This document shows, piece after piece, positions 1 to 64,000 of a stretch of 64,000 bases of DNA (within the stretch, counting starts at the first letter, position 1; every line of letters starts with the position of its first letter). The translations under genes and the position numbers were made by a program. The stretch is from Acidobacteriota bacterium (lineage in GTDB: Bacteria; Acidobacteriota; Vicinamibacteria; Vicinamibacterales; UBA8438). The notes under the pieces are model-generated. The model made no database searches, was not told where the DNA came from, and worked only from the letters and a program-made list of their open reading frames with translations. The DNA lies in contig VXME01000076.1 of NCBI GenBank assembly GCA_009861545.1, positions 75,325 to 139,324 on the forward strand, given 5' to 3'.

Positions 1-292
1 ACCGGCTGGCTACCTCTTCGAAATAACAGGCGGTCTCGTCAACTCATGCCAAACGCTGGCGTCTCGTGAAATGCTACACCGATGCGCCTGCAATCCACGA
101 GCCGGGCGCCGGCGCGTGCCGACGTGCAGGCCGGGATGAGGACGCGATTCCCGGCGCCGCGGCTCCCCGGCGACGCGCGTGCCGCCGCAGCAGCCAGCAT
201 GGTATAACGGGGGCGGGCAGGCGGCCGCCCCGCGCGCGGCCGCGTCCGGCCGCCGGGTCGGACCTCGGAGTGGAGCAGGGGAGGACGGGACG

Positions 293-505
293 ATGGACGG
301 GATGTACTGCTGCAGCTACGCGCGCTTCGCCGTGCGCGCCGGGATCGTCGCCGCCATCGTCGGCGTGGCGCTGTTCGCCGCGGCGAGTCTGGCCGGCGCG
401 CAGACGATCGGGACGGAGACGAGCCAGCCGGGGACCCATGTCATTCGGGGGCTGGCCGACGACGGCTGTCTCTACGCGGCGGCCGACGTTGCCGTCACCC
501 CCTGA
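293..505 (+). CDS. hypothetical small secreted/membrane protein (70 aa)
   Basis: ATG at 293 follows GGGGAGGA. This frame has a strong G/C third-position bias and a hydrophobic segment AGIVAAIVGVALFAAASLAGAQT. The overlapping 66..1313 frame is Arg/Pro-rich nonsense upstream of 528. Confidence 0.45.
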   Translation: MDGMYCCSYARFAVRAGIVAAIVGVALFAAASLAGAQTIGTETSQPGTHVIRGLADDGCLYAAADVAVTP

Positions 506-527
506 TTCCGGGCCGGGCCACAGGACC

Positions 528-1313
528 ATGCAGACAGGATCGACAACCGTGCGGCAGAGGCGTCTTCACGTGTCAATACCGGCGGCGGCCGTCGTGCTGC
601 TGTCGGTGGCCAACCTGTCCGGCGGCGTGTTCGAGGCGCAGGCGGGCCAGGACGGGCGGACGGTGTGGGACGGCGTCTACACGGCCGGGCAGGCGGCGCG
701 CGGCAAGGTCGTCTACGACACCAGTTGCGGTGCGTGCCATCTGCCCGACATGAGCGGTTCGGACGAGGCGCGCCCGCTCGCCGGCGAGCGCTTCATGCAG
801 GACTGGCGCGAGGACACGCTGCACACGCTGTTCGTCCGCATCCGCAACCTGATGCCGTTCGACGAGCCCGCGACCCTCAGCGCCGACGCCTACCTCGACA
901 GCGTCGCCTACATCCTCGAGTTCAACGGGTTCCCGCCCGGCGAGCGCGAGTTGACGTCGGAGGGCCTCGAGGACATCCGGATCGAGGGCCGGGACGGGCC
1001 GGCCGAGGTGCCGAGCTTCGCCCTGGTGGAGGTGGTCGGTTGCCTGACCGAGGATGCCGGCGGCTGGCTGCTGACGAACAGCACCCGGGCCGTTCGCACG
1101 CGGGACCCGTCCGCCTCGACCGAGGACGAGCTGAGCTCCCTCGGCTCCCGTCCGACGGGCACGCGGACCTTCGGCCTGATGAACGTCTACCCGAATCCGG
1201 CCGAGCACGCCGGACACCGGATGGCGGTCAAGGGATTCCTGATCCGCGACCCGAACGGCGATCGGATCAACGTCAGCTCGCTCGGGATGGTCGCCGATGC
1301 CTGCGCGCGGTAG
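528..1313 (+). CDS. periplasmic mono-haem c-type cytochrome with uncharacterised C-terminal Cys-flanked domain
   Basis: Start taken as in-frame ATG 528 of ORF 66..1313. Signal-like IPAAAVVLLSVANL and haem motif CGACH are present. The last ~100 aa resemble the stand-alone protein at 43575..44051. Confidence 0.8.
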   Translation: MQTGSTTVRQRRLHVSIPAAAVVLLSVANLSGGVFEAQAGQDGRTVWDGVYTAGQAARGKVVYDTSCGACHLPDMSGSDEARPLAGERFMQDWREDTLHTLFVRIRNLMPFDEPATLSADAYLDSVAYILEFNGFPPGERELTSEGLEDIRIEGRDGPAEVPSFALVEVVGCLTEDAGGWLLTNSTRAVRTRDPSASTEDELSSLGSRPTGTRTFGLMNVYPNPAEHAGHRMAVKGFLIRDPNGDRINVSSLGMVADACAR

Positions 1314-1323
1314 GTGAGCGCGC

Positions 1324-2871
1324 CTACTGGCCGGCCGGCTTCACCACGGCCACGCTGTTCACGTCCTTCTGGTGCCTCGCGGCGTCGTAGACCCCGCTGT
1401 CCCGCATGATCCGACGCAACAGCTCCGCGGTGTGGTCGGCGCGCTTCACCGTGCCGGTGTAGTGCACCCCGTCCGCGATGCGCAATGGCGTCCAGCCCTC
1501 CTGGCTCTCCGCAAGGAGATCGGCGCCCCGCTCGGCCAGGAACTCCACGATCGGGTTCGCGCCCCGCAGCGCGGCGCCGTGCAGCGCCGTGTAGCCCCGG
1601 TCGTCGGCCCCGTTGACATTGTGATCGCCCAGCTCCCAGGCGAGCTGCACGGCCTCGAACGCCTCCTCGTTGGTCCCGGCGCTCTCGCCCAGGTTGAAGA
1701 TGCCGACCCCGGCCGCCACCATCAGGGGCGACGCGTTGCCCTCGGTCGGCAGCCGCGAGTCGGCGCCGTACTCCGCCAGCAGGCGCATCAGCGGCGGGTC
1801 GGCATGCTTCGCGGCGAGCAGGTACGGCGTGGCGCCGACGCGGTTCAGGTTGTTTCGCTCGCGGTTGTTGAACCGCGCGGTCTGGCGTGCGTTGGGGTCG
1901 GCGCCGTTGTCGAGCAGGAAGCGCGCGAGGGCCAGGGTGTCGACGCGGTCGAGCAGCACCACCGGCGGCATGCCCTTGCCGGAGTTCGGGCGCCGGGTGT
2001 AGGCCAACTGGTGCAACGCGGTCCAGCCCTGCTCCGCCGCGTTGGGATCGGCCCCGCGCTCGACGAGGTACTGCGCCAGCGAGAAGTGCCCGTTCATCAC
2101 CGCGAGCACCAGGGCGCTGGTGCCGATGGTCGGGTCGCGCCGGGCGTCCTCCGGAGCGTCGTCCTCGGTGGCGGGCGGCCGTATGGTGTCGTTGACGTCG
2201 GCCCCCGCTTCGAGGAGCGCCACCACGGCGTCGGCCCTGCCCGCGCGGGCCGCGTACAACAGCGCGGACCAGCCGGCCGTGGAACGTTCGTCGACGGCTG
2301 CGCCGAGCTCGATCAGCGCATGGACGGCGGCCGGATGATTCTCTGCGGCGGCCCAGTGCAGCGCGGTCTGCCCGCGCCAGCTCTCGCGTGCGCGCAGGTC
2401 CGCGCCGCGGGCCAGCAGCAGCCGCAGCACGTCGACGTCGCCGGTCCGCGCTGCGGTCATCAGCACGGTCTCGCCCTCCGGCAGCGTCGTGTTCGGGTCG
2501 GCGCCGGCGTCGAGGAGCGCCTCCACGATGGCCGCGCTGCCGCGGCCGGCAGCCAGTGCGAGCGGGGTGACGCCGTAGCGGTTGGCGGCCTCCACGTCGG
2601 CGCCCGCGCCGAGCAGGAGCCGCGCGGTTTCGACCTGACCCCTGTACGCGGCCCAGTGCAGGGCGGTGGTTCCGTCCGTCTCGGCGCCGTCGACGTCGAC
2701 GTTCCTCTCCAGCAAGGCCCGGACGGCGTCGGCGTCGGCGGCCCGGGCGGCTTCCACCAGGGGCAGATCACGGGCAGGCGCTGCCGTAGCCGTACCGGCG
2801 AGCGACATGCCGAAGACCGCCAGGAGCACAACGCGCAACGACAACCCCGCCACTTTGTCGGCTATCCGCAT
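1324..2871 (-). CDS. secreted ankyrin-repeat protein
   Basis: Start ATG 2871 (MRIADKVAGLSLRVVLLAVFGMSLAGTATA signal). There are many ANK units (TALHWAA..G....LL..GADV). The upstream part of ORF 1324..3174 is non-coding-like. Confidence 0.9.
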   Translation of the reverse strand: MRIADKVAGLSLRVVLLAVFGMSLAGTATAAPARDLPLVEAARAADADAVRALLERNVDVDGAETDGTTALHWAAYRGQVETARLLLGAGADVEAANRYGVTPLALAAGRGSAAIVEALLDAGADPNTTLPEGETVLMTAARTGDVDVLRLLLARGADLRARESWRGQTALHWAAAENHPAAVHALIELGAAVDERSTAGWSALLYAARAGRADAVVALLEAGADVNDTIRPPATEDDAPEDARRDPTIGTSALVLAVMNGHFSLAQYLVERGADPNAAEQGWTALHQLAYTRRPNSGKGMPPVVLLDRVDTLALARFLLDNGADPNARQTARFNNRERNNLNRVGATPYLLAAKHADPPLMRLLAEYGADSRLPTEGNASPLMVAAGVGIFNLGESAGTNEEAFEAVQLAWELGDHNVNGADDRGYTALHGAALRGANPIVEFLAERGADLLAESQEGWTPLRIADGVHYTGTVKRADHTAELLRRIMRDSGVYDAARHQKDVNSVAVVKPAGQ

Positions 2872-2932
2872 TTCGGTTCTCCCCGATCCTGCTTGCTTCG
2901 CGATCTCTCGCGAAATGAACGGCTGCGCTTCG

Positions 2933-3214
2933 TCACTCGCCCGGCGGAGATGCCGTGCCGGCGATCGCGATCTCGACGGCTCGGACGCGATCGTCCAGAC
3001 GCCGGACGTCGGCGCGTACCTCTGCGAGGTCGGTACGCAAGTCGGCGAAGTCCGCCCGCACGTCAGCGAAGTCGGCGCGTACATCCGTTCGCAACGTGTC
3101 GACGGCGCTGGCCAGACGGTCGATCTCACGACTCGTGGAACAGGTGCCGATGGAAATGGAGCCGGCAAGGGCACCGGCGGCTACGAGTATCGTGAGCCTG
3201 TCCGCGCGCTCCAT
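2933..3214 (-). CDS. small membrane-anchored coiled-coil protein (93 aa)
   Basis: N-terminal hydrophobic stretch LTILVAAGALAGSISIG, then five consecutive heptads DVRADFA/DVRADFA/DLRTDLA/EVRADVR/RLDDRVR. It lies 61 bp upstream of the ankyrin gene on the same strand. No clear RBS. Confidence 0.5.
   Translation of the reverse strand: MERADRLTILVAAGALAGSISIGTCSTSREIDRLASAVDTLRTDVRADFADVRADFADLRTDLAEVRADVRRLDDRVRAVEIAIAGTASPPGE
2981..3085 (-). repeat. 5 x 21-bp in-frame tandem repeat (heptad-encoding) inside the small coiled-coil CDS
   Basis: Read directly: codons for DVRADFA are repeated, then diverge over five units. Confidence 0.7.
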
Positions 3215-3357
3215 TGGCCCATGTTATCGCAGATCCGGTCGCCTCTCCACGGGCGATTGTCGTTGACAACCGGTGTGAACGACGTAGGATCTACCGGGTT
3301 GGGGTATCGACTGTCCGGGTGCTTGGCCGGGATCGTGTGCGGCCGCAGGGAAAACCG

Positions 3358-5772
3358 ATGACGCGACGCTTACTCGTCCTCTTCGGCGTCTGGATGGTAG
3401 CCGGGATGGTGTGGCTCGCGCCTGCGGCGACGGCCGGCCCGGGGCAGGATCCTGCTGCTGCGGAGCCCTCGCCGGTAGCCGCCCACGAGGCGCTGCTTCA
3501 GCGCTACTGCCTGACGTGCCACAACGAGCGGCTCGCCGCCCGCGGCACGGTTCCGATCGCGTTGCGCACCGGCGACCTGGCCGACGTGCCGGGCACGGCG
3601 GACGTCTGGGAGAAGGTGATCCGCAAGCTCCGCACGGGTTCGATGCCGCCGGCCGGCAGACCGCGTCCCGAGGCGGAGGCCAGCGACGCGCTCGCGGCCT
3701 GGCTGGAGACCGAGATCGACCGCGTCGCCGCCACCCATCCCAATCCGGGACGGACGGAGCCGCTGCACCGCCTCAACCGCACGGAGTACCAGAACGCGAT
3801 CCGCGATCTGCTGGCGTTCGACGTCGACGCCGCGGCGCTGGTTCCGGCCGACGATCAGAGCTACGGGTTCGACAACATCGCGGGGGTGCTGAAGGTTTCG
3901 CCGACGCTGCTCGAGCGGTACATGAACGCGGCGCGCACGATCAGCCGCCTGGCCGTCGGGGCGTCGCCGCTGGCGCCGGCCGGCGAGACGTTCCGCATCG
4001 TATCGGACCTGTCCCAGTATCAGCATCGGGACGGCCTGCCGTTCGGGACGCGCGGAGGCATGTCCGTCGAGTACAACTTCCCGCGCGACGCCGAGTACGA
4101 GATCGAGCTGGAGCTGCTCGACCTGTTCGCCGGCGCCCCGATCCGCGAGCCGCACCAGCTCGAGCTCAGCGTCGACGGCGAGCGGGTCGCCGTCTTCCAC
4201 CTGACGCCGCCCGACCCCGACCGCGATCAGGGCGCGGCCTACAACCGCGGTCCCGACTCGCTGCGGGCCCGCGTGCAGGTCGGGGCCGGCCCGCGGGTGG
4301 TGACGGCGGCGTTCATCAAGAAGACCAGCGCGCTTGCCGAGAGCGTCCGGCAGCCCTTCGACCGGCCGCACGGCGAAGGCGACTATCTGCTGTACCAGCC
4401 GCATCTGGGCACGCTGACCATCTCCGGCCCGTTCAATACGCTCGGGGCCGGCGACACGCCGTCACGGAGCCGCATCTTCGTCTGCCGGCCGGAGGGCGAG
4501 GCCGGCGAGACGCCGTGCGCGCGGGAGATCATCTCGACGTTGGCGCGGCGGGCCTACCGGCGGCCGGTGACCGCCGCGGATGTCGACGCCCTGCTCGTCT
4601 TCTACGACGAGGGCCGGGCCACGGGCGGCTTCGAGGCCGGCGTCGAGCGGGCGGTCCGCGCCCTCCTCGTGAGCCCCGACTTTCTGTTTCGCGTGGTGTC
4701 GGATCCGCCCGGGACCGCGTCCGGGGCTCCCTACCGCCTGAGCGACCTGGAGCTGGCGTCGCGCATCTCGTTCTTCCTCTGGAGCAGCATTCCGGACGAC
4801 GAGCTGCTGGACGCCGCCGCCGCGGGGCGGCTGCGGGATCCCGGCGTCCTGGAACGGCAGGTGCGGCGGATGCTGGCCGACCCGCGGTCCGAGGCGCTGG
4901 CGAAGAACTTCGCCGGCCAGTGGCTGCGACTGCGCAACATCTCGGGCGCCCTCCCGTCGGACGTGCTCTTCCCCGACTTCGGCGAGAGCCTGCGGCAGGA
5001 CTTCGTCCGGGAGACCGAGCTGTTCTTCGACAGCGTCATGCGCGAGGACCGGAGCGTCACCGAGTTGCTGACCGCCGATTACACGTTCCTCAACGAACGC
5101 CTCGCCCGGCACTACGGCGTAACCGGCGTCTACGGCAGCGATTTCCGGCGCGTGGCGCTGACCGACCGCAACCGGCGCGGCCTGCTCGGCCAGGGCAGCA
5201 TCCTGACCGTCACCTCGTACTCCGACCGTACGTCGCCGGTCGGACGCGGCAAGTGGGTGCTGGAGAACGTCCTCGGGACGCCGCCGCCGCCGCCGCCGCC
5301 CAACGTCCCGGAGCTGGAGCCGGCCGAGGACTCGGGCAGGGTGCTGGCGATGCGCGAGCGGATGGAGCAGCACCGGGCGAACCCGGTCTGCGCGAGTTGC
5401 CATCGGTTGATGGACCCGCTGGGGTTGGCCCTGGAGAACTTCGACGCGGTGGGCCGCTGGCGCGGGCACATGCCGGGCGGCATCGCCATCGACGCGTCCG
5501 GTGCGATGCCCGACGGGACGCCGTTCGACGGCCCCGCGGATCTGCGCGGGCTGCTCGTCCGGAACCCGGAACAGTTCGTCACGGTCGTGGCCGAGAAGCT
5601 GCTGACCTACGCGCTCGGCCGCGGCGTGGAGTACTACGACGCGCCGGCCGTCCGCCGGATCACCCGCGCCGCGGCGGAGCACGACTACGGCCTGGCGTCG
5701 CTCATCGTCGGCGTCGTGAAGAGCACGCCGTTCCAGATGCGGCTGGCCAGGACGGACGCGGCCGCCAACTGA
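3358..5772 (+). CDS. DUF1592/DUF1588/DUF1585-type haem-binding periplasmic protein
   Basis: Start ATG 3358 (MTRRLLVLFGVWMVAGMVWLAPAATA). Has CLTCH haem motif, a poly-Pro GTPPPPPPPN and a second CASCH. The architecture is typical of the DUF1592 family that pairs with DUF1552. Confidence 0.9.
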   Translation: MTRRLLVLFGVWMVAGMVWLAPAATAGPGQDPAAAEPSPVAAHEALLQRYCLTCHNERLAARGTVPIALRTGDLADVPGTADVWEKVIRKLRTGSMPPAGRPRPEAEASDALAAWLETEIDRVAATHPNPGRTEPLHRLNRTEYQNAIRDLLAFDVDAAALVPADDQSYGFDNIAGVLKVSPTLLERYMNAARTISRLAVGASPLAPAGETFRIVSDLSQYQHRDGLPFGTRGGMSVEYNFPRDAEYEIELELLDLFAGAPIREPHQLELSVDGERVAVFHLTPPDPDRDQGAAYNRGPDSLRARVQVGAGPRVVTAAFIKKTSALAESVRQPFDRPHGEGDYLLYQPHLGTLTISGPFNTLGAGDTPSRSRIFVCRPEGEAGETPCAREIISTLARRAYRRPVTAADVDALLVFYDEGRATGGFEAGVERAVRALLVSPDFLFRVVSDPPGTASGAPYRLSDLELASRISFFLWSSIPDDELLDAAAAGRLRDPGVLERQVRRMLADPRSEALAKNFAGQWLRLRNISGALPSDVLFPDFGESLRQDFVRETELFFDSVMREDRSVTELLTADYTFLNERLARHYGVTGVYGSDFRRVALTDRNRRGLLGQGSILTVTSYSDRTSPVGRGKWVLENVLGTPPPPPPPNVPELEPAEDSGRVLAMRERMEQHRANPVCASCHRLMDPLGLALENFDAVGRWRGHMPGGIAIDASGAMPDGTPFDGPADLRGLLVRNPEQFVTVVAEKLLTYALGRGVEYYDAPAVRRITRAAAEHDYGLASLIVGVVKSTPFQMRLARTDAAAN

Positions 5773-5822
5773 ACGCGGAAGAAGAATCAGAGAAAACGGC
5801 TCGCTGATCAGGAGTAGCTGTC

Positions 5823-7175
5823 ATGTTCATCACCAAGACCGCGTTGCCTCGTCGGACGTTCCTCCGCGGGATGGGGGTCACCCTCGGTCTGCCGCTGCTC
5901 GACGCGATGGTGCCGGCCGCCTCGGCGCTGGCGAATACGGCGGCCAAACCGGTCCGGCGTCTCGGCTTCGTCTACATCCCGAACGGGGCGGTGATGACCC
6001 ACTGGCAGCCGGAGGGTGACGGCGCGCTCGACGAGCTGTCGCCCACGCTGAGCCCGCTCGCGCCGTTCCAGGACCAGGTCATCGTCCCGATCGGCCTGAG
6101 CCAGAAGCAGGCCGAGGCGCTCGGCGACGGCAACGGCGAGCACTCCCGGGCCGGGACCGTGTGGCTGAGCGGCGTCCACCCGAAGGAGACCGAGGGCGCC
6201 GACGTCCGCAACGGCATCACGGCGGACCAGATCGCCGCGCAGCACATCGGCGGCGACACGCCGCTGCGGTCGCTCGAGCTGGCGATGGAGCAGACCTACC
6301 TCATCGGCAACTGCGACAACGGCTACAGTTGCGTCTACACGAACAGCATCTCCTGGCGGACGGCGACGACGCCGAACCCGCACGAGACGAATCCGCGCAT
6401 CGTCTTCCAGCGGATGTTCGGCGACGGCGGCACGCGCGAGGAGCGTCTGGCGCAGGTGCAGGAGGATCGCAGCATCCTCGACTGGGTGACCGCCGACATC
6501 GCGCATCTGCAGAAGAAGCTCGGCCCGTCGGACCGCAGCAGCGTGAACGAGTACCTAGACTCGGTGCGCGAGGTCGAGCGGCGGTTGCAGGTGGCGGAAC
6601 GGCAGGGGCGCGAGTCCGTGCTGGAGCTTCCCGACCGCCCGGTCGGGGCCCCGGAGTCGTACGACGAGCACGCCCGGCTGATGTTCGACCTGGTGGCCTT
6701 GGCGTTCCGGGCCGACATCACGCGCGTCTTCGTGTTGACGCTCGGCAAGGAGCAGACCAACCGCGCCTATCCGGAGCTGGGCGTCAACGGCGCCCACCAC
6801 GCGGTGTCGCATCACCAGCACGACCCGCTGAAGTTCGAGCAGGGCCACAAGATCAACCAGTACCACATCGGTCTGACCGCCCATTTCCTGAAGGCGCTGA
6901 AAGCGACGCCCGACGGAGAAGGCAACCTGCTGGACCACTCGCTCGTGCTCCACGGCGGCGGAATCAGCGACGCGAACGAGCACTCGCACATCGACCTGCC
7001 GCTGGTCCTGGTCGGCGGGGCGGGCGGGGTCAAGGGCGGCAAGATCCTGCGGCACTCGAAGGACACGCCGATGAACAACCTGCTGCTGGCGATGCTGGAG
7101 CGGGCCGGCGTGCAAACGGACAAGTTCGGCGACGCCACGGGCAGGCTGCCGCTGGAGCCGCTCTCCGGCGTGTAG
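5823..7175 (+). CDS. DUF1552 domain protein (Tat-signal)
   Basis: MFITKTALPRRTFLRGMGVTLGLPLLDA twin-arginine leader. Canonical partner immediately downstream of the DUF1592 gene. Confidence 0.9.
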   Translation: MFITKTALPRRTFLRGMGVTLGLPLLDAMVPAASALANTAAKPVRRLGFVYIPNGAVMTHWQPEGDGALDELSPTLSPLAPFQDQVIVPIGLSQKQAEALGDGNGEHSRAGTVWLSGVHPKETEGADVRNGITADQIAAQHIGGDTPLRSLELAMEQTYLIGNCDNGYSCVYTNSISWRTATTPNPHETNPRIVFQRMFGDGGTREERLAQVQEDRSILDWVTADIAHLQKKLGPSDRSSVNEYLDSVREVERRLQVAERQGRESVLELPDRPVGAPESYDEHARLMFDLVALAFRADITRVFVLTLGKEQTNRAYPELGVNGAHHAVSHHQHDPLKFEQGHKINQYHIGLTAHFLKALKATPDGEGNLLDHSLVLHGGGISDANEHSHIDLPLVLVGGAGGVKGGKILRHSKDTPMNNLLLAMLERAGVQTDKFGDATGRLPLEPLSGV

Positions 7176-7318
7176 CGGGCCGTCGCGAATCGCTCACGGC
7201 GAGCCGGTCGGCGCCGCAGCGTGACGGCGCCGGCCGGCTCTTCGCCTGTACGAAGCTGCGGCCGTCGGCGGCGAGCCCCCGCCCGCCGGAGCGACGGCGG
7301 GCAGTGGTTCTCCGGTGC

Positions 7319-9064
7319 TCACACGAGCGGCTTGGTGTCCACGGTCACGGTCAGCACGTCGAGATCGTAGAACTGCTCGTGCCGCACTTCCTTCGCCACG
7401 TGGCGCAGGATGCGCGGCCCCACGTCCCTGAGCACCGAGTACTCCTCGTGCTCTTCGTCCAGCGCGTCGAGTCGGGCTTCCAGGTTGGCGCTGTCGGGGC
7501 CGCTCGCGAGCTCGATCTGCAGAAGGTCGTCCACCGGCCTCACTGCGACGCGGATCGGATGCGACTTCGACTCGGCCTGTCGGTCGAGCAGATACTGGAA
7601 CGCTTCCTCGCCCGCCAGCTCGAGACGGCTGGTGGCGACGTCGTCCCAACCGGCGCGTTCCGCGGCGGCGTCCAGCACGGCGCGCAGCTTCGACTGCGAC
7701 CGTACGCTCGGCTCCAGCACGATGTGTGGGCCGCGCTGTCCGAGGGACACGAGCAGGGTGAGGGCCATGGCGACGATGCCGCCGGCCGCCATGCCGTTGT
7801 CGAGCACGCCCCTGGACCATTCGGGCAGGTGGTCCGGGAAGATGACGCCGTACTGGAAGCCCAGGCCCATCCAGAACGAGATGCAGACGATGAGGCCCTT
7901 CTCGTAGTCGAACCCGCCCGTGGTGACCATGCGCACGCCCTGCCGGAACAGCAGGACGATGAAAATGAAGATGTACGCGCCGGCGACCGGGTCGGGTACT
8001 ACCTGCAGCACCGCCGCGATCTTGGGTACGAACGCCGCCAGAACGATCATGATCCCGGCGTAGAGAGCGACGCGCCGCGCGGCCACGCCGGTCAGGTCGG
8101 CGATGGAGATGCTGCTGGAGTACGTCGTGTTCGGCACGGTACCGGCGAGGCCGGAGAGCAGGTTGCCGACGCCGTCCGCGTTCAACGCCCGTTGAACCAC
8201 CTTGAAGTCCACCGGCACCGGGGTGCGGTGGGACACGCGCTGTATCGCGATGGCGTCGCCGTAGGTCTCGATGGCGCCGATGATCGTGACGATGATGAAG
8301 GGGACGAGCAAGCCGAAGAACCGCGCATCGAGCGACAGGTCCAGTCCGGGCCAGCCGGTCCGCGGCAGGCCGAACCAGCCGGCGTTCAGCAGCGGCGCCC
8401 AGTCGAGGATTCCGGCCAGGCCGGCGACTGAGGTTCCCACCAGAATGCCGATGAACGGGGCCCACAGGCGGGTCGCGCCGCGGGCGTAGAGCGACACCAG
8501 GGTGATGGCCGCGAAGGTCGCGAAGGCTACCAGCGGTCCGCTCATGGACAGGCGGTCGATGCCGGGGGGAACGCCGGCCAGCAGATCGGTCGTAATGGGA
8601 AAGACGTTGACGGCGAGCAGCATGATCACCGTACCGCCGACCGTCGGCGTGATGAGCCGGCGGAAGAACGACAACCGTGCGGAAAAGAAGAACTGCACCA
8701 GCGCCGAGGCGGCCACGAGCGTCCCCAGCAGCGGCAGGCCGCCGGTGGCCACCGCCGCCGCCGAAACGCCGATGAAGGCCCCTGACGTGCCCATGTAGAG
8801 GGGATAGCCGGCGCCTATCGGTCCTGCCGGTCGGGCCTGCAGGATGGTCGAGAGGCCGCTGACGGCCAGGGCCGCGAACACCGCCCACTCCAGTCCCTCC
8901 GGGTAGCCCGCCGCGTTCAGCACGATGATCGGGACGAGAATGATCCCGGTCAGGACGAGGGTGACGACCTGCAGACTGAGGCCGATCGTCAGTCCCTCCG
9001 ACGGTGTTTCGTCCACCGCGTACCGCAGGCGGGAATTCGAGGTCGATGCATCACTTGCGCTCAT
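7319..9064 (-). CDS. NCS2 (xanthine/uracil/vitamin C) family permease fused to a C-terminal cytoplasmic anti-sigma/HATPase-like domain
   Basis: Start ATG 9064 (MSASDAST). It has about 12 hydrophobic helices with an NCS2-like pattern. The C-terminal ~150 aa is soluble (RLELAGEEAFQYLLDR...IRVAVRPVDDLLQIELASG). Confidence 0.8.
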   Translation of the reverse strand: MSASDASTSNSRLRYAVDETPSEGLTIGLSLQVVTLVLTGIILVPIIVLNAAGYPEGLEWAVFAALAVSGLSTILQARPAGPIGAGYPLYMGTSGAFIGVSAAAVATGGLPLLGTLVAASALVQFFFSARLSFFRRLITPTVGGTVIMLLAVNVFPITTDLLAGVPPGIDRLSMSGPLVAFATFAAITLVSLYARGATRLWAPFIGILVGTSVAGLAGILDWAPLLNAGWFGLPRTGWPGLDLSLDARFFGLLVPFIIVTIIGAIETYGDAIAIQRVSHRTPVPVDFKVVQRALNADGVGNLLSGLAGTVPNTTYSSSISIADLTGVAARRVALYAGIMIVLAAFVPKIAAVLQVVPDPVAGAYIFIFIVLLFRQGVRMVTTGGFDYEKGLIVCISFWMGLGFQYGVIFPDHLPEWSRGVLDNGMAAGGIVAMALTLLVSLGQRGPHIVLEPSVRSQSKLRAVLDAAAERAGWDDVATSRLELAGEEAFQYLLDRQAESKSHPIRVAVRPVDDLLQIELASGPDSANLEARLDALDEEHEEYSVLRDVGPRILRHVAKEVRHEQFYDLDVLTVTVDTKPLV

Positions 9065-9326
9065 CGAGTGGCAGCTCCGTTCACGTGTGCGCCGCAGTGC
9101 GCTTGCGGACGGTTCGAGAGTCGTGGGAACTATAGCGCAACGGGTTGGCACGTATGGCGCAACCTGGACTCCCGTCAAGCGCACCACGGCGCACGGTCAA
9201 TCAACGAGCGGGTGCCGAGATCGACACATCCCTGCCGTATCGTCGACTCTGGTACGCCTCGTGCGTTCATGCACCCGACAGCGGCGTTGCGGCTGCATGG
9301 CCGAGTTGCCATGTAGAGTACCAGTG

Positions 9327-10649
9327 ATGATCGACCGCATCGTCGTCGAGAACTTCAAGAGCCTGCGGCGGGTGGATCTGCGCCTGGGGCGAATGAACCT
9401 GTTCGTCGGCGCCAATGCCAGCGGCAAGTCGAACTTCCTCGACCTGCTCCGCGTGCTGCAGGGTATCGGCAACGGCTTCACCATCAGCGAGATTCTGGAC
9501 GGCAAGCCGCGGAGCGCGACCAGCGCGGTGTGGGACGGCATCCGCGGCGGAAGCCGCCGGGCCTGCTTCGCGAGTGCCGCCGAGGGCCTCGGCGGCGGTG
9601 ACGTGACCATCGAGGTGCATGGCAGGTTCGCGGGTGGCCCTGATTCGCCCCGGGTCGGAGTGCAGGAGCCGGATTCCCAGGGTGAGCTCGCATCGAATTG
9701 GGAACTCTTGATCGCATTCTCGCCGACGACGAGGGGCGTGACCCGAGAGCGCTTCAAGGTGGACACTGTCATCTACGACACCGATCGCGTCGAGGGCTTC
9801 TCGGAGAAGGACGCGAAGCTACGGATCTGGTGCCCGGTCGAAGGCTCACAAGGCTGGTCCGTGGAGTTGCAGCGCACAAGTCCCGCATTGGGGCAGCTCC
9901 AGCGAAGAGTGTGGCGCCTCGATTCCGGGCTAAGAGACGGTGCGTCATCGGAGCAGTCGGAAGAAGCGTGTGGAGCTTGCCGGTACCTCGCTCGCGGGGT
10001 GGCCAGGTTGCTGGCGAACATCCAACCGATAGAGCCTGAATTGTCGATGCTGCGCGCCTATTCGCAGGTTGCCGAGGTGCAGCGCATGGGCGAACGCGGC
10101 GAGGACTTCGCGGCCCTCGTTCAGACCCTATGTAAGGACGACAGGACGAAGGACGCCTACCTGTCCTGGCTTCGCCAGCTTCGTCCCGAGGAGGTCGATG
10201 ACGTCGGCGTGCGGCAGGGCGCCATGGGCGAGCCGCTGTTCGTATTGAAGGAGAACGGCCGGGAGTTCCCCGCGGCAATCCTCAGCGACGGCACCCTGCG
10301 CTTCGCGGCGCTCGCGGCCGCGTTCTTCCAGCCGGACATGCCCGATCTGATGACGATAGAAGAGATCGAGAACGGGATTCACGCGAATCGTGCGCGACTG
10401 CTGCTGGAACTGCTGCGCAGCCAGTCTGCGGCGGCGAATACGCAGGTGGTCGCAACGACACATTCGGCGGCGGTGCTCGACTGGCTTGAGGAAGAGGACT
10501 ATCGGACGACGTTCGTCTGCAGGCGGGACGAGGAGACGGGCGAGTCGCGGATTCGTGCGCTGGCGGACGTGCCGCGTTTCATCGACGTTGTGAAGAGGAA
10601 GCCGGTTTCCGAGCTGCTCTCGGAGGGCTGGCTGGAAGCGGCGCTGTGA
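9327..10649 (+). CDS. ABC-type AAA family ATPase (AAA_15/AAA_21-like, defence-associated type)
   Basis: Start ATG 9327 (MIDRIVVENFKSLRRVDL). Walker A GANASGKSN, signature-like LSDGTLRFAALAAAF and Walker B-like LMTIEEIENGIH are present. The stop overlaps the next start (GTGA at 10646-10649). Confidence 0.85.
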   Translation: MIDRIVVENFKSLRRVDLRLGRMNLFVGANASGKSNFLDLLRVLQGIGNGFTISEILDGKPRSATSAVWDGIRGGSRRACFASAAEGLGGGDVTIEVHGRFAGGPDSPRVGVQEPDSQGELASNWELLIAFSPTTRGVTRERFKVDTVIYDTDRVEGFSEKDAKLRIWCPVEGSQGWSVELQRTSPALGQLQRRVWRLDSGLRDGASSEQSEEACGACRYLARGVARLLANIQPIEPELSMLRAYSQVAEVQRMGERGEDFAALVQTLCKDDRTKDAYLSWLRQLRPEEVDDVGVRQGAMGEPLFVLKENGREFPAAILSDGTLRFAALAAAFFQPDMPDLMTIEEIENGIHANRARLLLELLRSQSAAANTQVVATTHSAAVLDWLEEEDYRTTFVCRRDEETGESRIRALADVPRFIDVVKRKPVSELLSEGWLEAAL

Positions 10650-11220
10650 GCTTCCGCGTACTCGTCATCCCGGAAGATCCGACTTGGAACGGGTACATCC
10701 TGAAGCCCCTGACCAAGAAGTTGATGGAGAGCGCGGGGAAAACCCAAGGCCAGGATAGAAGTGCTGTCCAAGCCGCACCTCCGCGGCTATGCGGACGCGC
10801 TGCGGGCCATTCGTGAGGAACTTCCCGACGGCTACGGATTTCTTCGACCTCTGGTTGTTCTTTCCTGACGCCGACCGCGCGGGGGAAGACGCAATGGCAC
10901 GCCTGGAGGCTGACATCCAAGCCAGAGGTATCGCGCTGCTCTGCTGTCCCGCAGAGCCGGAGGTCGAGATCTACGTCTGCGTCGGGTTTCAGGACGATCT
11001 GCCGGGCGGTTGGCAGGATGCTCGCAGGCATCCTCGGATGAAGGAGGAAGTCTTCGGGCCGCTGCTGCAGAGGCACGGCGATCCAAGGCGGGCGGGCGGC
11101 GGCAGAGACCAGATGATCGAGAGGTCGCTTCAGAACCTGCAACGGCTGTTTCAGTTGTGTCCCGAGACGCAGCGGCTGCGAGATCGGATCGCGGCGCACG
11201 TCGAGGCGGCTGATGCATAA
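10646..11220 (+). pseudogene. TOPRIM-like (DUF4276-like) partner of the AAA ATPase, disrupted by two +1 frame shifts
   Basis: Sensible protein is only obtained by joining three frames: VSFRVLVIPEDPTWNGYILKPLTKKLMESAGK / KARIEVLSKPHLRGYADALRAIREELPDGYGF / (F)DLWLFFPDADRAGEDAMARLEA...AAHVEAADA. The shifts fall near 10735-10745 (G4A4C3 run) and 10839-10845 (TTTCTTC). The E...DxD pattern (IPED; PDAD) is TOPRIM-like. Confidence 0.6.
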
Positions 11221-11228
11221 TTGCAGCG

Positions 11229-12848
11229 ATGACCATGAAGATTCCCACGTTGCGGTGCCTCGTTTTCCTCGTGACGGTCTCGGTGCTCGGCACCGCCGCG
11301 GCCGCCGCCCAGGACCTGCGGATCGTGACCGCCGCCGCGGATCAGGACCGGGAGGCGGTGCTCGCGCTCCTCGATGAGGGGATCGACGTCAACACGGCAC
11401 GGCCCGACGGCGTGACCGCACTGCTCTGGGCGGCGCACCGGGACGACGTCGAGCTGGCGGAGCGGTTGCTCGCCGCCGGTGCCGACGTGAACGCGTCCGA
11501 CGACCACGGCGTGACCGCTCTGGAGCGCGCGGCCGAGAACGCGAGCGTCGCCATGGTCGAGACGCTGTTGGCGGCGGGCGCCGACGTCGACGCGGCGCAG
11601 ACCAGCGGGCTCACCCCCCTGATGACCGCTGCGCGAACCGGCGGCGCCGATGTGGTGCGCCGGCTCATCGCGGGCGGGGCGGACGCCAACGCCGCGGTGA
11701 CCGCGACCGGGAGCACGGCGCTGATGTGGGCGGTCTCGGAACGGCATCCCGAGGTCGTGCGGCTGCTGCTCGCCGCGGGCGCCGACCCGCGCGCCTCGAC
11801 GCTAAAGGGGTTCACGCCGCTGATGTACGCGGCCCGCAACGGCGACATCGCCGCCGCGGCGACGCTCATCGCGGCCGGCAGCGACGTCAACGAGCCGAGC
11901 GCCGACGGCACTCACGTGCTGCCGTTCTCGATAGTCAGCGGCCAGGACGCGTTCGCCCTGTACCTGCTGGACCAGGGCGCCGACCCCAACGGCGAGATGG
12001 GCGGCGTCTCCGCCCTGCACGCGGCGGCCGGCAACGTCAGTCCGTGGCTTCTCGAGTGGTATCGCCGCCACGGCCGCAACCGTCTCTATGCCGGTCTCGG
12101 GGGCGTGCGGTTGAGCGCGGCTCGCCGCCTTGCCCTGGTGGAGGCGCTGCTCGAGCGCGGGGCCGATCCGAACGGCCGGATCACCGCGTGGGCGATGATC
12201 ATGAACTACATCGGCTATCCGCGTAAGGGCGCCTTCGAACCCTTCGCCTGCGGTACCGGCGACCTTCGCGGCGCGACCCCGCTATGGGTGGCGGCCTACG
12301 ACATGAACGGCGCGCGGGGGCAGGCACACGTCTTCGCGGTGATGCCGAGCGCTACGACGACCGGCGTCGAGGTCATGCGGGCGTTGCTCGATGCGGGCGC
12401 CGACCTGCACCTGACGACCAGTGACGGGACGACTCCCCTGATGGCGGCGGCGGGTCTCGGCCCCGCCACCTACACGCCGCGCGAGCCCCGCGGCGTGCGA
12501 GCCCGCAGCTCGGAGCGCGCGGTCGAGTTCCTGCACCGCGCCGGCGCGGACATCAACGCCACCAACGAGGCGAACTTCACGGCGCTTCACGGCGCGGCGT
12601 TCCGCGGCATGAACGAGGTCATCGAGTACCTGGTGCAGAATGGCGCGGACATCGACGCCCGCGACTTCCGGGGCAGGACCGCCTACCGCATGGCCGAGGG
12701 CTCGAAGCAGTCGTTCCAGTTCCAGAGCTGGCCCGAGACGGCGGCGCTCCTCGCCCGGCTGGGGGCCAACACCGAGCTCGGGATCCCCGGCACGGTCCAG
12801 GAACGGCTGCGCGACATCCCGGTCGACGCCGCGAACGACCAGCCGTGA
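11229..12848 (+). CDS. secreted ankyrin-repeat protein (paralogue of 1324..2871)
   Basis: Signal MTMKIPTLRCLVFLVTVSVLGTAAAAAQ. Has repeated ANK units and a C-terminal region collinear with the first ankyrin protein (..FTALHGAAFRGMNEVIEYLVQNGADI..). Confidence 0.9.
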   Translation: MTMKIPTLRCLVFLVTVSVLGTAAAAAQDLRIVTAAADQDREAVLALLDEGIDVNTARPDGVTALLWAAHRDDVELAERLLAAGADVNASDDHGVTALERAAENASVAMVETLLAAGADVDAAQTSGLTPLMTAARTGGADVVRRLIAGGADANAAVTATGSTALMWAVSERHPEVVRLLLAAGADPRASTLKGFTPLMYAARNGDIAAAATLIAAGSDVNEPSADGTHVLPFSIVSGQDAFALYLLDQGADPNGEMGGVSALHAAAGNVSPWLLEWYRRHGRNRLYAGLGGVRLSAARRLALVEALLERGADPNGRITAWAMIMNYIGYPRKGAFEPFACGTGDLRGATPLWVAAYDMNGARGQAHVFAVMPSATTTGVEVMRALLDAGADLHLTTSDGTTPLMAAAGLGPATYTPREPRGVRARSSERAVEFLHRAGADINATNEANFTALHGAAFRGMNEVIEYLVQNGADIDARDFRGRTAYRMAEGSKQSFQFQSWPETAALLARLGANTELGIPGTVQERLRDIPVDAANDQP

Positions 12849-13895
12849 CGCTGCGCGCAACGGGACGACCAAAGAAGGCGCCGCCCGGCTATCCGTGGGA
12901 GGTGGTCGGCAGCACGCCGTACGCCGAGTCGTTCGACCTCGTGGCGGCCGACGACAACCTGAGCCGCGCCACGATCGAGGGCTGGGTCCAGCGTGCCACT
13001 GCCGAGGCCTTGTTCGAGATGGCGGGGCTCGACTTCGAGGAGGCGAAGCAGCAGGCGGCCTACCGCACGTTCGAGCCCATTCCGCTCGGGGTGACCGGGT
13101 CGCTGCGGATTCGGAACGAGCTGCGGCGCATCGACTCGCAGAACGTCATTGCGAAGATCGAGGGCAGCGGGGCCCCCGACGAGGTCGTCATGTACGTCGC
13201 CCACTGGGACCACATGGGCGTCGACCCGAGCCTGGAAGGCGATCAGATCTTCAACGGGGCGGCCGACAACGCCACCGGCACCGCCGGGCTCATCGAGATC
13301 GCGCGCGCGTTCACCCATGCGGAGGAGCCGCCGCGCCGGTCGATTCTGTTCCTCGCGGTGACGGCCGAGGAGCAGGGCCTGCTCGGATCGCGGCACTACG
13401 GGGAGAACCCGCTCTACCCGGCCGCGCAGACCGTCGCCGCGATCAATATGGACGTCCTCAACCAGTGGGGTCGGACGCGCGACATGACCATCGTCGGGGT
13501 GGGCCAGTCGGAGCTGGACGACGTGGCCGCCGACGTGGCCGCGCGCCTCGGACGCACCCTGGCGCCGGATCCGGAACCGGAGAAGGGCTTTCTACTACCG
13601 GTCGGACCACTTTTCGTTCGCCAAGGCGGGCATCCCCGCGTTCTACGGCGACCCCGGCGTGGAGTACATCGACAAGCCGGAGGGCTACGGCATCGAGAAG
13701 CGCACGGAGTACACGGTGAACGACTACCACAAGGTGTCGGACGAGGTGAAGCCCGACTGGGACCTGTCGGGGGCGCTCGAGGACCTGACGTTCATGTACC
13801 ACATGGGCGCCCGGCTCGCGGCGACCGACGAGTGGCCGGTGTGGAGCGAGACCAGCGAGTTCCGGGCGATCAGGGAGGCGCAGCGGCCGCAGTAG
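12845..13895 (+). pseudogene. M28 family metallopeptidase remnant (5'-truncated, one frameshift)
   Basis: M28 motifs VMYVAHWDHMG, NGAADNATG and FLAVTAEEQGLLGS are present. The frame changes at TTT 13589-13591, where EKGF|[20 protein letters not shown] continues in the 13659..13895 frame. There is no signal peptide or N-terminal/PA region. The ORF begins at a GTG overlapping the ankyrin stop. Confidence 0.75.
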
Positions 13896-13950
13896 GGACG
13901 GGAGCGCCGACCGGGACGGCGTGAAATCGCGCTGCCCCGAGTCGGTCGCC

Positions 13951-15048
13951 TCAGCGGACCCGATGGCTGAGGCGGCGCCAGAAATCCGCTTCGTCGGTCG
14001 CGGCCAGCGCCGCCGCCGTCACCGTATCTCGCGGCGTGTCGACGAGGGTCGGTGCGCGCTGCATGAACGCGTCCGACACCCGCTTTCCGCGCGCTTGCAG
14101 CAGGCTCTGCACGGTCGCCGCCAGTTCCTCGGCGCGACCTTTCGCGAGGCCTTCCGCGTGACCCTGTGCAACGCCTTCCGCGCGGCCCTTTGCGACACCT
14201 TCGGCACGACCCTGCGCGACGCCTTCCGCCAGCTTGCGTTCGCCCAGCACGCGCCACAGCGGATCGTCGTCGGGACCGGTTCCCTCCCGCTCGCCGAGCG
14301 TCCGTCCCACGCGCTCCAGCACCCGGTAGGTCGCGGCCGACGACACCAGCTCGGTCAATGCGGCGTGGATTTCCTTCGCCGTCCAGCCCGGAAACGCCCC
14401 GCTCGTCCGCGCGTACTGGAACCGGCCGTTCACCAGCCGATGAATCGTCAACCCGGCGGGACGCCGCCGCGTGGCCCCCGGCGGCACGACCACCCACAGC
14501 TCGGGGAAGCCCCACGCCTCGTAGAGCAGCAGCTTGCCGGGTCGCACGTCGGTTGTATGGTCCACCTCGAGCACCACGTCCGGGAAGTCGTTCTCGCCGA
14601 TAATCAGGGACTTCACGGGCGTCGCAGCGCGCGTCGGGTGCAGGTAGAGCGTCTCGTCGGCCTCCATCGCCCGCTGGGCCCGGCCGTCGGCATCCCGCAC
14701 CAGCAGGGTGACCGATCCGTACGAGATGATCGGCGTGCCGCGCACCGAGGCGATTCGTTCCGCCAGGTGGGGTAGCCGCCGCGAGGTTCCTTCGTGAACG
14801 CCGTACTTGTCGGCAACCACCCAGGCGGTCCCGGTCCGGGCGTCCCAGTGCTCGATGCGGTCGTCGAAATCCGCGAACTCCTCCCGCGTGAGCGAGATGG
14901 GCTGGCAGCCCGGGAACCGGAGCGCCTCGTAGTCCACCGACTCGCCGCGCGGCGGGTCAGAGGCCGTTGCGTCTGGTGTTTGTGTTCCGTCGCCGCCGCG
15001 CGCGGACAGCGGCGGCAGGTCCGCGTGAGGCATTCCCCATGTTAGCAC
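13951..15048 (-). CDS. Uma2-family (DUF820) PD-(D/E)xK endonuclease fused to a DUF4351-like C-terminal repeat/helical domain
   Basis: Uma2-like core ..PDVVLEVDHTTD..., then the repeats AEGVAQGR/AEGVAKGR/AEGVAQGH/AEGLAKGR and a C-terminal helical tail. Alternative start ATG at 15033. Confidence 0.75.
   Translation of the reverse strand: MLTWGMPHADLPPLSARGGDGTQTPDATASDPPRGESVDYEALRFPGCQPISLTREEFADFDDRIEHWDARTGTAWVVADKYGVHEGTSRRLPHLAERIASVRGTPIISYGSVTLLVRDADGRAQRAMEADETLYLHPTRAATPVKSLIIGENDFPDVVLEVDHTTDVRPGKLLLYEAWGFPELWVVVPPGATRRRPAGLTIHRLVNGRFQYARTSGAFPGWTAKEIHAALTELVSSAATYRVLERVGRTLGEREGTGPDDDPLWRVLGERKLAEGVAQGRAEGVAKGRAEGVAQGHAEGLAKGRAEELAATVQSLLQARGKRVSDAFMQRAPTLVDTPRDTVTAAALAATDEADFWRRLSHRVR
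14134..14229 (-). repeat. 4 x 24-bp in-frame tandem repeat (AEGxAxGx octads) within the Uma2 fusion gene
   Basis: Read directly from sequence. A degenerate fifth unit lies at 14110-14133. Confidence 0.8.
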
Positions 15049-15086
15049 CGGGGGAGGCGCGTGGAATCGGAGAGAAGAGGCGCGGA

Positions 15087-18000
15087 TCAGGGTGCTGAGA
15101 GTGTGGTTTTCGCCAACTCCAGGAAGCGGCAGAAGGGGTTGGCCAGGCGCATCTGTTCCGGGGTGCGGCAGTCCGGCGTGAGGAGGTCGGGACTGGCGAC
15201 GATGGCCGCCACGCAGCGGGCGCGGGAGGTGGCGACGTTGAGGCGGTGCAGGCTGTAGAGGAACGCCATCCCGCGCGGCGCCTCGTCGGCGGTCGAGGTG
15301 GCCATCGAGTAGATGGCGATCGACGCCTCCTGTCCCTGGAACTTGTCCACGGTGCCGACCCGTGCGCCTTCCGGCAGCGCCGCCCGCAGGGCTGCGACGT
15401 GCGCGTTATAGGGCGCCACGACCAGGATGTCCCGCAGCGTCAGCAGCTTCTGTTCACCTTCCTTGTCGATCCAGGCCGCGCCGGCGGCGAGCAGCTCGCC
15501 GAACAGCGCCGCGACGCGGTCGGCTTCCTCCGTTGAGGCGTTCGTGTTGCCGGCGTGCTCCACCGGTACGAAACGCAGGCCGTGTCCCGCCAGCGGGCCC
15601 GGTCCGACCACCGTCTGCCGAGCCAGCTCCGGGCGCGTGCCGAGCCGGCCCTCGTAGAACTGTTCCGTCGTGAACGCGCAGACTTCGGGGTGCATGCGCC
15701 AGGTGTGCTCGAGGAAGACGCCGCGGGACGGGCCGACGGTTGCCGATTCGCCCAGCAGGTGGCCGAGCGCCGAGACGTCGGCGCCGGGCGGGTGGACGCC
15801 CTGGATCGGCTGATCGAGCTGGCGCGGGTCGCCGAGCAGCACCAAGCTCTGCGCTGCCTGGCAGACGGCGAGGGTGTTGGCGAGGCTCATCTGGCCCGCC
15901 TCGTCGATCACCAGCACGTCCACCGCGTCGGCCATCTCCGGGCGGGACCACAGCCATGCGGTGCCGCCGGCGAGGTTGGCGTCGCCATTGGAGAGCGCCT
16001 CGGCCACTGTTTCGTTCGAGTGGGTCCGGACGATGCGTTCGTCCGGGCAGCCGTCGCCGTCGTTGGCCTTCTGGATCCCCCGGACATCGACAGCCGCGGG
16101 CTCGGCCGCCACGCCGCTTTGCTCGCGCCCGGGCCGCGCTCCTTCGCCGGGGCGCTCGTCCATCGCCCTGCACACGGCGCCGAGCAGGTTGGAGATCACC
16201 TTGTGGCTGTTGGCCGTCACGCCGACCCGCTTTCCGCCGGCCAGCAGGTCGAGGATCATCCGCGCGCCGGTGTAGGTCTTGCCGCTGCCGGGCGGTCCCT
16301 GCACCGGGAGGACGGAGCGGTCCAGCCGCGGGGCGATCCGCCGGACCGCATCCAGCGGTGCTTCTTCGGGAGCGACGAGGTTTTCGAGAGCAACGGCGTC
16401 TTCGGGAGCGGCGCCGTCCTCCAGAGGGAAGAGGCTCAGTGGATTGGCTCGAGGCTTCGCCGTCTCGAGACGCGGCGGCACGCGCCGCAGCAGGTCGAAG
16501 GCAGCACGACGCGCGCTCTCCGCCGCGAACCCGTCGGACGCCATGTCCCGGCCGAGGCGGAGCAGGCTGTCCCGCAACACCTGGCTGTTGACGGCGTCGA
16601 GCGGAACCAGTGCGGTCGGCTGGGGAACGGGCGAGTTGCGCCCGCGCTTCAGATCGATCGTGCGCTCCGCTTCGTCGAGCGCAACCACTGTCCCGCAGAA
16701 ACCCCGCTTGCGCTCGTCGGATTCGGCGGTGTCGGGGTTCTTCGGCGAGTCACCCACCTCGATCTCGTGCGTCTGCTCCGGGAAGCGGTATCGATGGACG
16801 ATCGACTTCTTGACCTGCCCCACCTCGCCCACGTAGCTGAGCGCGCCGAGCGTCGCCCGGCTGGCCACGTGCTCCTCCGCGCTGAAGCCGCAGCGGTCGA
16901 AGAACTCCCACCACATGGACTTCTCCTCGCGCCGGTGGAACTCCAGCAGGTGCGCCAGCAGCCGCCGCCCACGCTGCTCGTCGTCGAGTCCGTCGTCTCC
17001 CTCCGGCAGTCCAGCGGTGAGCGCCTCGAACAGCGCCGCGATCTCCGCCGCCGATTCCCGCTCCTGGTCGCGTTCTTCGTCCCGTACCGCGGGCCGCGGC
17101 ACTGGCTGTCCTGTCAACGCCTCCAGATCGTGCCGGCATCCCGCCAGCCACTCGGCCAGCCGCAGCGTCGACAGGCAGTCGTCGCGGTTGTAGCCCTCTA
17201 TCTCGGCGCGGAGGGCGTTCGCCGTGCCGTGCGCCTCGCCCGACTCCAGCGCCGCCTCGAACCGGACCAGCGCCCGTGTTGCGGTCGTCAGGTCGATCCG
17301 GCGCACGAAGCCGTAGAACGGCTCCAGCTTCTTGATGGAGTACCCCTCGACCGAGGCGCGCAGCCCCTGGCGGACCACCCGGTGCAGGTCGACGAAGACG
17401 CGCCCGCGCAGCAGCCGATCCACCTCTTCCTCGCGGGTGGCGTAGCGGCTCATCAGGCGCTTGACCGCGGTCGTCTCGTAGGCGCCGTAGTGGTAGATGT
17501 GGAAGCCCGGATACTCCCGCCAGCGCGCCGTGACGCGGTCGATGAAACGCTCGAACGCACGCTTCTCGGCCGGTTCGTCGAGCGCCCAGCAGCCGTCGTA
17601 TCTGCCGTGCCGATCCGCGGCCCCGAAGAGGTACTCGAACCCGCCGTTCATTGCGAAGGCATCGCCTTCGAGATCGAAGAAGAGGTCGCCCGGCGAGGTT
17701 TCCGGCAGCGCGGCGAGTCCCTTGTCTTCCTGGACCGGCGTGATCAGCTCGTGCATGCGCCGGCCTTCACGCCGTCCCTGATCCTGGATGCGCGCCTGCT
17801 CCCGGATCCGAAGCAGCGCGTCGTGGCTCACGCCGTCCGGCGGCGGAGACGCCGTCGGGTCGAGCGCCCCGAGACCCGCCATCGTCGTCACGCCCCGGTC
17901 GACCAGCTTGCGCCGCTGCCTGCGCGTGATCCCGGCGACCAGCGACAGGTGATCGTCAGTGCGTCGGCGATCCGCACAGCCCTGCTTCCAGTCGCAGAGC

Positions 18001-18716
18001 GCACAATGGTCGACCGGCTCCGGATAGGTGTCCGGCGGCTCCGCCGCGTGCGCCTCGAAGCGCCGGCGGACGGCGCGGTAGTACGCGGAGTACTCCACGA
18101 CCGGGAAGCTTGCTTCTCGAGGCCCGTCGCTGCCGCCGAGCGCCATGTGCATTCGCTCCGGCGTGGTGCCTTGCACCTGGGCCAGCAGGTCCGAATACAG
18201 CAGAAGCTGGAGCAGCGCCTCGCCCTTTGCGACGCGGGCCAGCTTCGCGTCGAGCACCTCGTACGACCAGCCGCCCAGCGCGCTTGCTTCGTCCACCCGG
18301 AGCAGGAAATCGGGATAGCCGCTCCACTGCCCGTCGTCGTCTTGCAGGCGCCCCTGGTAGACGACGTCGACCCCGCGCCGCATCGTTTCCCGGGTGCGCG
18401 CCGCGGCTTCCTCCGGGTCGCGCTCCGAGAACGGCGACTCGGGTGGCGTGACGATTTCCACGGCGCGGCCTTCTGCCGCGAACCGTTCCAGAAGGCGCCG
18501 TTCGTGCTCGATCCCGCGTTGCTTCAGGACCTCCGCGCGGGGGTCGTCGTACGGCGTCGGCCGCTCGATCTCCCCGAGCGCGGCGGCGCGGCGCAGGCCC
18601 GTCAGGTGGGCACAGGAGAGGTGGCGGCTGAGGTCGGTGGCGGAGAACAGGAGTCGGCCGTCGGCGTGGCGCATCGGGCGGGACGATAGCACGGGTTGTG
18701 ACGGAGGACCGGTCAC
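15087..18716 (-). CDS. RecB/Cas4-like nuclease (TM0106-type) + RNase H-like domain + SF1 (Upf1/Dna2-like) helicase fusion, 1209 aa
   Basis: The N-terminus has LFSATDLSRHLSCAHL plus CALCDWKQGC, a Cas4/AddB-style Cys cluster. FFDLEGD lies in the middle. The C-terminal helicase motifs are GPPGSGKTYT, VLVIDEAGQM, LLGDPRQL, VDKFQGQE and NVATSRAR. GTG start at 18716; alternative ATG at 18674. Confidence 0.85.
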   Translation of the reverse strand: MTGPPSQPVLSSRPMRHADGRLLFSATDLSRHLSCAHLTGLRRAAALGEIERPTPYDDPRAEVLKQRGIEHERRLLERFAAEGRAVEIVTPPESPFSERDPEEAAARTRETMRRGVDVVYQGRLQDDDGQWSGYPDFLLRVDEASALGGWSYEVLDAKLARVAKGEALLQLLLYSDLLAQVQGTTPERMHMALGGSDGPREASFPVVEYSAYYRAVRRRFEAHAAEPPDTYPEPVDHCALCDWKQGCADRRRTDDHLSLVAGITRRQRRKLVDRGVTTMAGLGALDPTASPPPDGVSHDALLRIREQARIQDQGRREGRRMHELITPVQEDKGLAALPETSPGDLFFDLEGDAFAMNGGFEYLFGAADRHGRYDGCWALDEPAEKRAFERFIDRVTARWREYPGFHIYHYGAYETTAVKRLMSRYATREEEVDRLLRGRVFVDLHRVVRQGLRASVEGYSIKKLEPFYGFVRRIDLTTATRALVRFEAALESGEAHGTANALRAEIEGYNRDDCLSTLRLAEWLAGCRHDLEALTGQPVPRPAVRDEERDQERESAAEIAALFEALTAGLPEGDDGLDDEQRGRRLLAHLLEFHRREEKSMWWEFFDRCGFSAEEHVASRATLGALSYVGEVGQVKKSIVHRYRFPEQTHEIEVGDSPKNPDTAESDERKRGFCGTVVALDEAERTIDLKRGRNSPVPQPTALVPLDAVNSQVLRDSLLRLGRDMASDGFAAESARRAAFDLLRRVPPRLETAKPRANPLSLFPLEDGAAPEDAVALENLVAPEEAPLDAVRRIAPRLDRSVLPVQGPPGSGKTYTGARMILDLLAGGKRVGVTANSHKVISNLLGAVCRAMDERPGEGARPGREQSGVAAEPAAVDVRGIQKANDGDGCPDERIVRTHSNETVAEALSNGDANLAGGTAWLWSRPEMADAVDVLVIDEAGQMSLANTLAVCQAAQSLVLLGDPRQLDQPIQGVHPPGADVSALGHLLGESATVGPSRGVFLEHTWRMHPEVCAFTTEQFYEGRLGTRPELARQTVVGPGPLAGHGLRFVPVEHAGNTNASTEEADRVAALFGELLAAGAAWIDKEGEQKLLTLRDILVVAPYNAHVAALRAALPEGARVGTVDKFQGQEASIAIYSMATSTADEAPRGMAFLYSLHRLNVATSRARCVAAIVASPDLLTPDCRTPEQMRLANPFCRFLELAKTTLSAP

Positions 18717-18826
18717 GCGGGCCTCGCGATGGGATCCGGATCGTTAGAGGCCATGTCCGGCGGCGTCTGGTACGATTCCGTCGTGGTGGGAGCTGCGATG
18801 AACCGTGGACCGGACGGCGCGACCGC

Positions 18827-19081
18827 ATGAGCCGAAGCCGGCTGCTTCTACAGCGGATTCTCGCCGGTCGCTCGGATGCGAATCTGCGCTTCGACGACCT
18901 GCGTGTCTTGCTCCGGGAACTTGGATTCATCGAACGCGTGCGGGGAAGCCATCACATATTCAGGAGGGAGGGTGTTACCGAGAGAATCAACTTGCAGCGT
19001 GACAATGGCCAGGCCAAGCCCTATCAGGTGCGGCAGGTGCGTCACGTGATCCTGAAGTACGGGCTGAAGGTGAACGAGTGA
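18827..19081 (+). CDS. hicA: HicA-family mRNA interferase toxin
   Basis: Start ATG 18827. FDDLRVLLRELGFIERVRGSHHIF and a KPYQVRQVRHVI-type C-terminus are typical of HicA (YcfA-like). Overlaps the next gene. Confidence 0.85.
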   Translation: MSRSRLLLQRILAGRSDANLRFDDLRVLLRELGFIERVRGSHHIFRREGVTERINLQRDNGQAKPYQVRQVRHVILKYGLKVNE

Positions 19082-19293
19082 TGTACAAGTACGAGATCAT
19101 TCTCTACTGGAGCAAGGTCGATGGCGTGTTCGTTGCCGAGGTGCCCGAGCTTCCCGGGTGCATGGCGCACGGCGACACGCAGGAAGCCGCTCTCGGTAAT
19201 GTCAACGAGGCGATGGAACTCTGGATCGATACGGCGAGAGAATCAGGTGACCCCATACCGGAGCCCAAGGGTGAACGTCTGATGTTGGCATAG
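19078..19293 (+). CDS. hicB: HicB-family antitoxin (UPF0150 fold, short form)
   Basis: YKYEIILYWSKVDGVFVAEVPELPGCMAHGDTQEAALGNVNEAMELWI. GTG 19078 or ATG 19081 overlaps the hicA stop. Confidence 0.85.
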   Translation: MMYKYEIILYWSKVDGVFVAEVPELPGCMAHGDTQEAALGNVNEAMELWIDTARESGDPIPEPKGERLMLA

Positions 19294-19342
19294 CGAAGAC
19301 GGCCGCCGCTCATCGTGTCGAGCATCCGGGAGGGGGGCTGTC

Positions 19343-20140
19343 GTGAGGGTGGAAGGACTCGCGGCCCGGGTCACGCCCGACTCGTGTCGGGACCCGGTGC
19401 CGGGACCAGATTGGTTCGGTACGTTGGCCGAATGGAGCGTTCTCGATTCGGATGCCGTCTCGGAGTTGCAGGAACGTGGCTTTGCGATCCTTCCCAGCGC
19501 GGTGCCGTCCGGCGAGATGGAACAGTTGGTTGCTGCCTACCACCGGGTGGAGGCTTTGGCGACGGGCGACGACGTCAGTATCGGCAGCACTTCGACGAGG
19601 GTGACCGACTTCGTCAATCGCGGGGCGGAGTTCGGTCGACTGTACGTGTTGCCGCAGCTGCTCGACGCGTGCTGCCGCGTCATCGCAAGACCGTTCAAGC
19701 TCAGCACGCTGCACGCACGGACGCTGCCGCCGGGCGCGGCCGCCCAGGCCCTGCACGTCGACGTAGGGCGACACTCGTCCGAGTGGCCGCTCATGGGCTT
19801 CATCCTGAGGGTCGATGACTTTCGGCCGGACAACGGCGCGACGCGGTTCGTTCCGGGTTCGCATCGGTGGCCACGTGCGCCCCGGGACTCGATGGCCGAT
19901 GTGACGGTAGAACACGACGAGCAGGTATTGGCCTGCGGCTCTGCCGGGTCGCTGGTGGTCTTCAACGGGTCGACGTGGCACGGCCACACGGCCAATGTAT
20001 CGAACGAGCCGCGACGATCGCTCCAGGGCGCGTTCGTTCCCCGGGACGGTCGCGCAGCAACCGACTTCGCGGCCCGCATGCAATCGGAGACGCGCAAACG
20101 GCTTGGCCCGCTCGCGCGGTACGTGCTTGCGCTAGGATGA
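19343..20140 (+). CDS. phytanoyl-CoA dioxygenase (PhyH) family Fe(II)/2-oxoglutarate oxygenase
   Basis: GTG start. HxD in ALHVDVG, GATRFVPGSHRW and the distal His in STWHGHTAN. Confidence 0.8.
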   Translation: MRVEGLAARVTPDSCRDPVPGPDWFGTLAEWSVLDSDAVSELQERGFAILPSAVPSGEMEQLVAAYHRVEALATGDDVSIGSTSTRVTDFVNRGAEFGRLYVLPQLLDACCRVIARPFKLSTLHARTLPPGAAAQALHVDVGRHSSEWPLMGFILRVDDFRPDNGATRFVPGSHRWPRAPRDSMADVTVEHDEQVLACGSAGSLVVFNGSTWHGHTANVSNEPRRSLQGAFVPRDGRAATDFAARMQSETRKRLGPLARYVLALG

Positions 20141-20153
20141 TTGAGGGTCTCTC

Positions 20154-20408
20154 GTGCATCTTGATGACGATTCACTGCTCGCCGAACCGGGCATCCGGCG
20201 AGCGTTCGCCACGGCGCTGTATCGCGACCGCAGCCTGTCGCTCGGACAGGCCGCGCGATTCTCGGAGCTCAGCATCGCCGAGTTCATCCGGCACGTGTCT
20301 CGGCTCGGGATTCCTGTCGTCGGTGGCACTTCGGACACCGTCCGCGAGGACGCCGAGGCGATCATCGAATGGCGGGGCGGCTCGTCGCAGCCGACGCGAG
20401 CCCGTTGA
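20154..20408 (+). CDS. UPF0175 family antitoxin-like protein
   Basis: RRAFATALYRDRSLSLGQAARFSELSIAEFIRHVSRLGIPV is the typical UPF0175 HTH pattern. Confidence 0.75.
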   Translation: MHLDDDSLLAEPGIRRAFATALYRDRSLSLGQAARFSELSIAEFIRHVSRLGIPVVGGTSDTVREDAEAIIEWRGGSSQPTRAR

Positions 20409-20419
20409 TAGGCCCTGTC
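20369..20419 (+). pseudogene. 17-codon remnant of a DUF3368 (PIN-like) toxin gene, fused in frame to the DUF2283 gene
   Basis: MAGRLVAADASPLIG matches the characteristic N-terminus (..vvDasPLIaL..) of the DUF3368 partners of UPF0175. It overlaps the UPF0175 3' end as intact pairs do, and the sequence then switches to DUF2283. Confidence 0.45.
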
Positions 20420-20635
20420 ATGAAGCTGCACTACTACGCCGACACCGATAGTCTTTATGTTGAGTTGAAGTCATCATCAGGGACGGAGACGCGCGAGGTC
20501 GCGAGTGGGTTCAACGTTGACCTCGATGCCAACGGAGAGGTCGTGGGGTTCGACATCGACCATGCCTCCAGGCGCCTCGAGCTCTCGACGCTGGAGACGA
20601 GAGCGCTGCCCATCCAGGTGTACAGGGCCGGGTGA
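20420..20635 (+). CDS. DUF2283 domain protein
   Basis: MKLHYYADTDSLYVELKSSSG...NVDLDANGEVVGFDIDHAS is the canonical DUF2283 pattern. Confidence 0.75.
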   Translation: MKLHYYADTDSLYVELKSSSGTETREVASGFNVDLDANGEVVGFDIDHASRRLELSTLETRALPIQVYRAG

Positions 20636-20689
20636 AGGCGTGTTGACCAAGCGCCCCTGGAGAGTGTGACTCGGACGTCAGGAGACAAG

Positions 20690-21586
20690 ATGGCGATTCC
20701 GGACTACCAGACCATCATGTTGCCTTTGCTTGAAGTGGCTGGGGACAACGAGGTTCATCGGGTTCGGGATGCGGTGGACGATCTTGCCGAGCGCTTCAGG
20801 CTCACCGAGGAGGAGAGGCAACAACTGATGCCTGATGGCCGGCGGGCCAGATTCAAGTACAACGTCGCCTGGTCCCGAACCTACCTGAAGAAGGCTGGTC
20901 TGCTGGAGGATCCTCGGCGCGGAGAATTCCGGATCACCCAACGAGGTCGTAAGGTTCTTGCTGGCAAGCCCGCTAGAATCGACACCAAGCTCCTTCAGAA
21001 GTTCAAGGAGTTCAAGGACTTCATCGGCAAGGACCAGTCGTCAATGCAAGGGGGGACAGACCCCGAGTTGACGCCGGAGGAGGCTATACAGGCTGCTCAC
21101 ACGACGCTGCAAAAGAGTCTTGCAGCAGACCTTCTCGATCAAGTGAAACGGGCGTCTCCTGCCTTCTTTGAGCAGCTTGTAGTAGATGTCCTGGTCCACA
21201 TGGGCTACGGAGGTTCGCGGCAGGAAGCGGGGGAGGCCATCGGGCAGGCGGGAGACGAAGGCATCGACGGCATCATCAAGGAGGACCGTCTGGGTCTGGA
21301 CATCATCTACATTCAAGCCAAGCGTTGGGCGAATACCGTGGGGCGTCCTGAGGTGCAGAGGTTTGCCGGCGCCCTGGCAGGAAAACGAGCACGCAAGGGC
21401 GTCTTCATAACAACGTCCTCGTTCTCCGGCGAGGCGGTAGCCTATGCGGCCAGCATTGAGACCAAGGTAATCCTCATCGCGGGGGCACAGCTCGCGGAGT
21501 TGATGATCGACTATGGGGTCGGCGTCACGACCGAAGCCACGTACGAGCTGAAGCGAATCGATGCGGACTACTTTGCCGATGAATGA
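20690..21586 (+). CDS. mrr: Mrr-type restriction endonuclease (Mrr_N winged helix + Mrr catalytic domain)
   Basis: ATG 20690 follows GGAGA. MAIPDYQTIMLPLLEVAG (Mrr_N) and the catalytic core GDEGIDGII...IYIQAKRW are present. Confidence 0.9.
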   Translation: MAIPDYQTIMLPLLEVAGDNEVHRVRDAVDDLAERFRLTEEERQQLMPDGRRARFKYNVAWSRTYLKKAGLLEDPRRGEFRITQRGRKVLAGKPARIDTKLLQKFKEFKDFIGKDQSSMQGGTDPELTPEEAIQAAHTTLQKSLAADLLDQVKRASPAFFEQLVVDVLVHMGYGGSRQEAGEAIGQAGDEGIDGIIKEDRLGLDIIYIQAKRWANTVGRPEVQRFAGALAGKRARKGVFITTSSFSGEAVAYAASIETKVILIAGAQLAELMIDYGVGVTTEATYELKRIDADYFADE

Positions 21587-21659
21587 CCACGGATGGTCGT
21601 ATCCAAGGCTGACGGAAGACGAAACCTCAGAAAGTGAGCCGATGTGTGGCGTCGGTGCG

Positions 21660-24600
21660 TCACTCCAGCAGACCGGCCATCGCGGTTGCCGCATCGAGGC
21701 CGCCGTCCGACTCGGAGAGATGCTGCCGCTGCGTGCCGGTGAGCCACTCCACCTGGCTGCCGGTGGCATGGCGTGTCACCGCGAGGACGTGTTCGACCTG
21801 TTCCGCTACCGCGCGGACGTGGGAGATCACGCCCACCATGCGGCCGCCGGCCGCTACGGTGTTCAGCGCTTCGACCGCCGTGTCGAGATTGTTGCGATCC
21901 AGAGAGCCGAATCCCTCGTCCAGGAACAGCGATTCCAGCCGGCCGCCGCTGCGCGCCATCATCTCGACCATGCCGAGCGCGAGCGACAGCGAGGCGATGA
22001 ACTGTTCGCCGCCGGACAGGCTGGCCGGGGATCGGTCCTGGCCGGAATCCGCATCCAGCACGCGCCACTGTTCGTCGGCGTCGCCGGGATCCACGAAAGC
22101 GTACTTGCCGTTGCTCATCTCGCCGAGCATCCGCGACGCGTGAACCAGGAGGCGTCGCGAGCGCCGTAGCGTCAGCCATTTCAGGAAGGCGCCCGGCTTC
22201 AGGGCGTCCTCCAGGTCGCCCAGCGCCCGTTCCCTTCCCAGAACCTCCTGGAGCAGCGTGCGCAGGCGGCGGACGTCGTCGATGATCGCTGCGAAGTGCT
22301 CTGCCGACTCCCTGGCGCGGCGCTCGGCGAAGCGGGCGTCGTCGGCCCGCGCGCGTGCGGCGGCCACGACCGCCTCGATATCGCGGACGTCGATCTCGGC
22401 GCCCAGCCGTTCGGCGAGGGCGGCGAGCGCCTCGCGGGCGGCGGCGGCCTTGTCGGAAGCGGCCCGTGAATGCTCGTCGGCGGAGCGGGCCGTCCCCGCG
22501 GCCTGCCTGCCGATCTCGCCGATATGCGACTCCAGCGCCGCCGCGTTTCTCGCCGAGACGGCCGCGGGGACGTTCGTGTCGAGGCCCAGCCGGCTGACCG
22601 ACTCGACGAGGAGGTCGCGGTGGGCATGGAGGTCCGCGACCAGCGCGTCGATGGGCGCGTCAACGTCGTTCGCCCGCCGGGTCGCCAGCGTCGAGCGGGC
22701 TTCTCGAACGCCGTCGAGCTCATGTCGCAGGCGGTCCTGCTCGCGCTTTCGCGCCCCCAGGACCTGGGCGCGCTGCTGTGCCGACCCGGTCCGCTCGCCG
22801 ACTGGGCCCAGATCCACTTCGTGCAGATCCGCAACGTCGGCAGGCAGATCCAGGCCGGGCCGGAACGGCTGCGGAATGGTCCGTATCGTCGCAAGTAGTC
22901 TCTCCAGGGCTTTCTCACCGGTTCGCCGGGTACGCTCGACCAGCGCTCTCGCGTTGGAGGCGGCCTCCTGAGCCACGCCCGCGGCCTTGTCCTGCCGGGT
23001 AGCGTTCTCCCGCAAGTCCTCGCCGACGCGATCGTGCTCGGCCAGGCGCTCGGCGGTCTCCTTGCGCGTTGCCTCCAGAGGGGCGATCAAGGCGTCCCGC
23101 GTGGGAAGCGGTGCGGCGGTGTCGAGTTCGACTTCCCGCGCCAACTCCTGCAGAGCGTTCCGGAATCGAGTCCCGGACGCGGTGCGTCTGGCCTCGGTGT
23201 CGGCCATCTGGCGTTGGATACCTTTTCGCTCGGCGTCGAGTGACGTTGCCCGGCCGGCTGCTTTTCTCGCGGCATCGTGCGCCGCCTTGGCGACCTGCCG
23301 GGCCTCGGTGAGTCTCATGCCGTCGGGCGCCTCCCAGTCGGCGGTGAGACGGCGGCGGCAGATCGGACAGGCGTCGCCCGGGTGCAGATCGTGCGCCGCG
23401 GCCGCCGCCGATTCCGCACGCTGCGCGACGGCCAGATGCTCGTCGGCGCTTGCGGCCTCCAGCGTCGCGCGGCGCTCCGACTCCCGTGCCGATTCCAGCC
23501 CTCGCCCGCAATCGGCTTCCTCCGTCCGGAGTACATCTGCCTGCTTGCGGACGTGGTCCAGCTCGGCGGCAAGCTCGGCGCAGCGAGCGTGTTTTTGCTC
23601 GACGGAGGCCCGGCGCTCGTTCGCCGTCCGCGCGGCCTCGTCCAGAGGCGGGCGTTTGGCGGCGTGTTCCTCGTCCTGCTTCTCCGCGTCCGCAGCGCTC
23701 TCGGCCGCGTGCTGTGCCTCGGTCTGCGTCTTCGCCGCGTCCTCCACGCTGGCGCGGAGCGTGGCGGCGGCTTCCTCACCGGCCTTCGCGAGGGAGGGCA
23801 GGCCTTGCAGCGTTGTCAGGGCCGCCGTGACCGCTTCGCTTGTCGGGCCGTCGTCGGCCGGGATGCGAGCCAGTGCGTCCTCCAGGTGCGCCTGACGCTC
23901 CTTCAGTGCCGCGTCTTCCGCGGCGAGCTGTCGTTCGATGGCAGCGATGGGCGCCAGCCGGCCGGCGGCCTGCTCGGTATCCAGAGCGCGCAGCCGCTCG
24001 GCGACGTCGGAGGCCGTTTGCCGCGCCTTGTCCGCCGCCAATACGGCCTCGCGGCCGGCGGATGCCGCCTGCTCGTCGTCGGATGCCGCCGCCGCCAGCC
24101 GTCGGGCCGTCTCCGCGGTCTCCTGGAGGTGCTTCAGATGAGATGCAGGATCTTCCGGATACCCCGACGCGGCCTGCTCCAGTTGAATCCGCAGCGTCTC
24201 GGTCTCCCGCCGCGCCTTGCCGGCCAGCTCTCCGGCCTCCTCCAGCTCGTCGGTGCGCCATACCTGCCGCAGTATTCGGCTCCGGTCGCGCGGCTCGTCC
24301 TCCACCAGCAGGCGCGCGAAACGGCCTTGTGGGAGGACGACGGTGCGCAGGAAGGCATCGCTGTCGAGTCCCAGGAGTTCCTCGATGCGCTCGTTGACGC
24401 GCCGGACCTGCTCGACCTGCTCGACCGTCGCGTCGTCGTCGCCGACTCGCCGAAGCAGTGCCCGTACCTGGCCGACGTCGCCCTGGCCGCCGCGTCGCAG
24501 CGTACGGGTCACCTCCCAGGTCTCGCCGGATACCCGGAACCGCAGCACGACCCGCAGGTGGACCGACGTGTCGTTCATCAGCTCCTGGTTGGCGCGCGCC

Positions 24601-24800
24601 GTGAATGTCGTTTGCCCGTACAGCGCGTAAGTGATCGCCTCCAGGATCGAGGACTTGCCCGCCCCGGTGTCGCCGACGATGGCGATGTGGTCGCGGCCGG
24701 TGAAATCGATGGTCGGCCTGCGGGGGGTGGTGCCGCCGTCCTGCGCGGGCGGTGTCCGGAACGACCGCAGCCCTTCGATGGTGAGCTGGAGGGGGCGCAT
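21660..24800 (-). CDS. sbcC: SbcC/Rad50-like SMC ATPase
   Basis: Walker A GDTGAGKSS, a long coiled coil with zinc hook CPICRR, signature LSGGEQF and Walker B LFLDEGFGSLD. Confidence 0.9.
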   Translation of the reverse strand: MRPLQLTIEGLRSFRTPPAQDGGTTPRRPTIDFTGRDHIAIVGDTGAGKSSILEAITYALYGQTTFTARANQELMNDTSVHLRVVLRFRVSGETWEVTRTLRRGGQGDVGQVRALLRRVGDDDATVEQVEQVRRVNERIEELLGLDSDAFLRTVVLPQGRFARLLVEDEPRDRSRILRQVWRTDELEEAGELAGKARRETETLRIQLEQAASGYPEDPASHLKHLQETAETARRLAAAASDDEQAASAGREAVLAADKARQTASDVAERLRALDTEQAAGRLAPIAAIERQLAAEDAALKERQAHLEDALARIPADDGPTSEAVTAALTTLQGLPSLAKAGEEAAATLRASVEDAAKTQTEAQHAAESAADAEKQDEEHAAKRPPLDEAARTANERRASVEQKHARCAELAAELDHVRKQADVLRTEEADCGRGLESARESERRATLEAASADEHLAVAQRAESAAAAAHDLHPGDACPICRRRLTADWEAPDGMRLTEARQVAKAAHDAARKAAGRATSLDAERKGIQRQMADTEARRTASGTRFRNALQELAREVELDTAAPLPTRDALIAPLEATRKETAERLAEHDRVGEDLRENATRQDKAAGVAQEAASNARALVERTRRTGEKALERLLATIRTIPQPFRPGLDLPADVADLHEVDLGPVGERTGSAQQRAQVLGARKREQDRLRHELDGVREARSTLATRRANDVDAPIDALVADLHAHRDLLVESVSRLGLDTNVPAAVSARNAAALESHIGEIGRQAAGTARSADEHSRAASDKAAAAREALAALAERLGAEIDVRDIEAVVAAARARADDARFAERRARESAEHFAAIIDDVRRLRTLLQEVLGRERALGDLEDALKPGAFLKWLTLRRSRRLLVHASRMLGEMSNGKYAFVDPGDADEQWRVLDADSGQDRSPASLSGGEQFIASLSLALGMVEMMARSGGRLESLFLDEGFGSLDRNNLDTAVEALNTVAAGGRMVGVISHVRAVAEQVEHVLAVTRHATGSQVEWLTGTQRQHLSESDGGLDAATAMAGLLE

Positions 24801-24801
24801 C

Positions 24802-26058
24802 TCAGGCGCCCCTTCCGTCCCGTTTGGACGCGAGGGCGTGCAGCGTCTCCTGCGCGTTCAGCTTGAGGGGGGTGAGTCCGAAGTCGGCCGCCGCCGCCTG
24901 GCCGGCGCTGCCCAGGGCCTGCGCGAAGAGCGCGCCGACCGCTTCGTGGGGCGCCTTGATCCCGCGCGCCGCGGTGGTGCGCCACTCCGTGAACAACTCG
25001 TCGAGCGCCGGTTCCGCGTCGCCCTCGCCGGCGGTGTCTATCGGCTTCACCGGCTGGTTCGTGATGGTGTTGATCAGCTCGAACACCGTGCACCGCGGCG
25101 ACCATTCGGCCAGCCGGTCCGCGAGGTCGGGGATGGGATCGTCGGAGACCACCCGCGCCTTCAGTATGCAGCCGTCGAGCCCACCGTTCGCGGCGCGGGT
25201 CTCGAGGTCCGCCAGCGTGCCGGCGAACTCGGTGAGAGGCCGCCCGCCCGGCAGGTCGTGCGTGTTCACCTCGACGCCGTCCCCGATGTTCACCAGCACC
25301 GCGTGCTTTGCCTGCCTGCGCTCACCGAAGTCCAGGGGGATGAGTGAGCCCGCGTAGCGTCCCTGCGCCGTGCCGCCCGGCAGGAGCTGCGGGTCGTGGA
25401 TGTGGCCGAAGGCGCAGTACAGCGCGCGCTGGAGTCCCTCGACGTGCGTGGCGTAGTCCTCGCCGACCGTGATCCGCCGCTCCGACTTGCCCGGCCGGGC
25501 GCCCTGCACGTGCAGGTGCGCGGCGTAGAGGACGATGCCGCGGGCGCCCGCTTCCCGGTGCGCTTCGTCGAGCAGGCGCTGGTTCAACGTCTTGACGCCG
25601 TCCGCGTAGTTGCCCTCGAAGCGCGCCGGATCGTCCGTCGCGAACTGCGCGATCGCACTCGGCTGAATGAACGGCACGCAGACCACGGCTACCGGGGCGT
25701 CCGAGATCGCTGGAAACGGCAGCACCTGCGGCGTGGCCACCAGCCACAGCCGGCGCGGGGTAGCGGCCCCGGCGAGGTCGTCGATCACGCGGAACAGCAT
25801 CGACGAGTCGTGGTTGCCAGCGATCACGACCGTAGGCGCCAGCTCTGCCAGCCGTCTCAAGGCGCGCACGCCGAGCCGTAGCGCCTCGTACGGCGGCCGG
25901 GACGCGTCGAAGAGGTCGCCCGTATGCAGGATCAGGTCGGGCCGCGCCGACTTGGCGATGTCCAGCAGTCCGCGGAGAGCCTCTTCATGATCCGGCGCGC
26001 GGTCGTGCCGGCCGAGCTTCGCTCCCAGGTGCCAGTCGGAGGTGTGGAGCAGCTTCAC
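24802..26058 (-). CDS. sbcD: SbcD/Mre11-like nuclease
   Basis: GTG start at 26058 inside ORF 24802..27189. Phosphoesterase motifs DWHLG, GDLFD, GNHD, AHLH and GHIHD are present. The stop lies 1 nt before the sbcC ATG. Confidence 0.9.
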   Translation of the reverse strand: MKLLHTSDWHLGAKLGRHDRAPDHEEALRGLLDIAKSARPDLILHTGDLFDASRPPYEALRLGVRALRRLAELAPTVVIAGNHDSSMLFRVIDDLAGAATPRRLWLVATPQVLPFPAISDAPVAVVCVPFIQPSAIAQFATDDPARFEGNYADGVKTLNQRLLDEAHREAGARGIVLYAAHLHVQGARPGKSERRITVGEDYATHVEGLQRALYCAFGHIHDPQLLPGGTAQGRYAGSLIPLDFGERRQAKHAVLVNIGDGVEVNTHDLPGGRPLTEFAGTLADLETRAANGGLDGCILKARVVSDDPIPDLADRLAEWSPRCTVFELINTITNQPVKPIDTAGEGDAEPALDELFTEWRTTAARGIKAPHEAVGALFAQALGSAGQAAAADFGLTPLKLNAQETLHALASKRDGRGA

Positions 26059-27911
26059 AGGTCGACCTCGGGTCCGGCCAGGGCGCCCATGGTGCTCAGG
26101 ATCCGGTCGGTCTTCCGCTTGTCCGCGGCCTCGTCCGCCGCCGCCTCGTCCGGATTGGTCGCGAACGGCGGGAACGGGAAGCGGATGGGGATCGGCTCGG
26201 GCACGATCGGCTGGGAGACGACCATCGTGCCCGGCATGAAGCGGGTCGCGCGGTCCCGCAGCGCCGGCGTCAGGAAGCGGTAGGCGTCGGACTCGCTGGC
26301 GTCGAGCCGCCCGGCCACCTTGAGCGAGGCGTTGCGCGGCAGCGCCTGCGCCACCGCGGAGGCGGCCTGCTGCGCGCCGATGAGCAGGACGCCGAGCGAG
26401 CGGCCGCGCTCGGCGATGTCCACCAGCAGGTCCTTCAGCGGCGAGAAGCCGTGCGCGGGCGCGTACTTGTTCAACTCGTCGAGCACGACGAAGCGCAGCG
26501 GGGTGCGGCCCGTCCCCTGCTTCTCCCGCCAGACGCGGTCGAGCAGAGCGCCGACCACGAAACGCTGGGCGTCGTCGTGCAGCGTGGAGATGTCGACCAC
26601 GTGCAGCTTGGCGTTCTCGGCGGAGACCGGCTCGAGGCCGCAGCCGATCAGCGGACCGATGTGGCGCCGCAGCTTCAGCAGCCGCCGCAGGAACGCCTGC
26701 CGCGTTCCGGACTGCGCCCGGCCGAACCACTCGTTCATCAGGCCTTCGTCGTCCGTGGACACCACCTCCTCGAGCAAGTCGATGAGATCGCCGAAATCGC
26801 GCATTACGTGCCCGGCGCCGGCCGATGCCTCGTCCGGCTCGCGTTCGGCCAGCCGGTCCGGGTTGAAGCCGGTGTTGGGAGGCACGATCTCGGCGATCAC
26901 CACGGCGCCGGTCGGGTCTCCCGCCAGCCGCCGCAGGCGTCGCAGGAGCTGGATGCGGACCTGCTGCTCCACGAAGCCCACCTGGGTCGAGCGCTCGTCG
27001 TCGGCGGTGAAGCAGAACTGCAGGAGCTGCTCGCGGATGAACTGCTCCGGGGTCCAGCCGTAGGCGTTCACGTCGGCGGTCCGGCGGGTCTTCACGTCGG
27101 CGACGTTGGTCTGCACGCCGGCCCGGCGCGGCGCGTAGAGCCGGACGGAGCGGAACGGCCCCGGATCGTCGATGCCGAGCGCGCGCCATTTCTCGATCGC
27201 CTCCGCCTTGCCCGCGAACTCGGCGTTCGGGCGGTCGACGTGCAGCAGATCCTCCCCCTTCGTGTTGAAGACCAGCGCACGCACGCTCTCGCGTCCGGCC
27301 CGGCCGCCCAGCAGATCCATGCCCTGCTCGGTTTCCAGGAGCTGGTAGAGGAGGAACAGCGCATAGGAGGTCTTGGTGGCGACGCCCGAGATGCCGGAGA
27401 TCGAGACGTGGCCGCCGGATCGGCCGTCGACGAAGCGCATGTCCGCGTAGACCGGCGCGCCGCCCAGGTCCAGGCCGACCGGCAGCTTGCCGCGTGTCAT
27501 CTCGTCCTCGAACAGGGCGGCCGTGCGGTGCTCTCCGACAGCCCGTGTCGCGGCGGCCCCGGCGTGCGGCGCGACGAACAGCTCGGGAACCACCCGCAGG
27601 ACGCGGACCTCGGCCCGCCGGACGTGCTCCGCCGGCAGCGTCCGGTCGACTACCCGGCCGGTGTCCGATGGCAGGTCGGCGCCCTCGAAGCGGGATCGCA
27701 GCTCGGTGACGATGCCGTAGTGTGTCACCTGCCTGCCGCCGGGCAGGTCGGTCGCGACGGCGACCAGCTCGTCGAGCTGGATCAACACGTCCGGGTCGAG
27801 CACCACGTGGAAGGTGCGCGAGTCGCTCTCGACCGATCCGTCGACCAGTCCTATGCGTCCATCGTCGTGCGGCGGACCGTCCGCCGGCGGCGGCATGCTC
27901 ATTCGCTTCAT
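26055..27911 (-). CDS. herA: HerA-like (DUF87/FtsK-HerA superfamily) hexameric ATPase
   Basis: ATG 27911 overlaps the nurA stop (ATGA). Has an N-terminal HAS-barrel-like FHVVLDPDVLIQLDELVAV, the P-loop SGISGVATKTS, Walker B RFVVLDELNKYAP and LLIGAQQ. The stop overlaps the sbcD GTG (GTGA). Confidence 0.8.
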   Translation of the reverse strand: MKRMSMPPPADGPPHDDGRIGLVDGSVESDSRTFHVVLDPDVLIQLDELVAVATDLPGGRQVTHYGIVTELRSRFEGADLPSDTGRVVDRTLPAEHVRRAEVRVLRVVPELFVAPHAGAAATRAVGEHRTAALFEDEMTRGKLPVGLDLGGAPVYADMRFVDGRSGGHVSISGISGVATKTSYALFLLYQLLETEQGMDLLGGRAGRESVRALVFNTKGEDLLHVDRPNAEFAGKAEAIEKWRALGIDDPGPFRSVRLYAPRRAGVQTNVADVKTRRTADVNAYGWTPEQFIREQLLQFCFTADDERSTQVGFVEQQVRIQLLRRLRRLAGDPTGAVVIAEIVPPNTGFNPDRLAEREPDEASAGAGHVMRDFGDLIDLLEEVVSTDDEGLMNEWFGRAQSGTRQAFLRRLLKLRRHIGPLIGCGLEPVSAENAKLHVVDISTLHDDAQRFVVGALLDRVWREKQGTGRTPLRFVVLDELNKYAPAHGFSPLKDLLVDIAERGRSLGVLLIGAQQAASAVAQALPRNASLKVAGRLDASESDAYRFLTPALRDRATRFMPGTMVVSQPIVPEPIPIRFPFPPFATNPDEAAADEAADKRKTDRILSTMGALAGPEVDL

Positions 27912-28891
27912 CCCTCGCGGTTGCGTTGCAGAACGGCCTCTCGTACGGCTCGAAGGGCCAGACGCGGGTCGCCCTGTAGATGGTGCAGGTGCCGTTCCAG
28001 ACCGGCTATCGGGGTCAGGTTGACCGGGGCCCGCGCGTCCCGGTGGAGTGCCGACGCGAAGTCCGGCAGCCAGCCCGCGGCCCGGTCCGCGGCCTCTACC
28101 GCGGCGGCCAGACCGATCCCGGCCGGCATCTCGATGCGGGCGATGCCTGCCCACGGGCCCGCCCACGGCCCGGGGTCGCCTACCCGCAGGTAGCAGCCGT
28201 ACAGCTCGTCACCCATCGCGAAGAGGCCCGAACGTCCGCGCACGGCGAGGCTCGGCACCCGGGTCCAGTGTTCGTGCGCAAGCATACGGCGATGATGCGT
28301 CTTGACGTAGCCGACTACAGGCAGGCCGCGCCGATGGCGGATGCCGTGGAGCGGGCCGTCGAGCACGGTCAGCCAGCCATCGGCGCAGAGCTGTTCGGCG
28401 ATGTCTGACTCGGCGTCGCGCATCAGCCGCTGGAGCTGCTGCCGGGCGGCTTCGATGTCGGCGCCGTCGACCGCGTACGGCTCCCACCGCCAGCCGTCCC
28501 GGTGGTCGGGCAGGTGGCCGGCGTTTCCGCCCGTGAAGATGGCCGTGCGTCCGATGCTCACCCGATCGAAGCGGGCCGGTGCGTAGGCGGTGACGAGCAC
28601 CGCGCCGGCGGCCCAGCTTCCCGCGAGACCCGTGTTCGCGTCGCCCGCGGCGCTGGTGTGGGTCAGGCGCGCCTCGGTGCGCATCGTGCCGTCCACGAAC
28701 GCGAGGCGGTGCGGGCGCTCCCCTGCGGGCGGGCGGTGTGCCTCGAACGCCCCGGCGTCCTCCACGAGCTCGCACTCGACGGCGTGCGGCGAGTCGTCGT
28801 CCGCCCGAAACCCGGCGCCGTAGGCGGCATCGAAGGCCTCGACGCCGAGCTTGCCGTTCCTATGTGCAGCGTCCGCCTGGTGCTCCGGCAT
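27908..28891 (-). CDS. nurA: NurA-like nuclease
   Basis: Acidic motifs LAFVDGT and TVLDGPL sit where the NurA metal ligands lie. Size (327 aa) and position immediately upstream of herA, with translational coupling, also fit. Called by motifs and context only. Confidence 0.6.
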   Translation of the reverse strand: MPEHQADAAHRNGKLGVEAFDAAYGAGFRADDDSPHAVECELVEDAGAFEAHRPPAGERPHRLAFVDGTMRTEARLTHTSAAGDANTGLAGSWAAGAVLVTAYAPARFDRVSIGRTAIFTGGNAGHLPDHRDGWRWEPYAVDGADIEAARQQLQRLMRDAESDIAEQLCADGWLTVLDGPLHGIRHRRGLPVVGYVKTHHRRMLAHEHWTRVPSLAVRGRSGLFAMGDELYGCYLRVGDPGPWAGPWAGIARIEMPAGIGLAAAVEAADRAAGWLPDFASALHRDARAPVNLTPIAGLERHLHHLQGDPRLALRAVREAVLQRNREG

Positions 28892-29001
28892 CGGAGATCT
28901 CTATTTCGGCGCAGCCTCTCTCGGAACTGTGAGCGTACGCCGACAGCGGTGACGGATCCTGACAGCGAGGTTGGGCGCCCTCGACTTGACTCGTGCTCCC
29001 A

Positions 29002-30096
29002 TCACCTCGGCTTCAGTATCTCGAAGAGCCTGGTCCGCTTCTTCTGCACGGCGCAATCGAGCGGCGTCCGTCCGTTCGCATCCTGCGCGCCGACGTCGGC
29101 GCCGGCGTCGACGAGGCTCTCGACGTAGTCGGCGCGCACGCCCCGCAGGGCGGCGAAGTGCAGGGCGGTCTTGCCGGTTCGATCCGCGGTGTTGACGTCG
29201 ACGCCGCGCGCAATCAGCCAGCGGCTGGCGCCGGGGCGCCTGAAGTACATCAGGTCCATGAGCGGCGTGCGGCCGTTGAAGACCTGCTCCCAGTCGGCGC
29301 CATACCGGTCGAGCAGCGCGCACGCACGCTCGTCCCCCTGATAGGTGACGGCGAACACGGCCGGGTTCGGATCGGCACCACGTTCGAGCAGGAACGCGGC
29401 CAGCGCAAGGTGCTGCTGCCATGCCAGGGCGTGCCACAGCGGCGTGGCTCGAAAGACCTCGTCGCCGTCCACGATCTCCTCGGCGGCGTCCAGGTCGGCC
29501 CCGGCGTCCAGCAGCAACGCCGCGCACAGCAACGCGCGGTCGCTGCCGTGCAGCTTCCACAGCCCCGACAGCGCGACGTAGTGCAACGGCGTTCTGCCAC
29601 GCGGATCGACCTCCCGCGCGCGATCCGGGTTGCGCAACGCTCGGACGAGGCGACCGTTGTCGAGCAGGCTGGCGGCCAGGTGGACGCTGATTCTGGCGCC
29701 GCCGCTCCGCAGCAGATCGATGAAATCCTGGGCCGGCGCCATGGCGGCGTACGCCAGCGGCTCGAAGTGGTGGGGACCGGCGCGCAGGTTCGGATCGGCG
29801 CCGCCCTCGAGCAACGCGACGAGCGCCTTCCGGTGGCCGTCATGCCTGGGAATGGTCGCGTGGTGCTCGGTGAGCCGGGTGAGCGGTGTATGGCGCGCGC
29901 CTGTGCCGGAGATGACATTCGGGTTGGCGCCGGCGGCAATCAGGGCCCGCACCATGTCGGCGCGACCGGCGTGGGCCGCGTCGACGATGGGCTTCCAGTG
30001 GCCGAGGCCGTCCGGATGGCGCTCGATGGCGGTTTCGAGGGCCGTCAGGTCGCCGGCCGCGATGGCGTTGCACTGGTTCTTGTAGCCCCTTGTCAT
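29002..30096 (-). CDS. cytoplasmic ankyrin-repeat protein (no signal peptide)
   Basis: Start ATG 30096 (MTRGYKNQCNAIAAGDL). Several ANK units (TPLHYVA, TALHFAALRG..). Lies 110 bp upstream of nurA on the same strand. Confidence 0.85.
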   Translation of the reverse strand: MTRGYKNQCNAIAAGDLTALETAIERHPDGLGHWKPIVDAAHAGRADMVRALIAAGANPNVISGTGARHTPLTRLTEHHATIPRHDGHRKALVALLEGGADPNLRAGPHHFEPLAYAAMAPAQDFIDLLRSGGARISVHLAASLLDNGRLVRALRNPDRAREVDPRGRTPLHYVALSGLWKLHGSDRALLCAALLLDAGADLDAAEEIVDGDEVFRATPLWHALAWQQHLALAAFLLERGADPNPAVFAVTYQGDERACALLDRYGADWEQVFNGRTPLMDLMYFRRPGASRWLIARGVDVNTADRTGKTALHFAALRGVRADYVESLVDAGADVGAQDANGRTPLDCAVQKKRTRLFEILKPR

Positions 30097-30300
30097 GTTT
30101 GTCAACCTTCCCTGCCACGGTTGCATGCCGGGAAGAGGGTACCGCCGCGCGGCAGGCGTGGGCGACCCGGCGGTCCCGACGAGCCACCGGAACACGCTGA
30201 GTGCACCCCTCGTGCGGCGCGTCAAGCCGTTGCACTGCACGATTCGTGAGTCCCGTCGATGGGGCCTTGAAGGAGAAGAAAAGTATGGCCATAATGCAGT

Positions 30301-30585
30301 ATGGTCACCACTACCATCAAGACAACGTACTCGCTGGACGTCGAGTCCGTGCGAGCGCTCGAGGAGTTGGCCGGCCGCTGGGGAGTCTCGAAGTCGGAAG
30401 CGCTCCGGCGGGCCATCCGGAGCGAAGCCGGTCGACAACCCGCCAGAGGCGGGGATGCGCTGGCGGCGCTCGACCAGCTTCAGGCGTCGCTGCGCTCACG
30501 CAACATCGATCTCGATCAGTGGGCGCGGGAGGTGGAGTCCGAGCGGCAGGCCGCGGGCCGGCGGCTCGGCTCGGAAACGCGATGA
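30301..30585 (+). CDS. ribbon-helix-helix antitoxin (VapB/CopG-like)
   Basis: TTYSLDVESVRALEELAGRWGVSKSEALRRAIR is an RHH pattern. The stop overlaps the next ATG (ATGA). Confidence 0.7.
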   Translation: MVTTTIKTTYSLDVESVRALEELAGRWGVSKSEALRRAIRSEAGRQPARGGDALAALDQLQASLRSRNIDLDQWAREVESERQAAGRRLGSETR

Positions 30586-30812
30586 TTCATCTGGATACGA
30601 GCTTTCTCGTTCGCGCGCTGATTCCGGGGACGCCGGAAGAGACGAAGCTGCGGAACGTGGCCGCGCGCCTGTTCAACGAGTCGGGGCGGCGTCGCGGGAC
30701 GATCATCGATTGCATGATCGGGGCGGCCGCTCTCGCCGACGGCGCCAGCGTCGCGACATCGAACGTAGCCCACTTCAGCCGATTCGCTGCTGCCGGCCTG
30801 AAGCTGGCGTAG
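30582..30812 (+). pseudogene. PIN-domain VapC-like toxin with apparent internal in-frame deletion (76 aa)
   Basis: The N-terminal MIHLDTSFLVRAL and the C-terminal IIDCMIGAAALADGASVATSNVAHFSRF are both present. However, the two conserved Asp lie only ~38 aa apart (about 90 expected) and the middle acidic motif is missing. The junction is near 30656. Confidence 0.55.
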
Positions 30813-30832
30813 GTCCCGGCCCGGGTCGGCCG

Positions 30833-32992
30833 CTACGGCGGGTCCGTCGTCTCCTCGCCCTCAAGCTCTCCGAGGCGCACAGCCCAGAGGCCCGAGTTCA
30901 TGTCCGAGAAGAAGATCGTTCCCTTGTGCGGCTGGGCGCCGAAGACCTGCGCCGCGTTCGGGACGAAGCCCTCGGGGTCGAGCGGCAGGAAGCGGGCTAT
31001 CTCCCGGCCTTGGCGGTAGAGGTTGCCGAGCAGTTCGCCCGAGACGTCCACGACCCGGAGGCCTCCGTTGTAGAACGCCACGTACATCACGTCGTCCTCG
31101 ACCCAGATGTTGTGACTCCCGGCCTCCGGGACCTCGTAGCGGGCGACCAGGCGCGGCGGCGACTCGAACTCGTCCCACTCCAGGATGTGAACCCAGCCGC
31201 GCCAGCGATGGGGCTCGTTCTCGTAGCCGGGCGTACCGGTGCCGATGGCCGACTCCGGGCTGTAGTTCGGGCCGCTGCGCGCCGCTTCGTCCCCGGCGAA
31301 AATGTAGAACTTGCCGGTCGACGCGCTCCGGTAGGGATAGACGGCGTGGTTCCAGCCGGTAGGGAACGGGAACTGCCCGATGAGCCGCGGCTCCTGCGGG
31401 CTCCCGCCCCTGCCGGCCCCGCCGACGTCGACCACCGCCACCCCGTCCGTCCAGTTCGCGGAGTAGGCGATGCCATCCCGGACCACGACATCGTGGATGG
31501 AGCGCGCCGGGTTGTCGAGCGCAAAGCTGCCGACCCGCCGCGGGGCCGCCGGATCCTCGATGCTGATGATGTCGTAGCGTCGGGCGGCGGAGAGCGCGTA
31601 CACGTGCCCGTCGTGGATGAAGGTGTTGTGGACGCCGCCCGTGAGCCGGTCGTCGTACTCGGCGATTTTCCGCACACCGACCGCCGGATCGGACACGTCG
31701 AAGATGACCAGCCCGTTCCGGCGGTTGGAGGCTCCCTCGCGGGAGATCACCGCCGTCGCGCCGTCCTCCGAGACCTTGACGTCGTTCACCGAGCGCGCGT
31801 CCACGCGGACGATGTCGACGACCTCGAGGCTCGCCGGATCCGTCACGTCCCAGACGTAGGCGTGGCCAGCGGCGCTGTGTGTCCCGGTCAGCGCGTAGTC
31901 TCGCCCGTTGGGCGCCTCCCACACCCAGAGATCGGTAGTGGCGCGATCCTGCACGCGGCCGTGCCCGACCAGCTCGATGGGCCGCCGAACCCCGCGCTCG
32001 ACGACCCGGATCATGGCGGAGGCCGCTACCGACCCGGTGCGGGCGACCACGGTATAGGCGCCGGGAAGATCGGCGACGAAGCGCCCGTCCTGCGTGATCA
32101 GGCCCGATGAAGGGCCCCCGCTGGTCATAGCGTCGCTGATCGCGGACACGCTGAAGGCGACCGGGATGTCCTCGATCGAGCGCCCTTCGGCGTCGGTCAC
32201 GGTGGCGGTCAGGTACGTCACGTCTCCGGTGCGGACGGCGTTCCGGTCGGGTGTCAGCGTGATACGGGCTGCAGGATTCGGCTCCACGTCGAGCGTCATC
32301 TCAGCCGTCGCCGCGCCGGCGGCCGCCGTGATCGTGACCCTGCCCGGCGCGCCGAGCATCAGCACGCCCCGGCGGGTGGTCCGCTGGTTGGCCGGCGGTT
32401 GCCCGATCGGCGACGCGATCGAACCGTCCGAGGTTTCCCAGTCGACCTCGACATCGTCCGCGAACGCTCCGTTGTCGTCGAGCGGCGTGGCCTCGAGCGT
32501 CACCTCGGTGCCGGCATAGAAGGGGCCCGGAGCGTTCAGCACGATCGACGCCGGCGGCCGCGGCAGTATGGTGAGCGGAACGCGCCGCTGCAGGTAGCCG
32601 CCCGCATCCGAATCGGCCGCCGGCGGGTCGCGCTGACTGCCCACCACGCGCACCAGCACGGCGTACTCGCCCGGACGGACGGTCGAGACGCGGCCGTCGG
32701 GCGATACCCTGAAGATGTTGAATCCCCAGGTGCGTTCCTCCAGGTTCCAGTACTGCCCGTAAAGGGGGAGATAGAGCACCTCGGCCTCGATCTCGTTCCC
32801 CTCGCCGTCGAGCACGGTGGCGCGGATGCGGGCGGTCTCGCCGGCCGTCAGCGTGATCTCCTCGGGCGAGACGGTGAGCGTGTGGGGCGCCGCCACTTCC
32901 TGTTCGGCCTCGTCCTGTGCGAACGCGCAGGCGGGAACGAGCAGGCCGGCGGCTACTATCGTCGAACGTAGCAAAGAGCTGGAAGGGAACAT
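30833..32992 (-). CDS. secreted Ig-like (Big_2-type) + LVIVD-repeat beta-propeller protein
   Basis: Start ATG 32992 (MFPSSSLLRSTIVAAGLLVPACAFA). Ig-like TVSPEEITLTAGETARIRATV domains, then LVIVD-type repeats (GLVIFDVSDP, GVAVVDVGG, GLRVVDVSG). Confidence 0.8.
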   Translation of the reverse strand: MFPSSSLLRSTIVAAGLLVPACAFAQDEAEQEVAAPHTLTVSPEEITLTAGETARIRATVLDGEGNEIEAEVLYLPLYGQYWNLEERTWGFNIFRVSPDGRVSTVRPGEYAVLVRVVGSQRDPPAADSDAGGYLQRRVPLTILPRPPASIVLNAPGPFYAGTEVTLEATPLDDNGAFADDVEVDWETSDGSIASPIGQPPANQRTTRRGVLMLGAPGRVTITAAAGAATAEMTLDVEPNPAARITLTPDRNAVRTGDVTYLTATVTDAEGRSIEDIPVAFSVSAISDAMTSGGPSSGLITQDGRFVADLPGAYTVVARTGSVAASAMIRVVERGVRRPIELVGHGRVQDRATTDLWVWEAPNGRDYALTGTHSAAGHAYVWDVTDPASLEVVDIVRVDARSVNDVKVSEDGATAVISREGASNRRNGLVIFDVSDPAVGVRKIAEYDDRLTGGVHNTFIHDGHVYALSAARRYDIISIEDPAAPRRVGSFALDNPARSIHDVVVRDGIAYSANWTDGVAVVDVGGAGRGGSPQEPRLIGQFPFPTGWNHAVYPYRSASTGKFYIFAGDEAARSGPNYSPESAIGTGTPGYENEPHRWRGWVHILEWDEFESPPRLVARYEVPEAGSHNIWVEDDVMYVAFYNGGLRVVDVSGELLGNLYRQGREIARFLPLDPEGFVPNAAQVFGAQPHKGTIFFSDMNSGLWAVRLGELEGEETTDPP

Positions 32993-33345
32993 GATGTGTG
33001 CTGCCCGGCAGTCCTCGCGCGCAACTCCCGTCGTCGGCATCGTCGGCAATCGCCCCGCCGTGGGCAGACCGGGCGCCACCGCCTCCGTGTTGCGACATCG
33101 TATCCACTCTCGGACGTCGCGCCAAGGCGCGGACTCGATCCAAATCGCAGAGGAGAAACGTCAACCGTGCAGATGTTGATCGGTCGCGTCGCCGCGGCGC
33201 CATCAGGCCCATCGAGCCACGTTTTGACAGGCTTGTTGTTGGCATCTAGAGTTCGAGTATTCGCGAAACGCGAGCGTGACGAGGATGCGTCGGCACGCGG
33301 ATTCGCCGTGCCTGTTGTTCGGGTCGTCAGCAGGAGGAATTCCAG

Positions 33346-33828
33346 ATGAGCTCCATGACGAGGACGAGGTTGTTCGTGGCCGGAGCCCTTGTGGTCGGGT
33401 TCGGTCTTGGGTGGGCGGTCAAGGGCGGTCAGGGTGTGGTGGAGGCGCAGGCGTCGGACGCTCCGTTCATGATGCAGCGGATCTATACAGGCACCGATGG
33501 ACTTTCGCACGTCGAGAACATCCCACTGAACGCGGACTCGGTGATGGAGGAGGTCACCGGCATGCGGGTCCGGGTGTCACCGCCGGGGAGCTTCATCGAC
33601 TGGCATGTGGCCCCGGGGCGCCGATACATCATCAATTTGACGGGTGGCGGACAGCTCGAGGTGGCGGAAGGCAAGGTCGATTTGCCCGCAGGGTCGGTCG
33701 AATACATCGACGATCTGACAGGCCAGGGGCACACGACGGCGAACGTCGGCGACGCACCTCGCGTCTCGATCCACCTCGAGTTCGCGGACCAGAACCAGCA
33801 CATCGGACCCCTCGGCACCGGGCAGTAG
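33346..33828 (+). CDS. membrane-anchored/secreted cupin-like protein
   Basis: AGGAGG RBS, an N-terminal TM/signal and a beta-rich GSFIDWHVAPGRRYIINLTGG...VEYIDDLTGQGH pattern. Confidence 0.6.
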   Translation: MSSMTRTRLFVAGALVVGFGLGWAVKGGQGVVEAQASDAPFMMQRIYTGTDGLSHVENIPLNADSVMEEVTGMRVRVSPPGSFIDWHVAPGRRYIINLTGGGQLEVAEGKVDLPAGSVEYIDDLTGQGHTTANVGDAPRVSIHLEFADQNQHIGPLGTGQ

Positions 33829-33942
33829 CCCGGCAAGCATCGAGGTGATCACCGTACGGTTCCACCAGGGGCGGGGGACCGGAATCCATCCCGGTTCGGC
33901 TGGAGCGCGGTGAGACGGCGGATCTACTGATCCCGCTGTCAG

Positions 33943-34956
33943 CTACATCGCGCCGATCCAGTAGAGGCAGCCGGGACCGGCGCCGTCGCCCATGGGTATC
34001 TCGCGTATGACCTCGAGCGTGTCCAGATCCACGACCGCGACGCGGTCCGCGGCTCGCAGCCCCAGATAGGCGCGTGAGCCGTCGGGCGCCACCAGGACGG
34101 CGCCGTCGCCGGTGTCCGTCGAGCCCACGGTCACTCGCTCGATGACGGTCCGGGAAGCAGCGTCCATCACCACCAGGGATGCCGCTTCGCCGTCGATGAT
34201 CAGCACGCGGCCGTCCGGGGTGAACTTCAGGCGATTGGCATCCTGCATACCCAGGTCGAGCGTCTCGACAACCCGTCGGCTCGCCACGTCGATTATCGAC
34301 ACGCCCCCATCGCCGCGGGTCGCCGTCCAGAGCTCCCGGCCGTCCGGCGACAGGTCGAGGCCCTCGGGCCTGACGCCCGGTACGGGGATATCGGTGAGCG
34401 TCGCTCGAGCCGGACCCGCCATGGCGCCCTCGACCATCGTCACGGTGTTCGAGCCGATGTTCGGCAGGAACATCAGGTCCCGGTCCTGATCCAGCACGAG
34501 CATGTGCGTGCCGTCCTGGCCGATCCCGAGCGTCCAGTCGATCTGGTCCGTTGACGGATCGTAGCGGCCGATGGACTTGTAGCCCTCGATGGTGAAGTAC
34601 ACCTTGCCGGCGGCGAACAGCACATCGTGCGTCAGACTGCCGGGGCCGGGATCCACCCGCCGGATTTCCTCCTGGGCCGCGATGTCGATGACCGAAATCC
34701 CATCGACCATGCTCGCCACGAACGCCAGCCGGCCGTCCGCCGACGCGGTGACCTCGTGCGGGTCCCTGCCGGTCGGCACGCGCCCGAGAACGGTTCCGCT
34801 CGCCGGGTCGACGATCGCGAGGGCGCTGGCATCCCTCAGCAGGACGAGAAGTCGCTCGGGCGACTGCGGCTGGGCGTCGGCGACGCCCAGCACGGTGACG
34901 ATCACCGCGAGCGACAGCGAGACGATCCACCGGAGCGACGTGTTGACTGAGCTCAT
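33943..34956 (-). CDS. YVTN-family beta-propeller repeat protein (periplasmic)
   Basis: ATG 34956 follows AAGGAGG. Repeated motifs GRDPHEVTASADGRLAFVAS, PEGLDLSPDGRELW and LVAPDGSRAYL. The long ORF 33943..36018 upstream of this start is shadow sequence. Confidence 0.85.
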   Translation of the reverse strand: MSSVNTSLRWIVSLSLAVIVTVLGVADAQPQSPERLLVLLRDASALAIVDPASGTVLGRVPTGRDPHEVTASADGRLAFVASMVDGISVIDIAAQEEIRRVDPGPGSLTHDVLFAAGKVYFTIEGYKSIGRYDPSTDQIDWTLGIGQDGTHMLVLDQDRDLMFLPNIGSNTVTMVEGAMAGPARATLTDIPVPGVRPEGLDLSPDGRELWTATRGDGGVSIIDVASRRVVETLDLGMQDANRLKFTPDGRVLIIDGEAASLVVMDAASRTVIERVTVGSTDTGDGAVLVAPDGSRAYLGLRAADRVAVVDLDTLEVIREIPMGDGAGPGCLYWIGAM

Positions 34957-35133
34957 CCGGAACCTCCTTGACGATCGGGCTGGACTGCCGGATCGGCAAC
35001 GGTTCCAGCAGGACACGCGACACAGTCGGCCGATTATACCCGCGTGGTCTTCTATCGCCGCACCGTTCGCCGCTTGCTCCTCTGGGCACCATCGCATATA
35101 ACCCCCACCGGAAGACGGCGCGGTGACGCACGC

Positions 35134-35994
35134 ATGCCGGTAGTCGACGTCGACGGGCTCACCTTCACCTACGCGTCCGGAACGGCCCCCGCGGTGCGGG
35201 ATCTTTGCTTCCGCATCGACCGCGGCGAGATTTTCGGGTTTCTCGGACCCAACGGCGCGGGGAAGTCGACCACCCAGAAGCTGTTGATCGGGCTGCTGCG
35301 GGGTTATCGGGGCACAGTCTCGGTAATGGGCCGCGACCTCGCGGACTTGGGAGCCGACTACTACGAGCGCATCGGCGTCTCGTTCGAGCTGCCCAATCAC
35401 TATCTCCGGTTGACCGGCCTGGAGAACCTCCGCTACTTCCGGGCGCTGTACCGGGGCGAGACCCGAGAGCCGGAGGCGCTGCTCGAGTTGGTGGGTCTGG
35501 CGGAGGACGGCGCGCGCCTCGTCGCCGAGTACTCCAAGGGTATGAGTACGCGGCTCGGTCTGGCGCGCGCCCTGCTCAACGATCCGCAACTGATCTTCCT
35601 GGACGAGCCGACGGTGGGGCTCGACCCCGTCAGCGGGCGGCACATCCGGAACCTCATCCGGGACCTGAAGGCGGCCGGCCGCACCGTGTTCCTGACCACG
35701 CACGACATGACGGTGGCCGACGAGCTGTGCGACCGCGTGGCCTTCATCGTCAACGGCGAGATACGGCTCGTCGACTCGCCGCACGGCCTGAAGCTGGCCC
35801 ACGGCGCGCGGACGGTGGTGATGGAGTACGACCTCGACGGCCGCCCCGGGCGGCGCGAGTTTCCGCTCGACGGACTCGGCGACGACGCCGATTTCCTGGT
35901 CCTGCTGCGTGAGGCCACCGTCCACACCGTGCACACCCAGGAAGCCACCCTCGAGGACGTCTTCCTGCGGATCACCGGCCACAGCCTGCAGTGA
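35134..35994 (+). CDS. ABC transporter ATP-binding protein
   Basis: Walker A GPNGAGKST, signature YSKGMSTRLGLA and Walker B LIFLDEPTVGLD. Confidence 0.9.
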   Translation: MPVVDVDGLTFTYASGTAPAVRDLCFRIDRGEIFGFLGPNGAGKSTTQKLLIGLLRGYRGTVSVMGRDLADLGADYYERIGVSFELPNHYLRLTGLENLRYFRALYRGETREPEALLELVGLAEDGARLVAEYSKGMSTRLGLARALLNDPQLIFLDEPTVGLDPVSGRHIRNLIRDLKAAGRTVFLTTHDMTVADELCDRVAFIVNGEIRLVDSPHGLKLAHGARTVVMEYDLDGRPGRREFPLDGLGDDADFLVLLREATVHTVHTQEATLEDVFLRITGHSLQ

Positions 35995-35998
35995 ACCG

Positions 35999-36727
35999 AT
36001 GCACAGGCTGGCCGCCACCGTGCGCCTGGACCTCCGCCTGCAGATGCGGAACGGCTTCTACTACGCGGTGGCCTTCGTGCTGGTCTGCTGGTTCATCGTG
36101 CTCACCCTTCTCCCACCGATCGACTGGGGCTACCTGTTGCCGGCCGTCGTGTTCGGCAACCTCGTGATGGTCAACTTCTACTTCGTCGCGGGCCTCGTGC
36201 TGCTGGAGAAAGGCGAGGGGACGCTGGAGGCCCAGGTGGTGACGCCGCTGGCCGACTGGGAGTACCTGGCCTCGAAGACACTGACGCTGGCCGCCCTCTC
36301 GGTGGTCGAGCAGGTGGCCATCGTCTGGTCGGCGTACGGCGGCGGCTTCGCGGCCGGCCCGCTGATCGCCGGCACCGTGCTGGCGGGCGTCCTGTACACG
36401 TTGACCGGCTTCCTTCTCGTCGCCCGCTACCGGTCGATCAACGAGTTCCTGTTTCCCTCGGTCCTCTTCACGACCGTTCTCTCGCTCCCGATGCTGCACT
36501 ACTTCGGCCTCTGGGACACCGGGCTGCTCTATCTCCATCCCTTCACGGCGCCGCTCGTGTTGCTGGGCGGGGCGTTCCGGCCGCTTGGGCCATGGCAGTG
36601 GATCTACGGCGTGCTGTACTCCGCCGCCTGGGCCGGGCTGCTGCTGCTCGCCGGCCGGCGGGCGTTCGACCGGTTCATCGTCGCGCGGGAGAGACGCGGC
36701 AGCGCCGCCGGTGAGGGAGGCTGCTGA
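35999..36727 (+). CDS. ABC-2 type transporter permease
   Basis: Six predicted hydrophobic helices, directly after the ATPase gene. Confidence 0.8.
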   Translation: MHRLAATVRLDLRLQMRNGFYYAVAFVLVCWFIVLTLLPPIDWGYLLPAVVFGNLVMVNFYFVAGLVLLEKGEGTLEAQVVTPLADWEYLASKTLTLAALSVVEQVAIVWSAYGGGFAAGPLIAGTVLAGVLYTLTGFLLVARYRSINEFLFPSVLFTTVLSLPMLHYFGLWDTGLLYLHPFTAPLVLLGGAFRPLGPWQWIYGVLYSAAWAGLLLLAGRRAFDRFIVARERRGSAAGEGGC

Positions 36728-37467
36728 TGCCGACCGCCGCCGCCGTCATCCGCGCGCTCGGCCCCATCGACCTCAAGAGCGTCGCCCGCGACAGCATGCT
36801 GCGGTGGCTTATCGGCACGCCGATCGTCCTCGCTTTCGTGTTCCGGTGGGGCATCCCGGCCCTCGACGGCTGGCTCGGCGAGCGCTACGCCTTCGACCTC
36901 ACCCCGTACTACCCGCTGCTGACCAGCTTCCTCGCGCTGATGACGCCGACGCTGTTGGGTTCGGTCGTCGGCTTCCTGTTGCTCGATCAGCGCGACGACC
37001 GCACGCTCACGGCTCTGCAGGTCACGCCCCTCACCGTGCAGGGGTACCTCGCCTACCGCATCGCCGTCCCGATGGCCGTGAGCGTGCCGGTCATGATGGC
37101 GGGCATCGCCATCGCGGACCTGGTCGAGATGGGTATCGTCGCGGCCTTCGCGGCCGCCGTCCAGGCGGCCCCCGCCGCGCCGCTCTACGCGCTGTTCGTC
37201 GCCGCGTTCGCGGCGAACAAGGTCCAGGGGTTCGCCCTGCTGAAAGGCGCCGGGGTGCTCACCTGGCCGCCGGTTTTGGCCTGGTTCGTCGCGTCGCCGT
37301 GGCAGGTCGCGATCGGGCTCGACCCGCTCTACTGGCCGCTCAAAGTCTTCTGGATGCTCGAGGCCGGCGAACCCCGCGTGGTCCTCTACTTCCTGGCCGG
37401 CCTGGGCTACCAGGGGGGGCTGATTGCGCTCCTGCTGCGGCGCTTCAAGACCGTGATCGCTCGATAG
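36727..37467 (+). CDS. ABC-2 type transporter permease (second subunit)
   Basis: The ATG overlaps the previous stop by 1 nt. Polytopic hydrophobic protein. Confidence 0.8.
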   Translation: MPTAAAVIRALGPIDLKSVARDSMLRWLIGTPIVLAFVFRWGIPALDGWLGERYAFDLTPYYPLLTSFLALMTPTLLGSVVGFLLLDQRDDRTLTALQVTPLTVQGYLAYRIAVPMAVSVPVMMAGIAIADLVEMGIVAAFAAAVQAAPAAPLYALFVAAFAANKVQGFALLKGAGVLTWPPVLAWFVASPWQVAIGLDPLYWPLKVFWMLEAGEPRVVLYFLAGLGYQGGLIALLLRRFKTVIAR

Positions 37468-37572
37468 CGGCGAGAGTCGCGTTCAGAGACGTCGGGCGGC
37501 GTGGCGCAACGATAGGAGATGGCTCCTGCCCGGTGACATAATCGGCCAGAACTCGAACCCGGAGGAGGCGTC

Positions 37573-39342
37573 ATGCCCGCATCCGACTCGCCGTCGTTCC
37601 GGACCTGGCTGGCGGCGTTCGCGTTCGCCGCCGTCACCGTCGCCGCTTCGTTGCCGGCGCAGGCGCAGGTCGCGCGCATCGATCCGGTCACCGACGCGGA
37701 GCTGCAGGATCCCAGCCCCGACGAGTGGCTCATGTGGCGCCGCACGCTGAACGGCTGGGGCTACAGTCCGCTCGACCAGATCGATCGCGACAACGTCGCC
37801 GACCTCCGCATGGTCTGGTCCCGCGGGTTGGGTCCGGGTCGCCAGCAGGGCACCCCGCTGGTCCGCAACGGCGTGATGTACATGCCGAATCCGCGCGATC
37901 TCATCCAGGCGATCGACGCGGTGACCGGGGATCTGCTGTGGCAGTACCAGCGCGATCGCCCGGACGATCTCGCCGACTACATGATCCCGGGCCTGATCGG
38001 CCACAACCGCAACATCGCCATCTACGACACGCTCCTCTTCGACAGCACCAGCGACGACTACGTGATTGCCCTCGACGCGACCACCGGGGAGGTGGTCTGG
38101 GAGACCGAGGTCCTCGACTACCGGGTGAACCCGGCGAATCAGACCTCCGGTCCCATCGTCGCCGACGGCAAGGTGATCTCGGGGCGGAGCTGCCATCCGC
38201 GCGGCGGGCCGCACGCCTGCGTCATCGTCGCCCACGACGCGCTGACCGGCGAGGAGCTCTGGAGGCGCCGCCTGATTCCGGGACCGGGCGAGTTCGGTGA
38301 CGAGACCTGGGGCGACGTCCCCTTCGAGGAGCGGGGGCACGTCGGCTCCTGGATGGTGCCGAGCTTCGATCCCGAGCTGAACCTCGTCTACCTGGGCACG
38401 TCGGTCACCTCGCCGGCGCCGAAGTTCATGCTCGGCGGGGTCGACAGGACCCACCTCTACCACAACTCGACCCTGGCGCTGAACGCCGACACGGGAGAAA
38501 TTGTCTGGTACTACCAGCACCTGAACGACAGTTGGGACCTCGATCATCCGTTCGAGCGTCTGCTCGTCGACACCCCGGTCCGACCCGACCCGGCCGCGGT
38601 GAGCTGGATCAACCCGCGGCTGCAGCCGGGCGAGGAGCGCCGCGTCCTGACCGGCATTCCGGGCAAGACGGGCGTCGTCTACACCCTCGACCGGGAGACC
38701 GGCGAGTTCCTGTGGGCCACCCCGACCATCACCCAGAACGTCATCAGCGGCATCGACGGGGCGACCGGGGCGGTGTCGGAGAACGCGGAGCTGGTCTTCA
38801 CCGCGCAGGGGCAGGTGGTGCTGGCCTGTCCGCACGCGAGCGGCGGGAAGGACTGGGAGGCCGGTGCCTACAGCCCGCTGACGAACACGATGTACATGCC
38901 GCTGCGGAACGTCTGCGCGCGGATGCGCGCCAGTACCTTCGAGGACGAGGAGGCGAGCCGGCTGTACGCCATCGCGTGGCGCAGCCAGATCGCGCCGGGT
39001 ACCGATCAGGTCGGCGCGGTGCACGCGATCTCCGCCGAGACGGGGGCGACCGCCTGGGTATACGAGCAGCGGGCCGCCACCATGTCGCTGGCGGCGACCG
39101 GCGGCGGGCTGGTGTTCGGGGGCGACGTCAACGGGCGGTTCCGCGCCTTCGACGACCGGACCGGAGAGGTCCTCTGGGAGATCAACCTCGGCTCGTCGGT
39201 CTCCGGGTTCCCCATCACCTACGCCGTCGACGGCCGGCAGTACGTCGCCGTCAGCACGGGGACGCCGCGCTTCATCGACCTGACCCCCGAGCTGCGTCCG
39301 AGCCTCGGCAACAACCTGTTCGTGTTCGCTCTGCCGGAGTGA
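37573..39342 (+). CDS. PQQ-dependent dehydrogenase, methanol/ethanol family (paralogue 1; no vicinal Cys pair)
   Basis: GGAGGAGG RBS and a signal peptide. Has the propeller W-motifs and EWLMWRRTLNGWGYSPLDQI. The active-site region is NDSWDLDHPFE (Asp322-x-Asp324). Confidence 0.9.
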   Translation: MPASDSPSFRTWLAAFAFAAVTVAASLPAQAQVARIDPVTDAELQDPSPDEWLMWRRTLNGWGYSPLDQIDRDNVADLRMVWSRGLGPGRQQGTPLVRNGVMYMPNPRDLIQAIDAVTGDLLWQYQRDRPDDLADYMIPGLIGHNRNIAIYDTLLFDSTSDDYVIALDATTGEVVWETEVLDYRVNPANQTSGPIVADGKVISGRSCHPRGGPHACVIVAHDALTGEELWRRRLIPGPGEFGDETWGDVPFEERGHVGSWMVPSFDPELNLVYLGTSVTSPAPKFMLGGVDRTHLYHNSTLALNADTGEIVWYYQHLNDSWDLDHPFERLLVDTPVRPDPAAVSWINPRLQPGEERRVLTGIPGKTGVVYTLDRETGEFLWATPTITQNVISGIDGATGAVSENAELVFTAQGQVVLACPHASGGKDWEAGAYSPLTNTMYMPLRNVCARMRASTFEDEEASRLYAIAWRSQIAPGTDQVGAVHAISAETGATAWVYEQRAATMSLAATGGGLVFGGDVNGRFRAFDDRTGEVLWEINLGSSVSGFPITYAVDGRQYVAVSTGTPRFIDLTPELRPSLGNNLFVFALPE

Positions 39343-39446
39343 CCGCGGCGGGCGACCGCCGGTCGTCGAGTCGATGTCGACCGGCGTCCCTCGGCCGCCC
39401 GATCGCGGCCCGAAACTGGTATCCACCCGCGTACCGGAGGTTCACC

Positions 39447-40751
39447 ATGACGCACGCAAGCTCGCTGGGACGGTCTCGCACGCTCTTCGTCATCCTCACG
39501 CTGTGCCTGTTCATCGCCATCAGCAACGCGCAGCAGGGACGCCGGGGGATCGGCCCCGACACCCTGCCCGACGAGCCGCGGATCCTGGGCTTCGGCGACC
39601 AGCAGTTCCGTGTCGTCCCCATCAAGGGCTTCTTCCGTCCGTCGGCCGTGGACTTCCTGCCGAATGGCGACATTCTGGTCGCCGAGCGCTCGGGCGGCCT
39701 GCGCATCATCCGCGACGGGGTGCTCGATCCGGAACCCATCCGCGGCATGCCCGAGGTGCTCAACAGCTACGGTGGCCGGCTGGGCCTGTGGGACGTGGCG
39801 GTGCATCCGCGGTTCGCCGAAAACCGGCTGGTCTATTTCACGTACCTGAAGCCCGACCGGAGTGACGACGTGCCGCAGGATGCGGCCGTGTCCCAGGCGC
39901 CCGCGGGAACGTCGGTGCTGGCGCGCGCCCGCTTCGACGGCGCCAACACCCTGACCGACGTCGAGGACATCTTCGTCTCGGACGCCCGGGTCAGCGGCTT
40001 CAGCGTGGCCAGACTGATCTTCGCCCCCGACGGCAGGATCTTCATGTCGATCGGCATGCCGCTGCGCGACCGGGAGCACGGTGGCAGCAATCGCATCGGC
40101 ACGGCAGAGCAGTCCCAGGAACCCGGCAGTCACGCCGGCAAGATTCTGCGCCTCAACGACGACGGGACCGCGCCCGAAGACAATCCCTTCATCGGGGACC
40201 CGGCCTATCGACCGGAGATCTACGCCCTGGGCTTCCGCGATCCGCTGGGCCTGATCATCCATCCCGAGACCGGCGAGCTCTGGGAAGTGGAGCACGGTCC
40301 GCAGGGCGGCGACGAGCTCAACATCGTCAGGCCGGGCCGGAACTACGGCTGGCCGGTCGTTTCGTACGGCCGCGCGTACACGGGAGAGGCCACGGCGGGC
40401 ACGGGCGGGACGGGCCCGGAGCTGCCCGAGCCCTGCGCGCCGGGCATGGAGCAGCCGCTGCTCTATTGGTACCCCGTCATCTCTCCCGGCGGCATGGCCC
40501 TCTATACGGGCGACAGGTTCCCGGCGTGGAGGGGCAGCCTGTTCGTCGGCGGCATGGCCACCACGCAGCTCCAGCGCATCGTCTTCAACCAGCGGGGCCT
40601 GCCGGTGCGTCACATCCCGCTGCTGACCGAGCTCAACCAGCGCATCCGCGATGTCAAGCAGGGGCCGGACGGCCTGCTGTACGTGACGACGGATCACGAG
40701 GCAGGGGCAGTGCTGAGAATCGAGCCGGTCGAAGGCGAAGGGGCAAACTGA
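39447..40751 (+). CDS. PQQ-dependent sugar (glucose/sorbosone) dehydrogenase
   Basis: Start ATG 39447 within ORF 38532..40751. Motifs GDILVAERSGGLRII, GKILRLNDDGTAPEDNPF and HGPQGGDELNIVRPGRNYGWP. Confidence 0.85.
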   Translation: MTHASSLGRSRTLFVILTLCLFIAISNAQQGRRGIGPDTLPDEPRILGFGDQQFRVVPIKGFFRPSAVDFLPNGDILVAERSGGLRIIRDGVLDPEPIRGMPEVLNSYGGRLGLWDVAVHPRFAENRLVYFTYLKPDRSDDVPQDAAVSQAPAGTSVLARARFDGANTLTDVEDIFVSDARVSGFSVARLIFAPDGRIFMSIGMPLRDREHGGSNRIGTAEQSQEPGSHAGKILRLNDDGTAPEDNPFIGDPAYRPEIYALGFRDPLGLIIHPETGELWEVEHGPQGGDELNIVRPGRNYGWPVVSYGRAYTGEATAGTGGTGPELPEPCAPGMEQPLLYWYPVISPGGMALYTGDRFPAWRGSLFVGGMATTQLQRIVFNQRGLPVRHIPLLTELNQRIRDVKQGPDGLLYVTTDHEAGAVLRIEPVEGEGAN

Positions 40752-40752
40752 G

Positions 40753-40778
40753 GGCGGAGCTATCCGATGATCTCCGCC
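40753..40778. terminator. possible bidirectional hairpin between convergent genes
   Basis: GGCGGAG-N12-CTCCGCC, a perfect 7-bp stem. There is no U-tract, so it is weak. Confidence 0.3.
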
Positions 40779-40804
40779 AGGCCCTCGCTTCGAATTCGTG
40801 TTTC

Positions 40805-41794
40805 CTACGGCTCCAGGCTAGCCGTATAGGCCACGATGTTCACGATGTCCTCGAGTGTGAGGTTTTCCACCGCGGCGTCCATCAGGTCCGACCACGCCCC
40901 GTCGCGCACGCCGGTCTGCAGGTCGTAGAGCTGCCGGGCCATGTAGCTCGGCGAGCGGCCGGCCAGCGCCGGCACGGGGCCGAGTCCGCGCAGGTCGGCG
41001 CCGTGACAGGTGGTGCAGGCCACCGAGTTGTCGCCGCCCGTGAGCACGATGTTGCGTCCCCGCCCTACTGCGCCCGACGGCACGTAGGCGATGAAGCCGG
41101 AAGCGTCGTCGCGCAGCTTGGTCCGGGTCAGGTCCTCCGGCGTCTCGACCACGCGCGTGCCGATCGGCTCGGCGCCGCCGCCCTCGACCACCTCGTGGAT
41201 CCACCCCGCGAAGCGCGTCTTCGGCACCGCGTCGGTCTCCACGACGCGGACCCACGGCTTGAAGTCGATCGACGAGAAGTACTCGGCTGCGATCCGCGCC
41301 TCCGCGTCGGTGGTGGCCAGTCCGATCCGCTCCATGAAGGAGGGCGGGCCCATGCGCGGCTCACCCGGCCGGCGCAGACCGTTCCGCCAGTCCGTCATCT
41401 GCTGCACGATGTACTCGTACGGTTGGCCGGCGACGCCGGCGTTCTCCGGCTTGCCCTGGCCGTTCGGCAGATGGCAGTAGCCGCACGCGACGACGCCCTC
41501 GCCGCCGCCGCTCGCCACGACCTCCGGCATCGGCGGATGGGCGTCGGGGTGCCAGTCGGGCGGGCCGTTGTCGATATTGATCGCCGAGCGCGGCATCGAC
41601 ACGCTGGAGCCGGGCACCGTGACGATCTCGTCGGGATCGGGCGTGTCCGCGTTCTCGACCGGCTCGTTGAGCACGTACGCCCAGGGCAGCACGGCGTTCG
41701 CCCCCTCGGCTTCCTGCTGCGCCTGCAGATCCACGCCGGCTGCGAGTCCGGCCGCCGCCAGCACCATCACCCATGCGCTGCTCGACTGTCGCAT
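40805..41794 (-). CDS. di-haem c-type cytochrome
   Basis: GAGGAGGA RBS, a signal peptide, and haem motifs CGYCH and CTTCH. Confidence 0.85.
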   Translation of the reverse strand: MRQSSSAWVMVLAAAGLAAGVDLQAQQEAEGANAVLPWAYVLNEPVENADTPDPDEIVTVPGSSVSMPRSAINIDNGPPDWHPDAHPPMPEVVASGGGEGVVACGYCHLPNGQGKPENAGVAGQPYEYIVQQMTDWRNGLRRPGEPRMGPPSFMERIGLATTDAEARIAAEYFSSIDFKPWVRVVETDAVPKTRFAGWIHEVVEGGGAEPIGTRVVETPEDLTRTKLRDDASGFIAYVPSGAVGRGRNIVLTGGDNSVACTTCHGADLRGLGPVPALAGRSPSYMARQLYDLQTGVRDGAWSDLMDAAVENLTLEDIVNIVAYTASLEP

Positions 41795-42014
41795 CGCGTC
41801 CTCCTCGGGCCTGCGCGCTGCACCACGCGGCTGATTGTGTCCCCACCGAACAGGCCCATCTTACACGCCCGATCAGCGCTGCCGCCGCGACCCGCGAGGC
41901 GTTGCCGATTGAACCGCCGCGCTCGTCGTATTACGATTGACTGCTGCTGCCGGCGCCTGCAACCACCCTGCGCGCCGGCCCGGGAATTCGGCAACATCGT
42001 TGGAGATCAGACCG

Positions 42015-43484
42015 ATGACGCGACTGGTCGCACTGTCTGCCGGCATCTTGATCGCATTGTCGTTCGCGGCCGCTCCAGCCGTCGCGGCCGAAGGGACCCC
42101 CACCTACAACGAGCGCGTCGGGGACATCCTGCTCGACAACTGCGCGAGCTGCCACCGACCGAACCAGGTGGCGCCGATGTCGCTGCTGTCGTACCGCGAC
42201 GCGCGGCCGTGGGCGCGGGCCATCAAGGCGAAGGTCGTCTCGCGCGAGATGCCGCCGTGGTTCGCCGACCCGCGGTTCGGCACGTTCTCCAACGACATCA
42301 GCCTGAGCGACGAGGAGATCGAGACGATCGTCGCGTGGGTCGACGGCGGCGCGCCGCAGGGCGACGGGCCGGCCCCCGAGCCGCCCGATTTCGCGGCGGC
42401 GGGCTGGAGCCATCCCGACGGGCTGGATCCGGACTACGTCATCGAGTTCCCGATCGCGTGGAAGATCGACGCGGAGGGAGAGACCCCGAACTTCAACCTG
42501 TTCACGCCGCTGCCTTTCGACGACGTCATGCGCGTGTCGGCGACCGAGGTGCGGCCCGGCAACTACGCGGTGACCCACCACATCACCACCGGCCTGGTCG
42601 ACCTGCCGCCGGGGACGAAGCTGGGCCGCGGGCCGGCGTGGCCGGGCGGGCCGCTGGTGGACTACGTACCGGTGGAGGATCCGGACGCCGACCCCGAGGA
42701 GACCGACGCGGACGATGACGCGGCCGTGGAGGAGCAGTCCGACGAGGAGCTCGAGGAGCGCCGCCGGGCGCGCGCCGGCTTCGGCCCGTACATCCCGGGC
42801 GTGGGCGCCAGGGTGGTCCGCGACGGCCAGGTCCGCGAGGTGCGCGGCGACCTGTTCGACTACATCATCTGGAACCTGCACTACCAGGCCACCGGCAAGC
42901 CGGAGCGGGCCCGACCGTCCATCGGCGCCTGGTTCGCCAACGACACGGACGGGAAGTACCAGCGCACCCTCTCGTTGCGCGAGTACACCTCCGAGAACGA
43001 GCAGCTCGTGGCGCCGCCTCCGCTCACCGAGGAGGAGCGGCGGGCCGCCAACCCCGACCGGCAGGCGGGCCAGGGGCTGAACCCGCTGCTGGCGCCCATC
43101 CCGCCGCACGATCCGAACTGGACGGTCACCGGAATCGGGGCGTTCCGGAACGACGCCGTCCTGCACAGCCTGTTCCTGCATATGCACGTGCGCGGCAAGG
43201 ACGTGACCTACGTGCTGACCTACCCGGACGGCCGGGAGGAGATCCTGCTCCGGGTGCCGAACTACGCCTTCGACTGGCAGTTCGAGTACGACCTCGTCGA
43301 GCCGATCCGGGTGCCGGCGGGGAGCACGGTGAAGGCCATCGCCCGCTACGACAACTCGCGGGCCAACCGCCTGAATCCGGCTCCGCACAAGGAGGTCTAC
43401 TGGTCGGAGCAGAGCTGGGACGACATGTTCCTCGCCAACGTCAAGTACACGCTGGAGGACGAGGACACGGCGGGCGACAACTGA
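42015..43484 (+). CDS. secreted haem-binding protein with Cu2-monooxygenase-C-like beta-sandwich domain
   Basis: Start ATG 42015 with a signal peptide. CASCH haem motif followed by SREMPPWFADP. The C-terminal LHMHVRGKDVTY...YAFDWQ pattern resembles the copper type II ascorbate-dependent monooxygenase C domain. Confidence 0.7.
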   Translation: MTRLVALSAGILIALSFAAAPAVAAEGTPTYNERVGDILLDNCASCHRPNQVAPMSLLSYRDARPWARAIKAKVVSREMPPWFADPRFGTFSNDISLSDEEIETIVAWVDGGAPQGDGPAPEPPDFAAAGWSHPDGLDPDYVIEFPIAWKIDAEGETPNFNLFTPLPFDDVMRVSATEVRPGNYAVTHHITTGLVDLPPGTKLGRGPAWPGGPLVDYVPVEDPDADPEETDADDDAAVEEQSDEELEERRRARAGFGPYIPGVGARVVRDGQVREVRGDLFDYIIWNLHYQATGKPERARPSIGAWFANDTDGKYQRTLSLREYTSENEQLVAPPPLTEEERRAANPDRQAGQGLNPLLAPIPPHDPNWTVTGIGAFRNDAVLHSLFLHMHVRGKDVTYVLTYPDGREEILLRVPNYAFDWQFEYDLVEPIRVPAGSTVKAIARYDNSRANRLNPAPHKEVYWSEQSWDDMFLANVKYTLEDEDTAGDN

Positions 43485-43574
43485 CGCGCGGTCGCGCCGC
43501 GTGATCCGGGAAGGGCCGGGCGTGCGTCGCGCCGGCCCTTCTTCTTCCCCGCCTGCAGCCTGGAGCATCGATAC

Positions 43575-44051
43575 ATGTCGTACGGGAAGACAGCGGTCCT
43601 TCTGCTGGCCGCGGCCGTCTGGCTGGCGCCCGCGTCCACCCGGGGCCAGCGGGTGGCCGCGACCGGCGGCGCGCCCGCGGTCGAGATCGTGCACACGGTC
43701 GGTTGTGTGGAGCGCCGCGCGGGGGAGGCCGAGTGGTGGCTGGCGCGCGCCGCCGAGCCGACGGTGACCGAGGCCGGCGTGTTCGACGAAGACGAGGTGA
43801 ACGAGGCGCGCGCGCAGGCTCTCGGTACGCACGTGTTCCACCTGGTGGGCGTGGCCGATTTTCTCGGCGCCGAGGCCCTGCTGCGCTCGTTCGACCGATC
43901 GTCCTTCACGACCCCGGATCAGGTGAACGCCACCGGCGAGCTGCGCGCGGGCCGCACGGTCCTGATCAAGGGGCTGTTGATCGAGTCGGACGATGCCGCG
44001 CGGATCAACCTGTTGTCCGTCGTGGGGTTGGCCGACACTTGTGGCGAGTAG
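43575..44051 (+). CDS. secreted protein of unknown function (Cys-flanked domain shared with 528..1313)
   Basis: Has a signal peptide. VGC...WWL...GTHVFHL...IKGLLI...RINLLSVVGLADTC aligns with the C-terminus of the first cytochrome. Confidence 0.65.
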   Translation: MSYGKTAVLLLAAAVWLAPASTRGQRVAATGGAPAVEIVHTVGCVERRAGEAEWWLARAAEPTVTEAGVFDEDEVNEARAQALGTHVFHLVGVADFLGAEALLRSFDRSSFTTPDQVNATGELRAGRTVLIKGLLIESDDAARINLLSVVGLADTCGE

Positions 44052-44064
44052 GGAGTCGCTTGTG

Positions 44065-44775
44065 ATGATCAGGCTCGTTGCATGCACCGTGCTCCTCGTC
44101 GCGGCGGCGGCGCCGCTGGGGGCGCAGACCACCGCGCAGATCGAGGCGGAGCCGATCGTGAAGCTGCGGGAGGGCGAGACCCTGACCCCCGACCAGTGCC
44201 TGTCCGAGCAGGAGCTGGAGCTGATCGACGCGCTGAACGCGCTGCGGCGGCCGACGGTCGGCGTGGAGCGGGACGGGGAGGGCGACGATCCGGCGCCGTT
44301 CGACCCGCACTACCTGGTCGGCGCCTGGAACATCGAAGGGGTGCTGCCGGAATCGCCGTTGGCTCCGTCCGGCTACTTCGTCGGCACCGAGACGGTCCGC
44401 CACGTCGGCGGGTGCACCTACGCGAGCACCGTCGAGGCGTCGGTGGACGATTTCCCGGTGACCATCGAGGCCCTCATGGTCTACGACCGGCGCGCGAAGT
44501 ACCTGGTGCGCATCGAGGACGACAGCCGCGGCTTCCGCCTCGTGAAGCTCGGCCGGGTCGGCGGCGACCCGGGCGGTTACTTCTCCCACCACTGGGAGGC
44601 GGCGCCGCTCACGCGCGAGGAGTCCGAGATCCGGTTGCGGGGCCGTACCTACATGACCTCGCCGTTCGCCTACCAGGTGCGGACCCGCATCTCGATAGAC
44701 GGCGGTCCGTTCATCAACTTCGGCTCCGTCTGGTGGGAGCGCGCCGAGGCCGAGCAGCAGGAGTCTGCGCCGTAG
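44065..44775 (+). CDS. secreted hypothetical protein (lipocalin/DUF1579-like by pattern)
   Basis: GGGAG RBS, GTG 44062 or ATG 44065, and signal MIRLVACTVLLVAAAAPLGA. Good codon bias. Confidence 0.6.
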   Translation: MIRLVACTVLLVAAAAPLGAQTTAQIEAEPIVKLREGETLTPDQCLSEQELELIDALNALRRPTVGVERDGEGDDPAPFDPHYLVGAWNIEGVLPESPLAPSGYFVGTETVRHVGGCTYASTVEASVDDFPVTIEALMVYDRRAKYLVRIEDDSRGFRLVKLGRVGGDPGGYFSHHWEAAPLTREESEIRLRGRTYMTSPFAYQVRTRISIDGGPFINFGSVWWERAEAEQQESAP

Positions 44776-45122
44776 AACGGCGTGGATCAGGTCCCTCGGG
44801 CACAAGGCGGCGACGGTCTTATCGTCCACACACGAACACGGTTGCGGGAGGGGGCAGGCGGGCATCCGTCCGTCCGTGCTCGGGCTGTTGATTGCGGCGG
44901 CGCGCTGCGTGTCGCGGCCCTTGTGCGGCACTTCCGTCGACCGCTCGCCGCGGAGCCTCCGCATCGGTCTTGCGCGCGGCGCTCGCGGCGCCACACATGG
45001 TTGCAAGTGGTTCATTCCGTGCGACTTGCTTGCACGGGACGTGCACCGTGCCGGTCGCTGCCGGTCGTTCGACATCCTGGATCATCGCCGGTCGCAAGGA
45101 CGGTTGGTCCGTCGGGCGGGAA

Positions 45123-45152
45123 TCCACAGAAGCTGTGGAAAAGCCTGTGGAA
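45123..45152. promoter_or_regulatory. candidate operator: inverted repeat TCCACAG-AAG-CTGTGGA plus a third CTGTGGAA half-site 12 bp downstream
   Basis: Read directly. Lies in a 620-bp non-coding gap about 250 bp upstream of PQQ dehydrogenase 2. Confidence 0.2.
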
Positions 45153-45395
45153 GAACGCGTCGTTCCCGTGAAGGCGATGCGTCAATTCGGACGGGTTCAG
45201 CGATTTGCACCATCGCGGGGCGTGACCATCGGCCCCACGTGAGTGCACGGATGGATCGCATGCCGCGGCGGCGCCCGGGACACCGCTCGGTTCACGCCGG
45301 TGAGCCGCCTGTGGTGTTTGGTACGTGCTATGGTGCCTTCAACGGAATCGACGCATTTGTCACGGCCGCAGGCCTGCGGTCGAAGGGAGTCCACG

Positions 45396-47096
45396 ATGAC
45401 TCGTCCCGTCGCGATTGTCACCCTCGCCGCCCTCGTCGTGCTCGCCGTCCTGGCGCAGGCCGCACCGGCGGCCGCCCAGGCCCCCGCCGTCAGTTCCGTC
45501 ACCGACGCGGTGCTGGCGGACCCGCCGCCGGAGAGCTGGCTGAACTGGCGCCGGACGCAGGACGGCTGGGGGTACAGCCCCCTGGATCGGATCACGCGCG
45601 AGAACGTCGGCAATCTCCGCATGGTCTGGTCGTGGGCGATGGAGCCGGGTTCGCAGCAGACCACGCCGATCATCCACGAGGGGGTGATGTACCTGGCGAG
45701 TCCCGGCAACATCGTGCAGGCGCTCGACGCCGCCACCGGCGACATGCTGTGGGAGTACCGCCGGCAGTTCCCCACCGCGCGGGGCCGCGGGCGTCCCAAC
45801 CGCAACATCGCGATCTACCAGGACAAGATCATCCTGAACACCGCCGACGCGAACATCGTGGCCCTGGATGCGCGGACCGGCGAGATCGTGTGGGAGGCGG
45901 AGGTCGCCGACTCGTCGAAGGGCTTCTTCTTCAGCAGCGGCGCGCTGGTGGTGGAGGGCGTGGTGGTCTCCGGGATGGCCGGCTGCCTGCGGTTCTGGGA
46001 GGAGGGCTGCTTCATCACCGGGCACGACGCCGAGACCGGGCGCGAGCTGTGGCGGACGTCTACCGTGGCGCGGCCGGGCGAGCCGGGGGGCGATACCTGG
46101 GGCGACCTGCCGATGATGTTCCGCGGCGGCGGCGACGCCTGGATCGCCGGCAGCTACGATGCGGATCTCGGCCTCACCTACTGGGGCGTGGCGCAGGCCA
46201 AGCCCTGGGCCCAGGTGAGCCGCCGCACCGACGCGGACGCGCTCTACACCAGCTCGACCCTCGCGCTCGATCCCGCGACCGGCGAGATGCGCTGGTACTT
46301 CCAGCACCTGCCGGGAGAGTCCCACGACATGGACGAGACCTTCGAGCGCATCCTCGTCGAGGTCGACGGACGGCCGTCGGTCTTCACGATGGGCAAGCTC
46401 GGCATCCTGTGGCAGCTCGACCGCGAGACCGGCGGGTTCATCAACGCCACCGACCTCGGCTACCAGAACATCGTCGACATCGAGCCCGAGACCGGACGCA
46501 TGTCGTTCCGCCCCGGCATGATGCCGGTCCTGGACGAGGAGCTGTCGTTCTGCCCGAGCCACTCGGGCCTCAAGAGCTGGCGGGCTATGGCCTACAGCCC
46601 CGAGACCGAGGCGTTCTACATTCCCCTGACGCTCAACTGCCAGCGGACCATATACAGCGAGGTCGAGTTCCGCGAGGGCGGCGGCGGCGCCGGGATGGTG
46701 TTCCGCGAGAACTTTCTGCACCCGGACAGCGATGGGAACATGGGCGAGTTCGTCGCGATGCACGTCAGCGGCGAGATCCTCTGGTCGCATCGCAAGCGGT
46801 CGCCCTACATCTCGGCGGCGCTGACGACGGCCGGCGGCCTGACGTTCGTCGGCACCTACGACCGGCGGGCGTACGCTTACGACATCGCGACCGGCGAAGA
46901 GCTCTGGCAGACGCGCCTGCCGACCGCGGTGCAGGGGTTCCCCGTCACCTACAGCGTGGATGGCCGGCAGTACGTCGCGATCGGCACCGGCACGGGGGGC
47001 GGGAGCTGGACGACGATGCCGGCGGAACTGATCCCCGACGTACGGCGTCCGAACGCCGGCAACGGCCTGTTCGTGTTCGCACTGCCCGTGAAGTGA
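45396..47096 (+). CDS. PQQ-dependent dehydrogenase, methanol/ethanol family (paralogue 2; no vicinal Cys pair)
   Basis: AAGGGAG RBS, start ATG 45396 and a signal peptide. SWLNWRRTQDGWGYSPLDRI is present. The active-site region is GESHDMDETFE (Asp311-x-Asp313). Confidence 0.9.
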   Translation: MTRPVAIVTLAALVVLAVLAQAAPAAAQAPAVSSVTDAVLADPPPESWLNWRRTQDGWGYSPLDRITRENVGNLRMVWSWAMEPGSQQTTPIIHEGVMYLASPGNIVQALDAATGDMLWEYRRQFPTARGRGRPNRNIAIYQDKIILNTADANIVALDARTGEIVWEAEVADSSKGFFFSSGALVVEGVVVSGMAGCLRFWEEGCFITGHDAETGRELWRTSTVARPGEPGGDTWGDLPMMFRGGGDAWIAGSYDADLGLTYWGVAQAKPWAQVSRRTDADALYTSSTLALDPATGEMRWYFQHLPGESHDMDETFERILVEVDGRPSVFTMGKLGILWQLDRETGGFINATDLGYQNIVDIEPETGRMSFRPGMMPVLDEELSFCPSHSGLKSWRAMAYSPETEAFYIPLTLNCQRTIYSEVEFREGGGGAGMVFRENFLHPDSDGNMGEFVAMHVSGEILWSHRKRSPYISAALTTAGGLTFVGTYDRRAYAYDIATGEELWQTRLPTAVQGFPVTYSVDGRQYVAIGTGTGGGSWTTMPAELIPDVRRPNAGNGLFVFALPVK

Positions 47097-47125
47097 GCAC
47101 GGCGTTCAGCAGGGAGAGGTTCGCC

Positions 47126-47455
47126 ATGGCGGAGTACACGTACGAGCAACTGAAGCACAAGACGATCGGCGATCTGCGCGAGATTGCCCGCGGCCTGGAC
47201 CACGAGGCGGTGCAGGGATTCTCGCAGCTCAACAAGGAGCACCTGCTGCCGGGGCTCTGCAAGGCCCTGGGGATCGACACCCACGAGCACCACCACGTGG
47301 TGGGCGGGTTCGACAAGAACGGCGCCAAGAAGACGATGCGGGCGCTGAAGGCCGAGAAGCAGTCTGCGTTCGAGGCGGGCGACCGCGCGCGGGTGAAGAT
47401 GCTGCAGCGGCGCATCCACCGGATCAACCACCAGATCCGGGCCCACGTGCGGTGA
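47126..47455 (+). CDS. small Rho_N/SAP-like domain protein with His-rich segment
   Basis: GGGAGAGG RBS. YEQLKHKTIGDLREIARGLDHEAVQGFSQLNKEHLL resembles the Rho N-terminal domain, and THEHHHV is His-rich. It is the only genuine part of the 859-aa ORF 44876..47455. Confidence 0.6.
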   Translation: MAEYTYEQLKHKTIGDLREIARGLDHEAVQGFSQLNKEHLLPGLCKALGIDTHEHHHVVGGFDKNGAKKTMRALKAEKQSAFEAGDRARVKMLQRRIHRINHQIRAHVR

Positions 47456-47558
47456 GCAGGCCGGGGAGTGAGACCCGCGCCGCATCCGCGCGCACGCGCC
47501 GAGGCTGGTCCCGGCCGGGTCCTGCGTCCGGCCTTGGCGTAGATGAGGCTCGGCTCGA

Positions 47559-48011
47559 TTAGCTGATGCCGAGCAGCTCGACCTCGAAGAGCAGGGTCGC
47601 GTCGCCGGGGATGGGGCCCTGCCCACTGCTGCCGTAGCCGAGTTCGGGCGGAATGACGATGCGCCGGAGACCGCCGACCCGCATCCCGAGCACCCCCTGG
47701 TCCCAGCCGGCGATCACGCCACCGGCCCCCAGCGTGAACTCGAACGGGTCGCGCGACCGACTGGAGTCGAACTCCATGCCCTTGTTCTCGGCGGCGTTCG
47801 GGTCGTAGAGCCAGCCGGTGTAGTGCACCGAGAGCGTGTCCCCGTTCATGGCCTCCTGCCCGGTTCCCACGGTCAGGTCTTCGGTGCTGAACGGCACGTC
47901 GAGCCCTACGCTGGGGGAAGTGGGCGAGGTGGGGCCGCCGTTGCCGTCATCGCCGCCGCACGCCACGGCAAGCAGCAGCGCCGGAATCAGGAGAACGAAT
48001 CGCCGCATCAT
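47559..48011 (-). CDS. FKBP-type peptidyl-prolyl isomerase lipoprotein
   Basis: Lipobox LLAVAC. FKBP core VHYTGWL..G..FDSS...[35 protein letters not shown]. Confidence 0.9.
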
Positions 48012-48039
48012 GTATGCCTCCACGTGATAGCGTACAACG

Positions 48040-48477
48040 ATGCCGGGCCTGCTCTTTCTCTGCGTCGCCAACTCCGCGCGCAGCCAGATGGCCGAAGGGC
48101 TCGCGCGGGCGCGGTTCGGCGACCGCGTCCGGATTGCCAGCGCCGGGTCGTCGCCTGCCGCGGTCAATCCATTCGCCATCGCCGCGCTCGACGAGGTCGG
48201 GATCGACATCAGCGGGCAGCGTTCCAGGAGCGTGGAGACGATCGACCCGGCGTCGGTGGATCTCGTCGTGACGTTGTGCGCCGAGGAGGTCTGCCCGGCG
48301 TTCCTGGGGACGGCGCGGCGGTTGCACTGGCCGCTGCCGGACCCCGCCGGCGGGGCCGGGTCCGACGCGGAGAAGCTCGATGGGTTCCGCGCCGTCCGCG
48401 ACGAGATCGCGCGGCGTCTGGGGGCCCTGGACGAGCTGCTGTCCGACGCGAGGGCCGAAGCGGCCACGGAAGGCTGA
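48040..48477 (+). CDS. ArsC-type low-molecular-weight phosphatase family protein (arsenate reductase/LMW-PTP)
   Basis: P-loop [13 protein letters not shown] and distal cysteines TLCAEEVCP. Confidence 0.8.
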
Positions 48478-48480
48478 TCC

Positions 48481-49686
48481 ATGTTCCTGCCGCTCGGCGA
48501 CGAGCCGAACCCGCGCGGCGTGCCGGTTGTCACCTACACCCTGATCGGCATCAATGTCGCGGTGTTCCTGTTCGTGACGCTGCCGCTGAGCGCCGTCCGC
48601 CCCGCCCTGGACGACCCCGCGCTCTTCGAGTACCTGAACGCGATTCGCCCGCAGCTCCCAAGCCGGATGGAGGCGGAGCGGCTGCTCATGCAGGTCTCGG
48701 CCTACGATCTCGTCGTCTTCTCCTACGGCTTCCGGCCGGCCGACCCGAGCGCGATCGCGCTGCTGACCTCGTTGTTCCTCCACGGCGGGTTCATGCACCT
48801 GGCCGGCAACATGCTCTTCCTCTGGATCTACGGCGACAACGTCGAGCATCGCCTCGGTCCGGCGCGCTACCTGGTGGCGTATCTCGGCACCGGATTCCTG
48901 GCCACTCTGTCCCACGCGGTGCTGGACTTCGGATCCGTCCTGCCGATGGTCGGTGCGTCGGGCGCCATCTCCGGCGTGCTCGGGTTCTACTTCATCTGGT
49001 TTCCGAGGAACCGGGTGCGGTTGTGGATCATGCTGTTCCCGTTCTTCATGCACGTGATCTACGCGCCCGCGCGGCTGGTGCTGGGGATGTACCTGATCGT
49101 CGACAACCTGCTGCCGTTCCTCGTGACGCGGGGCGCCGGCGGCGGCGTGGCCTACGGCGCGCACATCGGCGGCTTTCTCGGCGGCCTGGCCTACGCCTGG
49201 TGGAGCGAGCGGCGCGAGGTGCAGCGCCGGCCGCGGGACTTCGAGCCGGATCCGGACCCGGCCGAACCCGCCTTCGACGCGGATCCGTCATCGGTGCGCG
49301 GCGTGCGGCAGTTGATCGCCGCCGGCGAGCACGGCCGGGCCGCGGCCGAGTACTTCCGCCTGAGCGCGGCGCGCACGGCGCGGCTGCTGATGCCGGGCGA
49401 CTCCATCAACTTCGGACGCTGGCTGGCCAACAACGGGCATCCCGACGCGGCGCTGGTGGTCTATCAGCGGCACCTGCGCGACTACCCGCTCGGCCCCTAC
49501 GCGGCCGAGGCGCATCTGGGGGCAGGTCTGGTGCAGCTCTACGCGCGCGACCAGCCGACCGCCGCGTACCAGCACCTCGTCGCGGTGCTCGACGCCGATC
49601 CGCATCCCGATACGGAGGGCTACGCGCGCCGGGCATTGATGGAGATCGCCGCCCGCCAGAAGTTCCGGACGCCCCGCGTGCACTGA
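48481..49686 (+). CDS. rhomboid family intramembrane serine protease with C-terminal TPR-like domain
   Basis: [22 protein letters not shown] and the catalytic GASGAISGV. The C-terminal soluble domain is helical. Confidence 0.85.
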
Positions 49687-49742
49687 ACGTCGGCTGCCGC
49701 CGGATCGGTGCGGCGCGCGACGGCCGGCCGCGCCGGGCGCGA

Positions 49743-51245
49743 TCACGGCCGGCGGGGAATCGGTTCGGTGAGGTAGCCAATCAGCTCGCGTTTCCACCAG
49801 TCTCCGTCCTCCGCCTCCTCCGGCGTCGTGAACCGGTAGCGGTACAGCACGAGACGGACGAAGGCGGGCGGTTCGTCGGGGAACGGATTGTGCTCGAGCA
49901 GGCCGAGCGCGGTCGGATCGTTCTCCAGCACGCGATCGACCAGAGCGAACAGCCAGTGGGCCTGCCGTTGCGGGTCGAGCGCCGCAAACCACATCTGCCA
50001 GTCGAGGCGCGGCATGTGCGGTTGGACGAAGCCGGGCGCCCGCGCGAGGTCGCCGGCCTTCCAGGGGAACGCGTACTCCGTCCAGGCGACGCCGTCCGCC
50101 GATCCTTCCATCACGATCTCCGGCCGGTCGGTCGTCATCACCCGGAATAGGCCGTAGCCGTTGACGGATCGCAGCGGGGCCACGGCGCCGAGCAGCGCAT
50201 CGGACCAACCCGGCATCGGCGTCGGCCGCCGGATCTCTCGCACGAACGTCAGCGCGCTCAGGACCGCCAGGATCGTGACCGGCACCGCCATGGCCATGCC
50301 CCGCGCGCCCGGTCGAGGCGCTCCCCGCTGCGCGTATCCGGCCGGCGCCCGCAACCAGGGCAGCGCGCCCGCGATTACCGCGTCGTCCAGCAGGGAGATG
50401 TACAGCGTGACGGTCAGCAGGTTGAAGAAGCCGTAGTTGCCGCTGACCGCGATAAGCACCTGCAGCAGGCAGAGCAGGGCGCAGCCGGCGGTCCGAACGC
50501 GCCGGAAGCGGGGCGGGACCAGGATGACGAACGGCACGGCGAGCTCGATGAAGAACATCATCCCGACCGACACGGTCCCGAACCAGTCGGGGGCGTTGTG
50601 CGCGTACCAGCTCGCCCACGTGGGGATGGGCTGCGTCTCGTAGTGGTACCGCAGTGCGGTCAGGCCCCACCAGGTCTGGTCGTTGCTCAGCAGCTTGGTG
50701 ACGCCGGACAGAAAGGTCAGTTTGAACGCGAGCCCCCAGACCAGCCAGCGGGCCGCTGCGCTCTCCGGCCCTCGCGTCTCGATCGGCGGCCACCAGCCCC
50801 TTGGCGCGTAGAGCACGGCCAGCAGGCCGGTCTCCAGCAGCAGCAGGTCCCACTGGAAGAACAGGAAGTCCTGTCCGGCGACGGTCAGCGACAGGTACAC
50901 GGCCCAGAGCGATGGAAATACGGCGATGGGGGCGGCGCCGGCCATCGCGGCGACCGACAGGACGATTCCGAGCCAGCACAGCATCGCGAGCAGCGCGTCG
51001 CCCGGCCAGAGCCACAGCAGCGTCGGAAGCTGCACGTAGGCTTCGCGGCCCCACAGGTCGTGCGCCCGTTCGAGATAACCCGCGGCCGGGAGCAGGCCGT
51101 CCGATCCGACCAGGCCCGCGAGCTGCGGCGTGAGCGAGGCGAAGGCCACGAAGTAGACGAAGCCGAGCAGGCGGAGGAAGACGCCGCGGGACAGTGTGAA
51201 GCGGGGTGGATCGGCGGAGAGCAGGAGATGGCCGCTTACGGGCAC
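49743..51245 (-). CDS. lipase maturation factor (LMF1-like) family membrane protein
   Basis: Polytopic protein with the pattern FLRLLGFVYFVAFASL..QL.GLVGS.GLLP and a C-terminal ...HMPRLDWQMWFAAL. GTG start. Confidence 0.75.
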   Translation of the reverse strand: MPVSGHLLLSADPPRFTLSRGVFLRLLGFVYFVAFASLTPQLAGLVGSDGLLPAAGYLERAHDLWGREAYVQLPTLLWLWPGDALLAMLCWLGIVLSVAAMAGAAPIAVFPSLWAVYLSLTVAGQDFLFFQWDLLLLETGLLAVLYAPRGWWPPIETRGPESAAARWLVWGLAFKLTFLSGVTKLLSNDQTWWGLTALRYHYETQPIPTWASWYAHNAPDWFGTVSVGMMFFIELAVPFVILVPPRFRRVRTAGCALLCLLQVLIAVSGNYGFFNLLTVTLYISLLDDAVIAGALPWLRAPAGYAQRGAPRPGARGMAMAVPVTILAVLSALTFVREIRRPTPMPGWSDALLGAVAPLRSVNGYGLFRVMTTDRPEIVMEGSADGVAWTEYAFPWKAGDLARAPGFVQPHMPRLDWQMWFAALDPQRQAHWLFALVDRVLENDPTALGLLEHNPFPDEPPAFVRLVLYRYRFTTPEEAEDGDWWKRELIGYLTEPIPRRP

Positions 51246-51358
51246 GCCACATTCTATGTGGGTAGGCTATAGGCGTGAAAGCGGTACGGATCTGCCACCG
51301 GAACATCCTGGCGAACGGCCGGGGCGGCGATCCGACGGCTGACCGCGCCCTGCGCCGG

Positions 51359-51979
51359 TCAGCGCTCTTGCGGGACGAAGATGTCGCGGGCCGGCATTTC
51401 GACCGCCGGCAGCGTCGTGGCGTTCATCGCCTCGTCGGCCGCGATGAGACCGTTCTCTGCGAGGATCCAGGCGACGAGGCCGTAGACTTGGTCGGCCTCC
51501 AGCGTACCGGGCGCGTTCGACGGCATCGCGCGGCGGATGTAGTCGAACAGCGTCGTGGCGTAGGGCCAGTAGTTGCCGACCGAGTACGGCACGTCGGGAC
51601 CGTCGCCGCGCCATTCCTCGTAGCGCGGCCCGAACGGCGGCGTGGTCTCCGGCGTGTATCCGACCAGCCGATCCGCGATGCCGCCCTCGCCGGACTGTCC
51701 GTGGCAGACGGCGCACTGTCGCGCGTAGACCGGGGCGCCGCTCGCCGCCGTTCCCTCGCCCTCGGGCAGGCCGGTGCCGTCGGGCATGACGTCGATGTCC
51801 CAGGCGGCGATCTCCGCCGCGGTCGCGGCGCGGCCGAAGCCGAACGACTCGGGGATCGACTGCGCACCGTCACCGCCGGCGTTCTGTGCCGCGGCCGGCC
51901 CCGCAAGCAGGAAACCGGCGGCGCTCAGCGCCAGCGCGGCGACGACCAGCGATGTCGTCAACGTCCCCTTCTGCGTCAC
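51359..51979 (-). CDS. sorB: c-type cytochrome subunit of sulfite dehydrogenase (SorB-like)
   Basis: GTG 51979 overlaps the sorA stop (GTGA). Has a signal peptide and the haem motif CAVCH. Confidence 0.75.
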   Translation of the reverse strand: MTQKGTLTTSLVVAALALSAAGFLLAGPAAAQNAGGDGAQSIPESFGFGRAATAAEIAAWDIDVMPDGTGLPEGEGTAASGAPVYARQCAVCHGQSGEGGIADRLVGYTPETTPPFGPRYEEWRGDGPDVPYSVGNYWPYATTLFDYIRRAMPSNAPGTLEADQVYGLVAWILAENGLIAADEAMNATTLPAVEMPARDIFVPQER

Positions 51980-53184
51980 GCGTCCCACGGCGGCTCCTCC
52001 CGGTAGTAGACCTGCCCGTTCGGCTGGATGCGCCACGCGGTGATCGGGTTGAGGTGATACCCGCGCGCGCGGCGGCCGCGAACGGCGCGCAGCGCGGCCC
52101 GCGTCGGCTGGACGTAGCCGGTGTCGTCGGTGGCCCGGCTCATTATCTCGGTCCCGGAGCCATCCCAGCGCCACAGGTGCCGGAAGCGGGTGTGCGCCTG
52201 CCGCAGGACCGGCTCCTGCAGGCTCGCCTCCTGCCAGGTGCGGCCACCGTCGGTGCTGACGTCCACTTTCGCGATGGTGCCCCGCCCCGACCACGCGACG
52301 CCGCGGAGCTCGATCCAGCCCGGCTCGACCACGTCCGGCCAGGCCGGCGAGGTGATGATCGAACGGGCGTCGAAGACGAAGCTGAACTGCCGCGCCGTGC
52401 CGTCGGCCAGCGGGTCGGTGTACTTCGAGGTCTCCTCGCGCGTCATGAACGGGGCGTCGGCCAGCTCGATGCGGCGCAGCCACTTGACGTTGGAGTTGCC
52501 CTCCCAGCCCGGCAGCAGGAGCCGCGCCGGGTAGCCCTGCGACGGCCGCAGCGCCTCGCCGTTCTGCGCGTAGGCGACCATCGCGTCGTCCCAGGCCTTC
52601 TCCATGGGGACGCTGCGTGTCATCACCGCGGCGTCCTGTCCCTCGGCCAGGAACCACGTCGCGTCGGGGCTCGCGCCGACCTCGCGGAACAGCGTGGCGA
52701 GCGACACGCCGGTCCACTCGGTGGTGGAGGTCATGCCGCAGACCAGCTCCGGCTTCGTTTCCGGTCCGGCGCCCGTGGGATAGTTGCCGGAGCACTCCAG
52801 GAAGCAGATGCGCGACGTGGCGGGGAAGCGCTTCAACTCGGCGAGCGTGAGGATCGTCGGCCGCTCGACCAGCCCGTGGATCAGGAGCCGGTAGTCGTCG
52901 GGGTCGACCGCCGGCACGCCGCCGTGGTGCCGCTCGAAGTGGAGGTCCGACGGCGTGATCATGCCGTGGAGATCCTGCAGCGGCGTCCGCGACGAGAGGC
53001 CGGTGACCCTGCCGCGCGCCAGCGGCTCGTGGGGCGACCGCGCCCCGAGCGCGCTCGCCGGCCCCCCCGGGGACTTCGTGGTGTCCTGCGCGTGGACGCG
53101 CTGGCCGACCGGCGCAAGCGTGGCGGCGCCGATGGCGCCCGCCGCGCCGGTCAGGATATCCCTGCGGGTGACTGTTCTCGCCAT
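51976..53184 (-). CDS. sorA: molybdopterin sulfite oxidase/dehydrogenase catalytic subunit (SorA-like)
   Basis: GGAGGGA RBS and Tat leader MARTVTRRDILTG. The molybdopterin Cys is in FLECSGN, and there is a C-terminal dimerisation domain. Confidence 0.9.
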   Translation of the reverse strand: MARTVTRRDILTGAAGAIGAATLAPVGQRVHAQDTTKSPGGPASALGARSPHEPLARGRVTGLSSRTPLQDLHGMITPSDLHFERHHGGVPAVDPDDYRLLIHGLVERPTILTLAELKRFPATSRICFLECSGNYPTGAGPETKPELVCGMTSTTEWTGVSLATLFREVGASPDATWFLAEGQDAAVMTRSVPMEKAWDDAMVAYAQNGEALRPSQGYPARLLLPGWEGNSNVKWLRRIELADAPFMTREETSKYTDPLADGTARQFSFVFDARSIITSPAWPDVVEPGWIELRGVAWSGRGTIAKVDVSTDGGRTWQEASLQEPVLRQAHTRFRHLWRWDGSGTEIMSRATDDTGYVQPTRAALRAVRGRRARGYHLNPITAWRIQPNGQVYYREEPPWDA

Positions 53185-53355
53185 GGGTCCTCCCTCCGTG
53201 AGACGCGCGCGGGGCGCCGATGATCTCCTCCGATTCCGGAAACCGCTGCTCGGCGTGCTTCGAGGAAGATCATCCTGCCGTCCGCGACGACGTCGAATAT
53301 CCTGTTGGTTGTCTCCGTATACTACCCGTTGCGCGAATCCGCGTGAACCGGCACG

Positions 53356-53976
53356 TTGCCCCTGTACCGCGAGCGCCTGCTTCGAGCCGCGGGTGCGGGC
53401 GGCGTTCGAGCGTGCGCCGGCAATGCACGCGGACGGCGAATCCGCGTGACGGAGGCGGCGAACGGAGTGGCCGAGGTGGCGAGCCGGGGAGCGGCGGGTG
53501 GGGAAGTACCGGCCGCGGTGCTGCGCCGGGTGTGCGGGCTGCTCGACGAATGCGCCATTCCCTTCCAGTTGACGGGCGACGTCGCCGCCGCCGCGTACGG
53601 CGCCCCGCGCCCGATCCGCAGCGTGGAGTTGTTCATCGCGGCCGAGCACGTGCCCGCGCTGCTGCGGCGGGCGGAGGAGCACGTCGTCGACTATCCCTGG
53701 CGTCGGCGCGACGACGCCTGGGACCGCGTCGCCCTGTCGCTGTCCTTCGACGGGGTGACTATCGACGTCTGCATCGCGGAAGCGGCCCGGTTACGGGAGG
53801 CGGCGACGGGAGCGTGGCGGGAGGCGGCCATCGACCCCGCGGTGTCCGTGACCGTGAAGGTCCGGGGCGTGGAGGCGCCGGTGATGCCGCGCAGGCAGCT
53901 TCTGGATCAGAAGCGCCGGCTCGACCGCGAGGTCGACCGGCAGGATCTCCGGGACCTCGCCCGGGAGGATCCGTGA
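53356..53976 (+). CDS. hypothetical protein, degenerate nucleotidyltransferase-fold-like
   Basis: LTGDVAAAAYGAPRPIRSVELFI resembles a GG..G..R.T.DIDL NTase motif, but the acidic residues are replaced. The start is uncertain (ATG 53356 or GTG 53446). Confidence 0.4.
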   Translation: MPLYRERLLRAAGAGGVRACAGNARGRRIRVTEAANGVAEVASRGAAGGEVPAAVLRRVCGLLDECAIPFQLTGDVAAAAYGAPRPIRSVELFIAAEHVPALLRRAEEHVVDYPWRRRDDAWDRVALSLSFDGVTIDVCIAEAARLREAATGAWREAAIDPAVSVTVKVRGVEAPVMPRRQLLDQKRRLDREVDRQDLRDLAREDP

Positions 53977-54078
53977 CGCGCGGCAATGCAGTACGATATC
54001 CGGCCCCCGTGGGCGTCCGCGCTCCGGGGTTCGCTATGCTGAAAAAGACGTGGGTTCTGCCTGCGTCGAGGAGGAACG

Positions 54079-54738
54079 ATGCTGTTCGCCAATCCAGCCA
54101 GTCTGCGTATGCCGACCGCGGCGGAGGCGTTGCCCGGCCGTGACGCGACGCTGCCGGTGCCGGCGGGGCACTTCGTGCACGGCCGCCCGATCGTCCCGCC
54201 GTTTCCGGAGGGGACCCGCAAGGCGGTGTTCGGCCTGGGTTGCTTCTGGGGCGCCGAGCGGACGTTCTGGGAGCTCGACGGCGTCTACTCGACCGCCGTC
54301 GGCTATGCCGGCGGGTTCACGAAGAACCCGACGTACGAAGAGGTGTGCAGCGGCGGGACGGGCCACTCGGAGGTGGTGCTCGTCGTTTACGACCCGCGCG
54401 TCATCGACTTCGAAGGCCTGTTGAAGGTCTTCTGGGAGAGCCACGACCCGACCCAGGGGATGCGGCAGGGCAACGACGTCGGCACGCAGTACCGCTCCGC
54501 CATCTTCGTGGACGACGCGCAACAGCAGCGCGCCGCCGATGCCTCGCGCGACGCCTACCAGCCGGGACTGACCGCGGCCGGCTACGGTCCGATCACGACC
54601 GAGATCCGCACGGCGCCGCCCTTCTTCCACGCCGAGGAGTACCACCAGCAGTATCTGGCGAAGAACCCCGGCGGCTACTGTGGTCTCGGCGGGACCGGCG
54701 TCGCCTGCCCCCGACCGGCGGAAGTCTCGCAAGCCTGA
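54079..54738 (+). CDS. msrA: peptide-methionine (S)-S-oxide reductase
   Basis: [20 protein letters not shown] active site and GHSEVV, YHQQYL motifs. Confidence 0.95.
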
Positions 54739-54758
54739 GGGGAGCCGGCTGCGGCCCG

Positions 54759-55532
54759 ATGATCGACTGGACCGCCTACGAGGCGGTGCTCTTCGACCTC
54801 GACGGCGTCCTCACCGCCACCGCCCGGCTGCATGCCGCGTCGTGGAAGCGGATGTTCGACGACTATCTGCGCAGTCGGGCAGCCGCGCGCGGCGAGCCGT
54901 TCCGGCCGTTCGAGATGCCCGGCGACTATGCGCGGTTCGTCGACGGCAGGCCGCGCTACGACGGCGTCCGGACCTTCCTCGCGTCGCGCGGCATCACCCT
55001 GGAAGACGGGGTGCCCGAGGATGCGCCCGGGCTGGAGACGGTCTGTGGTCTCGGCAACCGGAAGAACGCGATGTTCACCGAGCTGCTTGCCGGTGAGGGG
55101 GTCGAGGTCTACGAAGGTTCCCTGGCGGTGGTCCGGCACCTGCGCCGCCACGGCGTGCGCTGCGCCGTCGTCTCCTCGAGTCGGAGCTGCGAGGCCATCC
55201 TGCGCGCGGCCGCGCTGGCCGACCTGTTCGAGCTGCGGGTCGACGGCCAGGTTGCCGTGCGGCAGGGACTGGCCGGCAAGCCGGCGCCCGACACCTTCGT
55301 CTACGCGGCGCGGGTGCTCGGCGTCGCGCGGTCGCGGGCCGTCGTGGTCGAGGACGCGATTGCCGGCGTCGAAGCCGGAAGCGCCGGCGGTTTCGGACTG
55401 GTCGTCGCGATCGATCGCAGCGGGGAGGCGGAAGCGCTCTCACGGGCCGGCGCCGACCACGTGGTGACCGACCTGGGCGACACGTTGAAGCACGCGGACG
55501 GGGACGCAGCCCGACCCTCGGAGGCCCGCTGA
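54759..55532 (+). CDS. pgmB: HAD-superfamily beta-phosphoglucomutase
   Basis: Start ATG 54759 within ORF 54240..55532. DLDGVL nucleophile motif, GKPAPD and EDAIAGVEAG. Adjacent to the GH65 phosphorylase. Confidence 0.8.
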   Translation: MIDWTAYEAVLFDLDGVLTATARLHAASWKRMFDDYLRSRAAARGEPFRPFEMPGDYARFVDGRPRYDGVRTFLASRGITLEDGVPEDAPGLETVCGLGNRKNAMFTELLAGEGVEVYEGSLAVVRHLRRHGVRCAVVSSSRSCEAILRAAALADLFELRVDGQVAVRQGLAGKPAPDTFVYAARVLGVARSRAVVVEDAIAGVEAGSAGGFGLVVAIDRSGEAEALSRAGADHVVTDLGDTLKHADGDAARPSEAR

Positions 55533-55535
55533 ACC

Positions 55536-57935
55536 ATGGGTGACCTTCACCGCCGGCATCCGCCCCAGGACATCTACCCGCGCGAGCCCTGGCGCCTGGT
55601 GGAGACGCACTTCGACGAGCGCTACCTGGCCGCCGCCGAGTCGCTGTTCGCCACCGCGAACGGCTATCTGGGGATGCGCGGCACGTGCGACGAGGGGCAG
55701 CCGGTGGTGCACAACGGCACCTACGTCAACGGCTTCCACGAGACGTGGCCCATCGTCTACGGCGAGGAGGCCTACGGTTTCGCGAAGCTCGGCCAGACCA
55801 TCGTCGACGTGCCGGACGCGAAGATCATCCGCCTGTACGTCGACGACGAGCCGTTCTTCCTGCCGACCGCGACGCTGGAGGGTTTCGAGCGGGCGCTCGA
55901 CTTGCAGGCCGGCACGCTGGATCGGGAGCTCGTCTGGGCGCATTCCTCGGGTCAGCGCGTCTCCATTCGGTCGCGGCGCCTCGTCTCGCTGGAACACCGG
56001 CATCTGGCCGCGATCGAGTACGAGGTCACGCTGCTGGCGAGCGACGCACCCGTCGTCATCGTGTCGGAAGTCGTCGACAGCGAACGTTCCGCGCGTCCCA
56101 ACGGCGACCCGCGCACCCGGCAGTTCGGTTGCGAGGTGCTCGATACGGAGGTGACCCGCACCGCAGAGGCGCGCGTGGTCCGCGGCTACGTCACCAGGTC
56201 GAGCGGGATGACGCTGTCCTGCGCCATCGATCACGAGGTGCGGACCGACTGCTCGTTCAACGTGAAGGCATCGGCCGACGAGGCGGCGGGCCGCGTGGTC
56301 TATTCCATCGACGGCACGGTAGGTACCCGCATCCGGCTCATCAAGTACATCACCTACCACTCGTCGCGCCGCCGCCAGGTCGAGGAGCTCTGCCAGCGTG
56401 CCGAGCGGGTCCTCGATCGGGCGGTGGAGAAGGGGTTTCAGGACCTGCTCGACAGCCAGAAACGCTTTCTCGACGACTTCTGGAACTGCAGCGACGTGGA
56501 GGTGCGCGACAACCCGGAGTGGCAGCAGACGATCCGGTTCAACCTGTTTCAAATGTGCCAGGCGACGGCGCGCGCCGAAGGCGTGGGCGTGCCGGCCAAG
56601 GGCCTGACCGGGCCCGGATACGAGGGGCACTATTTCTGGGACACCGAGATCTACGTGCTGCCGTTCCTCACGTATACCAAGCCGCGGATCGCGCAGAACC
56701 TGCTTCGTCAGCGGCACGCCTTCCTGGACGAGGCCCGCGCACGCGCGCGGGAGGTCAACCAGCGCGGCGCGCTCTTCCCCTGGCGCACCATCAACGGCAA
56801 CGAGGCCTCCGCGTACTACGCGGCGGGGACGGCGCAGTACCACATCAACGCGGACATCGTGTACGCGCTTCGCAAGTATGTGGACCTCACCGGCGACCGG
56901 GAATTCCTCAAGGAGGTCGGCGCGGAGATCCTGGTCGAGACCGCGCGCCTGTGGGTCGACCTCGGCTTCTTCGGCCGCCACGACGGCAAGTTCCGGATCA
57001 ACGGGGTGACCGGGCCGGACGAGTACAACACCGTCGTCAACAACAACCTGTACACCAACCTGATGGCGCGCGAGAACCTCTGGTACGCCGTGGAGACCAT
57101 CCGGGCGCTGGCGGAGAGCGATCCGCAACGATTCGGGTCGCTGGTCCGCGACACCGGACTTCGCCAGGAGGAGATCGATGACTGGCGGCAGGCGGCCGAC
57201 CGGATGTACCTGCCGTACGACGAACGCGACGGCGTGCACCTGCAGGACGACTCCTTCAAGGACAAGCAGGACTGGGACTTCGCCAGCACGCCCGCGGAGA
57301 AGTACCCGCTGTTGCTGCACTACCACCCGCTCGTGATCTACCGCTATCGCGTCGTCAAGCAGGCGGACGTCGTGCTGGCGATGTTCCTCCTCGGCCACGA
57401 GTTCTCGCACGACCAGAAGCGGCGCAACTTCGTGTACTACGACCGGCTCACGACGCGCGATTCGTCGCTGTCGTGCTCCATCGAGAGCATCATCGCGGCC
57501 GAGGTGGGGGAGATGGACAAGGCGTTCAGCTACTCCATCGACGCGGGGCTGATGGACCTGGCGGACGTGGCCGGAAACGTGCAGGACGGATGCCACATCG
57601 CGTCGATGGGCGGCTTCTGGATGACGCTCATCTACGGTTTCGCGGGGATGCGCGACACCGACGGCCGCCTCAGCTTCGCGCCCAAGGTGCCGGAGAAGCT
57701 CGGCGGCCTGCGTTTCCCGCTGGAGATCCGCGGGCAGCGCCTGGAGGTGGATCTGACCCCGACGTCCGCGACCTACGTGGTGCGGGGGGAGGCCGCGCTG
57801 CGCATCGCGCACGAGGACGAGCTGGTCGAACTGGAGCCGGACGTTCCGGTCACCCGCGCGGTCCGCCGACGCCCGCAGGTCGACGGCGAGGCGTCGACCG
57901 TGACGGCTTCGTCCGGTGCGGGGACGGTTACGTAG
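55536..57935 (+). CDS. glycoside hydrolase family 65 disaccharide phosphorylase (trehalose/maltose/kojibiose type)
   Basis: N-terminal ESLFATANGYLGMRG, then the catalytic region GYEGHYFWDTEIY and (alpha/alpha)6 barrel motifs. Confidence 0.9.
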   Translation: MGDLHRRHPPQDIYPREPWRLVETHFDERYLAAAESLFATANGYLGMRGTCDEGQPVVHNGTYVNGFHETWPIVYGEEAYGFAKLGQTIVDVPDAKIIRLYVDDEPFFLPTATLEGFERALDLQAGTLDRELVWAHSSGQRVSIRSRRLVSLEHRHLAAIEYEVTLLASDAPVVIVSEVVDSERSARPNGDPRTRQFGCEVLDTEVTRTAEARVVRGYVTRSSGMTLSCAIDHEVRTDCSFNVKASADEAAGRVVYSIDGTVGTRIRLIKYITYHSSRRRQVEELCQRAERVLDRAVEKGFQDLLDSQKRFLDDFWNCSDVEVRDNPEWQQTIRFNLFQMCQATARAEGVGVPAKGLTGPGYEGHYFWDTEIYVLPFLTYTKPRIAQNLLRQRHAFLDEARARAREVNQRGALFPWRTINGNEASAYYAAGTAQYHINADIVYALRKYVDLTGDREFLKEVGAEILVETARLWVDLGFFGRHDGKFRINGVTGPDEYNTVVNNNLYTNLMARENLWYAVETIRALAESDPQRFGSLVRDTGLRQEEIDDWRQAADRMYLPYDERDGVHLQDDSFKDKQDWDFASTPAEKYPLLLHYHPLVIYRYRVVKQADVVLAMFLLGHEFSHDQKRRNFVYYDRLTTRDSSLSCSIESIIAAEVGEMDKAFSYSIDAGLMDLADVAGNVQDGCHIASMGGFWMTLIYGFAGMRDTDGRLSFAPKVPEKLGGLRFPLEIRGQRLEVDLTPTSATYVVRGEAALRIAHEDELVELEPDVPVTRAVRRRPQVDGEASTVTASSGAGTVT

Positions 57936-58022
57936 GTCGCCGAACCATCGCAGGCGGTACCGACAACCCGCCTCGGAGCTCGCGCGCCCTCTGCCTGACA
58001 GGAGCAGACGTTCCGAAAGGCG

Positions 58023-58775
58023 CTACCGCACGGTCTGCAACTGGTTGTCGACCCGCAGGACGCCCTGCGTCTGCGCGACGATCCGCTGCATCTCGATGTA
58101 CTCGATCCGGCTCTGCACGTAGCCGACTAACGTGACGACGCTGTTGTTCACGATGATGTGGAACGGCGGGTTGGTCATCGACACGAGCCGCTCGAAATGC
58201 TCGCTTCTCGCGAGCTGGCGACCGATCGCATTCCGCAGCCGGTTGTCCGAGCTGCTGGGAGAGAGCGGGGTGAGGTTCACCTGGACGTCCTGGACGCCGC
58301 GCACCTTGGCGATGCGCTCGAACAGCTCGCCCGCCTTGTCGCGTTCCGGCGTCACCTGCCCGAAGATGCGCACGGCCCCGTTGTCGATGCGCCCGTCGAT
58401 GTAGTCCCAGACCCGGTAGTGCGGATAGCGCTGGATCGCGCGGCTCACGTCCTCGACCAGCTCTTCCTGGTCCTCCTGGACCGGCACCTCGATCTCGCTG
58501 ACCACGGTGCCGACGCCGCGGATGTCGAAGGTGCGCCGCAACGCCTCGTTCTTGTCCCAGAAGTGGCGCACCCTCCCGGTCAGCGTCACCTCGTCGCCGG
58601 CCACCGACACCTCGAGCCGGCGCAGGGCGCGGTCCCCCCGCAATTCGCGCTCGACGGCCTGCTTGATCTGCTCCGGAGACTGGGCGGCGGCGGGGGCCGC
58701 GGCGGCGGTCACGCCGACGACGGCGATCGACAACGCGGCGGCGATGCTGGTGAACTGTCTCTGAATCGCGTCCAT
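58023..58775 (-). CDS. periplasmic BON-domain protein (three BON repeats)
   Basis: Start ATG 58775 follows GGAGAT, with a signal peptide. The V.V..G.VTL.G.V pattern occurs three times. Confidence 0.85.
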   Translation of the reverse strand: MDAIQRQFTSIAAALSIAVVGVTAAAAPAAAQSPEQIKQAVERELRGDRALRRLEVSVAGDEVTLTGRVRHFWDKNEALRRTFDIRGVGTVVSEIEVPVQEDQEELVEDVSRAIQRYPHYRVWDYIDGRIDNGAVRIFGQVTPERDKAGELFERIAKVRGVQDVQVNLTPLSPSSSDNRLRNAIGRQLARSEHFERLVSMTNPPFHIIVNNSVVTLVGYVQSRIEYIEMQRIVAQTQGVLRVDNQLQTVR

Positions 58776-58926
58776 GCTTGATCTCCTGGGCAGGCGGCCC
58801 GTCTCTTCACTTGTACCACACCCGCGGGACCCGCGGTGCGGCCATGCCGCGCGGGGCGGCCGTTGTGCCACGCCGGAGCCTCTCGCGCGGCGTCGAGCGG
58901 ACCGGCCGGCCTGACGTCAGTTGGGT

Positions 58927-59868
58927 TCACTGCGGACGCTCGGGCTCCGACCGGGGCACGCGCGCGCGGGCGGTGTAGGTGGCGTGCGCGAGCTGGTCCT
59001 GGAAGTACGCGGTCTGCGACGCCCAGGCCACGAGCTGTGCGAACAGGTGGACCACGATACAGAGCTGTCCGCCCACGAACGCCCCGCGCATCGCCGGGCT
59101 GACGGCGGCGGAAGCGGCCAGGGACCAGACGGCGAGTGCGGCCGCGGTGAGCACCGCGTTCATCAGCCACAGTCCGGCGACCGCGGCCGGGCGCCGGCGG
59201 ACGAAACGCAGCGCGGCAAGGAGCGCTCCCACCATGCTCCGGCGATCTTCGACGACCGCGCGGACTCTGGCGTAGTCGAAGAGCAGGCCGACACCGGCCA
59301 CGCCGGCGCCGAACGTCACCTGCAGCGCGGACCGGAGCGGTCCGGCGTCGGCAGACACGGTCGGCAAGTGCACGGGAGCGCCGGAGGGGTCGTCCAGGAG
59401 CCAGGAATACAGCCCGCCGAACAGGATCCAGTACACGGCGCCGGCCAGGGCCGCAAGGCGCGCCAGCGGCCAGAAATGGTGCCGGCACGTGGCGAGGAAA
59501 GCCGCCCCTGCCGTCCGCTGCTGGCAGGCCAGCCGGTCGAGAATGCCGCCTGCCAGGAACGTCCAGACGACTACGCCGGCGGCGGCGATTCCGTTGGCCG
59601 CTCCGAGCGGCCACCCGGCGTACAGGTCGCCGAGAGTCGAGAGCACGGCCTGAAAGCCGACCAGACCGGGCCCGAAGGTCTGCGGGATGCCGGCGAGCGC
59701 TCCGGCCGCCGCGGCAGGTCGGAGGTGCACCGCGCCCGCGCCGCCCGGGACGAGCTGCATCCCCAGCAGGACGGCGAGGGTGACGCCCCAGGCGCCGAGA
59801 AGCAGCGCCGGGGCGGCCGCGACGCGCCGGAGACCGCCGATGAAGGCGACGAAAGCCATGACGGGCAT
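58927..59868 (-). CDS. hypothetical polytopic membrane protein
   Basis: Six or more hydrophobic segments and consistent codon bias. No recognisable family. Confidence 0.55.
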   Translation of the reverse strand: MPVMAFVAFIGGLRRVAAAPALLLGAWGVTLAVLLGMQLVPGGAGAVHLRPAAAAGALAGIPQTFGPGLVGFQAVLSTLGDLYAGWPLGAANGIAAAGVVVWTFLAGGILDRLACQQRTAGAAFLATCRHHFWPLARLAALAGAVYWILFGGLYSWLLDDPSGAPVHLPTVSADAGPLRSALQVTFGAGVAGVGLLFDYARVRAVVEDRRSMVGALLAALRFVRRRPAAVAGLWLMNAVLTAAALAVWSLAASAAVSPAMRGAFVGGQLCIVVHLFAQLVAWASQTAYFQDQLAHATYTARARVPRSEPERPQ

Positions 59869-60085
59869 CGTATGCGAACGCGCGTCGAGGGGAGGGAATC
59901 GGGGAGACTGGATCGGATCGGCGGGGCGGGTTCCGGGAGCCGGACGCGTCTGGCGCGCCCGGCTCCCGGCGGTGTCCGTGTCCGTTTCGCTCTCGCCGGG
60001 GCCGGCGCCGTCCGCGGCGGCGCCCGTTCCTGCGTTAGCGTCCTGCTCTTCGTCGTCGTCTGCGCGGATCCCGCGGCGCAGGTCC

Positions 60086-61711
60086 CTACTCGGCGAGGCC
60101 GAACGTGAAGACGACGTTGCCCGCCGCGATCGAGACGTACTGCTCGCCGTCGACCGCGTAGCTGATGGGCGCCGAGTGGACGCGGGCGCCCACCGTCATG
60201 TACCAGAGCTCCTCGCCGCTGACCGCGTCGATGGCGAAGAAGTAGCCGTCGACGGTGCCGCCGAAGACGATGTCGCCGGCGGTGGACATCAGTCCCGAGG
60301 TGGACCGCGGCGCGATGGGGTACTCCCATTGGACGTCGCCCGTCGCCGGATTGATGGCGCGAACCGCGCTGTGGTAGTTGTCGATCGGCCCGGCGCTCTC
60401 GCCGCCGCCCCCGAGGTACTGCTCGCCTTCGACGTACTCCTCCTCGCGGATGAAGAAGATCTGCTCGCCGTCGAACGCGTTGACGTAGAGCAGGCCGGTG
60501 CGCGGGCTGAAGGTGGGCGACCACCAGTTGGTGCCGCCGCCGATGGTCGGCGAGACCAGGGTGCCTTCGACCGACGGCTCCATGTTCGGCACGCGGATCG
60601 GGCGGCCGTTCTCGTCGAGCCCTTCCGCCCAGGTCTGCAGGGCGTAGGGCTTGCCGACCAGGAACTCGCCGGTCTCGCGGTCGAGCGTGTAGTAGAAGGC
60701 GTTGCGGTTGGCCCACAGCATCGCCTTGCGCATCTCGCCCTCGTACAAGATGTCGGCGAGGATCGGCACCTGGATCGCGTCCCAGTCGTGGATGTCGTGC
60801 GGCGTGAACTGGAAGTACCACTCCAGGTTGCCGCCGTCGCCGTTCAGGGCGAGCACCGAGTCGGAGTAGAGGTTGTCGCCCAGGCGCACCTCGCCGTTCC
60901 AGTCGGGGCCGGGATTGCCGGTGCCCCAGTAGATGAGGTCGAGGTCGGGATCGTAGGCGCCGGTGATCCAGGTCGGCGAGCCGCCGGTCCGCCACGACTC
61001 GCCGAGCCAAGTCTGGTTCCCCGGCTCGTCCGGCCCCGGGATGGTGTAGGTGCGCCAGTTGCGCACGCCGCTCGCCGGGTCGTAGGAATCGAGGAAGCCG
61101 CGGATGCCGTACTCGCCGCCCGCGATGCCCGTGATCACCTGGTCCTTGACGATGAGCGGCGCCGCCGTCTTGCTGTAGCCGCTCGTGTGCGGGGCGGTCT
61201 CGGTGTCCCAGACGACGTTGCCGGTGCGCGCGTCGATGGCGACGATGTGCGCGTCGAGCGTGCTCATGAAGAGCGTCTCGCCCAGGATGGCCACGCCCCG
61301 GTTGTTGCGCCCGCAGCAGATGCGCAGATCGTCCGGCAGATCGTGGTTGTAGCGCCAGTACTGGCGGCCGGTGGCGGCGTCGAGGGCCACGACGTTGCTC
61401 GGGGCCTCGGTGACGAACATGACCCCGTCGACGACGAGCGGCGTGGTCTCGGCCCGGTCGATTTCCGGGATCTGGTAGGCCCACTTCAACTCGAGATTGC
61501 CGACGTTGCGGTTGTGGATCTGGTCGAGGCGGCTATACCGCTTGCTGTCGAGCGTCCCCGAGTACATGAGCCAGTTCTCGGGCTCGTCCGCGGCGTTCAG
61601 CAGGCGCTCCCAGGTGACCGGGCGCAACGAGGGTCCCGCGTCTTCCTGGGCCGTCGCCGCCGCCGGCGCCACCAGCGCGATCAAGGCCGATACGGTCGCA
61701 AGTCGTTTCAT
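60086..61711 (-). CDS. PQQ-dependent alcohol dehydrogenase, canonical quinoprotein type (paralogue 3)
   Basis: Start ATG 61711 follows GGGAGAG, with a signal peptide. Has the vicinal Cys pair RICCGRNNRG (Cys132-Cys133). The active-site region is PHDIHDWDAIQ (Asp309-x-Asp311). Confidence 0.9.
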   Translation of the reverse strand: MKRLATVSALIALVAPAAATAQEDAGPSLRPVTWERLLNAADEPENWLMYSGTLDSKRYSRLDQIHNRNVGNLELKWAYQIPEIDRAETTPLVVDGVMFVTEAPSNVVALDAATGRQYWRYNHDLPDDLRICCGRNNRGVAILGETLFMSTLDAHIVAIDARTGNVVWDTETAPHTSGYSKTAAPLIVKDQVITGIAGGEYGIRGFLDSYDPASGVRNWRTYTIPGPDEPGNQTWLGESWRTGGSPTWITGAYDPDLDLIYWGTGNPGPDWNGEVRLGDNLYSDSVLALNGDGGNLEWYFQFTPHDIHDWDAIQVPILADILYEGEMRKAMLWANRNAFYYTLDRETGEFLVGKPYALQTWAEGLDENGRPIRVPNMEPSVEGTLVSPTIGGGTNWWSPTFSPRTGLLYVNAFDGEQIFFIREEEYVEGEQYLGGGGESAGPIDNYHSAVRAINPATGDVQWEYPIAPRSTSGLMSTAGDIVFGGTVDGYFFAIDAVSGEELWYMTVGARVHSAPISYAVDGEQYVSIAAGNVVFTFGLAE

Positions 61712-61713
61712 CT

Positions 61714-62517
61714 TCAGCTCTCCCTGCGCAGCGAGAAGAGGTAGGCGACCAGGTCGTCCATCTCGCTCGCGTTCAGACCCTCGGCAGCCGGCATGGTGGA
61801 GGTCTTGATCTGCTCGAGAGAGCGGACCTCGCTCTTCATGAAGCTCCAGAGGTTCTCGTCGTTGTCCATGATGCGGACCGTGAACGTGTCCTCGTTCATC
61901 CGCAGCCCTTCGATGGTCGAGCCGTCGGCCCGGTTGATCCGCATCGTCCACCAGCGGGGCGCGACCTCGGCGTCCGGGTCGCTGAGAGAGGTCGTTATCT
62001 CGTCGGGGTCGAGCCGGCTGCCGACCGTCGACAGGTCGGGGCCGGTCCGGCCGCCCTCACCGCGGACCATGTGGCAGGTCGAGCAGTTCGCACCGGCGTA
62101 CACCTGCTCGCCACGCCCCGCATCACCGGGCAGGTCATAGTCGGCGGGATCGAGGTTCAGCGAGTTGATGTAGGAGACGATCTGCCAGACACTCTGATCG
62201 GACGCCCGCGGGCTGATGCCGATCATGGCGGTGCCGTCGATCCCGTCGCGGATCACGTCGAACATGCCGGCGTCGCTGCTCACGCGCGAGAACTGGCCGG
62301 TCGTCAGGTCCGGGGCCCCGGTCTCGTCGTTGCCGCGGCCGTCGCGACCGTGGCAGCGCCCGCACTGGGCGCGGAACACGCGTTCGCCCATCCGGACGTC
62401 GATCAGCGTTTCGTACGGGTTCTCCTGGGCCTCGGCCGGCGCGGCGGGGCCGGCGACGACGACCAGGGCGGCAACGAGCGCGGCCTGGATCAGCCCGACG
62501 AAGAATACTCTGCGCAT
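61714..62517 (-). CDS. di-haem c-type cytochrome, probable electron acceptor of the downstream PQQ dehydrogenase
   Basis: ATG 62517 follows GGAGG, with a signal peptide. Haem motifs CGRCH and CSTCH. Ends 2 nt before the dehydrogenase ATG. Confidence 0.85.
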   Translation of the reverse strand: MRRVFFVGLIQAALVAALVVVAGPAAPAEAQENPYETLIDVRMGERVFRAQCGRCHGRDGRGNDETGAPDLTTGQFSRVSSDAGMFDVIRDGIDGTAMIGISPRASDQSVWQIVSYINSLNLDPADYDLPGDAGRGEQVYAGANCSTCHMVRGEGGRTGPDLSTVGSRLDPDEITTSLSDPDAEVAPRWWTMRINRADGSTIEGLRMNEDTFTVRIMDNDENLWSFMKSEVRSLEQIKTSTMPAAEGLNASEMDDLVAYLFSLRRES

Positions 62518-62549
62518 CGTGCTACCTCCGAGGATCAAAAAGTGCAGGA

Positions 62550-62578
62550 ATCATAATCGCTTTCGAGCGCGGTGTCTC
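62550..62578 (-). promoter_or_regulatory. sigma70-like promoter candidate for the cytochrome/PQQ-ADH operon
   Basis: On the minus strand, GAGACA-N17-TATGAT sits in an unusually AT-rich patch ~35 nt upstream of the ATG. Confidence 0.3.
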
Positions 62579-62627
62579 GCGCCCGCCGCGCCGGCGGCTC
62601 GCCCGTGCGACGCTCCTGGAGCCGCCT

Positions 62628-62873
62628 TCAGAAGCCGGCCGCCGCCGACAGCAGCATGCCGCGCAGCATCCGGACCGCGAACAGCAGCACGAGCGGCGAA
62701 AAGTCCAGCCCGCCCATGTCCGGCAGCACCGAACGGATGGGGCCGAGCAGCGGCTCCGTCATGGCGTGCAGGAAGTTCCCGATGGGGTTGTCCGGCGGAA
62801 GCTGCACCCACGAGGCGATTACCGCGCCGAAGACGATGAACGAGTAGACGTCGAGGAGGCCGATGAGCAGCAT
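62628..62873 (-). CDS. yggT: YggT family membrane protein
   Basis: An 81-aa protein with the typical pattern ...IVFGAVIASWV....NP...FL...TEPLL.PIR..LP..GGLDFSPLV. Confidence 0.85.
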   Translation of the reverse strand: MLLIGLLDVYSFIVFGAVIASWVQLPPDNPIGNFLHAMTEPLLGPIRSVLPDMGGLDFSPLVLLFAVRMLRGMLLSAAAGF

Positions 62874-62944
62874 GACGGTTCAGGGCTGGCCGGGATTCGG
62901 AGCTTGCTGAATCCCCCTTCCATCACGGATCATACAAGGCTTAC

Positions 62945-63448
62945 GTGATGAAGACGCTGCTGGTTCTGCGGCATGCCAAGTCGAGCTGGAAGCACCGGGA
63001 CACGTCCGACCACGACCGGCCGCTGAACAAGCGCGGAAAGCGGGACGCGCCGCGGATGGGGCGCGTCGTGGCGGCGCAGGGGCTGTGCCCGGACGTCATC
63101 GTGAGCTCGACCGCGAAGCGCGCGCGCTGGACGGCGGACGAGGTTGCGCAGCATGCCGGCTACGAGGGGACGGTGCAACTGGAGCGCCGCCTCTATCTCG
63201 CCAGCCCGGACGAGATCGTCGATGTCGTACGCGCCGTCGCCGGCGCCGCACGGCGCGTGCTGGTCGTGGGGCACAACCCCGGGCTGGAAGACCTGGTGGC
63301 GCGTCTGGCGGGACGCCCCGAAACGCTGCCGACCGCCGCTCTGGCCGAGATCCGCCTGTCGATCCGGGCCTGGAAGGATCTGGACACGACCAGCGCCGGC
63401 ACCCTCGCCGGCGTGTGGCGGCCGCGCGAGCTGCCCGACGACGCCTGA
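62945..63448 (+). CDS. sixA: SixA-type histidine phosphatase
   Basis: LVLRHAKS catalytic RHA motif, RPL..RG and VGHNPGL. Confidence 0.85.
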   Translation: MMKTLLVLRHAKSSWKHRDTSDHDRPLNKRGKRDAPRMGRVVAAQGLCPDVIVSSTAKRARWTADEVAQHAGYEGTVQLERRLYLASPDEIVDVVRAVAGAARRVLVVGHNPGLEDLVARLAGRPETLPTAALAEIRLSIRAWKDLDTTSAGTLAGVWRPRELPDDA

Positions 63449-63514
63449 TTCCTCCCGCCGGGCCCGTTCGCTCGGGGACGTCGCGCGCCTTGCGGCCGTC
63501 GGCTCCGGCTCGTC

Positions 63515-64000
63515 CTACGGGCGGTCGGACTCTTCTTCCTCGTCCTCTGCCGTGCCGCGCGCGAGCTCGTCGGCCGCGCGCGCTTCTTCCCGTTCGACGG
63601 CCAGCTCGTCGTAGAGAGCGGCGAAGCTCCGCTCCGCGAAGGGGCGGCCCGCGACGAGCGGCCAATCGAGGTCCGACGTCTCCAGAAGGCGCAGCGCGTC
63701 CTCACCCGCCACGCCGCGGTACAGGAGCTGCATCGCGCGCATTCGCAGCGTCACGAACCGATCGCGGAAGACCTGCACGTCGCGCTTCGTCAGGGCCGGT
63801 CCGGCCCCGGGAACCGCGGTCTCGAACTCGAGAGCGAGAATCCCGTCCAGCGTCTCGACCCAGCCGCGGCTGCCGCCCCCCGCCGCGTAGTCGATGAACG
63901 GCATCCCCCGGACCACGAGATCGCCGGCGTACAGGACACCCAGATCGGGGAAGAGAACGGCGGTGTCGCTGCCAGTGTGCGCCGGGGCGAAATGGTGCAG
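63515..64000 (-). CDS. MBL-fold metallo-hydrolase (3' part; gene runs off the window end)
   Basis: The frame is open to position 64000 (LHHFAPAHTGSDTAVLFPDLGVLYAGDLV...). The C-terminal tail is acidic. Confidence 0.7.
   Translation of the reverse strand: MHHFAPAHTGSDTAVLFPDLGVLYAGDLVVRGMPFIDYAAGGGSRGWVETLDGILALEFETAVPGAGPALTKRDVQVFRDRFVTLRMRAMQLLYRGVAGEDALRLLETSDLDWPLVAGRPFAERSFAALYDELAVEREEARAADELARGTAEDEEEESDRP

Follow-up and report, generated by a model that had tools for sequence, protein, structure and literature searches.

Positions 9327 to 11220 of the window, the 64-kb stretch of DNA analyzed here, probably hold the dead remnant of a two-gene, translationally coupled module in which an ABC ATPase was paired with a Toprim-fold effector, and it is the effector gene that has been inactivated. 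An initial annotation had proposed a defense module with an inactivated effector at this locus, a reading supported by the type of the ATPase, by the relationship of the small protein to DUF4276, and by lesions that reappear in four assemblies, with a defense role that we infer.

An intact ATPase gene and a disrupted small gene

The features of the locus are listed below.

9327..10649, + strand: ABC ATPase gene, intact, 440 aa, AAA_15/AAA_21 type, from the ORF and its translation
10646..10649, + strand: GTGA stop/start overlap, the GTG start of the small gene lying on the TGA stop of the ATPase gene
10646..10741, + strand: small gene, segment 1, codons 1-32, in the frame of 10646, with the invariant Glu10 (10673-10675) in VLVIPED
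10743..10838, + strand: small gene, segment 2, codons 33-64, in the +1 frame relative to segment 1
10840..11220, + strand: small gene, segment 3, codons 65-190 and stop, with Asp74-x-Asp76 (10867-10875) and Glu105-x-Glu107 (10960-10968)
10739..10742, + strand: first 1-nt insertion, an A4 run that is A3 in the intact allele (GGGG-AAA-CCC to GGGG-AAAA-CCC)
10839..10841, + strand: second 1-nt insertion, a T3 run that is T2 in the intact allele (GGA-TTC to GGA-TTTC)
10646..10816, + strand: 56-aa peptide, the sole product from the coupled start, native for 32 residues and out of frame thereafter
10789..11220, + strand: 143-aa ORF called by gene finders, its last 126 residues native and its N-terminus spurious

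The first gene encodes an ABC ATPase of the AAA_15/AAA_21 defense clade. Its translation contains the Walker A (GANASGKSN), LSDGTLRFAALAAAF and Walker B/D-loop (IEEIENGIH) sequences on which the initial annotation had relied, together with a signature motif (LSDGTLR) and an H-loop (TTHS), and it is matched by the Pfam profiles AAA_21 (1.7e-29, 104.3 bits, cut-off 27) and AAA_15 (1.8e-16, 61.1 bits, cut-off 32.1). The assignment to a defense-type ABC ATPase is borne out by the PADLOC models, with PDC-M07A (1e-56), HEC-01A (1.4e-38), and AriA (8e-30) at the top and further matches to AbiLi (7.6e-21), mad3, and Old (5.9e-13, in the N-terminal P-loop region only), and by a Foldseek search with the AF2 model, in which PtuA, Rad50, OLD, and GajA are the neighbors (E 1e-11 to 1e-9).

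The stop codon of the ATPase gene overlaps the start of the small gene, which implies translational coupling of the two. As had been noticed from the letters alone, the small gene is a reading unit of 190 codons that can be read through only when three frames are joined. Comparison with the orthologous locus L001, a syntenic contig that carries an intact gene and is 99.2% identical to the window over 12.2 kb, shows the cause: relative to L001, the window has one extra A and one extra T, two 1-nt insertions that fall inside the ranges 10735-10745 and 10839-10845 where the shifts had been placed. The repaired translation is identical to the intact protein, P0001, at 189 of 190 residues and there are 568 homologues of about 188 aa, so the three-frame pattern is not a chance arrangement of open frames. 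Every other close relative (L001, L005, L064, and L088-L092) has AAA and TT at the two sites. Because translation from the coupled GTG stops after 56 residues, no Toprim domain can be made from this allele.

Reproducibility of the lesions

The small gene is a pseudogene whose frame-breaking lesions are reproducible across assemblies. The initial annotation had allowed that the shifts might be homopolymer sequencing errors in the A4 and T3 runs, and such errors are now unlikely as their cause. Four assemblies, which represent two biosamples and two assemblers (ENA SAMN12347671 and SAMN12347672; Logan SRR9841446 and SRR9841447), share the broken sequence base for base, each of the four contigs spans both sites unbroken, and the Logan contigs carry no branch there. 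This agreement argues for a real pseudogene rather than random sequencing error. Were the true genome nonetheless to carry a continuous 190-codon gene, both the extra A and the extra T would have to be artefacts, and there are features that suit such a reading: the extra bases each fall within a short A/T run surrounded by GC-rich DNA, and the evidence consists of assembled contigs, with all four assemblies coming from one study and apparently from one clonal strain, the two ENA assemblies being clonally identical. Against it, independent assemblers arrived at identical bases in both biosamples, and the scaffolds, which contain N gaps, are those of short-read platforms, which are not prone to errors at runs of 3-4 nt. 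The lesions are also gathered in two genes rather than evenly spread: comparison with L001 places two in the small gene and two in the neighboring M28 peptidase gene and none in the ATPase, ankyrin, permease, or DUF1552 genes, the ATPase gene differing from its L001 orthologue by only 3 nt and 1 aa. Among these clustered lesions is a microhomology deletion of 820 bp, a change that base-calling errors cannot produce. We therefore regard an artefact as very unlikely.

A real insertion need not silence a gene if the ribosome or polymerase corrects for it, and +1 re-pairing at AAA-A and TTT-C would give back exactly the wild-type residues. Expression by programmed ribosomal or transcriptional slippage, or through a phase-variation switch, would however need two independent slips, at runs of only 4 and 3 nt, and these A4 and T3 runs are absent from all relatives. 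Tracts known to slip are far longer. Programmed frameshifting and phase variation were rejected since the runs are so short and are found in no relative, and we consider continued expression by such a route barely credible. The preferred reading thus remains that of a gene truly inactivated by two insertions.

Family and predicted fold of the small protein

The 568 homologues of the small protein fall into 378 clusters at 50% identity, and the family has an acidic signature in which E10, D74, and E107 are invariant and D11, D76, and E105 nearly so. The PADLOC run suggested for the repaired protein matched no model, nor did Pfam or NCBIfam, save for a weak DnaG-like match (E 0.007), and neither the repaired window protein nor P0001 gave anything at E <= 1 against Pfam DUF4276 (PF14103; gathering threshold 30.2 bits). 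The relationship becomes visible through relatives. Among 86 family members, 26 are matched by DUF4276 (E < 0.1), one of them above the gathering score, and 5 by RloB. The member above that score, P0247, reaches 31.9 bits over profile positions 7-191 of 192 and bears the precomputed label PF14103; it is connected to P0001 by phmmer (E 1.2e-13) and to the close-family alignment by hhalign (probability 98.6%, E 6e-16). This transitive and profile evidence shows the family to be homologous to bona fide DUF4276 members. The same 86 relatives include 15 with PADLOC matches to HEC-01B (best E 6.7e-7) and 3 to AbiLii, mad4 also appears, and NCBIfam MAD4 matches one (E 0.069). The initial assignment to a DUF4276/TOPRIM-type protein consequently holds by remote homology, but not as a direct match to DUF4276, DUF4435, or TOPRIM_OLD.

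The predicted structure is in keeping with this assignment. The AF2 model (pLDDT 97.6) has the order b1-a1-b2-a2-b3-a3-b4-a4, with strands at residues 4-9, 36-39, 68-72, and 97-99 and helices between them, and it places E10 directly after b1, D74 and D76 after b3, and E105 and E107 after b4. The model thus predicts the Toprim order of b-a units with a Glu after b1 and a DxD after b3, and the Glu in VLVIPED and the DxD that had been picked out by eye as Toprim-like occupy positions that fit this layout. When the fold of the small protein was compared with viral models, an RloB-like protein came out on top (E 4.7e-4, probability 1.0), and both DUF4276 and RloB have been placed in the Toprim superfamily (PMC12065111). 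Foldseek against the PDB returned nothing significant (best E 0.018, to a generic a/b fold), and its 50 best matches listed include no solved Toprim structure; nor did a profile search of the PDB sequences turn up a Toprim protein. From sequence relationships and the model together, we predict that the small protein is a DUF4276-like, Toprim-fold putative nuclease.

Several irregular family members were also considered. Relatives of 164 aa, which carry D11G, are start-calling artefacts and not further truncations, because their N-terminal 26 codons are open, and P0342 (623 aa), a candidate ATPase-effector fusion, was rejected as having a spurious N-terminal extension. The source DNA of P0273 (108 aa, NCBI MYN65844.1) could not be traced, and a scan of JGI metagenomes matched neither the broken nor the intact allele.

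Gene pairing, genomic context and decay

Pairing of the two genes extends across the family. An ATPase homologue lies immediately upstream of the small gene in most of 80 related loci, and 70 of the 76 loci with a placeable start show an NTGA stop/start overlap. At 19 loci the pair is flanked by an N6_N4 methylase on one side and a ResIII protein on the other, and at 27 it stands beside at least one of the two; the mod-pair-res arrangement of a type III restriction system thereby accounts for about a quarter of related loci. In the window, the neighbors of the pair are a permease, an ankyrin protein, and an M28 peptidase, and the 64 kb contain no second copy of either gene, no Mod/Res or methylase, and no tRNA or Rfam element. 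GC3 is 0.82 and 0.75 in the two genes against 0.89-0.95 in their neighbors, homologues at 55-68% identity occur in at least six phyla, and the host, presumably a Vicinamibacterales-like acidobacterium, probably acquired the module horizontally. As a side observation, GC3 frame tracking finds the frameshift in the M28 peptidase gene and is too noisy for a window-wide census of frameshifts.

The window copy is not alone in having decayed in this direction. In a census of disrupted loci, some of them long-read MAGs in which indel errors are possible, the small gene alone was disrupted at 10 loci and the ATPase gene alone at 2 (binomial P = 2e-4), even though the ATPase gene is 2.3 times longer. 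Two further loci, L057 and L074, were left out because their apparent disruptions are scaffold N-runs. Loss of the effector with retention of the ATPase is the commonest decay route in this family, a preference that fits a costly or toxic effector.

These features suggest how an intact copy may work. The 440-aa ATPase would serve as sensor and scaffold, and the 190-aa DUF4276-like protein as a predicted metal-dependent nuclease effector with its acidic site at Glu10, Asp74-x-Asp76, and Glu105-x-Glu107. On the model of PARIS, AbiL, and the Mad3/Mad4 pair of MADS, an ATP-dependent response to a phage cue would set the nuclease free or switch it on, and the nuclease would then cut nucleic acid and abort the infection. 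In this strain, where two independent 1-nt insertions interrupt the effector gene and the ATPase gene is untouched, the module is dead.

The pair could also be broken just as described and the small protein be no nuclease effector at all but rather regulate the ATPase, serve it as an adaptor, or act as its antitoxin; alternatively, the module as a whole could have a non-defense purpose such as DNA repair or mobile-element maintenance. The HEC-01 pair, which has the same layout, gave E. coli no protection against the phages tried (bioRxiv 10.1101/2024.01.29.577857), the searches of solved structures described above (PDB profiles and the 50 best Foldseek matches listed) linked the small protein significantly to no Toprim nuclease, and the Pfam text for AAA_21 reads "putative AbiEii toxin," by which the ATPase would be the toxic part. 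We nonetheless find such a role improbable. The model puts the invariant E...DxD...ExE constellation at the loop positions of Toprim enzymes, the family is related to RloB, AbiLii, HEC-01B, and mad4, of which mad4 is required for MADS defense (bioRxiv 10.1101/2023.03.30.534895), the pair is repeatedly embedded in type III restriction-modification operons, and preferential loss of the small gene is what a toxic effector, rather than an antitoxin, would be expected to show. A nuclease effector paired with its ATPase thus remains the reading we favor for the intact copies.

For the host genome itself the locus carries little weight, being a dead accessory module in a region where several genes have decayed. 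Its wider value lies with the relatives, since the effector side of this sizeable family is missed by current Pfam, NCBIfam, and PADLOC models, and scans of the DefenseFinder/PADLOC type would therefore report only an orphan ATPase. We tentatively propose, with slightly less than even confidence, that the intact relatives make up an uncatalogued anti-phage family in which an ABC ATPase is translationally coupled to a divergent DUF4276/Toprim nuclease (E-DxD-ExE), spread over at least six phyla, often inserted as a cassette between mod and res in type III operons, and prone to lose its toxic effector while the ATPase is kept. The type III embedding and the preferential loss of the small gene could guide work on the poorly understood ATPase plus DUF4276/RloB class, for which an intact, near-identical allele exists in P0001/L001.

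Comparison with known systems

Among the closest known systems are HEC-01 and PDC-M07, PADLOC candidates that likewise place an ATPase (family FAM_00005) ahead of a small partner. Component A of each is matched by the window ATPase, PDC-M07A best of all. PDC-M07B is found neither in the window protein nor in its 86 relatives, and the pair is thus not PDC-M07; HEC-01B is not matched by the window protein and only weakly by the 15 relatives noted above. A Toprim-like character and an OLD-type metal site have been ascribed to HEC-01B (bioRxiv 10.1101/2024.01.29.577857).

Mad3 and Mad4 of MADS are likewise an AAA15/21 ATPase and a DUF4276-type partner associated with a DNA methyltransferase, a link to methylation that is echoed here by the mod/res flanks of about a quarter of related loci. 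Deletion of mad3 or mad4 reduces MADS defense, both being needed for its full extent (bioRxiv 10.1101/2023.03.30.534895), and MADS3-4 have been grouped with the ABC-ATPase/TOPRIM systems (PMC11464382, Fig. 6c). The pair is not MADS, however: the window ATPase scores 105.6 bits against NCBIfam MAD3, where the cut-off is 420, MAD4 is matched by a single one of the 86 relatives, and the mandatory MAD6-8 are not in the window.

RloA/RloB and AbiLi/AbiLii also combine an AAA_21 ATPase with an RloB-type Toprim protein, the Rlo genes lying inside type I restriction-modification loci and AbiL being a lactococcal abortive-infection system. They follow the same domain logic, Rlo and the relatives described here share a position within restriction loci, and the matches to AbiLi, AbiLii, and RloB given above reach both components, although the relation is more distant than that to DUF4276. 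Whereas Rlo occupies type I loci, the relatives here occupy type III-like mod/res operons and the window copy stands alone.

OLD and GajA join an ABC ATPase to a Toprim site of Glu and DxD, and the ATPase model resembles both Thermus scotoductus OLD (6p74) and GajA (8u7i) at E of about 1e-10 to 1e-9. In those proteins, however, ATPase and Toprim are fused, whereas here they are encoded by two separate, overlapping genes; the GajB helicase partner of Gabija has no counterpart adjoining the pair, and the small protein has no match to the OLD Toprim domain in the PDB profile search or among the 50 best Foldseek matches listed. The pair is neither OLD nor Gabija.

PARIS shares the two-gene plan of ABC ATPase and Toprim effector, and by its established mechanism a trigger sets AriB free, after which tRNA is cleaved (PMC11464382). 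AriB is a DUF4435 Toprim protein of ~35 kDa and about 300 aa, whereas the small protein here is 21 kDa and 190 aa; no AriB model matches the small protein, and the AriA match ranks below those of other families, to which the window ATPase is closer. The pair is not a PARIS member. Of the PARIS/OLD-like logic originally proposed, what stands is the probable way of working, but not membership of either family, and PARIS is the best working model for the possible action of an intact copy. The window pair is best described as an uncatalogued member of the known ABC-ATPase plus Toprim class and as a dead copy of a candidate anti-phage module.

Gene layout and identity of the ATPase

The module is a translationally coupled gene pair in which an ABC ATPase gene is followed by a small gene inactivated by two 1-nt insertions. 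It is laid out as follows:

9327-10649, + strand: ABC ATPase ORF, 440 aa (ORF listing and translation)
10646, + strand: GTG start of the small gene within GTGA, overlapping the ATPase TGA stop
frame of 10646, + strand: first segment of the small gene, MSFRVLVIPEDPTWNGYILKPLTKKLMESAGK (translation)
next frame after that of 10646, + strand: second segment, PKARIEVLSKPHLRGYADALRAIREELPDGYG (translation)
third frame, + strand, stop at 11220: third segment, FFDLWLFFPDADRAGE... (translation)
10646-10816, + strand: 56-aa peptide, the unrepaired product from the coupled start
10789-11220, + strand: gene-caller ORF, 143 aa

Translation bears out the initial annotation's reading that the small unit is legible only across three joined frames, and the ATPase motifs (GANASGKSN, LSDGTLRFAALAAAF, IEEIENGIH) and the GTGA overlap are present where it had placed them, the ORF being 440 aa long. 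GC3 is 0.82 for the ATPase gene and 0.75 for the small gene, with window neighbours at 0.89-0.95.

The ATPase matches AAA_21 (1.7e-29) and AAA_15 (1.8e-16) in Pfam and, in PADLOC, the ATPase families PDC-M07A (1e-56), HEC-01A (1.4e-38), AriA (8e-30), AbiLi (8e-21) and mad3 (1e-20). Its score against NCBIfam MAD3 (105.6 bits) is far under the cut-off of 420, and among PDB sequences only a weak RecF N-terminal match was found. Neighbours of its AF2 model (pLDDT 72) are retron and Septu PtuA, Rad50, Thermus OLD and GajA (E 1e-11 to 1e-9).

Two insertions inactivate the small gene

A search with the repaired protein, the conceptual 190-aa translation with both insertions removed, returned 568 homologues, nearly all 185-195 aa long, the best of which (P0001, 190 aa) differs at a single residue (G62S). 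P0001 is carried by a syntenic ENA contig, L001, with 99.2 % identity to window positions 648-12885. In base-level alignment the window reads AAAA at 10739-10742 where L001 reads AAA, and TTT at 10839-10841 where L001 reads TT, confirming the two proposed +1 shifts as one extra A and one extra T. Besides both insertions, the small gene has 3 substitutions relative to L001; the ATPase gene also has 3, with one amino-acid change (I409V). At the orthologous positions the other close relatives covered (L001, L005, L064, L088-L092) all have AAA and TT.

Exact look-up of the ATPase protein showed the window to be part of ENA scaffold ENGE20-1_SAMN12347671_METAG-scaffold_147. The broken sequence is base-for-base identical in a scaffold of a second biosample, SAMN12347672, and in the Logan assemblies of SRR9841446 and SRR9841447, each of these three further assemblies spanning both lesion sites unbroken. 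Frame-breaking lesions relative to L001 are concentrated in the small gene and an M28 peptidase gene, while the ATPase, ankyrin, permease and DUF1552 genes are free of them. Such clustering is what pseudogenes, rather than random error, would be expected to give. With identical bases in four assemblies from two biosamples, we regard a platform-systematic sequencing error as an improbable origin of the insertions. Programmed +1 slippage could in principle give back native residues at both runs and so restore the full small protein, but it would take two events, on runs of just 4 and 3 nt that are absent from the relatives, and its probability is negligible. The effector is inactivated by two insertions, very probably real, as the initial annotation had supposed.

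Compared with L001, the neighbouring M28 peptidase gene is itself a pseudogene that has taken two hits. The first, an 820-bp microhomology deletion between short repeats (junction about 12880-12885), removes the intergenic stretch together with its first 214 codons. The second is a +1 T at 13589-13591 (GGC-TTC to GGC-TTTC), which splits the remainder into two ORFs:

12845-13924: M28 remainder, one ORF
13659-13895: M28 remainder, other ORF

Also relative to L001, a 1-nt deletion at 5752, near the end of the PSD/PSCyt-domain gene at 3358-5772, swaps the final 17 residues for 5 others and so shortens the protein by 12 aa, and an intergenic 1-nt deletion lies at 7275.

The small protein is a divergent DUF4276 relative

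Profile searches upheld the proposed DUF4276 link indirectly: the repaired protein had no direct match in Pfam, NCBIfam or PADLOC, and DUF4276 was reached through family members. Exhaustive homologue searching gave 378 clusters at 50 % identity. An 86-sequence alignment has E10, D74 and E107 invariant and D11, D76, E105, R126, K132, G152, R153, C171 and E173 nearly so. Scanned one by one, 26 of the 86 members matched DUF4276, 5 RloB, 15 PADLOC HEC-01B, and a few AbiLii, PDC-M31B or mad4. The homologue P0247, whose database label is PF14103, covers the full DUF4276 profile at 31.9 bits (gathering score 30.2), and hhalign aligned it to the close family (probability 98.6 %, E 6e-16), pairing up the ED, DxD and ExE motifs.

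The AF2 model (pLDDT 97.6) has four b-a units and then a helical C-terminal half; E10 directly follows b1, and the other acidic pairs come after b3 (D74/D76) and b4 (E105/E107). The Glu and DxD are therefore placed as in TOPRIM domains, as first proposed, and the modelled order is the Toprim one. Among viral fold matches, the top one is an RloB-like protein (E 4.7e-4, probability 1.0). DUF4276 and RloB have been placed in the Toprim superfamily (PMC12065111), and MADS3-4 and AbiL grouped among ABC-ATPase/TOPRIM systems (PMC11464382). The small protein, with its DUF4276-like fold and acidic E/DxD/ExE constellation, belongs to a divergent branch within DUF4276 that current models do not cover, and its function is most likely that of a Toprim-type metal-dependent nuclease.

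Five close alleles of other samples, at loci L088-L092 (P0274, P0276, P0279, P0286, P0281), carry D11G at a nearly invariant position (IPEGP for IPEDP), P0281 additionally having C171Y. Their 164-aa length, considered as truncation, proved to be a start-calling artefact.

Gene pairing and genomic context

Among 80 loci from GTDB species representatives, the ATPase homologue in most ends exactly at the small-gene start, and an NTGA stop/start overlap is present in 70 of 76. The loci fall in Vicinamibacterales, Thermoanaerobaculia, Gammaproteobacteria, Burkholderiales, Verrucomicrobiota, Spirochaetia, Binatia, Planctomycetota and Anaerolineae, and protein identity between them of 40-70 % over these taxa points to horizontal movement of the pair.

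Clustering of flanking ORFs revealed a recurrent setting: in the 19 loci where both flanks are detected, the genes of a 1049-aa N6_N4 DNA methylase and of a ~1040-aa ResIII protein closely enclose the pair, all on one strand, giving a four-gene type III R-M-like operon; at least one of these flanks was detected in 27 loci. Flanked loci (about 1400-9700 in each) include L011, L014, L015, L016, L023, L025, L027, L034, L035, L039, L043, L053, L060, L062, L073 and others. Such an embedded-cassette arrangement has served to nominate HEC and PDC candidates (bioRxiv 10.1101/2024.01.29.577857), and the embedding between mod and res parallels the setting of mad3/mad4, deletions of which weakened MADS defence (bioRxiv 10.1101/2023.03.30.534895).

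The window copy, placed between a permease gene and an ankyrin gene, has no Mod/Res and no second copy within 64 kb. A few kb downstream, toxin-antitoxin pairs and a large nuclease-helicase protein make the region look accessory or rich in defence genes:

13951-15048, - strand: Uma2-like protein, AEGVAQGRAEGVAKGR repeat tract at its C-terminus
15087-18674, - strand: 1195-aa PD-(D/E)xK + RNase_H_2 + SF1-helicase (AAA_11/12/30) protein
18827-19293, + strand: HicA/HicB, low GC3 (0.73)
20154-20635, + strand: UPF0175/DUF2283 pair

Large ankyrin-repeat proteins are encoded at two places no more than 12 kb apart:

1324-2871, - strand: large ankyrin-repeat protein
11229-12848, + strand: large ankyrin-repeat protein

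The ankyrin-rich context and the sample labels ENGE20-1 and KELL22-1 (L089-L092) hint that these sequences may come from sponge (Ircinia) symbionts, the window from a sponge-associated acidobacterium.

Decay across the family

Disruption is confined to the small gene in 10 of the 80 loci, through frameshifts or stops (L064, L066, L070, L071, L077), 3' deletions (L065, L067, L076), a transposase insertion (L073) or an in-frame deletion (L079). In 2 loci (L053, L005) the ATPase is the only broken gene, and in 1 (L072) both genes are broken; L088, from outside this census, is a third ATPase-only case. Given that the ATPase is 2.3-fold longer, 10 versus 2 has a binomial P of 2e-4. Several census loci are long-read MAGs in which indel errors are possible, but random indel error is expected more in the longer ATPase and should not yield a small-gene bias; two effector-only cases, L066 and L070, come from short-read assemblies. 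Preferential small-gene loss is consistent with an effector that is toxic or carries a cost, as abortive-infection nucleases typically do.

Three loci display three independent kinds of effector loss:

L073 4257-6000: ISL3 transposase (PF01610, 2e-75) inserted at codon 89
L067 6001-6300: deletion after codon 100
L079 6001-6340: in-frame catalytic-core deletion, codons about 47-116, removing DxD and ExE

The loss at L067 was a separate event, since this is the orthologous locus of a related species; downstream of it lies the same ankyrin gene that follows the module in the window. Two very close relatives have the ATPase broken:

L005 1-980: ATPase frameshifted, small gene open, small protein 97 % identical
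L088 1602-2926: ATPase frameshifted, small gene open, small protein about 93 % identical

Set against the broken small gene of the window, these suggest a module decaying differently within one species-level group, though both are long-read-style assemblies in which sequencing error is possible.

Proposed mechanism and comparison with known systems

PARIS (PMC11464382), AbiL and MADS suggest by analogy that the ATPase would sense an infection cue and, with ATP, free or activate the predicted Toprim nuclease, which would then cut DNA or tRNA and abort infection; in restriction-embedded copies the nuclease may act together with mod/res. Since the window strain cannot make the effector, its module is inert, and decay may just not have reached the intact ATPase so far.

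A pseudogenised accessory module is by itself ordinary, and the interest here is of modest, specialist use: an unmodelled effector family, type III R-M embedding and effector-biased decay. The module is best filed under the known class of ABC ATPases with Toprim (DUF4276/RloB) partners, and would probably work much like HEC-01, MADS3-4, AbiL, RloAB and PARIS, although it falls outside PARIS, MADS, OLD/Gabija and PDC-M07 as those systems are defined. As for HEC-01, the window ATPase matches HEC-01A (1.4e-38), whereas HEC-01B is matched by those 15 of 86 relatives and not by the window protein.

What the first reader, a model, noticed from the sequence alone, without database searches (positions are those of the whole stretch)
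15087..18716. 1209-aa Cas4/RecB-like nuclease + RNase H-like + Upf1/Dna2-type SF1 helicase fusion next to a Uma2 nuclease: candidate single-protein nuclease-helicase immunity factor
Seen: the N-terminal PD-(D/E)xK-type region has a Cys pattern (C...CxxCxxxxxC) like Cas4/AddB iron-sulfur nucleases. A central FFDLEGD segment follows, then a complete SF1 helicase motif set (GPPGSGKT, DEAGQ, GDPRQL, QGQE, TSRAR). It lies between a Uma2-family nuclease fusion and hicAB. Established: this architecture is annotated as a TM0106-type RecB-like nuclease/helicase with no assigned biology. Nuclease-helicase single proteins such as Nhi act in phage defence. Inference: in this context it may be a defence protein rather than a repair enzyme.
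Basis: partly seen in the sequence, partly recalled or inferred. Interest (0 to 1): 0.55.

Follow-up and report, generated by a model that had tools for sequence, protein, structure and literature searches.

The report
Dna2-like nuclease–exonuclease–helicase fusion gene
This is a real gene for a 1,195-residue enzyme that joins an iron-sulfur nuclease, a proofreading-type exonuclease and a DNA motor; it is an ordinary member of a very large, already named family of unknown role, and a link to anti-phage defence shows up across the family but is not demonstrated by this locus.

Summary
Window 15087-18674 (- strand) encodes a protein with three parts. They are a Cas4/RecB-type nuclease with four invariant Cys, a DEDD RNase H-like exonuclease (PF13482), and an Upf1/Dna2-type SF1B helicase. 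The likely start is ATG 18674, giving 1195 aa, not GTG 18716. The N-terminal half matches TIGR03491 (TM0106 family). A confident model (pLDDT 89) matches mouse Dna2 best in the PDB.

The family is very large and keeps its full length. It has no conserved neighbour in 86 loci and spreads between phyla. 59 plasmids carry full-length copies; phages almost never do.

Support for defence is mixed. Relatives lie beside BREX, Type III R-M, McrBC and Qat systems, and plasmid copies lie among mobile-element and nuclease genes. Actinobacterial relatives lie among housekeeping genes. In this window's own clade the gene is compositionally native and holds a fixed position (six of nine loci). It lies between a NurA-HerA-SbcCD operon and peptidase genes, next to an insertion hot spot. 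So hicAB, Mrr and Uma2 nearby say little about its function.

It is not a member of the Nhi family. The closest characterised analogue is Geobacillus Bad (bacterial DNA2-like). Verdict: a known kind, a plausible but unproven defence role, moderate interest.

The parts
15087..18674 (-). Complete coding sequence of the nuclease-exonuclease-helicase. It is 1195 aa from ATG 18674, with the stop codon at 15087-15089.
   Evidence: ORF and translation. GC3 is 0.88. Homologues of 1195 aa align from M1. The upstream alignment is conserved up to the ATG.
17940..18674 (-). Cas4/RecB-type PD-(D/E)xK nuclease with a predicted 4Fe-4S 'iron staple' (aa 1-245, Met15 numbering). Key residues are C21, C224, C227 and C233; D122; D142-x-K144; and Q156...Y160.
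   Evidence: TIGR03491 covers aa 12-510. PDDEXK_1 is weak. C224, C227, C233, D122, D142, K144, Q156 and Y160 are invariant in the 141-sequence alignment, and C21 is invariant among 35 sequences and at least 90% among 141. The fold is modelled at high confidence. Dna2 is the top PDB match.
17754..17939 (-). Short two-helix, helix-hairpin-helix-like element (LVAGIT...) and a long linker helix (aa 246-307). It is a probable DNA-binding element.
   Evidence: Helices 251-259, 265-269 and 284-303 in the model. D241, H242 and L243 are conserved. The HhH assignment is my inference from the sequence pattern.
17100..17753 (-). RNase H-like, DnaQ/PolB-exonuclease-type 3'-5' exonuclease domain (aa 308-525). 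Predicted catalytic residues are D334, E336, E400 and Y495...D499.
   Evidence: PF13482, 3.7e-21. These residues are at least 90% conserved in 141 sequences. Majorek et al. 2014 place COG2251/PF13482 in the 3'-5' exonuclease clade.
16365..17099 (-). Helical 'stalk' plus a small beta-barrel (aa 526-770), as found N-terminal to the motor in Upf1/Dna2-type helicases. It includes a disordered loop at aa 741-761.
   Evidence: No Pfam hit. The model shows helices 540-604, strands 613-678 and helices 698-730. Foldseek alignments to Upf1, Ighmbp2 and Dna2 extend over about 700-1300 columns.
15090..16364 (-). SF1B (Upf1/Dna2-like) helicase core, domains 1A and 2A (aa 771-1195). Motifs are Walker A GPPGSGKT (K799), DEAGQ (D924, E925), GDPRQL, QGQE and TSRAR.
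   Evidence: AAA_30, AAA_11 and AAA_12. PDB sequence hits to Ighmbp2, Upf1, Setx, Sen1 and Dna2. Foldseek. The motifs are invariant.
18675..18716 (-). A 42-nt block directly upstream of the ATG, conserved in this clade. It contains an extended -10-like TGCTATCGT that ends 8 nt before the ATG. It may be the gene's own promoter and would give a nearly leaderless mRNA.
   Evidence: Alignment of six syntenic relatives. The two-hexamer sigma-70 scan found nothing here, so this is inference only.

Best explanation
The gene encodes a self-contained DNA-end-processing machine of the Dna2/Bad type.

Proposed mechanism:
- An SF1B motor moves 5'->3' on single-stranded DNA.
- It drives that strand through an N-terminal Cas4/RecB-type iron-sulfur nuclease placed ahead of it, as in Dna2 and Bad.
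- A DEDD exonuclease inserted between the two can trim the complementary 3' end.
- Together these would let one polypeptide load at a free end or 5' flap and degrade both strands.

It needs no dedicated partner and appears to have its own promoter.

The most likely biological role for the family is an accessory genome-guarding nuclease that attacks the free ends or replication intermediates of incoming or replicating foreign DNA. That makes it defence-type, acting alone or alongside R-M-like systems. In this bacterium the gene is an old, vertically inherited resident next to an insertion hot spot, not recently acquired cargo.

Shown here: the domain set, conserved catalytic residues, fold, absence of a conserved partner, horizontal spread, plasmid carriage and defence-rich neighbourhoods in many relatives. 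Inferred: polarity, substrates, two-strand degradation and the defence role.
For: Architecture:
- Domains and their active sites are present. Most predicted catalytic residues are invariant and the rest at least 90% conserved.
- The model is confident, pLDDT 89.1 and pTM 0.87. Dna2 structures 5EAN, 5EAW and 5EAX are the top PDB matches, E about 1e-25, spanning nuclease and helicase.
- Bad has the same layout and nearly the same spacing: D150 and K815 of 1245 aa, against D142 and K799 of 1195 aa here. It has an Fe-S cluster, ssDNA endonuclease activity, and 5'-3' translocase and helicase activity that prefers 5' overhangs. Its gene sits next to a Type III-like methyltransferase, and its authors proposed a restriction role.

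Genomic behaviour:
- No neighbour family is shared by more than 7 of 86 loci.
- The NJ tree mixes phyla; Acidobacteriota appear in at least 4 places.
- 59 plasmids carry full-length copies, and 26 of the 69 plasmids with a match are conjugative.
- There are 0 full-length copies in 50,697 phage genomes. There are about 7 in 2.9 M IMG/VR contigs, and the match reaches the start of the contig in two of them.

Neighbourhoods:
- BREX lies divergently adjacent.
- Type III Res-Mod-UvrD lies directly upstream, with QatABCD nearby.
- McrC, NERD-helicase and WYL genes are adjacent in several loci. PIN, AAA_15 with DUF4276, a DISARM-like helicase with DUF1998 (MZB), SoFic and AbiEii occur in others.
- By my rough count, about 20 of 141 nearest-neighbour proteins hit PADLOC models at E<1e-10, including JetD, Cas3, SngA, SoFic and REase_II.
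- Plasmid copies lie in mobile-element and nuclease-rich contexts.

Evolutionary rate:
- The protein evolves about 3 times faster than the adjacent housekeeping genes. Between L001 and L090 it is 78% identical, against 92-94% for the S9 peptidase and DHDPS.
Against: - In this clade the gene holds a fixed position in 6 of 9 loci at 75-94% identity. It has host-like GC3 of 0.88, while the adjacent hicAB and Mrr genes have 0.70-0.74. That behaviour is more typical of a resident repair gene than of defence cargo.
- It sits next to a NurA-HerA-SbcD-SbcC end-resection operon.
- Actinobacterial relatives are flanked by DeaD, an MFS transporter and an acylphosphatase.
- Some loci show no defence gene. 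Others have DNA ligases nearby.
- No PADLOC model matches beyond the helicase core.
- I could not compute an enrichment against a matched control.
- In Bad, the D150A mutation abolished all observed ssDNA degradation. That enzyme therefore showed no second nuclease activity under those conditions.
Confidence: 0.45

Rival explanations
1. It is a housekeeping or accessory DNA-repair enzyme. In this reading a Dna2-like end-resection or flap-processing nuclease-helicase works in double-strand-break repair, possibly alongside the neighbouring NurA-HerA-SbcCD machinery. The defence genes nearby are there only because the gene borders an insertion hot spot.
For: - The position next to NurA (PF09376), a HerA-like gene, SbcD and SbcC is fixed in 5 of the 6 syntenic loci.
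- Codon composition is native.
- L089 holds chimeric remnants of this gene and of sbcC inside the islet. This suggests that islets are exchanged by recombination in the flanking backbone genes.
- An SbcD gene lies 1 kb away in an unrelated Maricaulaceae locus.
- Three loci have an ATP-dependent ligase candidate within about 1 kb, picked by a ligase sequence motif, and a fourth has one at 2.4 kb. Pfam confirmed two ligases among the nearest neighbours.
- Actinobacterial subfamilies are in stable housekeeping contexts.
- Dna2 is the closest solved structure.
Against: - The gene is separated from the SbcCD operon by a variable 3-kb islet of opposite-strand genes, and it has its own conserved upstream block.
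- The SbcCD link is not seen outside this clade apart from one locus.
- The family is patchy, transferred between phyla and carried on conjugative plasmids.
- It often lies inside clear defence islands.
- It evolves faster than neighbouring housekeeping genes.
Confidence: 0.3
2. It is one subunit of a larger restriction-like system. In this reading the nuclease-helicase is the effector and works with a methyltransferase or other partner encoded nearby, as the authors proposed for Bad. It is inert or different on its own.
For: - Bad genes always neighbour a Type III-like Mod gene in Geobacilli.
- L093 has Res-Mod-UvrD directly upstream on the same strand, with an 80-bp gap.
- Type III Res or Mod genes lie within 10 kb in L027, L030 and L058.
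- The Ensifer plasmid has an apparent operon of an SNF2 helicase, a Sacsin/HATPase-like protein and this gene.
- WYL regulators lie 23-99 bp upstream in three loci.
Against: - No partner family recurs in more than 7 of 86 loci.
- In this window there is no methyltransferase or candidate partner. The only gene on the same strand that could be co-transcribed, the Uma2-like gene, is missing in 2 of 6 syntenic relatives.
Confidence: 0.1
3. It serves mobile elements rather than the host. Possible roles are processing of transferred or replicating plasmid or ICE DNA, or countering host nucleases. In that case it reaches chromosomes as element cargo.
For: - 59 plasmids carry full-length copies, and 26 of the 69 plasmids with a match are conjugative.
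- A copy lies next to repABC, flanked by a recombinase and an integrase fragment.
- TrwB/TrwC, IS21 and integrase genes occur among neighbours.
Against: - Most copies are chromosomal, many in stable positions without element genes.
- It is not consistently linked to relaxase or replication genes.
- It is nearly absent from viruses.
Confidence: 0.08

Closest known systems
Bad, the bacterial DNA2-like helicase-nuclease of Geobacillus stearothermophilus (Wilkinson et al., NAR 2020, PMC7430649)
   Same: It has the same three-part order: an Fe-S RecB-type nuclease, a long central region and an SF1B helicase. Size and spacing are nearly the same (D150 and K815 of 1245 aa, against D142 and K799 of 1195 aa). 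It is a monomeric stand-alone protein with sporadic distribution and a suspected link to restriction.
   Different: The authors found no recognisable domain in Bad's central region, and D150A removed all detected nuclease activity. Here the central region is a clear PF13482 DEDD exonuclease with conserved catalytic residues. Bad was described as rare, whereas this family is very large. I could not obtain the Bad sequence, so direct homology is untested.
Eukaryotic Dna2 (mouse structures 5EAN, 5EAW, 5EAX)
   Same: It is the best structural match in the PDB. It has an Fe-S Cas4-like nuclease N-terminal to a beta-barrel, stalk and SF1B helicase, and it threads 5' ssDNA through the nuclease towards the motor (mechanism as summarised in PMC7430649).
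   Different: Sequence identity is only 13-14% and TM-scores are 0.34-0.39. Dna2 has no DEDD exonuclease insert. It is essential and universal in eukaryotes and works with RPA, whereas this gene is patchy and mobile.
TM0106 / COG2251 / YprB-like two-domain nucleases (TIGR03491; RNase H-like clade F.13 of Majorek et al. 2014)
   Same: The N-terminal 510 residues match TIGR03491 end to end, well above the cut-off. The pairing of a DUF83/Cas4-like domain with a PF13482 exonuclease is the same, and the frequent tandem AAA (helicase) extension was already noted.
   Different: There is nothing to set it apart; it is a typical member. The family has no tested function.
Nhi (nuclease-helicase immunity, Staphylococcus epidermidis SERP2475)
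   Same: It is also a single polypeptide with an N-terminal PD-(D/E)xK nuclease and an SF1B-like helicase. It is plasmid-borne, horizontally spread and found near defence genes.
   Different: Nhi is 606 aa, with an HsdR-like nuclease lacking the Fe-S Cys pattern, a DUF2075 (PF09848) helicase and a glyoxalase-like C-terminus. The present protein has no PF09848 hit and carries an extra exonuclease domain.
RecBCD, AddAB and AdnAB end-resection complexes
   Same: This is a likely functional analogy. Each combines motor(s) with RecB-type nuclease(s) at DNA ends. AddB has the same iron-staple nuclease. RecBCD also destroys linear phage DNA (established knowledge).
   Different: Those are multi-subunit machines with SF1A motors and Chi regulation. 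Here there is one chain, a single SF1B motor and a DEDD exonuclease. The recD model hit is only 19 bits against a cut-off of 310.

Membership tests
TM0106-family RecB-like nuclease (TIGR03491 / COG2251) with C-terminal helicase | Full-length match to TIGR03491 above NCBI's curated cut-off | tested here: met
   2.7e-79 and 267.3 bits against a cut-off of 97.45. Profile positions 3-462 of 462 are matched.
TM0106-family RecB-like nuclease (TIGR03491 / COG2251) with C-terminal helicase | PF13482 RNase H-like (DEDD) domain following a Cas4/DUF83-like nuclease | tested here: met
   PF13482 scores 76.2 bits against a cut-off of 22. D334, E336, E400, Y495 and D499 are at least 90% conserved in 141 sequences.
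TM0106-family RecB-like nuclease (TIGR03491 / COG2251) with C-terminal helicase | Tandem P-loop (AAA_11/AAA_12) helicase extension | tested here: met
   AAA_12 scores 84.6 bits and AAA_11 42.9 bits. All of the top 150 cluster representatives are about 1100-1200 aa.
DNA2-like helicase-nucleases (Dna2, Bad) | 'Iron-staple' RecB nuclease: one N-terminal Cys plus a C-terminal CxxCxxxxxC flanking nuclease motifs I-III and QxxxY | tested here: met
   C224, C227, C233, D122, D142, K144, Q156 and Y160 are invariant in the 141-sequence alignment, and C21 is invariant among 35 sequences and at least 90% among 141. The metal cluster itself cannot be tested here.
DNA2-like helicase-nucleases (Dna2, Bad) | Nuclease placed N-terminal to an SF1B helicase, with overall fold similarity to Dna2 | tested here: met
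   Foldseek's top three PDB hits are Dna2, E from 1.6e-25 to 5.9e-24, with about 1300 aligned columns. TM-scores are only 0.34-0.39.
DNA2-like helicase-nucleases (Dna2, Bad) | Sequence homology to Bad (WP_053413574), including its central domain | not tested
   The Bad sequence could not be obtained with these tools. Only residue positions from the paper could be compared.
DNA2-like helicase-nucleases (Dna2, Bad) | 5'-3' ssDNA translocation, ssDNA endonuclease activity and a preference for 5' flaps or overhangs | not testable with these tools
   This is biochemistry. It is inferred from the SF1B motifs and the Dna2/Upf1 fold.
Nhi (nuclease-helicase immunity) | DUF2075 (PF09848) SF1 helicase domain | tested here: not met
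   No PF09848 hit at E<=0.01. The feature is as defined in bioRxiv 10.1101/776245.
Nhi (nuclease-helicase immunity) | Protein of about 600 aa with an HsdR-like PD-(D/E)xK N-terminus and no exonuclease insert | tested here: not met
   The protein is 1195 aa with a Cas4-like Fe-S nuclease plus PF13482.
Hna and other catalogued helicase-nuclease defence proteins (Hhe, Mokosh MkoA/MkoC, DpdJ, ProA) | Full-length match to the system's protein model | tested here: not met
   PADLOC and NCBIfam hits cover only helicase motifs. MkoA matches aa 988-1174, Hhe and ProA match about 36 residues, and all are far below the cut-offs. No model named Nhi or Hna matched at E<=10. I could not confirm that PADLOC 2.0.0 contains such models.
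Anti-phage defence gene (operational definition) | Homologues enriched next to known defence genes relative to background | tested here: inconclusive
   Many defence-rich loci were seen. Actinobacterial loci look like housekeeping contexts. No matched control could be computed.
Anti-phage defence gene (operational definition) | Protection against phage on expression, lost in catalytic mutants | not testable with these tools
   This needs an experiment.

The most novel reading that the evidence does not exclude
The TM0106-helicase family would be a very widespread, not yet catalogued single-gene immune nuclease. It is found in several thousand protein clusters in most bacterial phyla and on conjugative plasmids. 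It would use a Dna2-like threading nuclease, a DEDD exonuclease and an SF1B motor in one chain to destroy both strands of foreign DNA from free ends. It would also be related to the unexplained Bad enzyme.
Probability: 0.4. Interest if true: 0.6.

Novelty: new member of a known kind. Interest (0 to 1): 0.4.

Why it matters
If the family proves to be defensive, it would add a very common single-protein system to the catalogue. It would also give the orphan Bad/DNA2-like enzymes a biological role. And it would show a compact one-chain counterpart of RecBCD/AddAB-type end destruction. If it proves to be a repair enzyme, it would be a bacterial Dna2 analogue lying beside an archaeal-type NurA-HerA-Mre11-Rad50 operon, which bears on how bacteria that lack or supplement RecBCD resect DNA ends. 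In either case this particular gene is a typical family member, so the value lies in the family-level question and not in this locus.

Tried and rejected
- The first structure model, from a 58-sequence alignment at 66-95% identity, was unusable (pLDDT 52). It was replaced after a second homologue search.
- Full-text search for 'TM0106' returned only corrosion papers. A search on Pfam names was swamped by human RNASEH2 papers. A search for follow-ups on Bad was too broad.
- I tried to reach Bad-like sequences through weak plasmid hits. The haloarchaeal hit I examined is a 783-aa protein that matches the query only over the helicase region, so it is not Bad-like.
- My own seed-based scan for defence genes in 80 loci used single-sequence phmmer and was too insensitive. 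It flagged 15 of 80 loci and missed proteins that PADLOC had found, so I use it only for named examples.
- Uma2 as an obligate partner is rejected: it is absent in 2 of 6 syntenic relatives and in all distant loci.
- The SbcCD operon as a co-transcribed partner is rejected because of the intervening opposite-strand islet.
- A canonical sigma-70 promoter or an intrinsic terminator for the gene was not found.
- The 1044-aa antisense ORF at 15555-18689 is rejected as a shadow ORF (GC3 0.76).

Full report
**The observation**

The - strand ORF at 15087-18716 is real. It is a genuine gene and not one of the many chance ORFs of this 70% G+C window. Its third-position G+C is 0.88, like the surrounding housekeeping genes. 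The 1044-codon ORF on the opposite strand has 0.76 and a non-coding pattern.

Profile searches confirm each domain:
- TIGR03491 'TM0106 family RecB-like putative nuclease' over the first 510 residues (2.7e-79, 267 bits against a cut-off of 97)
- PF13482 RNase_H_2 (3.7e-21)
- a weak PDDEXK_1 hit
- AAA_30, AAA_11 and AAA_12 helicase domains

PDB sequence matches are confined to the helicase and are all Upf1-like SF1B enzymes: Ighmbp2, Upf1, Setx, Sen1 and Dna2.

The start is probably ATG 18674, not GTG 18716. The closest homologues are 1195 aa and align from Met1. DNA conservation among six syntenic relatives runs right up to that ATG. Residue numbers below count from that Met.

**Anatomy**

In an alignment of 141 homologues at 44-95% identity, the following are invariant or more than 90% conserved:
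- the four cysteines C21, C224, C227 and C233
- nuclease residues D122, D142, K144, Q156 and Y160
- exonuclease residues D334, E336, E400, Y495 and D499
- every helicase motif

All three catalytic centres are therefore under purifying selection.

A first AlphaFold model from a shallow alignment was useless (pLDDT 52). With the deeper alignment the model is confident (pLDDT 89.1, pTM 0.87). It shows, in order:
- a Cas4-like nuclease (aa 1-245)
- a short two-helix element that looks like a helix-hairpin-helix, plus a linker helix (my reading)
- the RNase H-like domain (about 308-525)
- a helical stalk and a small beta-barrel (526-770)
- helicase domains 1A and 2A

Foldseek against the PDB puts the three mouse Dna2 structures first (E 1.6e-25 to 5.9e-24, about 1300 aligned columns). 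Upf1, Ighmbp2, Setx, Sen1 and nsp13 helicases follow. The protein is thus a Dna2-type nuclease-helicase with a DEDD exonuclease inserted between nuclease and barrel.

**The family**

The protein is a typical member of a very large family.
- One search found 6815 proteins at E<=1e-10. The top 120 are 66-94% identical, and most align over the full length.
- A search of 1.84 billion cluster representatives found 3242 at E<=1e-30. Nearly all of the best 150 are full length (39-57% identity, about 1100-1200 aa).
- Sources name these proteins 'TM0106 family RecB-like putative nuclease', 'predicted RecB family nuclease' or, in actinobacteria, 'bifunctional RecB family nuclease/DEAD/DEAH box helicase'.
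- Species-level genomes with a homologue span Acidobacteriota, Chloroflexota, Thermotogae, alpha-, beta- and gamma-proteobacteria, Bacteroidota, Actinomycetota, Verrucomicrobia, Myxococcota, Pelagibacteraceae and Legionella.
- Majorek et al. 2014 had already described COG2251 as a predicted 3'-5' exonuclease joined to a DUF83/Cas4-like nuclease, 'frequently' with tandem AAA domains, and uncharacterised.

**Genomic behaviour across the family**

I called genes in 86 loci and clustered all flanking proteins. No neighbour family occurs in more than 7 loci, so the gene has no obligate partner.

A distance tree shows some vertical blocks: Pseudonocardiales, Micrococcales, Chloroflexota and Bacteroidota. 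It also shows clear mixing. Acidobacteriota appear in at least four places, a Thermotogae sequence groups with an Acidobacteriota one, and Steroidobacteraceae group with Bradyrhizobium.

59 plasmids carry full-length copies, and 26 of the 69 plasmids with a match are conjugative; Rhizobium, Sphingobium and Piscirickettsia are the commonest hosts. Among 50,697 phage genomes there is no full-length copy. Among 2.9 million IMG/VR contigs there are about seven, and the match reaches the start of the contig in two of them.

**Neighbourhoods**

Some annotated loci are plainly defence islands:
- One copy (48% identity) lies back-to-back with a type 1 BREX cluster.
- Another (46%) lies 80 bp downstream of Type III Res-Mod-UvrD and a few kb from an integrase and QatABCD.
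- Others lie beside AbiEii with Mrr and a methylase, SoFic with AAA_15 and several PIN toxins, or AAA_15-DUF4276 with a helicase and a DUF1998 (MZB) protein that looks DISARM-like.
- McrC, NERD-helicase and WYL/WCX regulators are immediate neighbours in several unrelated genomes.

In the first 38 diverse loci I scanned the four nearest genes. By my rough count, about 20 of 141 proteins hit PADLOC models at E<1e-10. The hits include JetD, Cas3, SngA, SoFic, REase_II, NERD+UvrD and several PDC candidates. That count includes regulators and candidate systems and has no matched control.

Plasmid copies lie among VapBC, integrase, SNF2 and HNH genes (Roseomonas). One sits in an apparent operon with an SNF2 helicase and a Sacsin/HATPase-like protein next to repABC (Ensifer). 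Another sits among dynamin-like, WYL and HD genes (Pseudomonas luteola).

The second half of the loci is mostly actinobacterial, and its neighbours are mainly housekeeping genes. They include MFS transporters, acylphosphatase, the DeaD RNA helicase, DJ-1 and MarR, with partial synteny within Arthrobacter and within mycobacteria. One further locus has no recognisable defence gene. A few loci have ATP-dependent DNA ligases next door.

**This window's own lineage**

Six of the nine closely related loci share one backbone: the window, L001, L002, L089, L090 and L091, at 75-94% protein identity. The backbone is NurA, HerA-like, SbcD, SbcC, a variable islet, this gene, sometimes Uma2, then an M28 peptidase, an S9 peptidase and DHDPS.

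The islet differs from genome to genome:
- the window: HicA, HicB, PhyH, UPF0175, DUF2283 and Mrr
- L002 and L090: only HicB, with one extra 46-aa ORF in L090
- L091: an integrase and a transposase instead

The islet genes have foreign composition (GC3 0.70-0.80, regional G+C 0.62-0.66). The nuclease-helicase gene looks native. L089 even carries chimeric remnants of this gene and of sbcC inside its islet. That is what islet exchange by recombination in the flanking backbone genes would leave.

So in this bacterium the gene is an old resident that borders an insertion hot spot.

The protein does evolve about three times faster than the neighbouring enzymes. Between L001 and L090 it is 78% identical, against 92-94% for the S9 peptidase and DHDPS.

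The Uma2-like gene lies 38 bp downstream on the same strand with no terminator between them. It is absent from two of the six syntenic relatives.

**Comparison with known systems**

Nhi is a 606-aa protein with an HsdR-like nuclease, a DUF2075 helicase and a glyoxalase-like tail. The present protein lacks DUF2075 and differs in size, nuclease type and domain count. It may work somewhat like Nhi, but it is not a family member.

PADLOC and NCBIfam defence models (MkoA, MkoC, DpdJ, Hhe, ProA, PLuB) touch only the helicase core.

The closest characterised enzyme is Bad, the 'bacterial DNA2-like' protein of Geobacillus stearothermophilus. It is 1245 aa, with an Fe-S RecB nuclease (D150), an unexplained central domain and an SF1B helicase (K815). 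It has ssDNA endonuclease activity, 5'-3' translocase and helicase activity with a preference for 5' overhangs, and it extrudes ssDNA loops. Its gene always lies next to a Type III-like methyltransferase, which led its authors to suggest a new kind of restriction enzyme. They also mention a 'second class' in Mycobacteria and Rhodococcus.

The spacing of catalytic residues is almost the same as here (665 against 657 residues between nuclease motif III and Walker A). I could not obtain the Bad sequence, so homology of the central region is untested. The authors reported no recognisable domain there and no nuclease activity left in the D150A mutant.

**Mechanism and role**

By analogy with Dna2 and Bad, the SF1B motor should load on a 5' single-stranded tail and push it through the iron-sulfur nuclease. 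The conserved DEDD domain should remove the opposite 3' end. The result would be a one-chain enzyme that destroys DNA from free ends. This is inference from fold and motifs.

For the biological role I weigh the family-wide evidence on one side. That evidence is the stand-alone gene, horizontal spread, plasmid carriage, recurrent defence-island and R-M neighbours, near-absence from phages and faster evolution. On the other side I weigh the lineage-level evidence. That evidence is the fixed position, native composition, adjacency to an end-resection operon, housekeeping contexts in actinobacteria, and no match to any validated defence family.

My estimates are:
- a defence-type role: 0.45
- a repair role: 0.3
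- a role as the effector of a multi-gene restriction-like system: 0.1
- a role serving a mobile element: 0.08

**Verdict**

The domain interpretation is correct. The gene is a new member of a known, named kind. Interest is moderate (0.4) and attaches to the family-level question, not to this locus.

Noticed in passing
window 21660-28891 (- strand): A four-gene operon of archaeal type for DNA-end resection. It comprises a NurA-domain protein (27908-28891, PF09376), a HerA-like ATPase of about 615 aa (26055-27902, weak HerA and mad8 hits), SbcD/Mre11 (24802-26058) and SbcC/Rad50 (21660-24800). The full operon is present in four of the five syntenic relatives. SbcC is only 57-75% identical between genomes, while HerA is 90-98%.
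   Followed up: partly
window about 18700-21600; compare L001, L002, L089, L090, L091: An insertion hot spot between sbcC and the nuclease-helicase gene. The window holds HicA, HicB, PhyH, UPF0175, DUF2283 and Mrr, at lower G+C (0.62-0.66). Relatives hold other sets, and L091 has an integrase and a transposase. In L089 the islet contains chimeric fragments of the nuclease-helicase gene (aa 1-118 and 769-835) fused to an sbcC fragment.
   Followed up: partly
window 12872-13892 (+ strand): The M28 peptidase that flanks the gene in all relatives is a remnant here. Only residues 210-549 are left, with a frameshift near residue 450-470. The S9 peptidase and DHDPS genes that follow in relatives were not found anywhere in the window.
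   Followed up: partly
window 8925-12848 (+ strand): An inserted block of lower G+C. It holds an AAA_21/AAA_15 ATPase that matches the PADLOC candidate PDC-M07A (1.5e-56). The real start is probably well inside the 574-codon ORF. Two short ORFs follow (10646-10816 and 10789-11220) that look like one interrupted small partner gene but have no Pfam hit. Then comes an ankyrin-repeat protein with a hydrophobic N-terminal segment that may be a signal peptide (PDC-M72A-like).
   Followed up: partly
window 13951-15048 (- strand): A Uma2-like gene (weak Pfam hit) lies 38 bp downstream of the nuclease-helicase gene with no terminator between them. Its C-terminus carries tandem (A/K)EGVA(Q/K)GRAEG-type repeats. 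It is present in 4 of the 6 syntenic loci and is 84-86% identical among them.
   Followed up: partly
L021, L026, L037 (WYL); L027, L030, L058, L093 (Type III R-M); L032, L037, L038 (McrBC): Recurrent but non-universal neighbours of distant homologues. WYL/WCX regulators lie 23-99 bp upstream on the same strand. Type III Res or Mod genes lie within 10 kb, which echoes the Type III-like Mod gene next to Geobacillus bad. McrC genes are adjacent or within 5 kb.
   Followed up: partly
L087 1113-11369 (Ensifer adhaerens plasmid pCTYH.Ch1_3): An apparent four-gene operon: a 184-aa protein, an SNF2-family helicase (1071 aa), a 1034-aa protein with a Sacsin/HATPase-like domain, and the TM0106-helicase. 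Gaps are 0-12 bp. It is flanked by a recombinase and an integrase fragment next to repABC. It could be an uncatalogued multi-gene system.
   Followed up: no
BFVD entry E3T4R0 (Cafeteria roenbergensis virus): A 594-aa giant-virus 'YprB ribonuclease H-like domain-containing protein' matches the model over about 595 columns (TM 0.50 on the target). It is the only entry in the 50 viral hits listed that is annotated as a nuclease rather than a helicase or replicase. Which part of the model it aligns to was not checked.
   Followed up: no
window 15555-18689 (+ strand): A 1044-codon ORF runs antisense to the gene. Its composition (GC1 0.88, GC3 0.76) marks it as a shadow ORF of the high-G+C coding strand, not a gene.
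   Followed up: yes

Follow-up and report, generated by a model that had tools for sequence, protein, structure and literature searches.

A nurA-herA-sbcD-sbcC operon of a soil acidobacterium, widespread across bacterial phyla, probably encodes a DNA double-strand-end processing machine

Introduction

In the archaea Sulfolobus and Pyrococcus, four genes are described as one operon, herA-mre11-rad50-nurA (Constantinesco 2004, as cited in PMC9960219), with a presumed division of labor in which Mre11/Rad50 act at the DNA ends and HerA-NurA performs the long resection. A 2026 study argues for degradation of both strands by archaeal HerA-NurA and for a possible antiviral role; the T. kodakarensis work of 2026 doubts its part in resection (PMC12977600).

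In bacteria, Deinococcus radiodurans carries nurA and then herA in an operon as a pair alone. The complex has been solved (7F6D, 7WRW, 7WRX), and both its activity in end resection and its DNA-damage phenotypes have been reported (PMC9960219). In Oceanithermus profundus, nurA-hepA is followed by sbcD and sbcC; Blesa et al. (2017, PMC5448004) read this as akin in architecture and function to the archaeal double-strand break (DSB) repair system and interpreted the case, in one Thermales genus, as secondary SbcCD recruitment. Our initial annotation of the DNA studied here took bacterial HerA/NurA to stand apart from SbcCD, which the Oceanithermus case contradicts.

A HerA-superfamily ATPase together with a nuclease is also found in the defense systems SIR2-HerA/Nezha, DUF4297-HerA and MADS. 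HerA is related to FtsK. The canonical SbcCD of E. coli, Bacillus and Staphylococcus is classically a hairpin/palindrome nuclease, encoded by near-abutting genes in the order sbcD-sbcC. Here, we describe a bacterial operon that joins all four functions and compare it with these systems.

Results

The window, meaning the whole stretch of 64,000 nucleotides analyzed, is from the chromosome of a soil acidobacterium of the Vicinamibacterales (Acidobacteriota). Its relevant features are the following.

18698-19293: HicA/HicB
20666-21586, plus strand: mrr, convergent with sbcC (PADLOC mREase_IV, 2e-84)
21660-24800, minus strand: sbcC, 1046 aa
24802-26058, minus strand: sbcD, 418 aa, GTG start
26055-27911, minus strand: herA, 618 aa
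27908-28891, minus strand: nurA, 327 aa, first gene of the operon
29002-30096, minus strand: ankyrin gene, 364 aa
30301-30585: RHH VapB
30582-30812: PIN remnant, 76 aa, after VapB

The ORFs and junction sequences show that nurA-herA-sbcD-sbcC (21660-28891) is translationally coupled on the minus strand. The nurA stop and herA start overlap as ATGA at 27911-27908, the herA stop and sbcD start overlap as GTGA at 26058-26055, and sbcD and sbcC meet in TGAgATG at 24804-24798 with a 1-nt spacer. On re-reading, the four coupled genes and all three junctions are exactly as initially annotated, and independent gene calls give identical overlaps in the relatives L001 and L083. Since the arrangement is seen again in hundreds of loci, chance is ruled out as an issue. 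The locus is a genuine four-gene DNA-end-processing operon of a NurA nuclease, a HerA motor and SbcD/SbcC.

All motifs quoted in the initial annotation for the four proteins are present in the translations. Its naming of NurA, which carries AFVDGT and VLDGPL, held in a profile search, with 23.5 bits to Pfam NurA PF09376 (cutoff 21). By phmmer, residues 61-319 align with the D. radiodurans NurA chain 7f6d_H (E=2e-18), and the conserved Asp-containing motifs AFVDGT and LDGP align with its VVDGK and QDGP; the first ~60 residues find no alignment to that protein. NurA is a NurA-family nuclease and a full-length homologue of its D. radiodurans counterpart in 7F6D.

HerA has no match in Pfam. It is homologous over its full length to the D. 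radiodurans HerA chain 7f6d_B (phmmer, E=1e-108, residues 19-590), with identical Walker A (GISGVATKTS) and Walker B (VVLDELNKYAP) segments. The HerA family profile (A1) scores E=4e-221 to 7f6d versus 2e-4 to the archaeal 4d2i, or 739 bits to Deinococcus HerA versus 23 bits to Sulfolobus HerA 4D2I. Further HerA-family PDB chains, 8xau, 8ziq and 9c1m, which we take to come from defense systems, match it at only 1e-4 to 1e-7. [quoted passage not shown]

SbcD is an Mre11-family nuclease with the phosphoesterase motifs DWHLG, GDLFD, GNHD and GHIHD. It passes the NCBIfam sbcd model TIGR00619 (137 bits, cutoff 77.65), matches Pfam Metallophos at 2e-15 and reaches ≤52 bits with archaeal Mre11 models. 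SbcC is a Rad50/SMC-family ATPase with a long coiled coil, whose length differs among close relatives (proteins of 1046 aa to about 1230 aa). Its motif set is complete, with Walker A GDTGAGKSS, zinc hook CPICRR, signature LSGGEQF, Walker B LFLDEGFG and H-loop VISHV. It exceeds the cutoffs of Pfam AAA_23 (64 bits) and SbcC_Walker_B (35 bits), and its top-scoring family is TIGR00618, at 192 bits yet below the curated cutoff of 478. Both proteins score far higher to bacterial than to archaeal models and are bacterial-type. The pair resembles the canonical SbcCD in these respects and in gene order and spacing, but differs in the low SbcC score and in always being accompanied by herA and nurA.

The operon had been called archaeal-style, and this holds for the clustering of the same four functional classes. 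The proteins are bacterial-type, however, and their order differs from the archaeal one. Moreover, the GC content of the cluster (0.71) equals the genome value, whereas that of the mrr/toxin-antitoxin (TA) flank is 0.62-0.66. As the proteins, the gene order and the host-like GC are such, a recent transfer from archaea is not indicated; of the suggested horizontally acquired resection machine, the resection machine fits the evidence.

Our genome scan returned 596 relatives. Among the fully flanked genome loci, 55/59 have nurA-herA-sbcD-sbcC in this order on one strand, and sbcD follows herA in 55/59 as well. At the 81 genome loci examined by ORF clustering, nurA is directly upstream of herA in 63, and tblastn places it there in nearly all. 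The order occurs in about eight phyla, Acidobacteriota, Gemmatimonadota, Actinomycetota, Myxococcota, Chloroflexota, Eremiobacterota/Vulcanimicrobiota, Latescibacterota and Cyanobacteriota. A sister HerA clade (type 2) has herA-sbcD-sbcC-nurA in 19/20 fully flanked metagenome loci and shares the order of the archaeal operon. Operons of this kind number in the hundreds, and the four-gene unit is widespread among bacterial phyla.

Outside single lineages, no further gene family accompanies the four genes repeatedly; the most frequent one is at ≤15/81 type-1 and ≤10/80 type-2 loci. The recurrent neighbors over 160 loci are metabolic or regulatory and not defense genes, and include aconitase, thiolase, CoA-transferase, sorbosone dehydrogenase, MFS transporters, response regulators, RibD_C and enoyl-CoA hydratase. 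The chromosomal position is the same in other Vicinamibacterales (L002, L003, L005-L007). HerA is 75-81% identical between MAGs labelled as different phyla, which suggests horizontal transfer.

The initial annotation also proposed a five-gene module that includes the ankyrin gene. Its spacing is borne out by the ORF coordinates, with 110 nt between its stop and the nurA start on the same strand, and no terminator-like site was found on the minus strand in this gap. The adjacency occurs only in the closest relatives of the window (L082, L083 and, across a TA pair, L085), and the gene also precedes a type-2 cluster in L084 and L086. In both L084 and L085, a vapBC pair stands between it and the cluster.

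In 160 other loci of both types, no ankyrin match was found within about 8-10 kb of herA. The sister Vicinamibacterales L005 and L006 lack the gene, and the sequence at 30262-30667 of the window abuts nurA directly there, which marks the gene as an insertion; in L002, the whole 28.9-35.1 kb block is missing. Orthologues with 60-71% identity occupy a conserved ferritin-Ank-Fur slot in four genomes with no cluster nearby. The window carries two further ankyrin-repeat genes, so such genes are common here. The ankyrin gene is thus not co-conserved with the cluster, an outcome that the initial annotation itself had named as refuting, and the five-gene defense module is not upheld.

The convergent mrr at the 3′ end and the TA genes on both sides are as described initially. 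Mrr, HicAB and VapB/C belong to flanks of lower GC content that vary between strains. They and the ankyrin gene are local neighbors, not components of the machine. The Ank...Mrr slot is occupied by either cluster type. The L084 and L085 contigs share 99.06% identity over 7,956 bp yet carry different types, the difference setting in about 65 bp beyond the upstream PIN gene, and L086 has the same Ank and Mrr flanks with the other type between. Such cassette exchange is more typical of accessory or defense loci than of core repair genes.

The family is rare on plasmids, with 6 of 72,556 records, and no full-length relatives were found in phages. One linear plasmid of Streptomyces carries the cluster next to Wadjet-like genes. 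PADLOC gives only superfamily-level, weak to moderate matches for the window proteins (mad8 1e-14, mad3 1.5e-19, HerA 5e-4). Unlike SIR2-HerA/Nezha and DUF4297-HerA, the cluster has no SIR2 or DUF4297 effector, and unlike MADS, it has no methyltransferase and neither mad6 nor mad7, the genes that the MADS detection model calls for.

Discussion

The nurA-herA-sbcD-sbcC operon probably encodes a dedicated machine for DNA double-strand-end processing, that is, DSB end resection. This reading from sequence and gene context draws on the D. radiodurans homology, the SbcD profile match, the four-gene conservation, the metabolic or regulatory neighbors, the native GC content and position, the scarcity on plasmids and in phages and the superfamily-level PADLOC matches. 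We infer that SbcCD and HerA-NurA cooperate physically and serve repair rather than defense. The type swap, the cross-phylum HerA identity, the Type IV restriction and TA flanks of this strain, the Wadjet-like neighbors on the Streptomyces plasmid and the 2026 study of archaeal HerA-NurA (PMC12977600) were counted against a repair role.

In the proposed mechanism, SbcC2-SbcD2, a complex of the Rad50/Mre11 type whose coiled coil bears a zinc hook, would recognize DNA ends, hairpins or protein-blocked ends, tether them and open them endo- or exonucleolytically. The HerA hexamer would next thread the duplex through its central channel by ATP hydrolysis. The NurA dimer, docked on the HAS-barrel face of HerA, would receive the DNA and degrade one or both strands to leave recombinogenic 3′ tails. 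Translational coupling by the 4-nt overlaps and 1-nt spacer may keep the four subunits co-expressed.

The same four genes, without the ankyrin gene, might instead be an accessory nuclease machine against phages or plasmids, in exchangeable cassettes of two architectures, destroying incoming linear or unprotected DNA ends as RecBCD and SbcCD restrict phages. The in-situ swap on near-identical contigs keeps a weak reading of this kind alive, and the slot open to either type, the Mrr, HicAB and VapBC flanks, the high HerA identity across phylum labels, the Wadjet-like genes on the Streptomyces plasmid, the HerA ATPases of SIR2-HerA and DUF4297-HerA and the antiviral role suggested for archaeal HerA-NurA (PMC12977600) all point the same way. 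Nevertheless, we consider it unlikely, with metabolic recurrent neighbors over 160 loci, native composition, a position conserved within the order, near absence from plasmids and phages, PADLOC HerA matches at 5e-4 or weaker with no SIR2/DUF4297 partner, and DNA-repair phenotypes of the closest characterized homologue (PMC9960219). To add the cytosolic ankyrin-repeat protein as a sensor or adaptor for NurA-HerA-SbcCD is very improbable: its close spacing, with no terminator-like site found on the minus strand, and its presence before both cluster types in a few relatives are outweighed by its absence from 160 loci and L002, its insertion relative to L005/L006, the intervening vapBC pairs, the ferritin-Ank-Fur orthologues and the abundance of such genes.

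The machine might instead serve a chromosomal DNA transaction other than classical DSB resection, such as the processing of hairpins or stalled forks, of transformation or conjugation DNA, or a segregation-linked resolution. The HerA-FtsK kinship suits the segregation-linked variant, and the classical SbcCD activity on hairpins and palindromes also favors such a role. In Thermus, mutants of HepA show effects on DNA mobilization as well as on UV resistance (PMC5448004), and the T. kodakarensis doubts about resection (PMC12977600) add to it. Yet in the loci examined no genes for competence, conjugation or division are specifically linked to the cluster by context, and the D. radiodurans data favor a recombination or repair role (PMC9960219, PMC12977600), which makes this distinctly unlikely.

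In summary, we favor DSB end resection as the function of the operon. It is unlike the Deinococcus pair in the translational coupling to a dedicated sbcD-sbcC and unlike the archaeal operon in order and sequence type. By its published description (PMC5448004), the Oceanithermus nurA-hepA-sbcD-sbcC is alike in having bacterial sbcD and sbcC downstream, so such a bacterial cluster is not unprecedented. The arrangement is, however, common to many phyla; it is not the case of one genus but the rule in many phyla of mesophilic soil bacteria.

Organization of the operon

Four genes, nurA, herA, sbcD and sbcC, follow one another on the minus strand of the window, whose GC content is about 70%, and an ankyrin-repeat gene precedes them on the same strand.

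21660-24800, minus strand: sbcC, 1046 aa
24802-26058, minus strand: sbcD, 418 aa, GTG start
26055-27911, minus strand: herA, 618 aa
27908-28891, minus strand: nurA, 327 aa
29002-30096, minus strand: ankyrin-repeat gene, 364 aa, 110 nt upstream of nurA

The nurA/herA junction is an ATGA with a 4-nt overlap (27911-27908), the herA/sbcD junction a GTGA (26058-26055) and the sbcD/sbcC junction a TGAgATG (24804-24798). Identical overlaps recur in the independent gene calls of the relatives, and all the motifs quoted in the initial annotation were found in the translations. The four-gene operon that it described thus stands in coordinates, junctions and motifs.

HerA and NurA are of the Deinococcus type

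In a PDB sequence search, residues 19-590 of the herA product align with residues 14-601 of the HerA chain (7f6d_B) in the Deinococcus radiodurans HerA-NurA complex 7F6D (PMC9960219) at E = 1e-108, spanning the N-terminal HAS-barrel region and the RecA-like core. Its Walker A (GISGVATKTS) and Walker B (VVLDELNKYAP) are identical to those of the D. radiodurans protein, and K180, D478 and E479 are invariant in an alignment of 28 sequences (alignment A1). A HerA family profile of 28 sequences scores 739 bits (E = 4e-221) against the 7F6D HerA, only 23 bits against the archaeal Sulfolobus HerA (4D2I) and 24-40 bits against the remaining HerA-family PDB chains.

Among the curated models, HerA has no Pfam match at E ≤ 0.01 and matches no NCBIfam HerA model, which we read as a profile gap because of the 7F6D match. 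From the homology to 7F6D only, HerA is predicted to form a hexameric ring that translocates double-stranded DNA at the expense of ATP and binds a NurA dimer.

NurA passes the Pfam model PF09376 marginally (23.5 bits, cutoff 21, E = 4.5e-5) and is backed by a match to the D. radiodurans NurA chain (7f6d_H) at E = 2e-18 in the PDB sequence search. Its AFVDGT aligns with VVDGK, and its LDGP with QDGP, of the D. radiodurans protein. The acidic residues of these motifs have an established catalytic role in the RNase-H-like fold of NurA. By tblastn, nurA adjoins herA in nearly all of the 81 genome loci.

SbcD fits its family model and SbcC is divergent

SbcD exceeds the cutoff of the curated model TIGR00619 (137 versus 77.65 bits), matches Metallophos at 2e-15 and carries DWHLG, GDLFD, GNHD and GHIHD. 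SbcC has a split ABC-type ATPase head, with Walker A, signature, Walker B and H-loop, and a long coiled coil with a CxxC zinc hook between the two halves. Its AAA_23 and SbcC_Walker_B matches exceed their cutoffs. The best family, TIGR00618, reaches 192.5 bits, below the cutoff of 478.5, and every equivalog model falls far under its own. SbcC is therefore a divergent SbcC-like paralogue.

The sbcC gene also varies between close relatives. Against the two related loci L003 and L006, HerA is 92-94% identical and SbcC only about 55%. The head-encoding ends of sbcC match at 77-84%, and the middle of the gene, which encodes the coiled coil (about 22300-24145), has no nucleotide match there. SbcC is about 1230 aa long in both loci versus 1046 aa in the window. 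The coiled-coil arms thus appear to be hypervariable or recombined.

Comparison with archaeal and defence systems

The archaeal herA-mre11-rad50-nurA operon resembles the present one in uniting all four functions, but its gene order differs from nurA-herA-sbcD-sbcC. The SbcD score of 137 bits for the bacterial model compares with 52 bits or less for the archaeal Mre11 models, and SbcC likewise fits the bacterial models far better than the archaeal Rad50 ones. Since HerA, SbcD and SbcC all score with the bacterial side, HerA by its preference for Deinococcus over 4D2I, the components are bacterial-type and the archaeal likeness is limited to the clustering. Hence the description of the operon as archaeal-style fails for both the proteins and the gene order.

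The known HerA-based defence systems also differ. SIR2-HerA and DUF4297-HerA pair HerA with a SIR2 or DUF4297 effector, whereas the partner here is NurA, and the PADLOC HerA models match the operon at 5e-4 and 2e-3 only. MADS needs mad6, mad7, mad8 and an N6-methyltransferase (MADS preprint), whereas the operon shows only a mad8-like and a mad3-like ATPase similarity and holds no methyltransferase, mad6 or mad7. The PADLOC matches to mad8, mad3 and LmuB were rejected as generic ATPase-head similarity, with the MADS components incomplete.

Distribution of the operon

A HerA-profile scan of genomes yielded at least 596 relatives. The closest among the matches listed are Vicinamibacterales (Acidobacteriota) metagenome-assembled genomes (MAGs) with 90-96% identity, and the sister genome L002 is 88-92% identical to the window in nucleotides over about 20 kb. 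Other loci are labelled Gemmatimonadota, Latescibacterota, Actinomycetota (mainly Acidimicrobiia), Myxococcota, Chloroflexota and Eremiobacterota/Vulcanimicrobiota, and plasmid matches add Streptomyces and Nostocales cyanobacteria. HerA relatives occur in 6 of 72,556 plasmid records, and no full-length one in the phage records.

By tblastn with the window proteins, nurA-herA-sbcD-sbcC is arranged on one strand in 55 of the 59 fully flanked loci; three of the other four have nurA-herA only, and one is without detectable sbcC. In the ORF clustering, any additional gene family is confined to 15 of 81 loci at most. Genes that recur nearby encode aconitase, thiolase, CoA-transferase, sorbosone dehydrogenase, MFS transporters, response regulators, nucleoside hydrolase and an ABC ATPase. 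A search within the 64-kb window found no second sbcCD.

Vicinamibacterales HerA shares 72-81% identity with that of MAGs labelled Spirochaetia, Latescibacterota, Pseudomonadales and Euzebyaceae (L012, L014-L019), and most Actinomycetota HerA are only 42-56% identical (comparison set L022-L081). Such identities across labels would mean that the operon has been transferred between phyla or that the taxonomy labels of the MAGs are unreliable.

The genes are poorly named in annotations. PGAP calls the HerA homologues 'ATP-binding protein', and in two annotated plasmid records (L169, L170) HerA is an 'ATP-binding protein' or a 'hypothetical protein' and NurA a 'hypothetical protein'.

A second architecture and its exchange with the first

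Downstream of the ankyrin gene, the two loci L084 and L086 carry another kind of cluster, herA2-sbcD2-sbcC2-nurA2, with products of 560-563, 386-392, 1035 and 306 aa, respectively. They are 41-43% (HerA), 27% (SbcD), 32-38% (SbcC heads) and 34% (NurA) identical to the window proteins. A HerA2-profile scan of metagenomes gave at least 583 relatives, and this herA-sbcD-sbcC-nurA order, which is the archaeal one, was found in 19 of 20 fully flanked metagenome loci. A neighbour-joining tree of 164 HerA sequences places the nurA-last loci in one clade of 74 leaves with zero nurA-first members, so the gene order is clade-specific. The recurrent neighbours of the second architecture are non-defence genes.

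Over 7,956 bp, L084, with the second architecture, and L085, with the first, share 99.06% identity; after a breakpoint some 65 bp beyond the upstream PIN gene (8613 in L084, 7955 in L085), they are unrelated. The second-type cluster of L086 (9408-16360) lies between ankyrin and Mrr flanks, as in the window, at 79% and 77% nucleotide identity. These alignments show that one architecture has been replaced in situ by the other.

Ankyrin gene and flanking regions

No homologue of the ankyrin protein, and none of Mrr, PhyH or Big/LVIVD, occurs near herA in 80 genome and 80 metagenome loci. The ankyrin gene is absent from the cluster in sister Vicinamibacterales, and in L005 and L006 the sequence of 30262-30667 directly abuts the upstream side of nurA; the ankyrin gene is therefore an insertion. 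Its protein family is coherent (361-367 aa). In L082-L086, members with 75-96% identity precede a cluster, and a vapBC pair intervenes in L084 and L085. Orthologues with 60-71% identity sit between a Dps-like ferritin gene and a convergent Fur gene in four genomes (L088, L171, L172, L173) with no cluster nearby.

The initial annotation had proposed a five-gene defence module led by the ankyrin protein. The gene does stand upstream on the same strand, and the 110-nt gap holds no minus-strand terminator and no consensus promoter by the sigma-70 consensus, from which Acidobacteria promoters may differ; with no terminator-like site, co-transcription with nurA in this strain is possible. Nevertheless, the gene is not co-conserved across the 160 loci and the sister genomes and has its orthologues in the ferritin-Fur slot. 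The ankyrin gene is not a conserved operon component, and the five-gene model is essentially refuted.

Past the ferritin-Fur slot come birA and a pantothenate kinase gene in L088, L171 and L172, three of the four loci, and EF-Tu in L171 and L172; Ku or Ku plus LigD lies just upstream in two of the four. The slot suggests that the ankyrin family may have a role in iron or oxidative stress. Two further ankyrin-repeat ORFs, at 1324-3180 (minus strand) and 11214-12848 (plus strand), were detected in the window by tblastn (E = 1e-8 to 1e-11), so ankyrin genes are common in this genome.

Three other features flank the operon.

15087-18716, minus strand: 1209-aa protein with a TM0106-family RecB-like nuclease (TIGR03491, 267 bits), RNase_H_2 and an SF1 helicase (AAA_11/AAA_12)
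18698-21586: islet of lower GC between the helicase gene and sbcC, with HicA/HicB, a PhyH-family dioxygenase, DUF2283 and the Type IV restriction enzyme Mrr
30301-30812, plus strand: RHH VapB gene, then only a 76-aa PIN remnant

Both sides vary. Two blocks of the window are absent from L002: 28.9-35.1 kb, with the ankyrin gene, vapB/C, Big_1/LVIVD and others, and 15.3-21.6 kb, with the helicase, hicAB, PhyH, DUF2283 and mrr. L003 retains hicB and the helicase and is without PhyH, DUF2283 and mrr. The islet is missing or partial in the sister genomes L001, L002 and L003, its mrr/TA block has a GC fraction of 0.62-0.66 versus 0.71 for the operon, and its Mrr matches PADLOC mREase_IV at 2e-84. 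Full-length PIN toxins of 123-129 aa are present in L082 and L083, and the homology to L083 ends within the PIN gene at 30660, which indicates a local rearrangement. Thus, the ankyrin, restriction and toxin-antitoxin genes are local, strain-variable neighbours.

In L001, L003 and L007, the TM0106-nuclease/helicase gene comes directly after sbcC and is co-oriented with it; the gene is a mere remnant in L002 and has a 53% relative upstream of a second-type cluster in the metagenome locus L092. Being adjacent only in some Vicinamibacterales loci and that one contig, it was rejected as a general fifth component; it may be a lineage-specific fifth partner. Farther off, two paralogous genes of about 600 aa (37537-39342 and 45243-47096, both plus strand) are 65-70% identical in nucleotides. 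The genes that match them in the relatives L007 and L083-L085 are PQQ beta-propeller genes and are present there as multiple copies on the upstream side of the cluster.

Discussion

The operon probably encodes a dedicated DNA-end processing machine, which is the best-supported reading given that the components are homologous to those of D. radiodurans and archaea and that the four genes are strictly co-conserved. SbcCD would recognize and open DNA ends or hairpins, and the HerA hexamer would drive the duplex into the NurA dimer, which would degrade it over long distances. Hence, of the earlier interpretation, the resection machine is retained, and the archaeal-type proteins and the ankyrin-led defence module are not.

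A defence role for the four genes themselves is possible but rather unlikely. In a check limited to clustered recurrent ORFs, the recurrent neighbours are metabolic. Defence genes do stand beside individual loci, as Mrr and the toxin-antitoxin genes in the window and the Wadjet-like set on the Streptomyces plasmid. On that linear plasmid (L169, NZ_CP134205.1), the second-type cluster adjoins TIGR02680, TIGR02678 and DUF2397 genes, presumably Wadjet-like JetC/B/A, and an ImmA/IrrE peptidase gene.

Only the cassette swap hints that these genes behave as accessory genes. A bolder reading, to which we give slightly less credence still, is that the two architectures are interchangeable accessory cassettes that recombine at a fixed chromosomal slot, spread between phyla and are selected for destroying invading linear DNA besides or instead of break repair. 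If true, the cassettes would be a large unrecognized family of HerA-based defence machines made of 'repair' parts. DNA-end processing remains our preferred reading.

We found no survey of bacterial four-gene clusters in the literature that links NurA/HerA with anti-phage systems or Actinobacteria, and a prior description is possible in the FtsK-HerA comparative genomics of Iyer et al. 2004, where HerA-NurA neighbourhoods in some bacteria are reportedly discussed. In Oceanithermus, sbcD-sbcC downstream of nurA-hepA has already been reported (PMC5448004). A 2026 paper still calls the bacterial herA-nurA a Deinococcus-Thermus peculiarity acquired from archaea (PMC12977600). The added value here is modest: the bacterial four-gene operon is widespread and under-annotated, and a swap of the two architectures is revealed.

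In summary, within this set of relatives, bacterial-type HerA and NurA nearly always come coupled to an SbcD-SbcC pair of their own, in two clade-specific orders, and annotation pipelines leave these genes unnamed, as in the two plasmid records. The cassette swap is a natural experiment on the functional equivalence of both architectures. The operon provides a bacterial setting for asking whether Mre11/Rad50 and HerA/NurA form one machine.
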